This document shows, piece by piece, positions 1 to 41,845 of a stretch of DNA of 41,845 nucleotides. The stretch is from positions 1 through 41,845 of the IMG/VR virus record IMGVR_UViG_3300031576_000135; one strand, written 5' to 3'. Source of the DNA: a virus (Duplodnaviria; Caudoviricetes). The notes below the pieces were generated by a model. It saw only the letters and a program-made list of their open reading frames with translations. It was not told the origin of the DNA and searched no databases. A program made the translations under genes and the position numbers. How positions within the stretch are numbered: the stretch's first letter is position 1; every line of letters starts with the position of its first letter.

Positions 1-242
1 GGACGGCCCGCTGCTCGGTCATCGCGCTCCTGCGCGCGCCCTCGCGGGCGTTGGCGACCCCTACCGCCCGCGCCTCGAGGCCGAGTGCCGGGTCCTCCGG
101 GAACTGGGCTTTGACGAAACCGATCAGTTTGAGGTTTTTCGTGTCATTCAGCAGGCGTTCGCGCTCGGCGATCACGGCGGCCAGCTTTGTTTCATCAGCG
201 AGTTCAGCGGCTGCGCGCTCGGTGGCGGCGGCGAGGTCTTTC
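1..242. repeat. Terminal direct repeat, copy 1 (circular-assembly overlap)
   Basis: 1-242 matches 41604-41845 except for two substitutions (128 T/41731 A; 135 T/41738 G); one gene reads through the junction. Confidence 0.95.
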
Positions 243-367
243 ACCTGGCCTGTATTCACGAGCACGCGCCGGCGCCGGTCGAGCTCTTCGAAGAGTTCGT
301 TGATCTCACGCTCCGAGAGATCCGGGGCGGCGGCGCGAACGGCGTTCAAGCACTTCTCGAAACTCAC
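1..367 (-). CDS. 5' part of the large ejection/internal virion protein that continues at 41603-39505 (about 821 aa in total)
   Basis: GTG at 367 overlaps the upstream TGA (GTGA) and follows AAGGAGG; reads MSFEKCLNAVRAAAPDLSERE...LAAVIAERERLLNDTK, in frame with ORF 39505..41778. Confidence 0.85.
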   Translation of the reverse strand, partial: MSFEKCLNAVRAAAPDLSEREINELFEELDRRRRVLVNTGQVKDLAAATERAAAELADETKLAAVIAERERLLNDTKNLKLIGFVKAQFPEDPALGLEARAVGVANAREGARRSAMTEQRAV

Positions 368-3294
368 GAGCCCTCCTTGGGCGCGCAGTCGCCGATCGCC
401 TTGTAGGCTTTCTCGTACTCGTCGGCCCGGGCCCGTTCCGTGGAGGGTGCGGGGGCTTCGGTGCCGGCGGCGGCGGCTGCCTGGTCGGCATTCTGACGTG
501 TTTCGGCGAGGAGCGCTTCGGCCTCCTGGATCTCGGGGCTCGAGGTCGCCTTGGCTTGGCGTTCCTCGAAGGCGTTCACGATCTGCTCCGGCTTGAACAC
601 TAGGTAGTGCGTGCCCTCGCCGCCGATGTCGAGGTAGTTGTTCTCGAATACCACCGCGTCGTGCCCGGCCTCCTTGGCCCGCCTGACGATGTCCTCGAAG
701 ACATGGCCGGTCGTGCGCCGGCCTTCCTTAAACTCTTTCCCGACGTCGATTGTCAGCGGGTTATTGGCGATCAGGTAGGAGGGCCGGATGTTGGCGCCCT
801 CACCGGCGCCGCGCATCGTGGCGAAGGAACTTGCCTGCTTCGGGTTGTCGGTGAACCAGAAGCCTTGCGCTTTACCCCAACCCTTCCAGTCCTGCATTTT
901 GTCCGTGCTGAATTGGTCGAAGGCCTCCTGGGTGCCGTGGTAGACCTGGATCGGTTTGCCGTCTGGGCCCTTGAGCAGCTGCTCGGCGAGCGCGTCCTTG
1001 GCGAGTACCCGCGTCCCGAGTTCCTCATGCAGGCCCAGGCGCTCGTTCGCCATGTCGACGAGGAAGTCGATGGCGCGCTGCTCGATCTTCTTCAGCGGCT
1101 CGCCCTTCAGCGCCTTGGCCACCGCGCGCTCGTAGGCGCGCGCGTTCATCTTCTTGTCCGGACGGCTCATCCACCACTCGGCGTTCGGGATCCACTGGGT
1201 GAACGCTGGCACCCCGAGTTTCGTTGCCTCGCCGAATTCGTCGATTGCATCGCGCCCCATTTCCTTGATCAGGCGCCCGCGGTCGAGCTGGCCGCCGACC
1301 TGTGCCCAGCCGGTCTCGTGATCCGCGATGTCGCGGATGGTCGCGCGGATCTGCGGGTCTTCTAGGCCGCGGGGGCCCGTGCGGGCTTCTGGGGCTGCGG
1401 GCGCGCTTGGCGCCTGGCGCGCAGGCGCCGGCCGGCTGCGAGCAGTTTCTGCGTTCTTGTCAGCGTCACTCAGGATCTCCCGAACTGCGGCCATGAAGGC
1501 CGCGTCATCGGCCTCGTGCAGGACCGCAGCGCGCTCGACTGCCGCTTCGTCGATGGATGATGCGCGCGCGACAGCGTCGGTGTCCAGTATGTTTTGCCTG
1601 GTGGCTGGCAGATCCACGGCTTGCAGTTCGTCGGCGATCGCTGTCCACTCGTCCGCGCCGCGCTGTAGCATCTTGGCGCGCTCGATCGCCGCATCGTGCT
1701 TGCCTTCGACCACTTCCTTGGCCAGCACCTCGAGTTCGCCGGCGATCTCTTTCGCGCGTAGCGGCTCGCCCTTGGCCCGCGCCTTCGCCTGCAGGTGCTC
1801 GATCGCGAGCGCCCGGAAGGGCCCTGGCCCGGCTTTCTGCAGTGCCGCATCTACCGCCTTGGCCTCTTGGGCTTCCGGGGCGCCTGGCGCTTCGCCGGTC
1901 GCCTGGGCTGCTGGGCCCTTGGCCCCGCCCGTAGCGCCTTCCTGGGGCTCACCTGGCGCGGCCGCGGGCGCCTTTGGGGCCTTGGGTGGCCCAGCCTCGA
2001 TCACCTTCGCGGCGGCTTGGCTCGCCTGCTTGTCGGCGGCCACCAGGTTCTCGGGCTCAAGCTGTGACCGGGCCCGGCTGAGGACTACTTCAAGCCCCTG
2101 GCGCTCGGGGCCGAACACCGGGTCCTGGCGTACCACGGCATCCACATCGATCTTCTGGCCCTCGATCGCCTGGGCGACAGCGGCTCGAAGGGCGTTCGCG
2201 TGGGTCTCGGGCCCGATCGCCTGCAGCACTTCGCGTGGATTGCCGGGCACGATGATCAAGCCTTCGCCGCGCTCGAGGCGCTCGCGGACCTCAGCCAGGT
2301 CCATTTGAGCGAATTTGCGCTCAGCGATACCGGCTGCATCCAGGAGGCGCCGGTCGTCAGGCACGGCGGCTTCGGCCCGCATGCGTTCTTCGGCTCGGAT
2401 AAAGCCCTCGATCTCGGCCTCCGAAAAGCGCATGCGCTGTGCGCCGACCCGCGCTTCGGCTTCGGCGCCGGCTGCGGCGGTGCGCCGGGTCTGTTCCATC
2501 TGCGCGCGCAGGTCCTCCGGGATGCCGGCCCCGCGCTCGAAGCTATGGTCGAGCTCTTGCTGGACGCTGCGCTCAAGGCCCGGCATCATGTCGCGCAGTT
2601 GCTCGTCCTGGATCTGGCGAAGGCGCCGGCTCGCTACCCAGATGTCTTTCACCGCACCGCCCGCTACCCGGATGCCGGCGGAGGCGAAGGTGCCAAAGGT
2701 GATATTGGCGAGGGAGTCGTACAGGCTGTAGTCGTCCTGCAGGTCGCGCCTGAGCGCGATGATCGGGCCTTCCACAGCGGTTGCGCCCACCAGCCCTTCG
2801 GTTGCGCCGACCCCGGTCCTGATCACCGCGCGCTCACCCGCCGCGCTCGCTTTCTCCAACAGCATGCTGTAGCGCGTGCCCCCCATGATCGGGATGAAGC
2901 CGGCGGCCACGTTCAAGGGATCAAGCAGGGTGCCGGCCAAGCTCGCGGCGAAGGAGCCGATCGCGGCGCCGGCGCCCTCGCGCCTTGCGTAGAGGACCTG
3001 GCGCGCGGCGTCATCACGCCGGCGCTCGATCAAGAGGGAAAGCGCGCCCTGGGTCAGGCCCTCATCTGGCACCTTTACCTTAACCCCGGCGAAAGTCGCC
3101 TGCTGCTCGGCATCGGCCTTGGAGAGTCTGGGGCCGATAGAGCGCGCGTCGTTGATCTGGGCGCTCATCATCCACAACGGGATTGGGTTGGTCTCGAGGG
3201 CTTCGTCGAACGCCCCGCGGATCGCCCGGCCCGCCGGTGCCGGGTAGTCCAGCAGGCTGATGCCTTGCGCGGCGCTGTCCTGTGTGGTGTACAT
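364..3294 (-). CDS. Ejection/internal virion protein with a C-terminal ADP-ribosyltransferase-like (ART-PolyVal-type) domain
   Basis: 976 aa, Ala-rich and helical, between two other ejection genes; C-terminal DGKPIQVYHGT...GFWFTDN...SYLIANNPL...GHDAVVF...YLVFKPEQI. Confidence 0.75.
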   Translation of the reverse strand: MYTTQDSAAQGISLLDYPAPAGRAIRGAFDEALETNPIPLWMMSAQINDARSIGPRLSKADAEQQATFAGVKVKVPDEGLTQGALSLLIERRRDDAARQVLYARREGAGAAIGSFAASLAGTLLDPLNVAAGFIPIMGGTRYSMLLEKASAAGERAVIRTGVGATEGLVGATAVEGPIIALRRDLQDDYSLYDSLANITFGTFASAGIRVAGGAVKDIWVASRRLRQIQDEQLRDMMPGLERSVQQELDHSFERGAGIPEDLRAQMEQTRRTAAAGAEAEARVGAQRMRFSEAEIEGFIRAEERMRAEAAVPDDRRLLDAAGIAERKFAQMDLAEVRERLERGEGLIIVPGNPREVLQAIGPETHANALRAAVAQAIEGQKIDVDAVVRQDPVFGPERQGLEVVLSRARSQLEPENLVAADKQASQAAAKVIEAGPPKAPKAPAAAPGEPQEGATGGAKGPAAQATGEAPGAPEAQEAKAVDAALQKAGPGPFRALAIEHLQAKARAKGEPLRAKEIAGELEVLAKEVVEGKHDAAIERAKMLQRGADEWTAIADELQAVDLPATRQNILDTDAVARASSIDEAAVERAAVLHEADDAAFMAAVREILSDADKNAETARSRPAPARQAPSAPAAPEARTGPRGLEDPQIRATIRDIADHETGWAQVGGQLDRGRLIKEMGRDAIDEFGEATKLGVPAFTQWIPNAEWWMSRPDKKMNARAYERAVAKALKGEPLKKIEQRAIDFLVDMANERLGLHEELGTRVLAKDALAEQLLKGPDGKPIQVYHGTQEAFDQFSTDKMQDWKGWGKAQGFWFTDNPKQASSFATMRGAGEGANIRPSYLIANNPLTIDVGKEFKEGRRTTGHVFEDIVRRAKEAGHDAVVFENNYLDIGGEGTHYLVFKPEQIVNAFEERQAKATSSPEIQEAEALLAETRQNADQAAAAAGTEAPAPSTERARADEYEKAYKAIGDCAPKEGS

Positions 3295-3371
3295 GGCCGC
3301 TGTCTAGAAAACGGTAACTGCCTGATTTGGCAGTATGCTGCGGTGCATTTTGTTTATGGTTAGAAAAACGC

Positions 3372-6300
3372 TCACGGCGCCCGCACACCCTTCTTGTAAA
3401 CATCGCTGAAGCGCGCCGCCCGTACCTGATTTGCCAGTTGCCCGAGGTCCGCCCACGTGCGCCGTAGCGGGCTGCCGTCGGCGTTGAGCACCGGTTGGGC
3501 GCCGAGTCCGGACTTCACGTAGAGGGAGAGTCCGCCGTCACCTGGGCTGGTCACCCAGAAGCCGTTGTCGCGCACGGTGTCACGCCATTGTTTTTCAAGG
3601 TCTTCCGCCCGCGCGCCTGCGCCCGGTACGCTCGGGACCCTGAGCGGCGTGCTCTCGGCCGCATCAAAGCGCGCCGCGTGCGCGCCGCCGCGCAGCACAC
3701 TCGCTGTCGTTCCGGGGCCCAGCGCTGACTTCGGCACCCGCCAGGTGTCTTCGAATTCGTACTTGAAGCCGGCCATCGACTCGAAAGCCTTCGCTGCGGC
3801 ATCCCGTGGCTTCATGCCCTTTTGCAGCAGGAGCACGGCGAGCGAATCTGCCGTGTCGGCGTAGTTGTCGTAGGTTTCCTGGCCGCCGATCTGCCAGGCA
3901 AGCGTGCGCTGCAATGGCTGGAACTCCTTCGTCACGAGCTCCTTCAGCGCTTTCTGGTCATCCGGGTTGATCCCCTGGCGCAGCGCCTCTGGCTTCATCT
4001 TGAGCGCCTCGGCGATCAGCTGCTCGGCCTCGGGCTTAACCCCCAGCCCGATCACCACGGCGCCGGCCGGGATGCCCTTGGCCAGCTGCTTTCCCACCAT
4101 CGGCCAGTATTTTCCCCATTGCTCGACCATGCCGCGCATGACGCTCGCCGCATCAGCGCCCTCACCAGGCGGCGTGGCGAACTGCTTTGCGATCGCATCC
4201 ACCATGGATTTAGGCAGGATCTGCTGGTTCGTGATCTCGAGGCGTTGCTGCTCGGCGAGGCTGGCTGCGGCGTAGGCCTGACTCGCTTGCGCGCGCTCGG
4301 CGGGGTCGGCGGTTTTGCTGCTCATCAGCTTCGAGAGGTCCTTGAAGGCCGCCTGCACCGCCTGGCTCGTGCGCAGCACCGCGAGGCTGGGGTCTTGTTC
4401 CCGGTCCTTATTCACGAGTTCGATCGCCTTGCCCAGCTGCTCTTGGCGCTTTTGCGCCGTGGCGAAGCCCTCGCCTGGCTGCGGGGCGCGCGCGGCGAGC
4501 AGCACCGCTTGCTGGGAGAGGGGTAGGGTGCCCACTGTCCTGATGTCATTGCCGAAGGCCTGGGCGTTGCCGAGTTCCTGGTCGATCTTCATGCCTTCGT
4601 ACTGCCCGAAGACGGTGATGAGTTCCGAGGGGGTCGGGCGGTTTGGCGCATCCATCCCGCGCTCCAGCGCTGCGGCGGTATCGAGCACCCGGCCTTTGAG
4701 CACCTCGCGCGCCTGCGCGATCCCTTGATTCGCCTGGGTGCGGGCGAGTTGAAAAACCTGGATCTTCTGGTCGCCTGGCAGATTGTCGATCGTGGGGTTG
4801 CCCGTGCGCGTTGTGAGGACGTCGGTTGCGGTCATGTTGGCGATGCTCGCCAGCATCGTGGGCTGCGCCACGGCCCCGCCGCGCCCGGTGATTGCCTTGG
4901 GGTCGGTGGGGATCGGTTTGCCGTCCAATGCCGCGCCGATCCCCGTGGCGATCTGCTCGTCGGTGTAGGCGCTGGCGGCGGCTTTGCCGTTTTCCGCCTT
5001 GATGATGGAAGTGGCGAGATTGGTCAGTACCTTGCGATCGCGCAGGTTGAGCGGCTGCTGGGGATCAACGCCCAGATCCTTGGCCACCGTCGCGATGTAC
5101 GCCCTGGTATCGTTTTCGACCGATGGCGCCCAGCGGTTCACGATCGCATCCACGGTTGTGAGTCCGCGCTCGCCATAGGCGAGGAGGTTCTTGCCGAGCG
5201 CCCGGATGCCATCCTCTGGGGTGGTGAACGAAGCGTACTTCGGGTCCGTGCCCTCGACTTCACCCTGCCACTTGACCGGGCCCAGGATGATGTTGCCGGG
5301 GTTGTTGTTCCGCACGCCACGTGGTTGCGGCTCGAACTTTTTCCCCTGTTCGTTCGAAAGGCGCTTGGCGAAGGCGGTCGCGTTCTCCGGGCTGTCGAAT
5401 TTCCCGAGATGCCGGCCGGTCGCGCGGTAGGCGTCAATCGCCTGCTGCTCGGTCAATTGGGCGCCCTCGTCCGTCAGGCTCGGGAGGAGGATCTGCTGGC
5501 CGCCCTCGTTAAACGACATGGAGCGGATGGTGCTCGTCGTGCCGTCTTTATTCTTCACGGCAGGGCGCTTGCCGATGTCGATGTTGCCGCGCTCGAGCTC
5601 GCCAGGTGCTTTCTTGCCGATCCCGCCCGCCGCGATCGGCGCGCCGCCGATGGCGTTCAACTGCGCGGCGAGCACTGGCGCCGCATCCTTAAAGAGGCTC
5701 TCGCCCAGTTTCGCTGCGACGTCGGCGCTGATCCGCTCCTGGTTGCGCTGATAGGTGGCGAGCGCGCCCGCGGGGTCCTGCATGCGCTGGCGGTTGAGAC
5801 GTTTCGTCCAGCCGGCGTCCTCGTATTGTTTCACGCGCAGTTTCGTCGTGGCCGCGTCCCATCCCTGCATCTCGCCCTGGCTCGCGGCTTCGCCGCGGGC
5901 GGTCTTTAGCGCCTGCTCGAAGCGCACGTCGTCGTTGTAGGCGAGGCTCGCCGCGTCGAGCTCGGTGATCGCGCGGGAGTCCGAAGTACCCAGTTGCCAG
6001 TTCCTGTTCTCGACGCCTGTATGGGAGGCCATCGACTGCAGCGCCGATTGGACGCGGCTCGCGAGCACCCGGTCGGCCATGCGTTTTGCTTCGGGGCTTT
6101 TCAGGGATTCGAGGGCTTCGGAGCGGATCTTCTCGGCCGCTTCGGCGGCCGTGCGGTAACCGTCGACCGCGTTCTTGCCCTTCGTGTTCATGAACCCGGT
6201 CTCGGGGTTGTATTGCAGTTCGATCAGGCGCCTGGTCGCGGCGATATCCGCGTCCTTCGCCTCAGCCTCGTTCTTGAGACCTTGTGCAGCCAGGGCTGAG

Positions 6301-6461
6301 CGCGCCATCTCGTCAGCGGCCTGCAGGCCTTGCGCGCCCGAGCGCATCATCGCTTCGCCGATCTGGCTGCCGAAGTCAGCGCCGCTCGCGCTCGTCCTCT
6401 GAAAGGGCGCGGCGGGGCCGCTTGGCAGGACTTCGCGCGTGGGGGTGCCTGGGGCTTTCAC
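3372..6461 (-). CDS. Large ejection protein with a putative peptidoglycan-hydrolase (lysozyme-like, RNNNPGNI) domain
   Basis: About 1029 aa from a GTG overlapping the upstream TGA; internal GVRNNNPGNI...YASFTTPEDGIRAL...RWAPSVENDT...IIKAENG; position equivalent to T7 gp15/16. Confidence 0.75.
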   Translation of the reverse strand: MKAPGTPTREVLPSGPAAPFQRTSASGADFGSQIGEAMMRSGAQGLQAADEMARSALAAQGLKNEAEAKDADIAATRRLIELQYNPETGFMNTKGKNAVDGYRTAAEAAEKIRSEALESLKSPEAKRMADRVLASRVQSALQSMASHTGVENRNWQLGTSDSRAITELDAASLAYNDDVRFEQALKTARGEAASQGEMQGWDAATTKLRVKQYEDAGWTKRLNRQRMQDPAGALATYQRNQERISADVAAKLGESLFKDAAPVLAAQLNAIGGAPIAAGGIGKKAPGELERGNIDIGKRPAVKNKDGTTSTIRSMSFNEGGQQILLPSLTDEGAQLTEQQAIDAYRATGRHLGKFDSPENATAFAKRLSNEQGKKFEPQPRGVRNNNPGNIILGPVKWQGEVEGTDPKYASFTTPEDGIRALGKNLLAYGERGLTTVDAIVNRWAPSVENDTRAYIATVAKDLGVDPQQPLNLRDRKVLTNLATSIIKAENGKAAASAYTDEQIATGIGAALDGKPIPTDPKAITGRGGAVAQPTMLASIANMTATDVLTTRTGNPTIDNLPGDQKIQVFQLARTQANQGIAQAREVLKGRVLDTAAALERGMDAPNRPTPSELITVFGQYEGMKIDQELGNAQAFGNDIRTVGTLPLSQQAVLLAARAPQPGEGFATAQKRQEQLGKAIELVNKDREQDPSLAVLRTSQAVQAAFKDLSKLMSSKTADPAERAQASQAYAAASLAEQQRLEITNQQILPKSMVDAIAKQFATPPGEGADAASVMRGMVEQWGKYWPMVGKQLAKGIPAGAVVIGLGVKPEAEQLIAEALKMKPEALRQGINPDDQKALKELVTKEFQPLQRTLAWQIGGQETYDNYADTADSLAVLLLQKGMKPRDAAAKAFESMAGFKYEFEDTWRVPKSALGPGTTASVLRGGAHAARFDAAESTPLRVPSVPGAGARAEDLEKQWRDTVRDNGFWVTSPGDGGLSLYVKSGLGAQPVLNADGSPLRRTWADLGQLANQVRAARFSDVYKKGVRAP

Positions 6462-6988
6462 GAAAACGGGGTGAGCCCTGCTTGTTTGAATTTCATCCAC
6501 TTATCCGACACGCTCGACGCCCCGCCCACAATCGAGGAAAAAGCACCGAGCGTGCCCGCTTCCCGCGCGCTGCGCCCGCGCATCTCATCCAGCTGGGCCT
6601 GGGCTGCGTAGCCCATCCCCTGGCTTTCCCAGCCGTAGGCTTCGCGCGCGGCATTATTTCTGATGGTGAGCGCGTCGATCTCGCCCTGCTGCGCGACATC
6701 CTCCTGGATGCGGAGCGGAGAGCCTGAGTCCAGGGTGAGGCCGGCGGCGCCGGCACGCATGCGCTGGCTGGAGATCATTTGCGCTGTACGCTCGCGCTTG
6801 ACTTCTTCTGCGGCGCGTCCCTTTTCGATCGCGTACTGGGCGTTCTGGTTGGCGATGATCTGGTTGTTCCGGGCGACCGCCGCTTGGTACTGGGCCGCCT
6901 GTTGGTCGGCTGAGCCCTTTTGCATGGCGCCGATCGCCGAGGTTGCCGCGCTCAGGACAGTGAAAATGATGCTCGCGTTTGCGCCCAT
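6458..6988 (-). CDS. Internal virion protein, T7 gp14-like
   Basis: 176 aa, Ala/Gln-rich, hydrophobic N-terminus, AAGLTLDSGSPL motif, follows the gp13-like gene. Confidence 0.7.
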   Translation of the reverse strand: MGANASIIFTVLSAATSAIGAMQKGSADQQAAQYQAAVARNNQIIANQNAQYAIEKGRAAEEVKRERTAQMISSQRMRAGAAGLTLDSGSPLRIQEDVAQQGEIDALTIRNNAAREAYGWESQGMGYAAQAQLDEMRGRSAREAGTLGAFSSIVGGASSVSDKWMKFKQAGLTPFS

Positions 6989-6991
6989 GGG

Positions 6992-7459
6992 TTAGCTCGG
7001 GCTCCTGAGTTCGACGCGGTTAAAGGGCAGTCCCAGCACACCGAACGGTGCCGCTGGATGGACCGTGAAGCCCATCCAGAGAAGCCATTTCAGGCACACG
7101 GCGTGGCGGGCATCGACCCAATTCTCGAGGACCTGGTAGGTCGCGCGGACATCGTGCAGCGTTCTGCCGCAGCGGCGCAGGAAACTGATGGGGTATCGAT
7201 CGACCAAGTCCGACGTGAGGAGCCATGGGCAGCCGATTTCACCCAAGAGGCTCGCCGAGCCCACTCCCCAGATCGCCGCCGGCTCGCCGTTGACCCGCCA
7301 CGCCCAGGCATACTCTGAGCGCGCGAAGCTGCGGCGCGCGGCCTCGAGGGGCGATAACTTGCTCATCGCCCAGACCTCGGCGACCTCTGCGGCGCGCAGC
7401 CGCTCGCCCACATATAGGGCATGCTCGAGCGTGGCGGTCACGGTTTCGAACCTCGTCAT
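6992..7459 (-). CDS. GNAT-fold virion assembly protein, T7 gp13-like
   Basis: LRAAEVAEV...PWLLTSD...LENWVDARHAVCLKWLLWMGF pattern; immediately after the nozzle gene. Confidence 0.75.
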   Translation of the reverse strand: MTRFETVTATLEHALYVGERLRAAEVAEVWAMSKLSPLEAARRSFARSEYAWAWRVNGEPAAIWGVGSASLLGEIGCPWLLTSDLVDRYPISFLRRCGRTLHDVRATYQVLENWVDARHAVCLKWLLWMGFTVHPAAPFGVLGLPFNRVELRSPS

Positions 7460-10254
7460 TGCGCGGTATCGCCGACGGCGATTTCTGGAATCATGCCGAG
7501 AATGGTACAGGGCAGCGGGTCATCCTGCTGCGCGCAGACCTGCCCTGGGGTCTTCCAGGTCGATGGAATCAGCACCCGCTCATCGCCCGTGATCAGCTGA
7601 ATCGGCTGGCCTGGCAGTTGCGTCGTGCGTTCCTTGATCGCCACGAGCTCACCCGCCCCGAAACCAATCCCTATCTTGAGCCCGCGGGTGTTGTGGACCC
7701 GCACGGCAACGGCGGGAATCTTCACGCGCTTGGATTGCATGGTCGGCACGGTGCTGAGATCCACGTAGAGGGTCTGCAGCTGCGCGCGGTACGGGAGCCC
7801 GATGAAGATCGCGCTCGCTGAATGGGTGAGAGTTACGCCGATGAGGCCTGGACTGAGCGTCGAGACCACCTGCTGGGGTTCGACGCTGCCATCGGCCAAG
7901 ATCGACACGGTTTGCCCAAGCAGGTGATCGAGCCCGGTTACCGTCGTCACCGGCGCCGTCATGGACCAGGCACCCGAGAGTGCCGGCCAGACATCGTCCA
8001 GTTCGTTGATCACGTTGGCCGTGAGATGGGTCGAATCGGTGAAGGTGGTCACGATGGCGAGGCCGCCGTTCACGCGCAGGGCCTTGCCTACGTCGCCCGA
8101 TGCGAACGGCGTCCCTGCGCTCGCAATAAATCCAACCAGCCGCTGCAGGATCGCTTGCGCGGCGGCGCCAGCGCCCGTCGCATCGGTGATCACCATGGTC
8201 GGATTGGTGTAACCAATGCCTGGGGTGAGGACGTTGATCGCGGTGATGATGCCACCGCCGATGGTTGCGCTGAAGGTGGCGCCCGTACCTGTGGGGTCCA
8301 CCACCGTCACGGCGGTCGCCCCGGAATACCCAGAGCCGCCAGCGATCAAGTGCACGCTTGGAATGCTGGCTGGGGCCGTTGTCGCGGCTGGGGTCACCGT
8401 GGCGGCCGGGTAGGTGAGGGGGTACTCGAGCCCGCAGTCCACGAACCAGGCCTGCGATACGTCGTCATTGAACTGGCGGCTCGCTGCGCGCTCGATATAT
8501 TTCAGGTACTGGGCGCCGATCAGCCGCTCTATGATCGTGTAAACGGCATCCTCGGGTGGTTCGGAGACCGAGCAGATGCTCTTGTACTTGCCCAGCGTGT
8601 CGTGCTGCGCCCAAGCGTAGACGTCCTGCTCTTTGAGGTAGGTAAAACTGAGAAGCTTGCCGTCGTCCCGCACGCACCAGGCGATCTTGAAGGGTTCCTC
8701 CGCCCAGGCCCATTCGAGGATCTGGCGGCCATTGAATAGGTGGTTGGAGAGCACCGAGACATCGCGCGCCTCGGTGAAGCTGGTCGAGTAGACGTTGTAG
8801 GTCAGCGCGCGTACGACGCTCCCTTTCGCCTGCACGTAAAGGATGTCGTAGTTAATCGGGATCGGAGGCACATCCGAGCATCCGTTGTAGGCCTGGGGCT
8901 GCGCGCCCACATCGGCCGGGGTGACCGCGTTGCTGCCCTGGCCCGCGCTCACCGCCCAGGCTCCTGATGCTGTCAGCACGACGAGATTCGTCATCGGCAC
9001 CAGGTGCTTGATCGCGTTCACTTGGTTCGAGGCGAGCGTGATGTCGATCTCGTCGTCTTCCCTCGAGGGGATCGAGTAGTCGAGGTTCAAGAAGTCGCCT
9101 GATTTCGACATCCACAGGCGCAATGGGTAGAGCGGGGTCGCGGCGTAGCACTGGCGCTGCTGAAAGTAGGTCGAGCAGCTGGGGAAATCGGTGGCGAAGG
9201 GGTTATTGGCCAGGGGCGGCGTTTGCGTGAAGTCCGGGTTGATGTTCCGGTCATTGAAGGCGGTGCCGGTCGCGCTTCCCACGTAGCCATAAAGGACACC
9301 GGCGGGTGTTGCCCCGCCTGGGACCTCGGCCGCGCGGTAGATGTTATAGCTGATGGCGCCACCGACTGCGGCCCAGGTCACGCCCACGTTCGCGCCGGCG
9401 GTGGTGGACATGGTGGCCGACGCTGCAGTCGAGCCGATCGCGCTCGCCACGGATTTGGCGCCAGCGAGGTTGACCGCGGTGACCACGTAGGAGTAGGTGG
9501 TGGCTCCTGCCGCAGAGGGCGTCACGGTCGGTGTGCCTGCCGGGGGCCCGATCGCCGGCTGGAAGGTGATCGTGGTCAGGGTCCAGGCATAGTGCTGGGT
9601 CCTCGTCAGCTGGCGCGGCGCATAGCTGGGGTGGGTGATGGTCATCGTGTCCGCGCTCTGGGTGTATTTCAGGAGCGCGAGGTCGGCGGCGACGTAGGGG
9701 GTGGTGAGCGTGAAGACGCGCGCCATCGTGCCGCCCGCGGTGTAGGCCCCGTAGGCGGTCGTGTTGATGTTGACGCCGTCCAGATCGGTCAATTCGAACG
9801 TGTTCGCGCCCGCGTTCACGTTGGCCACGATCGCGGTCTTGCCGTTCAGCTGCGTCATCCCGCCGATACCCGTCAGGTACAGCCAGTCGCCGTTCGCTGG
9901 ATCCGCGCCTACGTAGGTGAGGACCCCGGGATTCGCCTGGCTGATGGCGCTGATCGCTTGGCTTGGCTCGGTCACGAGGCCGCCGTCGCGCACCACGCGC
10001 ATCTTGAGATTCGAGAAGATCAGGGCGTAGCCCTGCAGGGTGGAAAACTGGAAATTGATCGCCCGGTTGATGCCCGAGAGGCACCGGCCCACGAACATGG
10101 TGCCAGAGCGGTTCGACGCTCCGCCCCGGTAGTCGATGAAGAAATTGCGCAGGCGCGCAGCGCCGATGTGGTACTTGGTGAGGTCGACCCTCGCGTAGAG
10201 ACTCGGGCTTAACTCCCCTGCCGCGAAGCTGGGCTGGATGGTGGGCTGCGCCAT
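7456..10254 (-). CDS. Tail nozzle (tail tubular protein B, T7 gp12-like)
   Basis: QPSFAAGELSPSLYARVDL N-terminus, YFQQRQCYA, YLKEQDVYAWAQHDT, FVDCGL; 932 aa with beta-rich insertions. Confidence 0.9.
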   Translation of the reverse strand: MAQPTIQPSFAAGELSPSLYARVDLTKYHIGAARLRNFFIDYRGGASNRSGTMFVGRCLSGINRAINFQFSTLQGYALIFSNLKMRVVRDGGLVTEPSQAISAISQANPGVLTYVGADPANGDWLYLTGIGGMTQLNGKTAIVANVNAGANTFELTDLDGVNINTTAYGAYTAGGTMARVFTLTTPYVAADLALLKYTQSADTMTITHPSYAPRQLTRTQHYAWTLTTITFQPAIGPPAGTPTVTPSAAGATTYSYVVTAVNLAGAKSVASAIGSTAASATMSTTAGANVGVTWAAVGGAISYNIYRAAEVPGGATPAGVLYGYVGSATGTAFNDRNINPDFTQTPPLANNPFATDFPSCSTYFQQRQCYAATPLYPLRLWMSKSGDFLNLDYSIPSREDDEIDITLASNQVNAIKHLVPMTNLVVLTASGAWAVSAGQGSNAVTPADVGAQPQAYNGCSDVPPIPINYDILYVQAKGSVVRALTYNVYSTSFTEARDVSVLSNHLFNGRQILEWAWAEEPFKIAWCVRDDGKLLSFTYLKEQDVYAWAQHDTLGKYKSICSVSEPPEDAVYTIIERLIGAQYLKYIERAASRQFNDDVSQAWFVDCGLEYPLTYPAATVTPAATTAPASIPSVHLIAGGSGYSGATAVTVVDPTGTGATFSATIGGGIITAINVLTPGIGYTNPTMVITDATGAGAAAQAILQRLVGFIASAGTPFASGDVGKALRVNGGLAIVTTFTDSTHLTANVINELDDVWPALSGAWSMTAPVTTVTGLDHLLGQTVSILADGSVEPQQVVSTLSPGLIGVTLTHSASAIFIGLPYRAQLQTLYVDLSTVPTMQSKRVKIPAVAVRVHNTRGLKIGIGFGAGELVAIKERTTQLPGQPIQLITGDERVLIPSTWKTPGQVCAQQDDPLPCTILGMIPEIAVGDTAQ

Positions 10255-10255
10255 T

Positions 10256-10999
10256 TCATGTCACCAGCGACAGATTAGTCGGGCTGTTGAAGGTAATCGA
10301 GCCCGGCGGGTAGGCCCAGTCGCTGCAGTAGCCGCGCACACGGATCCAGTCTGGCACGCTGTCGATCACGGTGATGCCCTCGTTGCCGTTCGAGGCCCGC
10401 GCCTGCCTGGAAAGGGCGTCGGCGATCTTGAAGATGTCGCGCGCGATCTGCTTGTCGCCGGTCAGGTTGAAGCAGATACGGCTCGCCAGGTAGTAGGCGA
10501 AGGCGTCGACGAACACCGCATCAAAGAGATTCGGGTTGGTGATCCGCTTCGTGTAGACGAGGATCGCCTGGGGCTGGTTGGTGAGAATGACGTTCGTGTC
10601 GTTCCCGCCCGCGTCCGTGTCGGAGGAGAGGATGAAGTAGACCGGCGCCGTCGCCACGGCCTGGGTCGGCACGGTGCCTGGCACGACGCCCTGGGCGCTC
10701 GCCAACTGCGGGAGCACGTAACGGATCTGCAGGCAGTCTGCGGGGTAGGCGTACTCGTAGAGCCAGGGGGCTGGCGGTGGCGTGCCTCCCACCACGGTGC
10801 CGTCTTTTAGGAGTGCAGCGGTGCCCTGCTTTCGCGCGAAGTTCCAGTGCGCCGCCTGCAGGACGGCTTCCAGCGCCGGGGTGTAGTGCAGGCCGCAGGA
10901 ATTCGCCTCTACGCTCCCCTCGCTCAGGGCGGCGATGGATGAGCGCGAGCCCACCGCCGAGAGCGCCAGATTGCAGATGGCGACGTCGGATGTCGCCAC
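10256..10999 (-). CDS. Head-tail adaptor (tail tubular protein A, T7 gp11-like)
   Basis: VAICNLALSAVG...HWNFARK...YEYAYPADCL...FDAVFVDAFAYYLA. Confidence 0.85.
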   Translation of the reverse strand: MATSDVAICNLALSAVGSRSSIAALSEGSVEANSCGLHYTPALEAVLQAAHWNFARKQGTAALLKDGTVVGGTPPPAPWLYEYAYPADCLQIRYVLPQLASAQGVVPGTVPTQAVATAPVYFILSSDTDAGGNDTNVILTNQPQAILVYTKRITNPNLFDAVFVDAFAYYLASRICFNLTGDKQIARDIFKIADALSRQARASNGNEGITVIDSVPDWIRVRGYCSDWAYPPGSITFNSPTNLSLVT

Positions 11000-11002
11000 G
11001 GG

Positions 11003-11353
11003 TTACTTCTTCGCCGGGTAGAGGGTACCAGCCGCCTCTTTGAACGTTTGCTTCTTGCCGCCGTCGAGGCCCATGTCGGTGATCTGGATGTCGAGGGTGC
11101 GGCGCTTCTCGACGCCCTTCGCGGTTTCGAACTCGCGCTCAGAGGTGCCCACCACCTTGGCGACACCAAGCAGCTTGAAGACGGTGCCTGTCGGCGGCAT
11201 CTCCTTCATCCCGAGCGCTTCGAGCGTGCCGTCATCGAGGTAGAGGCTGGTGCCGTAGGGGTACTTGGGCTGCGAGGGCTCCGCAGGTGCATCCAGTGCG
11301 GCCATATTTTCTTCGCGCTTTTTCGGGTCGATCGCCAGATTGACGAGGTCCAT
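11003..11353 (-). CDS. Capsid staple protein, epsilon15 gp10-like
   Basis: YPYGTSLYLDDGTLEALG...LDIQITDMGL motif and position. Confidence 0.7.
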   Translation of the reverse strand: MDLVNLAIDPKKREENMAALDAPAEPSQPKYPYGTSLYLDDGTLEALGMKEMPPTGTVFKLLGVAKVVGTSEREFETAKGVEKRRTLDIQITDMGLDGGKKQTFKEAAGTLYPAKK

Positions 11354-11362
11354 GCTGGGCTC

Positions 11363-11836
11363 CTATTGCAGGCGGTACCAGGTCGAGTTGGCCGCCCGGT
11401 AGATCCAGGCTGCGGCGCCGTTCGCCGCGATCGTGGTGAGGGGGCCCTTGATCGACTGGCCGCCGTTTGGCGAAACAGTGAGCGCGGTCACGACCTGCGA
11501 GGACAGCAGGAAGGCGAATTGACCGTCTGCCGGCGCCGCGGGCATGGTCACGGTCCCGGTTGCGAGAAGGCCGGCTGGGTCAAGGAGCAGCATCCCGGTC
11601 GAGTTGCCGATCGTGATCGAGAACCCGGTGCTCGGCGTCTGATACGAGTAGCCGGTGTTCATCATCGGGCCGTTCAACGTCAGACCAGCGAAGGTCGGGC
11701 TCGAGGCCGTGCTCGTCGGCTGGCCGCCGGTACCACCCAGCACCTGGCACTGGGCTGGCTTGCCGAACGCCATCCCCGCAAGGAAGGCGCAAACGAGCCA
11801 GGCGAGGAATGCCTTCGTGTGTTCGAGCCGCATCAT
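11363..11836 (-). CDS. Beta-rich putative virion/decoration protein with a signal-peptide-like N-terminus
   Basis: ATGA overlap at 11836; MMRLEHTKAFLAWLVCAFLAGMAFGKPAQC|Q; ends WIYRAANSTWYRLQ. Confidence 0.65.
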   Translation of the reverse strand: MMRLEHTKAFLAWLVCAFLAGMAFGKPAQCQVLGGTGGQPTSTASSPTFAGLTLNGPMMNTGYSYQTPSTGFSITIGNSTGMLLLDPAGLLATGTVTMPAAPADGQFAFLLSSQVVTALTVSPNGGQSIKGPLTTIAANGAAAWIYRAANSTWYRLQ

Positions 11837-12228
11837 GTCGGCCTGTTTCCTCCAGAGATCCGATAGGCAATGGTGCCTGCGGCGTGGGCGGTGCAATTCA
11901 GCCGGTAGAGCATCCCGGGCTCTGGCTCACTGAAGACGACCGAGGCGTTTGCCGTGTAGCTCGCGGGGGTTCCCAGGGCGTCCGCCCCGCAGGTCACCCA
12001 CGTGGTGCCGCCATCGTAGCTGCGCTGCAGCAGGACCGTGGCCGTGCCGAACCCCGAGAGGAAAAGATTGAAGCTGCCAAAGAGCAGGAAGGATGCCGAC
12101 TGGCCGGTCGCCACGAAGGTGCCCTCGTACACCGTCGGGGCGAGCTCGATGCCGGTTGAGGAGGGCTTCGCCATGAAGACGAGCCCCAGTCTGGCCAGGA
12201 GCCAGAGGGTACGCTGGACAAGGATCAC
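11833..12228 (-). CDS. Small beta-sandwich putative head decoration protein with an N-terminal leader
   Basis: AAGGAGG-7nt-GTG; MILVQRTLWLLARLGLVFM leader; TVLLQRSYDGGTTW, YRLNCTA. Confidence 0.7.
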   Translation of the reverse strand: MILVQRTLWLLARLGLVFMAKPSSTGIELAPTVYEGTFVATGQSASFLLFGSFNLFLSGFGTATVLLQRSYDGGTTWVTCGADALGTPASYTANASVVFSEPEPGMLYRLNCTAHAAGTIAYRISGGNRPT

Positions 12229-12247
12229 GGTCTTGCCTCCTTCGCGC

Positions 12248-12667
12248 TTACCGTTGGGGCTGGAGTACCGTCGCGCCGGGCCCGACGATCGTGAGGGAAT
12301 CCACCGGGTTCAGGTTCCTCGAGGCCTGGTGCTGGTGGGTCTCGAACATCACGCGCGCGCACTCGTTCATGGGGACCATGTGCGGCCCGGGGATGCCCTC
12401 GTACTCGATCACGAGCGGCTTCAGATCGCCCGCATCATCGGTGCCGCGGGGGCGCCGGGTGATCGGGTGCTGGGGTTCAGCCGGATCCCAGAGCACGTCG
12501 CCGATGTAGGCTTTTTCGGTGAGCTCGTATTTGGGCTTCTCGCCGAATTGCGCGGTAAGGGCTGCCGCCTCGCGGCCTGGGATCAGCCTGGCTTTCGTCG
12601 CGCCCGCGCTCGCAGGGGCTGCGGTGGGGGCTGAGGCTGGTGCGGGTTTGGGTTGGGCCTTTGCCAT
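12248..12667 (-). CDS. Hypothetical head-module protein (resembles epsilon15 gp9)
   Basis: GGAG RBS before MAKAQPKP; PKYELTEKAYI...IEYEGIPGPHMVPMNECA. Confidence 0.6.
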   Translation of the reverse strand: MAKAQPKPAPASAPTAAPASAGATKARLIPGREAAALTAQFGEKPKYELTEKAYIGDVLWDPAEPQHPITRRPRGTDDAGDLKPLVIEYEGIPGPHMVPMNECARVMFETHQHQASRNLNPVDSLTIVGPGATVLQPQR

Positions 12668-12725
12668 GTGGTTCTCCAGTTGCCTGTGCCGGGATGCGCC
12701 CGGCGGCGCTACCGCCGGGAGGCGG

Positions 12726-13382
12726 TTATTCCTCGGTCCACTCGTAGCTGACGCCGAACTTCTCGCCTGCCGCGAGCGCGTGCCCGTTGCCGTTGACCGC
12801 GAGGAACTGAGTCGCGCCACGTAGCGTGATGCACTTCGCTGGCCGCGGCCCGCATTTATATTCCATGACTGCGGCTGCGCCGGTCGCTGGCGTCGGGATG
12901 TTGATGGTCCAGTCCACGGGGATGCCCACGACCGTGCCGACCGAGGCGGGGTTCGCGGTGTAGACGCCCGAGAGACCGTTGGCGATCACGGTGCTCGCAG
13001 CGTCGAGCGAGTCAAAGGGACCCGAGTGCGTGCCGTTGGCGAAGGCCGTGTTCACCGCGGACTGCGTGCCGCCTGATCGCAGCACGAGGCGATATTCGCC
13101 GATCGCGCCCGTGGTCGCCTGGACCGTGACGGTGATTCGCGTGATCTTCACCGTTTTCGTGGCTGAGCCCGCGAGCACCGCGACGTCGGTAGGGGTGGCG
13201 GCTGGCGTGTTGTTGCCGAGCGAGGCGAAGTAGCTCGCCTTCTGGCCCTCGACATTGACCTGGGCCGAGCCCATGAGATCGAGCGTGCTCGGGCCCGTGA
13301 TGCGATTGATGAATTGCGCCTGAGCGCCGGCCGCGCAGAGCGCGATCGCGGCCGCCAGGGCGATGTGCTTCAGGAATTTCAT
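12726..13382 (-). CDS. Beta-rich protein with a classical Sec signal peptide, inside the head module
   Basis: AAGGAG RBS; MKFLKHIALAAAIALCAAGAQA|QF; ends YEWTEE. Confidence 0.8.
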   Translation of the reverse strand: MKFLKHIALAAAIALCAAGAQAQFINRITGPSTLDLMGSAQVNVEGQKASYFASLGNNTPAATPTDVAVLAGSATKTVKITRITVTVQATTGAIGEYRLVLRSGGTQSAVNTAFANGTHSGPFDSLDAASTVIANGLSGVYTANPASVGTVVGIPVDWTINIPTPATGAAAVMEYKCGPRPAKCITLRGATQFLAVNGNGHALAAGEKFGVSYEWTEE

Positions 13383-13404
13383 GTCGTGCTCCTTCGATGA
13401 AGGG

Positions 13405-13433
13405 AAAATCCCGGGGCGATGATTTGCCCCGGG
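13405..13433 (-). terminator. Probable intrinsic terminator after the capsid and cement genes
   Basis: CCCGGGGC-AAATCATC-GCCCCGGG followed by ATTTT on the minus strand. Confidence 0.6.
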
Positions 13434-13453
13434 TCGTCCAGGCCCTCTGGGCC

Positions 13454-13987
13454 TTAGTTCGAGACCACCACGCCAGGCGGGTACGTTGGCGGGTTACTGT
13501 CCTGCGCGCCGCTCACCACCAGGTCCGCTTCGACCGTGCCAGCGGTGAAGGGGCCGGTTGCGACCACGTAGTTCAGGCGGTAGTACCTCGGGATCCCGGC
13601 CGATTGCGGCGCCTGCTGGGTGAGTGGCACTTCGATCGTCTGGCCGGCAGCGAGATTCGCCTTCGGGATGGCGTCGGTCTGCGCGAGCACTGCCCAGGCG
13701 GCGTTGTCGACCGAGCCCTGCAGCTGCACCTGCAGCGTGGTTGCGCCTCCCGAGGTGAGCGCAACGAGTACCGTCACGAGCACCTTCATGGCGAACTGCT
13801 CGCCCAGAGCCATGTCGCGCTGAGCGAGCATGTCCAGCACGTTGGTCGAGACCGCAGTCACGGTGATCGCCGTGCCGGCCGGGTCGAACTGCAGGTTCTT
13901 GTCCAGGATGATGGCGTGGACGGCGCCCCGGGCTTGCGCCCCCGCGAAGGCTGCCGCCACGAGGGCGGCGATGAGTTTGCGTTTCAT
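13454..13987 (-). CDS. Capsid cement protein (Bbp16 family) with an N-terminal leader
   Basis: AAGGAG-5nt-ATG at 13987; IILDKNLQF...STNVLD...TLQVQLQGSVDN...RYYRLNYVVATGPFTAG; directly after the capsid gene. Confidence 0.85.
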   Translation of the reverse strand: MKRKLIAALVAAAFAGAQARGAVHAIILDKNLQFDPAGTAITVTAVSTNVLDMLAQRDMALGEQFAMKVLVTVLVALTSGGATTLQVQLQGSVDNAAWAVLAQTDAIPKANLAAGQTIEVPLTQQAPQSAGIPRYYRLNYVVATGPFTAGTVEADLVVSGAQDSNPPTYPPGVVVSN

Positions 13988-14016
13988 GGCTTCTCCTTGA
14001 TGTTGGCCAGCGCGCC

Positions 14017-15126
14017 CTAAACCAGGCGCGCTTCGGTGGACAGGATCTGGTCGCAGGTCCTGACCGGCACCCCGCGGAACGTGGTGATGGGCTTGCCGTG
14101 CCATTCCCCGAGCGCTAGGAGGACGTTGGTCTTGTTGACCGCCTGGATGTCGAGGTAGGTACGGATCGTCCGGTTGGCGTAAAAGGCGCAGCGCCCGTAC
14201 TGCAGGGCTTGCGGCGCATCCGAGTCCTGCTCGGTGGAAAGCCCGACCGGCGCGGTGGGCAGCCGGTGCACCGCGCGGATGAGCGCGTTGATCAGATTCG
14301 CAGCCGAGCCGCCCGAGAGCAGCGTCACGTCGATGTTTGCGATCCTGACCGCGTAGCGCCAGTCCCTGACCGAGAGGCCCATGTCCCACTTGAACTGGGT
14401 GCGGTACCCCTGGTATTGGTTCGAGACCGCATCGAGCAGCGTCCACTCCCCCAGGTCCCTGTGCTGCAAGCCGCTGATCTGGCCCTTCGGGAAAAAGCCG
14501 TGCATCGTGTTCGGCCCCCAGCACACGAGCCAGATCGAGGTGTTGGTCGAACCCGTGCCCCCCGCATCGATCACGTTGGCTGCGGTCTGGGCCGTGGCGA
14601 TGAGCACCGTGTTGTAGCGCGGCGCAAAGCCCATAAAGCGCTCCGGGTTCACCTGGGTGTTCCCGTAGAACAGAGTGGCCGCCATCTGCTGGTTCATGCC
14701 CTCGAGGAAGGCCATGTCTTCCGACAGGCGGAATTCCGCGGTGTTGCCGTTGAGGTCGGCGAGCGACTTGTCGATCTCGCTGTAGACCTCGAGCATGCCG
14801 CAGGAGTCGATCACCTGGGCGGTCGTGCTCTTGGTCTTCGGCACGCCGTAGTTCAGCAGGCGCCAGGTGGCGCTCGGCAGGCCTGTGCGCACGGTCGTCT
14901 TGTGCCCGGTCGGCAGGTTCCCTTCGACGACGAGCATGTCATCGAGGATCTCGTTCGACTGGGAGAGCAGGTTGATGATGGTGGCGATCTTGCCGTCGTC
15001 ATCGATGCGCCGGGCCCAGTCCGCGTAGGTGAGGGCGGTGCCGCCGATGGTGGCCGCGTAGACGAGGCCGAGGCGCTGCAGGATGCCCTCGAAGAGCATG
15101 GCGAGCAGCTGGGTGAAGATGTTCAT
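14017..15126 (-). CDS. Major capsid protein (BPP-1 Bbp17 / epsilon15 gp7-like) with a 24-aa N-terminal extension
   Basis: LSQSNEILDDM, HKTTVRTGLPSATWRLLNYGV, IDKSLADLNGN, RLSEDMAFLEGMNQ, DWRYAVRIANIDV, ends TEARLV; AAGGAG RBS at the start. Confidence 0.95.
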   Translation of the reverse strand: MNIFTQLLAMLFEGILQRLGLVYAATIGGTALTYADWARRIDDDGKIATIINLLSQSNEILDDMLVVEGNLPTGHKTTVRTGLPSATWRLLNYGVPKTKSTTAQVIDSCGMLEVYSEIDKSLADLNGNTAEFRLSEDMAFLEGMNQQMAATLFYGNTQVNPERFMGFAPRYNTVLIATAQTAANVIDAGGTGSTNTSIWLVCWGPNTMHGFFPKGQISGLQHRDLGEWTLLDAVSNQYQGYRTQFKWDMGLSVRDWRYAVRIANIDVTLLSGGSAANLINALIRAVHRLPTAPVGLSTEQDSDAPQALQYGRCAFYANRTIRTYLDIQAVNKTNVLLALGEWHGKPITTFRGVPVRTCDQILSTEARLV

Positions 15127-15225
15127 CTGGATCTCCTTCAGGAAGTCATGGGGTTGGGCTCCTTTCGAGTGTTCTCGGTCCGGGTAGGCAGGGCGAGGTG
15201 TGTGCCGTCTTTGGACTCGATCGGG

Positions 15226-16236
15226 TTACTGTTGGTTGGCGAGTTTCGTCGCCCCTTGATTCGGATAGAGCACCGCCGCGGGGTTCTTGGGGTCTGGCGT
15301 CACGGCCGCACTGCCTGCCACGTGGGCCGGCTCGTTCACCGATTTCGCCAGGCGCGCCAGAAACCGGATGATCTCCGGGTGGTTGCCTGCTCCCGTGAAG
15401 TTGAAGGCTTCACGGATCTTGGCCGCCTCGGGGCCCCCGAACTTGTCGATCGCTTTAGCGATCGACGCCTTCATGGGCTCGTAGTTGGCGCCGCCGATCT
15501 CCTTGTCGCCCTTCACTTCCTGCTGCCACTTCGTCTGCGTTTCTTCCCACAGCTTGTACGGCTGGTTTGCCGCTTCCTGCAGGTCCTTGAAATGCTGGTC
15601 CACGAGGCTCTGTGCCGCCTCCTGGGTCATGCCGGCTGCGCCCGCGATCGCCTTGAACGATTCGAGTCCGGCTTTCGTCGCCGGTTCGTCGGCCTTCACG
15701 CCCTCGGGCAGCTTGAATTCGGTGTAGACGACCGGCGCTTTTGCGTCGAGGTCGAATTTCAGGCCCTTTTCCTGGGCTTGTTTCAGCGCCTCGTCGGCGC
15801 TCAGCTTGTCGATCTCGACCTGCTTGCCGCCCTTCTCGACCAGGTAGGCGCGGGCGTTGAGCACCGTCGCCGTGCCGAAGAGTTCGAGCGCCTTCGCGTC
15901 ATCGATGCCCTTCAGGTCCTCTGCATTCGAGACCGTCCGCGCGAGGCATGCCCGCGCCTGAGCACCCGTGGGCTTGGCTGGTTCGGCCGGCGCCGCGGCG
16001 CTGGCGACGATGTTCGCTTCCTTGCCGGCAGCTGCCGCCGGTGCCGCGGCGGCTGGTGCTGCTTGCGCAGCCGCAGGAGGAGCGGCTGGCTGGGGGGCGG
16101 CACCCCCTCCAGCGGCGGCAGCGGTGCCTTGAGTATCCACGAAGAGGCCGGGGCGCCCGAAGGCGTCCTCGATGATCATGCCGAGTGCGCTGCGGGCGAG
16201 CGGGGAAGCGTGGGTCCGGGTGCGTTCATTACGCAT
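15226..16236 (-). CDS. Capsid scaffolding protein
   Basis: Directly upstream of the capsid gene; Ala/Pro-rich N-terminus; GMTQEAAQSLVD, DKEIGG, TGAGNHPEIIRFL, C-terminal AAVLYP. Confidence 0.8.
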   Translation of the reverse strand: MRNERTRTHASPLARSALGMIIEDAFGRPGLFVDTQGTAAAAGGGAAPQPAAPPAAAQAAPAAAAPAAAAGKEANIVASAAAPAEPAKPTGAQARACLARTVSNAEDLKGIDDAKALELFGTATVLNARAYLVEKGGKQVEIDKLSADEALKQAQEKGLKFDLDAKAPVVYTEFKLPEGVKADEPATKAGLESFKAIAGAAGMTQEAAQSLVDQHFKDLQEAANQPYKLWEETQTKWQQEVKGDKEIGGANYEPMKASIAKAIDKFGGPEAAKIREAFNFTGAGNHPEIIRFLARLAKSVNEPAHVAGSAAVTPDPKNPAAVLYPNQGATKLANQQ

Positions 16237-16561
16237 TGCCTTCTCCCTCTTTGAGCATGGTCAGGTACTTGTCGGGGTAGTGCTTGGTCAGGTCGGCCTG
16301 GATGCGCAGGCCCACGTTCCTCTGGCCCTCGTTGAAAAAAGTGGTGCTGTTCCCGGTGAAGCTTGATCGGGAGATCCCGCAAAAGGCGAGCAGGTCCCAG
16401 AGGTACAGCCGCGCATCTGGTTGTTCGAGGATCTGCCGCAAGCCGTTCAGCCGCCGCGCTTCGTGTTGCTTGACACTGGCATTGCGCTCTCCGGCGCTCG
16501 CTGCATCGCCCAGGTCGACGATCTGCTTGACCGCCGCGGGCTTAGGCGCTGGCGCGTTCAT
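16229..16561 (-). CDS. Bbp19-like conserved phage protein
   Basis: ARLYLWDLLAFCG...TFFNEGQRNVGL motif, just upstream of the scaffold gene. Confidence 0.75.
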   Translation of the reverse strand: MNAPAPKPAAVKQIVDLGDAASAGERNASVKQHEARRLNGLRQILEQPDARLYLWDLLAFCGISRSSFTGNSTTFFNEGQRNVGLRIQADLTKHYPDKYLTMLKEGEGNA

Positions 16562-17375
16562 GGGCTTCCGTTTCGGCCGGAGAGGTGGCCGCCGAGGGGA
16601 TAATCGGGCCGCTGACCGGCGGCTCGGGCGGGGGTGTTGGCAAGCGGAAGATCGCCTCACCCGCGCGCGCCGTGTGCGTGGATAGTTCGACGTCCATATA
16701 GACCTTCAGGCCGATTGCGCGCGCCTGGTCGCAAAAGCCGATCCACTCCGGGACTATCGCTGGCATGACGCCGTACTCGATGTCTTCCTCGACCACGCCG
16801 GCCCGGAAGTACGGGCGTTTGAGCGCGCCCAGCACAGAGGCTTTCACGAGCATGCAGCCTGGCGGGATCGCGCGCACTTCGGCTACGGGTTCGCCCTCTT
16901 GGATCGGCTGATCGTCGAGCGGTGCCACGATCAGGCCCTGCTCCGCGCTCGCGCGCATGTAGGCCGCACCGACCACGTCGCGCTGCCGACTGAGCAGCTG
17001 GCGGAGCGCAAACTGCGGGAGGACGATGTCGGGTGAGACGAAGAAGTAATAGTCCACGTTCAAGGGGCGCGCCGCCTCGATCGCGTTGTTGTAGCCCATG
17101 GAGAGATTGCCCAGACCCGGCTCCACCTTGTGGCCCACGAGCGCGATCAGGGCCCCGGGATTAAAGCAAAGCGAGGCGAAGGACAAGGCGAAGTCGGCGT
17201 GCACCATCGCGCCCTGGGAGACCAGCACCACGGCCACGCGGTAGGGATTACCGGCATTCAATTCCTGGCCATCGGGGCCCACGATACCGCCCAGTTTCCG
17301 CTGGCCGAGTCCGGCGCGAAAGGCTGAGCGCACGATCGCGTTCCGGTCGCCGTTTAGTCTGGCGGGGCCGTTCAC
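16542..17375 (-). CDS. Glycosyltransferase family 2-like (GT-A fold) protein with degenerate motifs
   Basis: YYFFVSPDIVLP, RDVVGAAY, PPGCMLVKASV, RPYF, EWIGFCDQARAIGLKVYMD. Confidence 0.65.
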   Translation of the reverse strand: MNGPARLNGDRNAIVRSAFRAGLGQRKLGGIVGPDGQELNAGNPYRVAVVLVSQGAMVHADFALSFASLCFNPGALIALVGHKVEPGLGNLSMGYNNAIEAARPLNVDYYFFVSPDIVLPQFALRQLLSRQRDVVGAAYMRASAEQGLIVAPLDDQPIQEGEPVAEVRAIPPGCMLVKASVLGALKRPYFRAGVVEEDIEYGVMPAIVPEWIGFCDQARAIGLKVYMDVELSTHTARAGEAIFRLPTPPPEPPVSGPIIPSAATSPAETEAHERASA

Positions 17376-17602
17376 GAGAGAAGCTCCAGCAAGATCTCCT
17401 GGACCTGGCAGTGCGAGATCGCGTTCGGGGTAAAGGTTTCCATGAATCGCTGGGCGTCGATCTTACGGCAAAACGTCAGCGCCTGCGTTTGATCCGTCGT
17501 CCACCAGAGACCGGGCTGCGGCGCCCCCTTCGGATCAAGGGTCGGGTAGAGCGCTAGCCCCTCGTCGAACCTTTGCAGGGTATAGCCGTGCTCGGGGCTC
17601 AT
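17372..17602 (-). CDS. Hypothetical protein
   Basis: 76 aa, tightly packed in the operon. Confidence 0.55.
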   Translation of the reverse strand: MSPEHGYTLQRFDEGLALYPTLDPKGAPQPGLWWTTDQTQALTFCRKIDAQRFMETFTPNAISHCQVQEILLELLS

Positions 17603-17606
17603 CGGG

Positions 17607-17798
17607 TCAGGCTTTGGCCATGTCTGGGTAGAGGATCTGGGCCACGCTCCTGCCCTTCAACTTCGCTTGGTGCTCGGCGGTCTGGGTGGTTGAATCCTGC
17701 GGGCCCGTGGGCACCCTCTGCAGGTTGCCGCTCGCGGCGGCGCCTTTCGTGTGCGGGCCTTTGGGCGATACCGTCGTCTTGGGGTTCGCGTGCAGCAT
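17607..17798 (-). CDS. Small basic protein ending in AQILYP
   Basis: AAAGGAG RBS; 63 aa. Confidence 0.7.
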   Translation of the reverse strand: MLHANPKTTVSPKGPHTKGAAASGNLQRVPTGPQDSTTQTAEHQAKLKGRSVAQILYPDMAKA

Positions 17799-17819
17799 GT
17801 CGATCTCCTTTGTTCGTGG

Positions 17820-18086
17820 CTAGACCGAGTATCCCACAATGTCCTTCGCCTGGAACACCTCCGGGGCGTAGATCAAGTTGAGGTGCGCGACCAGCGCATC
17901 GCGCAGCTCGTCGCGCAGTTGGGTGTCGTTGGTGAGTCCGGCCACGGTGAAGGACTTCTTGCCGGAACGCTGCGGGGGGAAGAGATGCAGGAATTCCACC
18001 ATGATCTCGACCCCGCCATCTGGTGTCGTTCCTTTGCGCTCGTGCGTGAATATCCGTGCATAGACCTTTGCCTGGTGCTGGGGCAT
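17820..18086 (-). CDS. Hypothetical protein
   Basis: AGGAG RBS; 88 aa. Confidence 0.7.
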   Translation of the reverse strand: MPQHQAKVYARIFTHERKGTTPDGGVEIMVEFLHLFPPQRSGKKSFTVAGLTNDTQLRDELRDALVAHLNLIYAPEVFQAKDIVGYSV

Positions 18087-18095
18087 CTGGGACTC

Positions 18096-18365
18096 CTAGA
18101 ATTTGCAGCCGAGAACATCGGCCGCGGTGAATACGACACCAGGCACGGCCGCCAAGTCCGTGACGAAGGCCGACAATTGCTCTCGCAGATTGGCCTCTAT
18201 CTCGGTGTCCGTCATCGTCGGGATCTCGATCGGGAAGATATTCTCTCCCGCGCTCGCGCCCCCGACTGGCGCGCTTAATCGCCAGTTGATGATGATGTTG
18301 GTGAGTTCTGGGGTGTCGCCACCGCCTTGGCCGATGATCCGCGCTGATATTTTTTCGTTCGCCAT
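18096..18365 (-). CDS. Hypothetical protein
   Basis: AAGGAGG RBS; 89 aa. Confidence 0.7.
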   Translation of the reverse strand: MANEKISARIIGQGGGDTPELTNIIINWRLSAPVGGASAGENIFPIEIPTMTDTEIEANLREQLSAFVTDLAAVPGVVFTAADVLGCKF

Positions 18366-18377
18366 GATGCCTCCTTG

Positions 18378-19871
18378 TCAATCCCAGTACCCAGACACGC
18401 CGATCACGCCGTCGAATACGCCGGCGGTGATCGCGGTCAGGGACAGGATGCGAATGCCGATGTGGAAAAAATCGCCCGGATTCACAACGATGGGCGTGGC
18501 AAGACTAATACTCGAGGCCCCGGAGCGCGCGACCGCCGTGCTCACCGCTTGCGCCGCCGTCGCCACATCCAGGATCGGCAGCGGCGTCATGCGCGGAGAT
18601 TTGGTGCCGATCGTAGTGCCGCCCACGGCGTCCGCCGTGGCGAGGGATAGCGCCGTCGAACCAGCCGCCGCGAACCAGGCCCAGGCAGCTGGGCCGCCCA
18701 CGAGGGCGGTCGAAATCGTTAGGGGCGAGATTATGAGGTCCGTGATCACAAGGTTTCGCCCATCGCTCGCAGTGCCCGCCGCTTCCGGCAGCACCGGATT
18801 CTGGTACGAGCAGACTATGATGTTCGAGTGCGCGGCGACGTTGAAGGACGCGCCGTTCATGCGGTAGTACCCGCCCAGCCCCGTGATAACCGTCGCAACG
18901 TTCGAACCGGTGGCGCTTGTGGGCGCGGTGCCGGAGGCCTGGATCAGCGCGGTGTTGCCGGTCGTGCCGGTCAGGCCCTGCTGGCCTTGCGAGGAATGCC
19001 GCCCCATGAGCGCTTGGCGCGCAGCGAACGATTGATCTGCCTCGAAACCCAAGCGCTGTACTGACAGGCTACCGATGTCCAACGCTGGCGCCGAGGCTGG
19101 AGCCGTGGTGTGAAATTGCCGGATGATGATCGGGTAGCCGGAGGCCTTGACGATGTTCGCCGCATCGGGCTGGCGCACGATCTCGGCTTGGTAGACCCCA
19201 TTGACCCAGAATTCAACACCATACTGCGTAACCACCACCTCGTACTCCCGCCCCACTGCGTCCGAGTATGGCACCCCGCCGTTAATGTTCACGGTGAGCG
19301 AGGCGGGCGCCCCGCCCGTTGTGTATTCAAGAACTCCGATCAGGCCTCCGGCAGAGGTCCAGCGGAACCCCATGAATTCGTTCATCACTGCGGCTTGGTT
19401 CACCGCCACGTCGTAGTAGCCGAACCCAAACTCGAACACCTTGTTGGCGATCGCCCCGTTCGTCGTGCGGATGATCCCCTTCAAGCGCAGCGCCGAGCCG
19501 TCCTCGATCTGAAAAAGGCGCCAAGAGACGAACGAGATCCCGCTGTTGAGGGTGGTTACCAGCGCGCTATTCAGGCGCAGGAAGCCCGCAGTCAGCGCGC
19601 TCGTGAGGGTGGTGAGGTTCTGGTTGAACTGCGAATTGATAACCGTCGCGCCGTTCAGGTCCATCTTGAACATGAGGCGCGAGGTCGCCGCGTATATCTC
19701 GCCTTCGGCGGTGATCCGATTCTCTCTGGCGAGCGCCGCATCGCGCAGGTAGGCTTGGCGAAGGAGGCCCGCCTGGATCGCGGTGAGCGGGGCGTTAAAG
19801 CGCGCGTTGCCGCTCGCATCCTGCTGCAGTTCGCCAGCGACCCCAGTCAGTGCAATCTTTGCGCCAGCCAT
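18378..19871 (-). CDS. Beta-rich putative virion appendage/fibre protein (lectin-like central region)
   Basis: 497 aa, Gly/Ala/Thr-rich; EFGFG...YEVVVTQYGVEFWVNGV pattern. Confidence 0.55.
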   Translation of the reverse strand: MAGAKIALTGVAGELQQDASGNARFNAPLTAIQAGLLRQAYLRDAALARENRITAEGEIYAATSRLMFKMDLNGATVINSQFNQNLTTLTSALTAGFLRLNSALVTTLNSGISFVSWRLFQIEDGSALRLKGIIRTTNGAIANKVFEFGFGYYDVAVNQAAVMNEFMGFRWTSAGGLIGVLEYTTGGAPASLTVNINGGVPYSDAVGREYEVVVTQYGVEFWVNGVYQAEIVRQPDAANIVKASGYPIIIRQFHTTAPASAPALDIGSLSVQRLGFEADQSFAARQALMGRHSSQGQQGLTGTTGNTALIQASGTAPTSATGSNVATVITGLGGYYRMNGASFNVAAHSNIIVCSYQNPVLPEAAGTASDGRNLVITDLIISPLTISTALVGGPAAWAWFAAAGSTALSLATADAVGGTTIGTKSPRMTPLPILDVATAAQAVSTAVARSGASSISLATPIVVNPGDFFHIGIRILSLTAITAGVFDGVIGVSGYWD

Positions 19872-20291
19872 CTATACCCCCACGCACATCACATCGTATG
19901 CCCCGCGAGCTTCCGGCTCGCTGTAGACGGTTACGGTGAATCCGTTGCCCGCCACAATATCCGAAATCTCTACTTCGAGTTCGAGCAGGCGCATTTCGTC
20001 CGGGTCGGTGCCGGCTGGTGTGAGCACCTGCGGAACGATCTTCGAGTTAGCCGCCACCCACGCCTGGCCGCTCACGACGACCTGCGCCTTGTCGGTAAAG
20101 CCGGCGTCAAAGTTCACGGTCGCCGTGACCCCGTTGGCACCCCCGCCCCCGCCCCCGCTGACTGCGACAGTCGCGGTTGATCCACTGACTGTGACCGTGA
20201 CGCCAGACCCGGTGAAATCGAGGGCGCGGACATAGCCTTGGCTTACGCCCTCATCGAGCGCTTCCACGTTGTTGGCGGGTTTCGTTCCCAT
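19872..20291 (-). CDS. Putative fibre-associated virion protein
   Basis: DEGVSQGYVRALDFTGSGVTVT, poly-Gly hinge, VSGQAWVAANSKI. Confidence 0.6.
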   Translation of the reverse strand: MGTKPANNVEALDEGVSQGYVRALDFTGSGVTVTVSGSTATVAVSGGGGGGANGVTATVNFDAGFTDKAQVVVSGQAWVAANSKIVPQVLTPAGTDPDEMRLLELEVEISDIVAGNGFTVTVYSEPEARGAYDVMCVGV

Positions 20292-21121
20292 CAGCTGAAC
20301 TCTTGCACGCTCAGGCGCGCCGCGGCGGCGCTGGCGATCGCATTTACCGCGCCAAGGTCGAAATCGTACTCGTCCATCTCAAACACATCCTGCGGGTAGA
20401 GCGTGATTCCGTTATCCAGCACCGCAGCGCCGTTCATCGACAGGCTGACTCGTTGCCCGCCGGTGGAGGTGTTCCGAAGATGCAGACCTTTCCTCACCGC
20501 ATTCGCTGCGACCGCGCTCGCGCTCGCCACACCCACGGTCGCTGTCGTCGGCACTGCTGGAGCGAGGTCGGTCTTCGTATTGACCGGGATCGCGGCCTGG
20601 TCCGATGCCAGGACGACCGGGGTTGAGGCCGCCATCGTCTTTTGGCCTTGCGTATTCACCCGCGCCTGGAACCCGGCCAACGTGAGCATCGTGGCAAGGG
20701 TGGCCTCGGTCGCGGCGCCGGCGATGGTCCCGAGATTGGCGGTGAGCACATCGGCCGCGGTGAGCGCCCGGATCTGGCGCGCGTCGTACAGTGTCGCGCC
20801 AGCAGCGAGTTCGATCACGGTGTTGAAGTTGGCCGCGCTTTGTTTGATCTGCTGGCCCTGGGACCCGTAAGTCACCCCAAGGAGGCGCCCTGCGCGGTCG
20901 GTCACGTCAGCGTTGAACGTGCCGACTCCAGTCGCCGAGGTGTTCAGGTTGCCGCTCGCGTCGACCGTGAGGGTCACTGGCATCAGGAGGCTTGGGCTCC
21001 AGGCGTAGCCCAGCACGTTCATCGCGCCCGCCTGGCCGGTCACGTACTGCGGGACGAGGGAATTGATATCGAGATAGAAGACCGGCTGGTGAGCGTAGTC
21101 CCTGAGCGGTTCGAGCGGCAT
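20291..21121 (-). CDS. Putative head fibre/decoration protein
   Basis: GQKTMAASTPVVLASDQ and AANAVRKGLHLRN motifs typical of beta-rich virion proteins. Confidence 0.55.
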   Translation of the reverse strand: MPLEPLRDYAHQPVFYLDINSLVPQYVTGQAGAMNVLGYAWSPSLLMPVTLTVDASGNLNTSATGVGTFNADVTDRAGRLLGVTYGSQGQQIKQSAANFNTVIELAAGATLYDARQIRALTAADVLTANLGTIAGAATEATLATMLTLAGFQARVNTQGQKTMAASTPVVLASDQAAIPVNTKTDLAPAVPTTATVGVASASAVAANAVRKGLHLRNTSTGGQRVSLSMNGAAVLDNGITLYPQDVFEMDEYDFDLGAVNAIASAAAARLSVQEFS

Positions 21122-21378
21122 CAGCGCACGCCTTCTGAGGAGGCCATCTTGATCTTCTCGATCGCCCGCGCGACGGCGGCGGCGACTTCGGCCACGAGGC
21201 TTGCCCGCGTCCAGATTTGGGTGGGGTGTTTCATCTCCGCAAGGACGCCTGCGACCAGGTCGTCGAGCGCGATTTCGAGGTGGATCCCCCCATCCGGGGC
21301 GATCTCCGGGTCGACGAAGACGGTCACCCGGATCCCCGGGTTATGCCAGTAATTCGAGATGACGACTTTGGAGCGCAT
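21121..21378 (-). CDS. Hypothetical protein
   Basis: 85 aa; its stop overlaps the next start. Confidence 0.65.
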   Translation of the reverse strand: MRSKVVISNYWHNPGIRVTVFVDPEIAPDGGIHLEIALDDLVAGVLAEMKHPTQIWTRASLVAEVAAAVARAIEKIKMASSEGVR

Positions 21379-21396
21379 GCTGATTCTGCCGGCCGG

Positions 21397-21693
21397 TCAG
21401 TGCGTGAGGAGGCGCATGCCTCCAGTGCTGCCTTCCACGTGCCTGGCTTCGATGAGCTCGATCTTGCCCGTATTCGGGTCGCATTTCAGGGGCGGCAGTA
21501 TAGGGTGCGCGACGATGATGTAGCCGGCGTGAAAGAGGATTGATGTCTGTCCGTCGTAACCCTCGGGCAGCTGGCAGACGAAGCGGCCGCCGCGCACCGC
21601 GGCACCGAGTAGGCCTGGCGCATCGACGCGCTCGACCAGCGCGACCCTGGCGCCACGCGGGAAGATCGGATTTTCCTCGAGGTCCGGGTCCAT
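21397..21693 (-). CDS. Hypothetical protein
   Basis: 98 aa, immediately after the portal gene. Confidence 0.6.
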   Translation of the reverse strand: MDPDLEENPIFPRGARVALVERVDAPGLLGAAVRGGRFVCQLPEGYDGQTSILFHAGYIIVAHPILPPLKCDPNTGKIELIEARHVEGSTGGMRLLTH

Positions 21694-21697
21694 CGCT

Positions 21698-23425
21698 TCA
21701 GCCCAGCATCATCTGCAAGGCGTTCTGGCCTCCGCCCACGTCGGTCTCGGAGAGGACCTTGCCGGCGCCGATCGTGCTTGCGGTTGCCTGGGCCATCATC
21801 TCGGCCTGTTTTTGCTCGGCCCTGGCGGCACGTATTTTCAAGACATCTGCGAAGGGCCGGACGGCTTTGGGCGATACGCCCAGGTAGTCGGCGTACTGCT
21901 GCACCATTTCGTCCCAGTCGGCATTGTCCATGGCCTCCGGCACTGCGGCGCCGACCCGGCCGACGAAGCTTGCGAACTGCTCGATCCCGGTTGTCATGGT
22001 GGCCTTCTGGGCCTGCGCGAGCATCGAGACATACTCGACCTTCACGTGCTGGCCGCGCAGTTCAGCAGGCGGGGTAGGGATCAAGCCCGCCCGCAGCATG
22101 CAGTTATAGACCCGGGTGAGGGCTGGATCGAGAGCCTCCACCCCGAAGCGCTCGATGACCGAGCCGATCTGGATCAGCTTCTCGCCTTTGCGCTCCATGA
22201 TCTCGAGCTCGTTCCTCGGCTGCACGCCCTCCATCTGGGCCCACATCTGGAACAGATCGTTGAAGAAGGTCACCTTGATCCGCTGCTGGACTTCCTGGAT
22301 GTCGGCGACCATGTGCTGCAGGTCTGGTTTCACTTCGTAAGCAGGCTTGAAACCCACGCCGTTGGCGACCTGCGGGACATAGGTCACACCACCTGGCAGC
22401 ACGCTCGCCGGCTCGTTCTTGAGCGCCACGTCAGCGATGAGGGGGGGATTCACCATCTTGTCGATTGCCTGGGCCTTGCGCTTTTGTTCCACCTGCAGCT
22501 GCTTGACATCGCCCAGCGCGTCCATTCCGGGTGATCGACCGTAGGCATCGTTGCCGACCACATCCCAGCGGGGGGCGACGAATGGGACCTCATGGTAGCC
22601 GCGCACGCGCAGGATCCGCTCCTTGGTGCTGCCGTATTCCCAGTAGACTTCCCGGTACATCATGCCCCCTAAGCCGGGGAGACCATCGACGTATCGGTCG
22701 TTGGGCTCGATCGCATGGCAGACGATGATCTCCCGCGATCGCCCGGCGCCGCCGGTCTTCACGGCCTGCTGCACGGTGGGCGAGCAGTTTTCCATGCCGA
22801 ATTGCTCCACCACCTGCATCGTGGTCTGCACGAACTCCCGGTAGAAAGTGTCGACATTGCCGCGCGCGCCGTTGGCGAGGTAGTACTCGCCCGCGCAGGT
22901 GTTGAAGCAGTTGATCACATTCTCGAAGTCCTCGTAGATCAGCATGGGGGCTGTGCCGAAGATCCCGAGATCGCCGTACATGGTAGCGAGCGTGTTGTAG
23001 AAATTCGACTCCGCCAGCACCGAGCGCATGCGCCTGGCGACTTCATCCAGCCAGGCCTTCACCGACCAGTATTCGGCAAGGTCCGCGTCGTCGATCATCA
23101 TCCGGAACCAGATCGAGGTGGGGCTCGTCATGCCGCTCAAGAGCCCCGCGGCGAGCACGCGGGCGGCGATAGTGCCGGTTGAATCGATGATGCGCTGATT
23201 GATGGGCGAGCCCCGGTTGCCCTGGTTTGGCGTGATCAGCCACTTGTAGCGGCGCGGCAGCAGGTAGTCGGCGAGCTCTCGCCAGTGCGTCCACCAGCTG
23301 TAGCGCTCGGTCCGCAGCCCGCCCAGCATGTTGTCGACGTGCTGGCGTAGCGCGATCAGTTGCTGCTGGGTCGGATCGGGCGCGCGCCGCGGGACGCGCT
23401 GCCTGGTTGCCGTCGCTTCAGGCAT
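21698..23425 (-). CDS. Portal protein (head-to-tail connector, BPP-1/T7 gp8-like)
   Basis: HWRELADYLLPRR, IIDSTGT, LAAGLLSGMTSP, SNFY, YGRSPGMDALGDVKQLQ, FFNDLF, EYVSMLAQAQK. Confidence 0.95.
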   Translation of the reverse strand: MPEATATRQRVPRRAPDPTQQQLIALRQHVDNMLGGLRTERYSWWTHWRELADYLLPRRYKWLITPNQGNRGSPINQRIIDSTGTIAARVLAAGLLSGMTSPTSIWFRMMIDDADLAEYWSVKAWLDEVARRMRSVLAESNFYNTLATMYGDLGIFGTAPMLIYEDFENVINCFNTCAGEYYLANGARGNVDTFYREFVQTTMQVVEQFGMENCSPTVQQAVKTGGAGRSREIIVCHAIEPNDRYVDGLPGLGGMMYREVYWEYGSTKERILRVRGYHEVPFVAPRWDVVGNDAYGRSPGMDALGDVKQLQVEQKRKAQAIDKMVNPPLIADVALKNEPASVLPGGVTYVPQVANGVGFKPAYEVKPDLQHMVADIQEVQQRIKVTFFNDLFQMWAQMEGVQPRNELEIMERKGEKLIQIGSVIERFGVEALDPALTRVYNCMLRAGLIPTPPAELRGQHVKVEYVSMLAQAQKATMTTGIEQFASFVGRVGAAVPEAMDNADWDEMVQQYADYLGVSPKAVRPFADVLKIRAARAEQKQAEMMAQATASTIGAGKVLSETDVGGGQNALQMMLG

Positions 23426-23783
23426 CCTGGTACTCGGGATAGAAGGGCAGCGGCACGCACTTCCCCGCGAGTTCGTGCGGTGAGTCGGCGCAATAATCGA
23501 TCATGCCGGCCCGAAGGAAGTAGTGACATGTGGTGATCTGCGGGCCGCTCGGCACCCATTCGGCACCCACCCATTGCCCGGCGGTCGTGTAGCACCGAAT
23601 GCTCGGGCTGAAGGTGGGCTGCTCGTGGTTGCCATCAAAGCTCCAGCGTGCTCCGGTATTGGGGTGTGGCTGCTCGACGTAGATTCCATGCGGTCCTTTG
23701 CAGCCCGGGCACCAGTGCAGCCATCCAACCGGCGCGTCGGCTTGGTCGACGATCCTCCGCCGGCGCCGCGGCCCCGGCGTCAC
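23418..23783 (-). CDS. Cys/His metal-binding protein (DUF6527-like)
   Basis: HWCPGCKGPH...WSFDGN...PTFSPSI...CHYFLRAGMIDYCADSPH. Confidence 0.7.
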   Translation of the reverse strand: MTPGPRRRRRIVDQADAPVGWLHWCPGCKGPHGIYVEQPHPNTGARWSFDGNHEQPTFSPSIRCYTTAGQWVGAEWVPSGPQITTCHYFLRAGMIDYCADSPHELAGKCVPLPFYPEYQDA

Positions 23784-23802
23784 CCGGTGTCACCCGGTGT
23801 CA
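23779..23802. repeat. Short tandem repeat (GTCACCCGGT, about 2.4 copies)
   Basis: gtcacccggtgtcacccggtgtca across a gene junction. Confidence 0.6.
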
Positions 23803-24099
23803 GGGTTGCGCGCTGGCGGCGAGCCTATCGGCCTCCGACGCGCCGTCATGGGGCGACAGTGCCGGATGCGCACGGACCTCCGCGAGCTCGACGCTCATCG
23901 CCTCGACTTTGACTTCGAGGTCGGCCAAGCGCGCGATGCTTTCGGGTGGCACGCCCGCTTCCGTTGAACCGATGTGCTCGAGCACCGTGATCGCGTAGGC
24001 TTTCTGCGCCTGGCGCAGGGCTTCGTTCGGGTCGACGTGTTCGTGCCAACGATCGTGTACGGCGAGGACTGCGAGTAGCGCTGCCTTGATTTTCTCCAT
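23800..24099 (-). CDS. Hypothetical protein
   Basis: AAGGAG RBS; 99 aa, helical. Confidence 0.7.
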   Translation of the reverse strand: MEKIKAALLAVLAVHDRWHEHVDPNEALRQAQKAYAITVLEHIGSTEAGVPPESIARLADLEVKVEAMSVELAEVRAHPALSPHDGASEADRLAASAQP

Positions 24100-24122
24100 C
24101 GTGCTTCTCCTTGGGTGGCTGA

Positions 24123-24371
24123 TTACTCGCCGAGCAGAGACTTCCTGGTCGTCGTCGCAGGCTCGATCAGGCCCTGCGGGGTGGTGGTGATGGTCTGGGC
24201 TGTGCCTTGCGCGGCTTGAGCTTTTTTCTTCGCCTGGGTGGCCGCCTGCTGGCCTTGCGGCGCGCTGGCAGTAGGGGGTGGTGCCGGCGGAGGCGGGGGA
24301 GGCGGGGGGATCGGCATCTCTGTCTCGCCGCCTCCGAAAATTTTACTGATACCTTTGACCAGTCCGCCCAT
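24123..24371 (-). CDS. Small Pro-rich protein of the type that precedes BPP-1/T7-like portal genes
   Basis: GGAGG RBS before MGGLVKG; poly-Pro; ends TITTTPQG...RKSLLGE. Confidence 0.75.
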   Translation of the reverse strand: MGGLVKGISKIFGGGETEMPIPPPPPPPPAPPPTASAPQGQQAATQAKKKAQAAQGTAQTITTTPQGLIEPATTTRKSLLGE

Positions 24372-24406
24372 CAGGGCCTCCGTTGCGCCGCGAGTGCCGA
24401 ACGCGC

Positions 24407-24435
24407 ATGGTAAGCGCAAAGTGCGCAGCGCACAA
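24407..24435 (-). promoter_or_regulatory. Putative sigma70-type promoter for the head operon
   Basis: TTGTGC-17nt-TACCAT; overlaps the inverted repeat GTGCGC-A-GCGCAC. Confidence 0.45.
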
Positions 24436-24436
24436 A

Positions 24437-24637
24437 TTAGGCGAGCGGATCGTAGTCGGACTTCACCCCGGCTGGCAGCCTCACCTCCATGCCGCAGATG
24501 CGCTCAGCGCCGGGTGAGCCCTCGCGCACCCCGCAACGCTCGCAGTACCTGCCAGGGCCCGCGCCCAGGCTCATTCCATCGACCATGCGATGGCGCGCGC
24601 GGTCCTCAACGTTGCCCGTGGATGGGGTCGTATTCAC
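24437..24637 (-). CDS. Small CxxC protein ending in a terminase-like SDYDPLA tail
   Basis: YCERCG; C-terminal GVKSDYDPLA; start uncertain. Confidence 0.45.
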   Translation of the reverse strand: MNTTPSTGNVEDRARHRMVDGMSLGAGPGRYCERCGVREGSPGAERICGMEVRLPAGVKSDYDPLA

Positions 24638-25349
24638 TCTGCACGCCTGGCTTGTGGCCCAGCTTCGTGAGGTAGTTCGGCATCAGGGTCATGAGCGGGA
24701 TCCCTGAGAGGATCAGGTAGCGTGTTGCGTCCATCAAGTGGTCGCCCTCTTTCACGACCGCCCCCTTTTTGTCCCGCCGGTAGATGCGGTACTCGCCCAG
24801 CCAGTGCTGCAGCGTGCGAAAGACCTTGAGGCGCCCGGTCGAGAGGCGCTGGTACACCTCATAAATACCAGCTTCGACTGCGTTCAGCGCTTCGTTTACG
24901 CGCAGACCTTGGTCCCGGTAGTCCTGCAAGAGGCGACTGCCGTCCTTCTGGCTTCGCCCGCGTGCGGCCGGGTCGATCACGCCCTGCAGCCATTCGCCGC
25001 GGGCCCTGATCCCTGCCGCGTGTACCGACGGCTCGGCCTGAGCCCGGGCATATTCACCGATGAGGTAGAGGACGTCGGTCTCCCGATCGTGCGCTGCAAA
25101 AATAGCGGCGGTCATGTTCCAGCCCACGTCCATGCCGTAGCCGCGCGGCCAATAAGCGGGCACATCGAAGGGCTCAACTAAGATCTCGGTTTCCCCGATC
25201 GGGTAGATGGCCCCCGAGCCCAGCTGTGGCACGCCTTTGGTGCGCGCGTCCCGTTGGTAGACCGGGTAGCTCGCGGCGAGCTCTTTTTTTTCTTTCGCGC
25301 CCAGGTGCGGGGCATCGTCCCAGGTGGCGCTGACGAGGTAACGGCTCAT
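24606..25349 (-). CDS. terL: Terminase large subunit, C-terminal part (end of ATPase region plus nuclease domain)
   Basis: TWDDAPHL, RDARTKGVPQLGSGAIY, GMDVGWN, NAVEAGI, YRRDKKG, DHLMDATRY; colinear with the C-terminal half of P22 gp2. Confidence 0.9.
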   Translation of the reverse strand: MSRYLVSATWDDAPHLGAKEKKELAASYPVYQRDARTKGVPQLGSGAIYPIGETEILVEPFDVPAYWPRGYGMDVGWNMTAAIFAAHDRETDVLYLIGEYARAQAEPSVHAAGIRARGEWLQGVIDPAARGRSQKDGSRLLQDYRDQGLRVNEALNAVEAGIYEVYQRLSTGRLKVFRTLQHWLGEYRIYRRDKKGAVVKEGDHLMDATRYLILSGIPLMTLMPNYLTKLGHKPGVQSEYDPIHGQR

Positions 25350-25371
25350 CGAGTGATCACTCGATTGCCGT
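25341..25371. repeat. Hairpin with a perfect 18-bp palindrome core ATCGAGTGATCACTCGAT (25348-25365)
   Basis: Self-complementary; covers the peptidase stop and the TerL-C start; outer ACGGC/GCCGT pairing. Confidence 0.85.
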
Positions 25372-25830
25372 GCGCCTGATGCCGGTCAGCTGCCAGGCGA
25401 AGATGTCGGCCTCGAGTTCTGAGCGCGCGATCTGGGCGGCACTTCGCGGCAGCAGCACTCCCCACCCCAGCGCTACCCGCCAGAACCCGCGCCGGCAATG
25501 GCCAAGAGCAAGGTGGCCAAGCTCATGGGCCGTGATAAAAGTCAGGTCTTCGAGCGTGGTGCCGAAGAAGTAGCGCAGGTTGAAGATCACGGCTTGATGC
25601 CCGGGGAGCCCTGGCAGGTAAATCGCATAGGCCGCGGTCTTGGAATGCGGGGGCAGTGTGCGGTAGTAAAAGGTGATCGGCTGGACTCCAGCGCGCCGTG
25701 CGAGGTCCAGGGCCCAATGCTCCGGGGTGAGGCTCATGCGCTTCGCCCCACGCAGGCTGAGGCTGGTGAGAAACCAGGTAAGCAGGATGCTCGCCGCGAT
25801 CAAACCGGCTGCTATCTTGAGCGCCGTCAT
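25357..25830 (-). CDS. Membrane-anchored zinc metallopeptidase (HExxH; M48/M56/M78-like)
   Basis: ATGA overlap with the TerL-N stop; N-terminal hydrophobic helix; ITAHELGH...SELEADIFA. Confidence 0.8.
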   Translation of the reverse strand: MTALKIAAGLIAASILLTWFLTSLSLRGAKRMSLTPEHWALDLARRAGVQPITFYYRTLPPHSKTAAYAIYLPGLPGHQAVIFNLRYFFGTTLEDLTFITAHELGHLALGHCRRGFWRVALGWGVLLPRSAAQIARSELEADIFAWQLTGIRRTAIE

Positions 25831-26639
25831 CGGCTTCTCACCACCCCGCCCTCGGGGTTCTGGCCGCCTGGCATGAAGAGCATCACGACTTTGGAGAGAC
25901 CCTCGAGCGGCGTGAAAGTGAGGAGGATGACGCCGTCCGTGGTCATGGTCCTGGTCAGGCACTCGGCGTAGATGAGTTCCCCTTCGTCGCCTTCGGGTTC
26001 TTCGTCCAACCAGATCCCGTGCTTGGCGGTGCCCTCGAAGCTGCCGCGGCCCTGCTGGTAGGATTTCACCCCGAGTGTGGACCAGCCGTCCTGGTCGCCG
26101 TGCGCATCGTGGTGCTTGACCGTCATGGTGTCGATCAGATCGTGGGATTTCCAGGTGATCTCGCCGATGTCCTCCCACGGGATGAGTCCGGTGCCGCTCA
26201 CCCGCTTCTCGCCGTCCTGGTAGGCGATGTCGCCGAACATAACCTTTTGCAGGATGTCGCGGGTGGTCTCGTTCGTTTTGCCGCCCATCCACCATTCGAC
26301 CGGGTGCGCGAAGCGCCGGCCCGGCCACCAGGGTGGGTAGCGCCCGGTCAGATGGCAGGTGGTCTCGTAGCCGCCCATGCCTTCGGTCTTCCCGACCCGG
26401 TTCGCGCACATCGCGCAGCGCTCGCGGTGGAGGGTGCCAGCTTTGAAGAATTCCAGGTGTTTTTTGTAGAGCGCGCGCCGCAGGGGCCCGGTGTCCGGGT
26501 AGTACGTCCACAGGCGCCGGCGCGCGCGCAGGAGGTCGCGCTGCTCGAGGAGCGCGATGAGCTCGGCCTTGTCGCCCACGCTCAGGCGTTTAAGCAGCGC
26601 GGGATTTGTTTCGATCTCGTCTAGGCTGACGCGCGCCAC
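25827..26639 (-). CDS. terL: Terminase large subunit, N-terminal ATPase part (P22 gp2-like)
   Basis: Walker A CANRVGKT, HLTGRYP, KSYQQGR, Walker B IWLDEEP, coupling motif LTFTPLEG. Confidence 0.9.
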   Translation of the reverse strand: MARVSLDEIETNPALLKRLSVGDKAELIALLEQRDLLRARRRLWTYYPDTGPLRRALYKKHLEFFKAGTLHRERCAMCANRVGKTEGMGGYETTCHLTGRYPPWWPGRRFAHPVEWWMGGKTNETTRDILQKVMFGDIAYQDGEKRVSGTGLIPWEDIGEITWKSHDLIDTMTVKHHDAHGDQDGWSTLGVKSYQQGRGSFEGTAKHGIWLDEEPEGDEGELIYAECLTRTMTTDGVILLTFTPLEGLSKVVMLFMPGGQNPEGGVVRSR

Positions 26640-27093
26640 GGTGAGGTCCTTTGCCCTTGGCCAGCAACTGCAGGATGCGCCGGTCCATCTGTTCTTCGGT
26701 GAGGATAGCGCCAGTTTGCACCTTGCCCGAGTGCTGCAGCCTGATCGTTTCCTTCATCCCCAGGCGCACCTTGCCGAAGAAGATGGCGGCCGCGGCGCTG
26801 GTCTCGGTCAGTTTGAGGAGGTTTGCGCCACCCTTCATCTTCGCTTTTACCATGCCGGTCCGGAGTTCCTCGTGGAAGACCTTGCGCAGGGTCGTGGGGC
26901 TGATCGGCCTGCGTGTCGCGGGGTTGATCATGAGGAGCACGATGTCGTCGTGCGGAATGCCGAGCGCCGCCGCGACCTCCGCCTGCTGGCGGTGCTCGGT
27001 CGTGGGCTTGTAGCCCGTGTCCTTCGGCCTACCAGGTTTTCGCTTTGCCGCGGGTTTTGGCGATCGCCTCGAAGGTCTTTTTCTCTTTGGCAT
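26590..27093 (-). CDS. terS: Terminase small subunit (putative)
   Basis: Directly upstream of TerL; basic N-terminus, GIPHDDI...ISPTTLRKVFHEEL, AAAIFFGKVRLGMKE. Confidence 0.7.
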   Translation of the reverse strand: MPKRKRPSRRSPKPAAKRKPGRPKDTGYKPTTEHRQQAEVAAALGIPHDDIVLLMINPATRRPISPTTLRKVFHEELRTGMVKAKMKGGANLLKLTETSAAAAIFFGKVRLGMKETIRLQHSGKVQTGAILTEEQMDRRILQLLAKGKGPHRGARQPRRDRNKSRAA

Positions 27094-28489
27094 GGGTTGC
27101 TGGTTTGCCTGAGTGTTCCTGCCAGCGGCGCACCGCCTGGTCGACGTAGCGTGGGTCAAGGTCACAGGCGTGGGCGATGCGCTTGGTTTGCTGGGCGCCG
27201 ATGATCGTGGATCCAGAGCCAGCGAAAGGATCGAGCACGATTTCCCCTTCGCGGGTGCTGTTCGTGAGCGCGCGCCTGGCGAGCTCGATCGGCTTTTGAT
27301 TCGGGTGCCAGGCGGTCTCCCGCCCGTGGCCGTTGTCGCGGCCCACCTCCCAGACGTTGTCTGCGAATGAGGACGCCTGCAGGTAGATGGGCTCGCCTTG
27401 CTCGAGGTGCACATGACGCACCTTGCGGCCCTTGGGCGCTGCGCCCGCCACGTGGATCTCGCGGCCGTCCTTGCCAGTGAGGGTTAGCCCCCCCCCGACG
27501 CTCGTGCAGGGCTTGCCGTTGCTTGAGCGCGCCTCGGCGCGCCACACCGTGGTGCTGGTGCGATCGCCGTGGAACGCGGGCTTGACCCCTTGGCGCGCCG
27601 CGTAGAAGCACGACTCGTGCGCCCAGTGATAGTCCGACCAGCTGAGCACCACGCGGGGTTTCACCCAGATGATGGTGGCCAGTTCCACGAGGCCTACGTC
27701 GCGCATCGCGTTCGATAATTCCTCGCGTGTGCTCGTTGCGTGCCAGATGTACCAGCCTGCATCTTCAGCCGCATGCGCCAGCGCTTGAGCGAAGGCCCGC
27801 TGCAGCATGTCGGCGAGTTTCCCGCGGCGAAGGTCGTCGCCCTTGATCACCTCGAATTTTCCGGAGCGAGCTTCGTAGCTGACCCCATATGGCGGATCGG
27901 TGAAGACGCATTGCGCCCGGCTACCCGCCATCAGGGTCTTCAGGGTGGCCGCCTTGGTTGCATCGCCACAAAGGAGCCGGTGCTCACCCAGCAGCCACAG
28001 GTCGCCTGGCTCACTGATCGCCTTGGGCTGGAGCGCTGGCGCGCCGGGTTCCTTGGCGGCTGGCGAAGGCTTCAGCAGGAGCTCGACCTCGCGCGGATCG
28101 AAGCCTGTGATTGAGAGGTCGGCACCCATTGCCTGGAGTTCCCTGAATTCGACCGCGAGTACGTCAGCGTTCCAGGATGCGCCCTCAGCGATCTTGTTGT
28201 CGGCCAAGCGGTAGGCGCGTTTCTTCGCCTGCGAGAGGCCGCGCCTCACGATCACCGGGACCTTCGCCATCTCCAGCTGCTGCGCCGCCATGTAGGCGCC
28301 CTGCCCGGCCAAGATTTCTCCCCGGTCGTCCACGAGGATGGGCTTCGTAAAACCCACGGCCTTGATGCTTAATACCAGTTGGGTGATTTGCTCAGGCGGG
28401 TGGTCGCGCGCGTTCCTGGGGTAGGCCTTCACCCGCGCAATCGTCCAGTACTCAACCCGCAGGGGTCCAGGGTCTTTTTTCATAGGCAT
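27029..28489 (-). CDS. ParB/Srx-like N-terminal domain fused to an N6-A/N4-C DNA methyltransferase
   Basis: YPRNARDH...GFTKPILVD...YRLADNK; HRLLCGD, FTDPPYG, HPNQKP, LDPFAGSGST. Confidence 0.9.
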   Translation of the reverse strand: MPMKKDPGPLRVEYWTIARVKAYPRNARDHPPEQITQLVLSIKAVGFTKPILVDDRGEILAGQGAYMAAQQLEMAKVPVIVRRGLSQAKKRAYRLADNKIAEGASWNADVLAVEFRELQAMGADLSITGFDPREVELLLKPSPAAKEPGAPALQPKAISEPGDLWLLGEHRLLCGDATKAATLKTLMAGSRAQCVFTDPPYGVSYEARSGKFEVIKGDDLRRGKLADMLQRAFAQALAHAAEDAGWYIWHATSTREELSNAMRDVGLVELATIIWVKPRVVLSWSDYHWAHESCFYAARQGVKPAFHGDRTSTTVWRAEARSSNGKPCTSVGGGLTLTGKDGREIHVAGAAPKGRKVRHVHLEQGEPIYLQASSFADNVWEVGRDNGHGRETAWHPNQKPIELARRALTNSTREGEIVLDPFAGSGSTIIGAQQTKRIAHACDLDPRYVDQAVRRWQEHSGKPATHAKEKKTFEAIAKTRGKAKTW

Positions 28490-28496
28490 CAGATAA

Positions 28497-28832
28497 TTAT
28501 CGCGCGCGGGATCGTTTTGCCGGGCGGGTGATCTTGGCTATTTCCTCGTCGGTGGCGAGGCGCACCGTGAACTCATTGCGCTGCCCGATCACGATGCCAC
28601 CAACCCCAAACATCATCGCCCGCTCTAACGCCATGAGGTGCGTGGGCCAATGGGGCCCGATCTCGCGACCAAGGATGCAGCCGTATCGCTCGAGCGGGCG
28701 CGGTGCGAAGATGATCAGCGGCGGGCTCGTCACGATCTTGCGCACCGGCATGAGGACGCCGCTGTCGATCACCGCGGGCGCTACGCCCGCTGCGAGGATG
28801 GCCTGGAGGAAGCCGCGCCTGGTGATCGTCAT
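28497..28832 (-). CDS. Hypothetical protein with a twin-arginine-like N-terminus
   Basis: MTITRRGFLQAILAAGVAPAVI. Confidence 0.6.
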   Translation of the reverse strand: MTITRRGFLQAILAAGVAPAVIDSGVLMPVRKIVTSPPLIIFAPRPLERYGCILGREIGPHWPTHLMALERAMMFGVGGIVIGQRNEFTVRLATDEEIAKITRPAKRSRAR

Positions 28833-28848
28833 GGCTAGAAGAAGGTGG

Positions 28849-28890
28849 AAAAAAACGGGCCTCGGAAAAGGGGAACTAAACCGGGGCCTG
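28849..28890 (-). terminator. Intrinsic terminator just downstream of the putative late promoter
   Basis: GGCCCCGG-loop-CCGAGGCC then CGTTTTTTT. Confidence 0.6.
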
Positions 28891-28934
28891 AGTGCTTTCG
28901 CACACACCGCGAAGGGAGGAGACGCGGCACCCGT

Positions 28935-28963
28935 ATGATAGGCCGGTCGGTTGCAGTGGTCAA
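28935..28963 (-). promoter_or_regulatory. Sigma70-type promoter (putative late promoter)
   Basis: TTGACC-17nt-TATCAT, near consensus. Confidence 0.7.
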
Positions 28964-29382
28964 CGCAGGACCTCATCGCAGGCGCTCAACCTACGAAAGC
29001 CCACGGCATCGGTCACGCTGCGCACTTCGACGATGGTGCCCCCTGGGTCGACCGTCAGGCTGATCGTGCACAGCGGCCTGGACAAGGGCAGCGTGCCAGG
29101 CGGGTGGGTGGTCCAGTCGTAGACCGTGAGCCCGTTAGCAGCCGTGTACTGCCGGCTGGCTGGTCCGTTGGCGAGGAAGAAAGCATCGGCCGCGCGCCCT
29201 TTGATGCGCTCGATCACTTGGTGGCGGATCTCGGTGCGCTCCTGGGCGCTTGCGCAGCCCTGCAGCAGCACGGCGAGCGCGAGCATCAAGATGGCCAGGA
29301 CCAGGATGCGGAGCAAAACGCCTCCGGCCTCGCGGGCAACCTCGAGCAGGTTGTCGATCTGTTTTTCGTGATCAGTGTGCAT
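28960..29382 (-). CDS. Putative lipoprotein
   Basis: AAGGAG RBS; hydrophobic stretch ending in the lipobox LQG|C. Confidence 0.65.
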   Translation of the reverse strand: MHTDHEKQIDNLLEVAREAGGVLLRILVLAILMLALAVLLQGCASAQERTEIRHQVIERIKGRAADAFFLANGPASRQYTAANGLTVYDWTTHPPGTLPLSRPLCTISLTVDPGGTIVEVRSVTDAVGFRRLSACDEVLR

Positions 29383-29400
29383 CGCGAGCTCCTTGGTTGC

Positions 29401-29889
29401 TCAGGCGATCGTGTCGTGCCCGTACTTGGCGATGAGCAAGGCTTCCGCCCGGTTGTGGTCCTTCACCCGCCCGAGGCTTGCCTGGGGAAATAGCCGGATG
29501 GCGAGCGCGCGCCCCTGCTCCTTGGTGTTTGTCAGCTTCAGCGCCTTCTTCCAATCGGCCGGGCGCACAAGGCTGTGCCGGTAGTGGCGCGCCATCACCA
29601 CCCCTTCGATCAGACCCGCCGAGAGGAAACAGGAGGCCGTCACCCCGACGTGCTGCTTCGGGAAGGCGATCGGGGACTCGATGAATACGTGGATCTCATT
29701 CCGGTCGTAGTCCTTCGTCCAGTCGCGCAGCAGCTCCTCGAGGGCTGCGCCGTTCACTTGGTTCTTCACGTAGGCGTGCGCGCCCTGGCGCTCCATCACA
29801 GGGATGTCGGCCATCTCCAGATATTCGCCCAGGTGTCCCACCATGCCGATGGCGCCGGTTAGCCCGGGGTCGATGCCGATCACGATCAT
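29401..29889 (-). CDS. RuvC-like Holliday junction resolvase
   Basis: MIVIGIDPGLTGA, VFIESP, VRPADWKK, KDHNRAEALLIA. Confidence 0.85.
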   Translation of the reverse strand: MIVIGIDPGLTGAIGMVGHLGEYLEMADIPVMERQGAHAYVKNQVNGAALEELLRDWTKDYDRNEIHVFIESPIAFPKQHVGVTASCFLSAGLIEGVVMARHYRHSLVRPADWKKALKLTNTKEQGRALAIRLFPQASLGRVKDHNRAEALLIAKYGHDTIA

Positions 29890-30098
29890 GACGGCTCCTC
29901 GGCCTTGTCGAAATCGTTCAGCGCCGGCTTTATCAGCGCCAGCACCGACGCGCTGCATGTCGGGCAAAGGTCGACGTCCGACCACGTGCTGTAGGTGCAA
30001 TCGGTGTCGGTCGCCACGTGGACGTCCAGGCTGATGGTCTTTTTCGGCTCGGCCTCGTATAGGGCCCCGCACTTGTCGCATTTGCTTGCGTCGCTCAT
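29886..30098 (-). CDS. Small zinc-finger-like protein
   Basis: CDKCG...DLCPTC; ATGA-coupled at both ends. Confidence 0.65.
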   Translation of the reverse strand: MSDASKCDKCGALYEAEPKKTISLDVHVATDTDCTYSTWSDVDLCPTCSASVLALIKPALNDFDKAEEPS

Positions 30099-30508
30099 AC
30101 CGCCCTTAGTGTCGCGGGCCCCGTGCGCCTCTCGAAGAAGCCTTCGCGCTGTGGGTAGGCCAGCATGTACAGGCGCCCGAGGTCGGGCCACCAGTGGTCG
30201 TTCAGCTTCCAGCCGTGCTCGTTCGGCGCCTCGCGCATCGCAGTCTCGTGGCGTAGCCACTCCCCGATCGTGCGTGCGCTGTAGCGCTGCCGCCCGCGGT
30301 CCCAGATCAGGTTCGCCTGGGCTTCGAAAGCGTCCCAGATCTTCGCGTTCTTCTCCAGCCACTCGGCGAAGTCCTTGCGGAAGTGGCTGGGGTTCGCACC
30401 CACCAGCACATTGAGCGCCATGCGCCGGCGGTAGATGTCGGTCTGCCATGCTTGAGTCTCGTCGAAGAGCGGCAGGTGCTGGAAGGCTTGGGCGTGCTTG
30501 GCGGTCAT
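30095..30508 (-). CDS. Conserved hypothetical phage protein
   Basis: YSARTIGEWLRHET...KLNDHW...FFERR; coupled start and stop. Confidence 0.7.
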   Translation of the reverse strand: MTAKHAQAFQHLPLFDETQAWQTDIYRRRMALNVLVGANPSHFRKDFAEWLEKNAKIWDAFEAQANLIWDRGRQRYSARTIGEWLRHETAMREAPNEHGWKLNDHWWPDLGRLYMLAYPQREGFFERRTGPATLRAV

Positions 30509-30597
30509 GGCAGCACGCTCATGCAGGCCGCGATGAGGTTGCGGAGCCATTGGGCTGCGTAGGCGTCGTGCTCGTTGTAATACGCGCCCTCATTCAC
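30505..30597 (-). pseudogene. 30-aa remnant of a phage DNA cytosine-C5 methyltransferase
   Basis: MNEGAYYNEHDAYAAQWLRNLIAACMSVLP; AYYNExDxxAAQWLRNLIAA is the typical N-terminus of that family. Confidence 0.7.
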
Positions 30598-31499
30598 GCC
30601 CTCAACTCCGCAATCGAGAACGGGTGCCGGCGGGCACCGATCTGCACGATGATGTTCTTCGCCTGCCAGCCGTCCAGCCGCATGCCGTAGTCTTTGAGGA
30701 CTGCCCTAGCAAGGCGCTCGGGTTCGTCCACCGCGTAGTCGCGCAACTTGGTCTCGTCGCCCCCCAGCTTCTCGATGTAGGCCGTGGCGATCGCCGGGCC
30801 CCGCGCTGCCTGCCCGCTTCGCTCCTGCAGCTGGATCCAGATTTGCGCTGCATCCCGCTTCAGGTACTCGAGCGCGTGGCGCTTGAGCACGTACCACTTG
30901 TCGCCCGAGGCGAGGTAGCCCTGCACCACCGCGAGCGCTGGCTCCGCGCCCAACTCCTTTACCAGCTGCGCCATGATGCCGTTCAGCTTGGCGCTGCCCG
31001 GGTAGTCGGCCTGATAGCGGGCCTTGATGCCGTGTTGGTATGCTGCAGCGCACTGTGCTGCCGGGCTCGGCCCGGAAGGTTTCTGTATTTCTTGAGTATC
31101 TTCTTTCTTCTTGGGTGCACGTGGTGCGCGGGGGGGGCGCACGTCGACCGCCCCCCGGGCCGCATCTTGCCCTCCCCCCAGCGCAAAATCTGCGCTGGGG
31201 TCGGGAAGTGGTAAACCGGGCTGCCTGAGCCCGAGCCAGATCGCGTCCGATGTCCTGCCACCCTTGCCGTCTGGCCTCATGTCGCGGCGCAGCAGGCCGG
31301 CGGCCTCCAGGTCCTTCATGTGCATCTGCACGGTGCGTCTTGTGTAGCCGGTCCTCTTGCAGACCCAGGCGATGCTTGGGAAGCAGTAGCCGCGCTCGTC
31401 GGCGCGGTTGCCGAGCATGAGGAGGATGTGCCGCTTGGGCGGCTCGAGTTCGCGGGCCTGGCCTTCCTCGAGCGCCCAGCGCAGGGCCTCGATGCTCAT
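30594..31499 (-). CDS. Replication initiator with N-terminal helix-turn-helix (lambda O-like architecture)
   Basis: MSIEALRWA...LLMLGNRADERGYCFPSIAWVCKRTGYTRRTVQMHMKDLEAAGLL. Confidence 0.8.
   Translation of the reverse strand: MSIEALRWALEEGQARELEPPKRHILLMLGNRADERGYCFPSIAWVCKRTGYTRRTVQMHMKDLEAAGLLRRDMRPDGKGGRTSDAIWLGLRQPGLPLPDPSADFALGGGQDAARGAVDVRPPRAPRAPKKKEDTQEIQKPSGPSPAAQCAAAYQHGIKARYQADYPGSAKLNGIMAQLVKELGAEPALAVVQGYLASGDKWYVLKRHALEYLKRDAAQIWIQLQERSGQAARGPAIATAYIEKLGGDETKLRDYAVDEPERLARAVLKDYGMRLDGWQAKNIIVQIGARRHPFSIAELRA
31078..31200. other. Putative replication origin inside the initiator gene
   Basis: About four degenerate GC-rich pseudo-palindromes, including the perfect CCCCAGCGCA-aaatc-TGCGCTGGGG (31176-31200), next to an AT-rich purine-skewed tract (about 31078-31112). 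Confidence 0.55.
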
Positions 31500-31511
31500 G
31501 CGGTGCCCCGC

Positions 31512-31527
31512 TGTTTCACGTGGAACC
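31512..31527. promoter_or_regulatory. parS-like site TGTTTCACGTGGAACC
   Basis: 15/16 match to the bacterial chromosomal parS TGTTTCACGTGGAACA. Confidence 0.7.
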
Positions 31528-31707
31528 CTTGGCGGCGGCTTTGAGGATTTGGCTGGCCCGTTGCTTGGTCACCCCGAGCACGTTGCCGATCTCCTGTACG
31601 GTCTTGCCATCAGCGCGCAGCTTGACAGCGCGCCGACGGCGTTCGTCCGATTCCTCGAGCATCTTGCGGTAGTCGGCGACCCGGCTGCTGATGGCTCTGG
31701 CTGGCAT
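31516..31707 (-). CDS. Cro-like HTH regulator
   Basis: LRADGKTVQEIGNVLGVTKQRASQIL; first gene of the leftward operon; alternative start at 31719. Confidence 0.75.
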   Translation of the reverse strand: MPARAISSRVADYRKMLEESDERRRRAVKLRADGKTVQEIGNVLGVTKQRASQILKAAAKGST

Positions 31708-31714
31708 GGCCCGG

Positions 31715-31782
31715 ACCATACTACGATTCGGCTGGGTTTGTCTAGGCGGTTGTTGACAGGCTGGGGGTTGGTATGGTTCTAT
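31715..31782. promoter_or_regulatory. Divergent promoter/control region
   Basis: Leftward TAGACA-18nt-TATGGT ending 7 nt before the ATG at 31707; rightward TTGACA at 31753; GGCTGGG..TTG repeated at 31730 and 31759. Confidence 0.55.
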
Positions 31783-31827
31783 GCGGTCGTGGCGCCCGAG
31801 CCCAGGGCGTAGAAACTGGAGATGCCT

Positions 31828-31899
31828 ATGGCCACCGACCCGCGCACTGCCCGATTCAACCCTACCAGCCTGATCACCTTCGGCGTGGGGCGCGCATGA
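31828..31899 (+). CDS. 23-aa first peptide of the early operon
   Basis: GGAG-6nt-ATG; MATDPRTARFNPTSLITFGVGRA; ATGA overlap with the next gene. Confidence 0.5.
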   Translation: MATDPRTARFNPTSLITFGVGRA

Positions 31900-32132
31900 T
31901 CGCCGAGCGCCGCAAATTGTTCTTCCCGGATGCCACCGGGGATGCGCCAGCGCCTGGCAAGCGCGCCCGCATCCTGCTTGAGGCGCATTCCCTGCGTGGG
32001 GTCTTGGTCAGGGTGGTGCGGATCTCCAAGCGCACTGCTTGGGCCAGTGTTGTGTTCCTTGAGACTCGTGGTGCCTACGCTATCGGCGATGCCGGTGGTT
32101 TCCATAGCTACGAGCTGGAGGTCGTGGCGTGA
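31896..32132 (+). CDS. Hypothetical early protein
   Basis: MIAERRKLFF...; coupled at both ends. Confidence 0.55.
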   Translation: MIAERRKLFFPDATGDAPAPGKRARILLEAHSLRGVLVRVVRISKRTAWASVVFLETRGAYAIGDAGGFHSYELEVVA

Positions 32133-32380
32133 GGGCGCTTCTCGCCTATTTGCTCGGCTTTCGCGCCTATTGGCTCGGCTGCTGGGAGGAGATGCGCGCG
32201 CGCCGGCGCATCGCCCTGGTTGAGCGCGAGCAGGCCTACCATCGTGAGCTCCTTTACTTCCACGCCGGGCGCGCGCACGCCTGCCATCACGCCCTGATCC
32301 GCATGCGCCGTGAGTTCAACGAGCGCTGCTTGCGTGCCCACTCTCCGAGCCCGTGCCAGCTCGACGGGTCGCGCCGGTGA
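32129..32380 (+). CDS. Hypothetical early protein
   Basis: GGAGG RBS; GTGA overlaps. Confidence 0.55.
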   Translation: MRALLAYLLGFRAYWLGCWEEMRARRRIALVEREQAYHRELLYFHAGRAHACHHALIRMRREFNERCLRAHSPSPCQLDGSRR

Positions 32381-32631
32381 ACGCTGTCATGCCGGTCACC
32401 CGGCGCGTTGCCATCACCGCATTTGCTGGACGCACGGCTGTCAAGGTCGATGCCGTGATGGCACCGGCTGAGCCCGAAGTCGGGCTGCTCGCGCCCTATC
32501 CGCTCTCTTTGCAGGTCGTTGACCTGGATGGCGTGGTCGTTCCGATCAGCTGCTCCGAGCGCCTGGTGCTGCTGCGAGCGCTGTGCACGGCCTACTACGC
32601 GCTCGAGAATGAAGGGGATCAGCATGGCTGA
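32377..32631 (+). CDS. Hypothetical early protein
   Basis: GTGA-coupled; 84 aa. Confidence 0.55.
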   Translation: MNAVMPVTRRVAITAFAGRTAVKVDAVMAPAEPEVGLLAPYPLSLQVVDLDGVVVPISCSERLVLLRALCTAYYALENEGDQHG

Positions 32632-32857
32632 GTTCGCGCGCACCGACCGCGCACTCCTGATCCGGGTCGGAGGTCATCTGCGGGATGCTGCCCAGATCGA
32701 GGTCAATGGCTACGGCCCTCACTGGGACGAAAGCGAGGATGCCAAGGCGGCCAAACGCCGGCACGACAGGCTTTTGCGCGATGAGCGCGACCTCGAGGCC
32801 TTGCGCCGCCGGCTCGAGGCGGTATCGGTACCGCCCGCTGGCTCAGGGGCTGCATGA
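32624..32857 (+). CDS. Hypothetical early protein
   Basis: AAGGGG RBS before MAEFART. Confidence 0.6.
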   Translation: MAEFARTDRALLIRVGGHLRDAAQIEVNGYGPHWDESEDAKAAKRRHDRLLRDERDLEALRRRLEAVSVPPAGSGAA

Positions 32858-34137
32858 CCGTCGCGCGGTCGACCGACGATTTGCAGATCGTCCGCGCGAA
32901 ACGCAGCGAGGCGCGCCTGCGTTTCGCGCTCTCAGCCGCCTCGAACGGCGGCAAGACCTATTCCGCCCTCGAGGTCGCCTTCGGTATCATCGAGGAGTTC
33001 CTCGCCCGCGGCCTGCTCGGCGGCTCGCTCGAAGGCAAGGTCGGGGTGGTCGATACCGAGCGCAAGTCCGCGCAGTTGTACGCGCATCTGGGTCCTTTCG
33101 ACACCATCGTTTTGGGGCCGCCTTATTCCGTTGAGCGGTATAGCCGCTCGATGGAAAAATTGGAGCAGGCCGGGTGCGAGGTCATCATTCTGGATTCGAT
33201 CTCGCATGCCTGGGCTGGTCCTGGTGGCCTGCGGGCGCTGCTTTCGACCTTCGATGCGAAGGACCGCTTCGGCGCCTACGACACCACAATCAACCCGGCG
33301 CAGGACGAGTTCGTGGACGCCATGCTGCGCTCGCGCTGCCACATCATCCCGACTATGCGCTCTAAAACCGAATGGGTGCTTGAGGACAAGGTCACGCGAT
33401 CCGGTGCTACGGTGAAGGCGCCGCGGCGCATCGGCATGGCTCCGATCCAGCGCCCTGGGATCGAGTACGAGTTCACGACGCTCATGGATCTGGACACGGT
33501 TTCCCACTACGCAACGGTGCTCAAAAACCGCTGCCCGCTATTCGATGCCTGGGTACCAAAGAAACTCACGCGCGAGCATGGCCGGGCGCTCGCAGCGTGG
33601 CTCCTGGAGGCGGCGCCGGAGGCGGAGGACGTCGTGCCCGGCACGCCCTTTGAGCGCGCCCGCTCGACTGCGGAGGCGGCGCATCGGGCGTGCGGGCGCG
33701 CGACCACGGTCCCCGATCTTGCACGTGCTTTTGCCGATGGGGAGAAGAATATAAAGGCGTTCCGAGGGCCTGTGTCGGATGAGGATCTGCGCCCGCTCGT
33801 AGCCGAGTTGAAGAGGATCAAGGACGCGACAAAGGAGGCGCTTGGCAATGACCGGGGTGGTCCTTCGGTGGGGATCGTGCTCGACCCGGACGTAGCCGAT
33901 GCGCTCGAGAACCTTCTGCAGCAGGCTCACGTCGCGCGAGAAAGGTTCCTCGCCTGGGCGCAGGTCCCGGTGGTACGGGCACTTGCGCTCGATCGTCTGC
34001 AGGTCGCGGTGTCCCAGATCGACACTTGGGCCGGACAGGAAACCGTCGCCCTCAAGCTGCCGGCGGCGCTCATCACGCGCGGGGTTAAGTTGCCGACAAA
34101 TCACTTCGAGGATATGGAAGATGACATCCCCTTCTAA
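32854..34137 (+). CDS. Sak4-like AAA ATPase/recombinase with an SSB-type acidic tail
   Basis: ASNGGKTYSA, VVDTERKSAQLYA, IILDSISHAW, HIIPTMRSK, GMAPIQRPGIEYEFT; ends FEDMEDDIPF. Confidence 0.85.
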   Translation: MTVARSTDDLQIVRAKRSEARLRFALSAASNGGKTYSALEVAFGIIEEFLARGLLGGSLEGKVGVVDTERKSAQLYAHLGPFDTIVLGPPYSVERYSRSMEKLEQAGCEVIILDSISHAWAGPGGLRALLSTFDAKDRFGAYDTTINPAQDEFVDAMLRSRCHIIPTMRSKTEWVLEDKVTRSGATVKAPRRIGMAPIQRPGIEYEFTTLMDLDTVSHYATVLKNRCPLFDAWVPKKLTREHGRALAAWLLEAAPEAEDVVPGTPFERARSTAEAAHRACGRATTVPDLARAFADGEKNIKAFRGPVSDEDLRPLVAELKRIKDATKEALGNDRGGPSVGIVLDPDVADALENLLQQAHVARERFLAWAQVPVVRALALDRLQVAVSQIDTWAGQETVALKLPAALITRGVKLPTNHFEDMEDDIPF

Positions 34138-34158
34138 CCCGCATGCCGAGGCCGCATC

Positions 34159-34503
34159 ATGAGCACCGAGCGCGAGGTCCCGCTTGTTTATGTAGCGATC
34201 GCTGAGTTGGGGCTCGCCGCCGGCGCAGCACCCCTCACCCAGTTCCCGGCCTGCTGGGAGTACCAGGTGGATAAACACTGGCGCGTGGCTTTCAACGGGC
34301 ACGCTGCGGCCAAGCACTGTTCTTTCTCCGATGCCACGATCGAGCCCTTCACGTGTTACGCCACCTTCAACGGCTGGGCCGCATTCGTCATCGACCCGAA
34401 TGGCGGCTTCGGTGCTGCGGGCACGGTTGCCAACGAGGACAGCTTTCTCGAGGCGATCCGCGCCGAGACTGAGCGCCTGGCACCCGGGAGCGGGCGCGCA
34501 TGA
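34159..34503 (+). CDS. Hypothetical protein
   Basis: 114 aa; GAGG RBS. Confidence 0.65.
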   Translation: MSTEREVPLVYVAIAELGLAAGAAPLTQFPACWEYQVDKHWRVAFNGHAAAKHCSFSDATIEPFTCYATFNGWAAFVIDPNGGFGAAGTVANEDSFLEAIRAETERLAPGSGRA

Positions 34504-34546
34504 ACGAGCTGCTCGAGCCGCTGGTGAAGCGCTTTCCGGTGCCTGA

Positions 34547-34780
34547 ATGAGACGCCAAATGGCCGTGTGTGCCTACTGCAATATTGCCGCGGAGCACGAC
34601 CGCAGGGTGTGCCGCATGCGCAAGCTCCACGCCGACCCCGTGTTCGCCAAGGCCGCAGCCGAGCGCATGCGCAAGCTCCACGCCGACCCCGTGTTCGCCA
34701 AGGCCGCAGATTGGACCTCGTATATGCTTGCGCTCGTCACTTACTTGGCCGCCGGGTTGATCTTGGGAGCGTTTCGATGA
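34547..34780 (+). CDS. Small repeat-containing protein with a hydrophobic C-terminus
   Basis: CAYC, RMRKLHADPVFAKAA twice, C-terminal hydrophobic helix. Confidence 0.55.
   Translation: MRRQMAVCAYCNIAAEHDRRVCRMRKLHADPVFAKAAAERMRKLHADPVFAKAADWTSYMLALVTYLAAGLILGAFR
34613..34709 (+). repeat. Perfect 46-bp direct repeat, 51-bp period
   Basis: 34613-34658 is identical to 34664-34709. Confidence 0.95.
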
Positions 34781-34980
34781 GCGCCCGGCTCAGCCCGCCT
34801 GTCGAGGACCCGTATCGTGGCGCCGATCCCGCCCGCTTCAAGTGCATGCGATCCTATTCGGAGCACCCGCTTTGCCAGGATAGGGCTTGTCTTACCGGAT
34901 GCCGGATGCCTAATATCCGCTTCGGCCTGGCGAGTTCGCCAGCCGCCGTTGAACTACCCCCACAACCCAAGGAGATCCGT

Positions 34981-35304
34981 ATGGCCGCAAACCCCGAGCA
35001 ACGCGAATTGCGAGACGTGAGCAGGACCGCGCCTGGCCGGCGCACGAACGATGGGCAGGAGAAAACGCCCGACCCCGGGGCGGTCGAACCCAGGATGTCA
35101 AAGCTGCTCAAGCTCTATGCCGAATCCGAGAACGCGAAGGAGGCACTGTCGGATGCGATCAAGAAAGCGGCCGAGTCCACCGGCTTCAATGCGGCGGCGC
35201 TGAAGAAGTTCGTCAAGGCGCGCGCAGGCGACGAGGACGAATTCGCCGATCGCAAGCGCGATGCCGAGCAGCTGGTGCTCTTATTCGACAAAGTCGGCGA
35301 CTAG
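34981..35304 (+). CDS. Small DNA-binding protein, distantly GapR/DUF2312-like
   Basis: AAGGAG RBS; AKEALSDAIKKAAESTGFNAAALKKFVKAR; the frame is also open from 34777. Confidence 0.55.
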   Translation: MAANPEQRELRDVSRTAPGRRTNDGQEKTPDPGAVEPRMSKLLKLYAESENAKEALSDAIKKAAESTGFNAAALKKFVKARAGDEDEFADRKRDAEQLVLLFDKVGD

Positions 35305-35305
35305 C

Positions 35306-35707
35306 GTGCCTGCGTTCGTTTCGCTCGCGGATCAGATCTTCGAGATCGAGCGCGAACTCAAGGTACGCCAGCGGGTGTACGCCCGCTGGATGCAAACGAA
35401 CAAAATCAAGCCCGAGGTCGCCGGCCAGCAGGTCGAGCGGATGTTGGCTGCGCGCGATTCCCTTATCGCCCTGCGCGCGGAGCGCGCGCGGATCTCCATG
35501 GCCGACCCTATCGTGCGGGTGCGTATCCGTGAAGGTTGGGAGGACGCTGGGCGCACTGGCGTGATGTATCACCAGACCGCCTTCGGCCTCGGGCAGCCGT
35601 GGTCCATGGTTCTCTTGGATGGCGATGAGGATCCGGACTGCCACAAGTCCTCGGGTCTGCAGCGCCTAGATGAGGTCGCTGCGACCGCCACGGCCAGCCG
35701 TGACTAG
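35306..35707 (+). CDS. Hypothetical phage protein
   Basis: SLADQIFEIERELKVRQRVYARW motif common in phage early regions. Confidence 0.6.
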   Translation: MPAFVSLADQIFEIERELKVRQRVYARWMQTNKIKPEVAGQQVERMLAARDSLIALRAERARISMADPIVRVRIREGWEDAGRTGVMYHQTAFGLGQPWSMVLLDGDEDPDCHKSSGLQRLDEVAATATASRD

Positions 35708-35987
35708 GACCTGGAACGTCACCGGGCTGTACCGCGCGCAGCAGGACCGGCAACCCGGTCGACGGCGCGCTCACCCTCCCGTCCCCCTCACCCCGCGCGG
35801 CGTACTGGTACCGATCGATCATGCCCGGGACATCATGGCCTGCTTTCTGTGCGAGCTTGAATTCGAGCGGCGCGATGCGCTCGACGGGGAGTCCTGCCCG
35901 CACTGCCGCCTGGTCGGGGACTACGGATTTACCGGTCAGAACGCTGCGACCGACCAGCTTTGGGTGCGGGGCCGCGGCCGCGGGTGA
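35700..35987 (+). CDS. Hypothetical zinc-ribbon protein
   Basis: CFLC...CPHC. Confidence 0.5.
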   Translation: MTRTWNVTGLYRAQQDRQPGRRRAHPPVPLTPRGVLVPIDHARDIMACFLCELEFERRDALDGESCPHCRLVGDYGFTGQNAATDQLWVRGRGRG

Positions 35988-36070
35988 GGGGCTCGATCGG
36001 TGGCTGCAGCCAGGTTGTTGCGGTGCTTCTAACCGCCGGCGCCGTCCTGTTCCTGCTCGGGTCCTTGTAA
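35984..36070 (+). CDS. 28-aa hydrophobic peptide
   Basis: GTGA-coupled; MRGSIGGCSQVVAVLLTAGAVLFLLGSL. Confidence 0.4.
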   Translation: MRGSIGGCSQVVAVLLTAGAVLFLLGSL

Positions 36071-36162
36071 ACCTCTGGCTGGCCTTCAGGTAGGGGCGCC
36101 GGCTGGCCGCGGCGGTGCCTGCTGCTCGCGCTGGGGGTCCACGCCCTTGGGGTCCTACCGTT

Positions 36163-36594
36163 CTAAGGCGCGCGCAGCGTGCGCCTGACGGCCTCCTGGC
36201 TGGCCGACGGTCCTCCGCCCAGACGCACCCCCCGCAGGACGTACCAGGCGCGCAGGTGCGACATGCCGTCCTCGAGGCAGATGCGGTGCATTTCATTGTC
36301 GGCCAGAGGGCGGTAATTCTCTGGCAGCAGTCCCTCGCGCAGCAGCTGATAGAGCGCATCATGTACGAGGCTCCCCCGCATGAAGTTCTTCGTGTCGATG
36401 GTGGGGCCGCTCGGGCCATCCCAGGCGTAGCCGTGCCGGACCGTGAGTAGGCCTGTTTCGTCCAGTTGGATCCACTCATCGAGCGCCGCCCGCGGCGGGC
36501 TGAAGGGTAGTTGGTGCCGATAACTGTCGGTTAATTGGTATTTGAAGCCGCCCTTGTAGAAAATCTTGCTGGCCGGGTTCTCGAGATCTTTCAT
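36163..36594 (-). CDS. DUF1353-like protein
   Basis: GYAWDGPSGPT...GSLVHDALYQL...ADNEM...GVRLGG. Confidence 0.8.
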   Translation of the reverse strand: MKDLENPASKIFYKGGFKYQLTDSYRHQLPFSPPRAALDEWIQLDETGLLTVRHGYAWDGPSGPTIDTKNFMRGSLVHDALYQLLREGLLPENYRPLADNEMHRICLEDGMSHLRAWYVLRGVRLGGGPSASQEAVRRTLRAP

Positions 36595-37025
36595 GGTCGA
36601 TTGCTGCCGGGCGCCGGTTTGGGCTCGATCACCGTGATCGGCGCTTGGCCTATGGGCTTTCCCTTGTTGATGATCGAGTCGCCCGCGTACCCGGTCTTGA
36701 GGCCAGAGAGGATCACGAGGGCCCAGCCCACGAAGGCGCCCTCGCTCGTGGTGAATAGGCCGGTCGCCACTTCACCCGCCGACCAGCTGACGACCCCGAT
36801 CACGGTGAGGAGGGTGCGCTTGGGGCTCGCGAGGAACAGGTAATCGATGAGGCCTCCGGCCGCGTTCCCGCTTGCCCACTGGCGGACGTAGTGCGCGAGC
36901 ATGCCGAGCGCGCAGCCGATGATGAGAGCGTAGAAGATCTGCGCTTCCTGGGTAGTGGGGAGCGCTGCGAGGAAATCCCACAGGGTCTGCTGGTGCTTTG
37001 CCTGGGCGATCGTTTGCGCGGTCAT
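36591..37025 (-). CDS. Putative holin (three hydrophobic segments)
   Basis: ATGA-coupled to the endolysin; multiple predicted TM helices. Confidence 0.6.
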   Translation of the reverse strand: MTAQTIAQAKHQQTLWDFLAALPTTQEAQIFYALIIGCALGMLAHYVRQWASGNAAGGLIDYLFLASPKRTLLTVIGVVSWSAGEVATGLFTTSEGAFVGWALVILSGLKTGYAGDSIINKGKPIGQAPITVIEPKPAPGSNRP

Positions 37026-37387
37026 CGGACGCCTTCGTGTTCTATGCTGAAATGGTTTCCGTCGGGGCGCGAGAAGCGGCCGCCCCATCTGCACAAAGGA
37101 TGCATCGATTCCCACTGCTCACCCAGCGCCCGATAGGCCTCGGAGTCCTTCTGGTAGATGTCGTCGTCCACCCCGGGTGCTGAATCCTTGAAGAGGTTGA
37201 GATCGATCGCCAGGCGCTTCAGGTGTAGCGAGTTCGAGATGCCGGTGCCGCCGGCAGCGTTCGCGTCGGCCTGCGCTTGGGTGCGCACCGCCTCACCGAA
37301 GGTGAGTTCGTACCCTTGACCGTAGCACCAGATAATGAGCTCGGCCACGAGCCGGCAAAAGAGGCGCTGTTTATCACCGAGTGTCAT
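37022..37387 (-). CDS. Endolysin, M15 family peptidase
   Basis: NSLHLKRLAIDLNLF...RWGGRFSRPDGNHFS; AAGGAG RBS. Confidence 0.9.
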   Translation of the reverse strand: MTLGDKQRLFCRLVAELIIWCYGQGYELTFGEAVRTQAQADANAAGGTGISNSLHLKRLAIDLNLFKDSAPGVDDDIYQKDSEAYRALGEQWESMHPLCRWGGRFSRPDGNHFSIEHEGVR

Positions 37388-37399
37388 CGCTCGTCTCCT

Positions 37400-37645
37400 T
37401 CAATGTCCCGGCGGCTTCCAGCCGCGCTCCCAGAGGACGAAGTAGGCGAGGGCTGCGACTGCGGCGGCGGCGATCGCGCGCAGGGTCCAGACGCCGACCT
37501 GGGCGTACTTTTCCTCGAGCCACTCTTTGATTGCAGCCTTGACGAGCGCTTTTCTCGCCTCTGCTGTTTCGCCCATGACCTCGTGCATCGCGTCCTTCAC
37601 GAGGCGGTGCCGTTCTTCCTGGTGCTGCAGGCCGTCGGGTTCCAT
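37400..37645 (-). CDS. Single-TM membrane protein of the lysis cassette (holin/antiholin candidate)
   Basis: AIKEWLEEKYAQVG then a hydrophobic helix; directly upstream of the endolysin. Confidence 0.6.
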   Translation of the reverse strand: MEPDGLQHQEERHRLVKDAMHEVMGETAEARKALVKAAIKEWLEEKYAQVGVWTLRAIAAAAVAALAYFVLWERGWKPPGH

Positions 37646-37678
37646 GGTTGCTTTTACGGTGGGGCGCCGTACTCGGGG

Positions 37679-37948
37679 TTAGGGCTGTGCCAACGCCGCT
37701 TTCAGTTTCGCCATCTGCGCCGGGTCGGCGATGATTTGGTCAACGAGCGACTGCGGGACCGCGAGCGACGGCGGCGGATCGACAAATGCGCCGGCGGCGT
37801 AGCGGTGTTCGGTGGTGGTGTTGTCGGGGCAGTCGATCCACTTGAGTGCCGCATGCACCGGGAACGGAATACCATCGCTCTCGGGGTCCTGATTGATGGG
37901 CTCGATCTGCGCGACCCGGCCGCTTGGTTCCACGAGGGCTTTTTTCAT
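37679..37948 (-). CDS. Tail-fibre-associated small protein
   Basis: MKKALV...FPVHAALKWIDCPD...FVDPPP; start overlaps the fibre stop. Confidence 0.65.
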   Translation of the reverse strand: MKKALVEPSGRVAQIEPINQDPESDGIPFPVHAALKWIDCPDNTTTEHRYAAGAFVDPPPSLAVPQSLVDQIIADPAQMAKLKAALAQP

Positions 37949-39480
37949 CAGTAGAACTCCTCGACGATGCAAATACCGGCCGCGCCAGCGGCACCGGCCG
38001 CGGTGCTTGAATTATTTGAACAGGCTCCCGATGCGCCGCCACCGTAAATATTGCCTGGATTCCCGTTCGCATTTCCGCCTGGGGGGTGGCCGCCCCCGCC
38101 TAAAATAGATGACCCGCCCAGCCCACCGAAGCCGCTAGCCCCGGCGACCGACGCCTGCCCGCTACCCGTTCCGTTACCATTGACGTTGCCGCCAGATCCC
38201 ACGCCGGGCGTAGAGCCTGCAAGAACATTGCTTGCGGTCGCTCCTGCGCCGGCCGCGCCGCCCGTTGCCGAGCAGTGCGCGCCGAATGAAGTCGTCCCGC
38301 CAGCAGTACCGTTGTTGGCGCCAGCGGCGCCGCCTGTTCCCCCGGCCCCCACGGTGATCGTTTCGGTCGCACCGAGCGAAGCAGACTCGATCCATTTAAT
38401 TGAAAAACCACCACCGGCCCCTCCCCCAGCGCCAGTCCCGACGCCTTGTGCGGCACCGCCGCTGCCGCCGCCCCCGCCCACGATGGTGACTTTGATGCGC
38501 TTCAGGCCAGCAGGTTTATTCCAAGTCCCGCTCCCGGTAAAGACCTGCGTGCTGCGGTACTCGCCATCTGGCGAGAGGCCGAACTGGCGCCAGACGAGGC
38601 TGGAATTATCATATTGCAGCGTGACGGCTTGACCGCTTGCGAGCGTCACATCACCATTCAAGGCAAGCCTGTTGGCGGCGGCAGAGCCTGCATCATTGTT
38701 CTTGAGAACTATCGGGTTCGTGGCACCGACGTTGACTAGGACCAGGACACGTCCTTCTGCGCCACCCGCGATGCCGGTGATGTTGCGGCTGGCATTGGAA
38801 GAAATCCGCAGTGTGCAGGCGGCCGGTAACCCCGACGGGTTATAGTCGTTCTGGTTGGCAGTGATCTGCGCCGGCGCAAGTACGCCTTGCAGGGCGATCG
38901 ATGTAGCCGCGAGTGCCGCGAACCCGAGCGCGGCCGTTGCTTGGCCGGTGCCCCCGTAGTTAATCGGCACTGGCACCGGGATTGATCCAGTGAGGGCGAT
39001 GTTCGAGAGTGCTGTCGCTGTTACGTTCCAACCGATGGCGAGGCCGGCGATCGGGGTGGGAAGCGTGGTCGAGACCCCTACGGTGGTGAGCGGCAGCGTC
39101 AGTGATCGCCCGGTGATTTCCTGCAGTTGCTGCACTTCCATCGTCAGGTAATCGAGCGCCGCCTCGTAGATTTCGGGGTAAAAGGCGCCCTGGTTCGTCA
39201 CGTCGGCGAGCTGCTGGTAGGGCACCAGGCGGTAAACCGTGAGGGTCGTGCCGGTTGCGATCGGGGCGCCTGAGAGCGGATAGGTGACGCTGCCGCCATC
39301 TGGGTTGTTCAGGCCCGCCACCGAGTATTGGCCCGCGGGGATGGCGGTGATGTTGCCCAGCGTGTCGGTGTAGTAGACGTACAGCTGGCTCGCGAGCGGG
39401 ATGATGAAGAGGAACGGCCAATTCGTGTTGACGCCGTTCCCCAGGCCGATCGCTTTGTTGGCGGTGGTCGCGATTGTCAT
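37948..39480 (-). CDS. Tail fibre: T7-like N-terminal attachment domain and glycine-rich C-terminal domain
   Basis: GNGVNTNWPFLF...YEAALDYLTMEVQQL; FTGSGTWNKPAG...VGGGGGSGG...GICIVEEFY. Confidence 0.85.
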   Translation of the reverse strand: MTIATTANKAIGLGNGVNTNWPFLFIIPLASQLYVYYTDTLGNITAIPAGQYSVAGLNNPDGGSVTYPLSGAPIATGTTLTVYRLVPYQQLADVTNQGAFYPEIYEAALDYLTMEVQQLQEITGRSLTLPLTTVGVSTTLPTPIAGLAIGWNVTATALSNIALTGSIPVPVPINYGGTGQATAALGFAALAATSIALQGVLAPAQITANQNDYNPSGLPAACTLRISSNASRNITGIAGGAEGRVLVLVNVGATNPIVLKNNDAGSAAANRLALNGDVTLASGQAVTLQYDNSSLVWRQFGLSPDGEYRSTQVFTGSGTWNKPAGLKRIKVTIVGGGGGSGGAAQGVGTGAGGGAGGGFSIKWIESASLGATETITVGAGGTGGAAGANNGTAGGTTSFGAHCSATGGAAGAGATASNVLAGSTPGVGSGGNVNGNGTGSGQASVAGASGFGGLGGSSILGGGGHPPGGNANGNPGNIYGGGASGACSNNSSTAAGAAGAAGICIVEEFY

Positions 39481-39504
39481 TTCGGTACTTTGCTTGTCAT
39501 TTTG

Positions 39505-41603
39505 TCACCTTGCGTATTGGGTCGGCGGGAAGAGGAATTCCTGGGCGTTGTCGCGGCGCATGCGGCTCTCCATGCGGCGCAGGTACCCAGGGCTCATGTC
39601 TTCCTGCAGGCGGTAAAGAAAGAGATAATCGAGCGCGATCCTCGGGTACCCGTTCACGATGAAGGAGGTCGTCGGGTGCACACCGGATGCCATCTTGAGC
39701 GCGGTGCGAAAGGCTTCGCCAGCACCTTCCTCCCCGCGGATGGTGCGCTTGAAGATGTCAATCAGGCCCGCGATGTCGCCGAGGGCGGGTCCGAGCAGGG
39801 TGGATGCCGTGCCGCCACCGCCCCGATGCGCCTGGCCGAAGAGAAAATCTCCGTAGATCCCGAGGCCCCCGCCTTGGGCAGAGGCCGCGAGAAAGGTACG
39901 CCAGGCGACTGCCGGATCGGTCACGTCGCGCGGCTCTCGGCCCTTGACGAGTTCCTTCGCGGTCATGGAGAGGTAGCCCATCGCGGTCGTCCAGGCGATC
40001 ATCTGGGCGAGCGCCACCATCTCGCCGTTCTTGTTGGTCAGCGCCTCACCCAGCGTATTGGCGCCACGCCCGTAAATCTCGCGCCCGAGGACCCGTTGCA
40101 CGAAGCTGATCGGGTAGCCCTTGAACTGCATGGCGAACCTGATCGCTTCACCCGCCCCCGTGCCGCGCTTGATGTCGGTGCCCCACATCATGTAGTAGTT
40201 CGTCTTCGCATCCGGCGTGAGGCGCGCGTAGCTCACGCGGTCGCTGACAAACGCCCGCATCTTGCGCTCGGTCTCACCTCCCAGCCCCTCGGGCACGAGG
40301 AATTCTCGGCCATCGTATTCGCGCACGTTCTTCCTGATCGCGTTCCAGTCGGCCGCGGTGATCTCATACAAACCGAGCGAGCGGCGCAGATCAGGCTGTA
40401 GTTGCTCGAAGGGGAGTTCGCGCTCGAGCGCGAGGCGATGCGTGGTCATTTCGCCCGCGCGCCTGCCCACCCGCTCGTTCCACATGGTCGCCCCGATCAT
40501 GGAGAAGAACTTCTGCTGGTAAGCAGCCAGGCGCCCGCGCGGCTGGTCGCCGGCGCCGAACTTGGTCGAGAGATCCGCAATCGCGCCGTCGGCAAAGACG
40601 CCGATCTGGGACCACAGCTTTTTGCGCTCGGCATCCTTCATGCCGACGCCCAGGCCCATCACGGCTTCCCGAAGGCCGCCGAGGTAGGACGCACCATGGG
40701 TGAACTTCATTTCGCTTGCGAAGGTGATCAGGTCACTGAACTGGGAGAGGAGCATGAGCGGCAGTTTGGTGAAGTTCTGGAAGGTGCGGGCGTAGGTGCC
40801 GACCTCGGCGAAGACCTCGTTCTCCGGGACCCGGGTGGTGCCATCCAGGTGGCTCACCATGCGCTCGATCGCCGGGAGCCTTGCGTTGAAGTCCTTGAGT
40901 TTGCCTGACGTGTCGCGCATGCCAAGGGCGATCTCGTGGGCTGCGCGCGCGAGCACGGCCTTCGGGTTCGTGCCGAAGACCCGCATGAGGCCCACGTTCT
41001 GGGCGGCCATGTCCAGGGACCGCATCACGGCTTCCGAGAGGGTGCCCACCCCGAAGCGCTCGTTGTAGGCGAGCCAGCTGTCGGCGTCCTTGAAGTGGAG
41101 CACTCGCTCGGCGCTCACCCGCTTGGCGAGGTTACGTGGGCCCATGAACCCGGTGGGCGCGTGGCCTCCTGATCTCAGGTGATCGCCAGAGACAAGGCCT
41201 ACGTAGGCTTCGCGCAGCGCATCGTCATCCAGGCCCGTGCGCTCGGTGTCCAGGAGCGGCCGGATGAATTTGCGCCAGGTATCGAAGTGCCGCGGGTCGT
41301 CCGCCTTCACGGTGATCCCGGCGGCTTTCCTGAGCAGGGTCACGTCGTGGGACTGGCGGGTGATGTAGTCGGTGAGCTTGCCGATCCACGCGCCCTCGCT
41401 GTTCTGATCGAGCCGTGACTTCTCCTGCCATTTGCGCACGATCGTCGCCATCGCCACCGCTTCGTCCGGGCCCCTTGGCGCGCCCCCTTCATCGAGCGCG
41501 CGGAGGGCACGCGCGACGTCCGCCTGCATGGTGTTCGAGACGAATAGCTTGTAGACGCCCGCTTCCTCGAGGTCGTAGCGCATGCCGCCTAGGTATTCCT
41601 CGT
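39505..41603 (-). CDS. Large ejection/internal virion protein (3' part; starts at 367 across the junction)
   Basis: RVLHFKDADSWLAYNERFG, GEAIRFAMQFKGYP, QGGGLGIYGDFL motifs typical of BPP-1/epsilon15-like ejection proteins. Confidence 0.85.
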
Positions 41604-41845
41604 GGACGGCCCGCTGCTCGGTCATCGCGCTCCTGCGCGCGCCCTCGCGGGCGTTGGCGACCCCTACCGCCCGCGCCTCGAGGCCGAGTGCCGGGTCCTC
41701 CGGGAACTGGGCTTTGACGAAACCGATCAGATTGAGGGTTTTCGTGTCATTCAGCAGGCGTTCGCGCTCGGCGATCACGGCGGCCAGCTTTGTTTCATCA
41801 GCGAGTTCAGCGGCTGCGCGCTCGGTGGCGGCGGCGAGGTCTTTC
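41604..41845. repeat. Terminal direct repeat, copy 2
   Basis: Direct match to 1-242. Confidence 0.95.

Follow-up and report, generated by a model that had tools for sequence, protein, structure and literature searches.

Prohead proteases coded by the phage itself are represented by HK97 gp4, T4 gp21 and phiKZ gp175, soluble serine enzymes that act inside the prohead, where they cut the N-terminal propeptides off multiple head proteins at a short motif. To our knowledge, all phage head-maturation enzymes are serine proteases, besides the host enzyme Prp, and we know of no maturation cleavage in heads of the BPP-1/epsilon15 type. The zinc protease Ste24p is known to process the N-terminal extension of a-factor. 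In Staphylococcus phage 80alpha, the leaders of the capsid and scaffold proteins are cut by Prp (C108), a host cysteine protease and a known head-maturation enzyme, according to the available parts of two reports (PMC5744158, PMC9261936). Prp recognizes an L27-like site and cuts between Phe and Ala (excerpts of PMC5744158). The parts of PMC5850374 and PMC13434306 that were available contain nothing on leader cleavage.

The stretch of DNA analyzed here (the window) comprises the 41,845 nucleotides of the IMG/VR record IMGVR_UViG_3300031576_000135. Its module of capsid, cement, scaffold, portal and tail-tube genes corresponds to that of the podophages BPP-1, epsilon15 and phiV10, namely a gp7-type (gp7/Bbp17) capsid, a Bbp16 cement protein, a T7-like portal and a tail tube (PF20911, PF21190, PF12236, PF25675; NF045672). 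Whereas the solved capsid chains of BPP-1 and epsilon15 align from residue 2-3 and are leaderless, the window phage adds leaders and a putative peptidase. The region 11300-26800 is matched without differences by one public contig (~46x), possibly the window's own source. The head-protein genes with their leaders, the minicistron, the terminase halves and the peptidase gene described below are on the minus strand.

The major capsid protein gene of the BPP-1/epsilon15 gp7 type (14017..15126, 369 residues; PF20911 with E 3e-139, NF045672, PDB 3j4u/3j40) begins with an amphipathic leader of 24 residues (15055..15126), which ends in R-L-G-L-V-Y-A and is followed by the predicted mature start, A25. 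The Bbp16-type cement protein gene (13454..13987, 177 residues; PF21190 with E 3.5e-25) starts at the ATG at 13987, within a longer spurious frame. Its leader of 25 residues (13913..13987) is a signal-peptide-like stretch followed by G-A-V-H-A, with I26 as the predicted mature start. The third leader (12172..12228, 19 residues) belongs to a small β-rich head-module protein of 131 residues (11833..12228; Atlas phage clusters, score 0.95-0.96), which has a GTG start with AAGGAGG upstream. This leader ends in R-L-G-L-V-F-M, and the predicted mature start is A20. We infer a decoration role for this protein, which belongs to a small β-rich phage family with some XepA-like clusters. A weaker member of the set is the N-terminus, about 34 residues long (16135..16236) and ending in R-P-G-L-F-V-D, of the scaffold-type gene (15226..16236; phrog_458). 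The four N-terminal sequences quoted in the initial annotation are all present on the minus strand, and a Shine-Dalgarno site precedes each start, as it had stated.

The leaders differ in hydropathy. The capsid and 11833-12228 leaders are weaker and amphipathic (1.46 and 1.28-1.41, respectively), and the latter has no A-x-A. The first 19 residues of the cement protein and the leader of the 12726-13382 protein reach maxima of 1.97-1.99 and appear to fit the Sec signal-peptide pattern of a basic n-region, a hydrophobic core and A-x-A ahead of the cut. The leader of the 12726-13382 protein (13317..13382, 22 residues, A-Q-A/Q, the slash marking the junction) is one of two signal-peptide-like starts overlooked in the initial annotation. 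It has A-G-A-Q-A in common with the cement leader and lies outside the G-L-V register, the register test being not significant; homologues of the protein in L031, L040 and L042 have no leader. The other, recognized by hydropathy, is the start of the 11363-11836 protein (11747..11836, about 30 residues). Its homologues in L090 and L110 have a similar start, yet the capsids of those phages are leaderless. This start is probably of a separate class from the G-L-V leaders.

The capsid, cement and 11833-12228 leaders are real, in that these proteins have longer N-termini than their homologues. As noted initially, neither the capsid nor the cement protein has a Met codon at the starting point of its homologues: the capsid start lies no more than a few codons from window residue 24-25 in 80 of 80 IMG/VR loci, and a search among the cement relatives for a second leader found none in 15 proteins or in 101 loci. 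The mature starts predicted at that time (ATIGG, AKPSS and IILDK) agree with the N-termini of the homologues. The capsid ATG lies 99 nt past the scaffold stop, immediately behind a conserved three-codon minicistron (15138..15149), which overlaps the capsid Shine-Dalgarno site with its stop and marks the orthologous capsid start. The minicistron is found in 16 of 40 distinct loci with at least 70% capsid identity, the window's copy counted. Leaderless homologues that keep the long spacer have their start Met 90-107 nt past the scaffold stop, many of them behind the same minicistron. Because both the spacing and the position of the minicistron agree, the capsid ATG is the orthologous start. Insertion of the leader behind an ancestral ATG was considered and rejected, as that ATG belongs to the minicistron; the BcepC6B capsid, which aligns from residue 1, is explained by overlap with the upstream gene. 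Homologues of the 11833-12228 protein begin at its M19, and since this Met stands exactly at their start, the protein might also be translated from there.

In all three proteins G-[LA]-V-x-x stands in exact register with the mature N-terminus of the homologues, with the junctions V-Y-A/A (capsid), V-F-M/A (11833-12228) and V-H-A/I (cement). The alignment register was fixed from the homologues and P was obtained from shuffles. For the capsid and the 11833-12228 protein P was 1e-4 (7 residues); for the capsid and cement it was 3e-4 (5 residues) and 2.5e-3 (7 residues). The scaffold, whose register was picked by the analyst from similarity to other scaffold leaders, matched the capsid and the 11833-12228 protein weakly (P 0.01-0.03) and the cement protein not significantly; it is probably a fourth substrate. 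The post hoc motif R-x-G-L-[VF] occurs three times in the 11,651 residues of 44 window proteins, each time within these N-termini. Three of the five codons shared by the capsid and 11833-12228 motifs differ silently, which points to selection at the protein level rather than to DNA duplication. It is very improbable that the resemblance arose by chance or from the choice of start codons. Shared N-terminal 5-mers are indeed common in shuffles (on average 2.1 pairs between some two N-termini), and Met19 and the weak scaffold match would fit such an origin, but the register probabilities, the orthologous ATGs of the capsid and cement genes, which lack a start codon where the homologues have theirs, the recurrence of capsid leaders among relatives and a public contig that reproduces the sequence, possibly from the source sample, all speak against it.

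Leaders are rare in the gp7-type capsid family (1 of 175 loci) but recurrent, being present in 15 of 42 non-self matches and in 4 of 150 distant representatives. DNA patterns designed to detect capsids with leaders revealed none in 33 IMG/VR loci and, in the metagenome collection, the window's own record only. Some extended homologues carry G-[LA]-[VIM]-x-[YF], others a transmembrane type ending in Gly, and several capsid leaders have Tyr or Phe at P1. The absence of letter-for-letter conservation among them indicates that the motif is phage-specific. The shared R-x-G-L-V leaders of the initial annotation thus survive as a G-[LA]-V-x-x register within this phage, but not as a family-wide motif. 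Profiles built from the leaders of other phages ranked the window sites 19th to 42nd of 11,387 positions, or missed them. Leader similarity is higher within a phage than between phages (23.1 vs 18.7, 0 of 20,000 permutations, n=19), and a second family gave P 0.02 (n=6). Scaffold leaders are common in beta- and gammaproteobacterial prophage relatives and absent from the alpha and delta ones. The closest prophage capsids are 79-83% identical, and the host is probably, as judged from sequence, a betaproteobacterium. A quick capsid tree was calculated, with P0039 and P0043 (frameshift-like), identical rows and most enterobacterial rows left out.

Leaders have been gained, lost and swapped among capsids at least 90% alike, and most relatives manage without them. 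This would suit leaders that are uncut or cut incidentally, serving as helices for folding or membrane docking that remain on the proteins, or as optional add-ons. Moreover, 80alpha with an uncleavable capsid and scaffold is viable, an intact scaffold N-terminus alone being required (excerpts of PMC5744158). We nevertheless consider retention of the leaders improbable: in three unrelated proteins the end of the motif coincides exactly with the mature N-terminus of the homologues, down to the difference in Met retention, a hydrophobic arm of 25 residues would be hard to place on the outer cement protein, and the leaders are paired with a protease gene.

That gene (25357..25830) codes for a candidate M48-like zinc peptidase of 157 residues, with an N-terminal hydrophobic helix, H102-E103-x-x-H106 and E138-x-x-A-D. 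It lies between the N-terminal (ATPase; 25827..26639, PF03237) and C-terminal (nuclease; 24606..25349, PF17289) halves of the terminase large subunit. The stop of the former overlaps the peptidase start, an arrangement of translational coupling inside the packaging operon. The two halves form one stretch in L129, L157, L158 and L160. In L143 the same linker is occupied by two small, unrelated genes, so that the peptidase may be a passenger. Its PF01435 score of 19.8 bits is under the gathering cut-off of 20.3, a cut-off passed by all eight relatives scanned (21.9-44.1 bits). H102, E103, H106, E138, A141 and D142 are invariant in 10 of 10 alignment rows, partly by construction because the nine other rows were found by that motif. 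Comparison with an Atlas viral M48 cluster gave a TM score of 0.75, which meets the Atlas naming bar, and the family profile matches Ste24p with E 4.6e-10, Ste24p and ZMPSTE24 being the best matches. A model with pLDDT 74.8 has BlaR1, Ste24p and ZMPSTE24 as top Foldseek matches (TM 0.53-0.60, E 0.006-0.02), a mixture that does not separate M48 from M56; the single-sequence fold was poor (pLDDT 54) and a search from it meaningless. The protein shares HExxH, the downstream E-x-x-A-D and a membrane anchor with M48 peptidases (Ste24p/ZMPSTE24, HtpX, BepA; PF01435) and the neighboring M56 (BlaR1). It differs in belonging to phage-coded proteins of 110-160 residues, here called mini-M48s, which have one helix anchor or none and lie among packaging and head genes.

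This is the sole protease-like gene found in the phage. Scans of the phage found no Prp (PF04327) and no S26 signal peptidase, and none of the 45 window ORFs scanned belongs to a serine prohead protease family; the Prp profile, run on the phage and 14 control genomes, matched 3 of the latter, none a proteobacterium. The gene after the portal (21397-21693) was dropped as a candidate, since leaderless phages have it as well (26 non-self loci). The scaffold-type gene is called 'protease' in BPP-1 and in phrog_458. That it is itself the enzyme is hardly credible, because the label has no Pfam, NCBIfam or PDB support, the gene occurs throughout leaderless phages, and an Ala/Pro-rich linker with a C-terminal L-Y-P tag suits a scaffold.

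Direct searches for homologues of the peptidase returned itself or nothing, and an alignment-based scan yielded mostly longer, unrelated HExxH proteins. Relatives were found by a DNA-motif scan of IMG/VR (86 loci, 70 distinct proteins), a set that is incomplete because the scan was limited to CAC-coded His and a spacing of 21-31 codons; about ten further M48-like proteins have 180-205 residues. Among ten small stand-alone mini-M48s examined, nine, chosen by size and motif and partly by eye, adjoin terminase, portal or head genes, and the capsids there start with leaders. These nine span four head types other than that of the window: the Mu-portal type (L277, L257), the N4-gp56 type (L283, L299, L269, L295, L247), the P22 coat (L271) and the DUF4055-portal type (L253). 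L316 (phmmer 1.8e-7) is outside any head module. The closest peptidases are those of L277 and L257, phages whose leader nearly resembles the window's cement and 12726-13382 leaders. In the N4-gp56 type, leader and mini-M48 are both present in 45 of 45 distinct loci with at least 3.5 kb upstream, 44 of them outside the training set, although this may be one inherited state as the set has no leaderless member. In the Mu-portal type, L277, L257 and the L445 record carry both, whereas a mini-M48 is present in none of 15 leaderless loci and none of 5 leaderless records. In the gp7-type family no mini-M48 was found in 237 loci (best E 3.7), of which 96 distinct ones reach at least 2 kb upstream of the portal, nor in five leaderless-capsid genomes that are 94-100% complete; these counts leave out the gene context of 15 other leader-bearing gp7-type capsids. 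The check proposed initially, co-occurrence with an HExxH peptidase or a host protease, thus favors the phage's own HExxH protein.

Some phages do not follow this pairing. L442, with no detectable mini-M48 in a 59%-complete record, retains a capsid leader of 41 residues. L150 has a gp7-type capsid with a transmembrane-type leader, and no mini-M48 was found from terminase to tail on its cut contig or in the genome bin. No mini-M48 accompanies any of the scaffold-only leaders of the beta- and gammaproteobacterial prophages. These cases, the A-x-A/Q starts that 11363-type proteins have even where the capsid is leaderless and the insertion hot spot in the L143 terminase would suit removal of the leaders by host proteases (membrane proteases such as HtpX, signal peptidase I in the case of the A-x-A leaders, or some other cytoplasmic enzyme), with the mini-M48 an unrelated terminase insert. 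Host Prp in 80alpha is a precedent (PMC5744158, in part), and a literature search on TldD/E as the host cutter found nothing relevant. We regard a host cutter as unlikely, though less so than the other alternatives. Leaders on cement- and decoration-type accessory proteins were observed exclusively in phages with a mini-M48, and L442, which lacks it, has lost those of two accessory proteins. In five capsid families a mini-M48 accompanies leaders on multiple proteins, and phage-specific motifs are more readily explained by an enzyme of the phage than by a host enzyme that does not vary. Signal peptidase I does not fit Tyr or Phe at P1.

On balance we favor removal of the capsid, cement and 11833-12228 leaders by the predicted membrane-anchored mini-M48 of the phage. 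The amphipathic or signal-like leaders would keep newly made head proteins on the inner membrane, at its cytoplasmic face, a tethering role with which their hydrophobicity is consistent. Basic residues flanking a membrane helix stay cytoplasmic (the positive-inside rule), and the peptidase, in which helix 2-26 would be the anchor and is followed by basic residues, would have its catalytic domain on that side. It would cut five residues past the motif Gly and so restore exactly the N-termini that leaderless homologues obtain from initiator Met, which is removed before Ala or Gly and kept before Ile. The likely purpose would be to localize or time head assembly, the cement and decoration proteins being inactive until released; the cut may be dispensable for viability, as in 80alpha.

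Such a system would resemble that of 80alpha in the short N-terminal motif that capsid and scaffold have in common, the scaffold match in the window being weak, and that in other phages extends to virion proteins of no homology, and in the mature N-terminus produced by removal, which in the window is predicted. It differs in that a hydrophobic helix precedes the motif, G-[LA]-V-x-x, with no L27-like F/A site, and in that the phage has no Prp, the candidate enzyme being a phage-coded zinc protease and the host probably a betaproteobacterium. The analogy to 80alpha drawn initially therefore stands for the in-register motif, the recurrent capsid leaders and the within-phage matching, but not for a Prp gene or an F/A junction. 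With the prohead proteases the system would share a phage enzyme, N-terminal propeptides on several head proteins and a short motif, except that its predicted substrates include the outer cement protein. We found no description of the pairing of leaders with a mini-M48, nor of any M48 role in virion maturation, in the literature.

The mechanism, which we hold with moderate confidence, would be a variant of leader-dependent virion maturation that is new to BPP-1/epsilon15-type heads. More tentatively, at somewhat below an even chance, a small Ste24/HtpX-like zinc protease and phage-specific hydrophobic leaders may form a portable module for membrane-staged, protease-gated assembly that has spread through at least five unrelated capsid families, including the BPP-1/epsilon15 type; a phage that gains the enzyme could then tag its cement and decoration proteins in addition to the capsid and scaffold. 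A protease of 157 residues with a five-residue, retunable site could serve as a tool, and many 'signal peptides' called on capsids of uncultured phages may be assembly tags. The findings bear on the purpose of shared virion leaders, a question that 80alpha too leaves unanswered. If the proposal is true, a leader peptidase of the zinc M48 type would bring a new class of enzyme into virus head assembly, proteolytic maturation would extend to a podophage head type that is regarded as free of proteases, and head assembly would be tied to the membrane.

The four N-termini that the initial annotation had quoted are present in the window as given, each preceded by a ribosome-binding site. They belong to the capsid protein (14017-15126), the cement protein (13454-13987), the protein encoded at 11833-12228 (the 11833 protein) and, as a weak member, the scaffold (15226-16236), all on the minus strand. 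The capsid start in IMG/VR falls no more than a few codons from window residue 24-25 in 80 of 80 loci, and only one of 175 distinct capsid loci across all collections, L150, carries a capsid leader. Two further flags were artefacts, due to overlap with the upstream gene in L081 and to a contig edge in L229. No leader was found on the cement protein of relatives (0 of 15 proteins, 0 of 101 loci). The window capsid ATG lies 99 nucleotides past the scaffold stop codon, after a three-codon minicistron that 16 of 40 close loci share (the window copy counted), and the leaderless homologues there start at the same place. The window cement ATG is also orthologous. Because of the homologue comparison and these ATG positions, the capsid and cement proteins must be made with their leaders, as had been proposed. 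The homologues of the 11833 protein (eight distinct ones among the matches listed) start at or near its Met19; the strong ribosome-binding site belongs to the upstream GTG, and Met19 is a possible alternative start.

The stop codon of the minicistron (15138-15149, minus strand, three to four codons) overlaps the capsid ribosome-binding site, and the roughly 60 nucleotides before it contain a partly conserved sequence. The minicistron resembles a natural enhancer of capsid expression that acts by translational coupling. Besides the window, it occurs in the related loci L003, L007, L008, L010, L012, L014, L016, L019, L021, L023, L024, L116, L117, L119 and L156.

The motif R-x-G-L-[VF], defined post hoc, occurs three times in the 11,651 residues of the window, every time in these N-termini. 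A 5-mer common to any two of 44 N-termini appears in 88% of shuffles. When the leaders were aligned in a register set by the homologues, not by the motif, the capsid-11833 pair gave P 1e-4, capsid-cement 3e-4 over 5 residues and 2.5e-3 over 7, and the best among ten pairs 2.5e-4 to 6e-3. Pairing the scaffold with capsid or 11833 gave P 0.01-0.03, and there was no signal for cement-scaffold nor for any pair with the 12726-13382 protein (minus strand). The capsid and 11833 motifs have silent differences in three of five shared codons. The in-register match is strong for capsid with 11833 and cement, and weak for the scaffold. The shuffles are what chance would produce; set beside the register values and the orthologous ATGs, chance or a start artefact is scarcely credible as the source of the resemblance.

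With the Gly placed at P5, the mature starts coincide in position with the processed ends of the homologues. The predicted start falls after the homologue Met in the capsid and 11833 proteins and at it in the cement protein, as expected from the rule that the initiator Met is removed before Ala or Gly and kept before Ile. The mature proteins are predicted to begin at A25 for capsid, A20 for 11833 and I26 for cement. With profiles of other phages' leaders, the window sites were either missed or came no higher than 19th-42nd among 11,387 positions.

Within the gp7-type capsid family, an N-terminus-biased search found leaders of 31-46 residues, without Met at the usual start, in 15 of 42 non-self capsids, of which P0043 looks frameshifted. 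One type is amphipathic and ends mostly in G-[LA]-[VIM]-x-[YF]; the other is transmembrane, ends in hydrophobic residues plus Gly, and, with a chimeric row excluded, is present in 4 of 150 distant 50% representatives. Set against mature starts that match processed ends, it is improbable that the leaders stay on as helices for docking or folding. A quick capsid tree needs seven changes for 14 leader rows, at least two of them forced by strong branches, and leader types are exchanged inside 90% capsid clusters. Basic, Leu-rich scaffold leaders of 10-15 residues are common in beta- and gammaproteobacterial (pro)phages, those of the enterobacterial epsilon15/phiV10 type among them, and none were found in delta hosts, most alpha hosts or BPP-1. 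Because of these tree changes, type swaps and patchy scaffold leaders, the capsid-family leader is, as judged from sequence, labile and phage-specific.

The record (41,845 bases, 65% G+C) is 92% complete, and its minus-strand virion module is of the BPP-1/epsilon15 type, with capsid PF20911, cement PF21190, portal PF12236, nozzle and internal virion proteins. The host is likely a betaproteobacterium, since the closest prophage capsids (79-83%) are in Ralstonia, Herbaspirillum, a beta-proteobacterial bin and Paraburkholderia. The internal-virion region encodes a 976-residue protein with an ART-PolyVal ADP-ribosyltransferase domain (364-3294, minus strand; E 2e-20). The portal-to-scaffold interval (17372-21693, minus strand; about 4 kb) holds mostly unique genes, among them Ala/Gly/Thr-rich proteins of 497, 276 and 139 residues for which the fetched loci contain no homologues. 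A 277-residue phrog_1574 protein (16542-17375, minus strand), glycosyltransferase-like by eye, is encoded directly upstream of the scaffold region; it is conserved there in 39 non-self loci, and L295, a phage with the small peptidase described below, has it too. The scaffold and the products of 11003-11353 and 17607-17798 (minus strand) end in a similar L-Y-P-containing tail.

The terminase large subunit (24606-26639, minus strand) is encoded by two genes, divided at the ATPase-nuclease linker, and an inserted gene for a 157-residue protein (25357-25830, minus strand) lies there, with a start that overlaps the stop of the preceding gene; at the same point L143:1-1317 has two unrelated small genes instead. 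At its N-terminus the protein has a hydrophobic helix, and its sequence contains H-E-L-G-H and E-L-E-A-D. It scores 19.8 against Pfam M48, below the cut-off of 20.3, and the Atlas groups it with a viral M48 cluster of 55 members (TM 0.75). The profile of this mini-M48 family first matches Ste24p and ZMPSTE24 (E 5e-10 to 4e-9), and the peptidase model (pLDDT 75) matches BlaR1, Ste24p and ZMPSTE24 at TM 0.53-0.60, with E above 0.001. Searches of the phage genome for Prp, S26 and prohead protease found none. The scaffold family carries a 'protease' label, which found no support on checking, and that the scaffold itself is the enzyme is very improbable.

Scanning with a mini-M48 motif yielded 70 distinct proteins from 86 loci. 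By eye the majority are other HExxH proteins, longer or IrrE-like; context was examined for 10 small stand-alone ones. Nine of the 10 genes adjoin terminase, portal or head genes; that of L316 lies outside any head module. The nine loci span four head types besides the window's, and in these phages the capsid and neighbouring scaffold or accessory genes start with basic, hydrophobic leaders, mostly matching within the phage. By a statistic that ignores relatedness, the leaders of capsid and scaffold resemble each other more in the same phage than across phages. In the N4-gp56 type, a set without a leaderless member, the leader is present in 57 of 57 distinct capsids and mini-M48 in 45 of 45 loci with enough flank, 44 of them outside the training set. 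In the Mu-portal type, mini-M48 lies within the flank in 2 of 6 leader loci versus 0 of 15 leaderless loci. Whole-record searches added a copy 14 kb upstream in L445 and found none in L442 or in five leaderless records (41-76% complete); three fragments of 5-13% were uninformative. L442, with a leader-bearing capsid, is an exception to the pairing; its two accessory proteins are leaderless, whereas their counterparts in M48-bearing relatives have leaders. In the gp7-type family, 237 loci were searched without finding a mini-M48; the window's own copy among them stops short of the gene, and 96 distinct loci extend upstream of the portal as far as the window's peptidase gene. Five near-complete genomes had none either. 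L150, among the loci lacking it, has a leader on the capsid and none on the cement. The suggested co-occurrence of leaders with an HExxH peptidase is seen in the N4-gp56 type and in part of the Mu-portal type, with the capsids of L150 and L442 as exceptions. Cleavage by the host would suit these two capsids, and has the pairing elsewhere to account for; it is rather unlikely.

Loci with basic scaffold leaders (L001-L024, L046-L080, L116-L119, L150, L156) have no phage mini-M48. A second group of M48-like proteins, of 180-205 residues and with signal-like starts, occurs in low-G+C phages (L241, L245, L250, L270, L274, L287, L296). In N4-gp56-type mini-M48 phages (L371, L378, L421, L423, L424, L425) long fibre-like proteins start with A-x-A↓Q signal-like peptides, resembling the window's 12726-13382 and 11363-11836 (minus strand) proteins. 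The latter two starts may form a separate signal-peptidase class, because 11363 homologues have such a start in phages with leaderless capsids.

In phage 80alpha, as described in PMC5744158 and PMC9261936, host Prp cuts off 13-14 residues at F↓A; cleavage is dispensable, yet the scaffold leader is essential. The initial comparison with 80alpha holds as a likeness in how the leaders would work, but the window has neither the site of the 80alpha family nor its enzyme. Searches of the open literature, which do not extend to subscription papers, found no account of an M48 protease in virion maturation or of leaders in BPP-1/epsilon15-type heads.

We consider it fairly probable that the leaders are membrane-seeking propeptides cut by the phage mini-M48. 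They would bring head proteins to the membrane, where the predicted peptidase would remove them on the cytoplasmic face, and cleavage would free proteins with ordinary N-termini. Leaders on cement and decoration-type proteins were observed only together with mini-M48. This suggests two tiers, in which scaffold-only or capsid-only leaders are possible without the enzyme, either cut by the host or left uncut.
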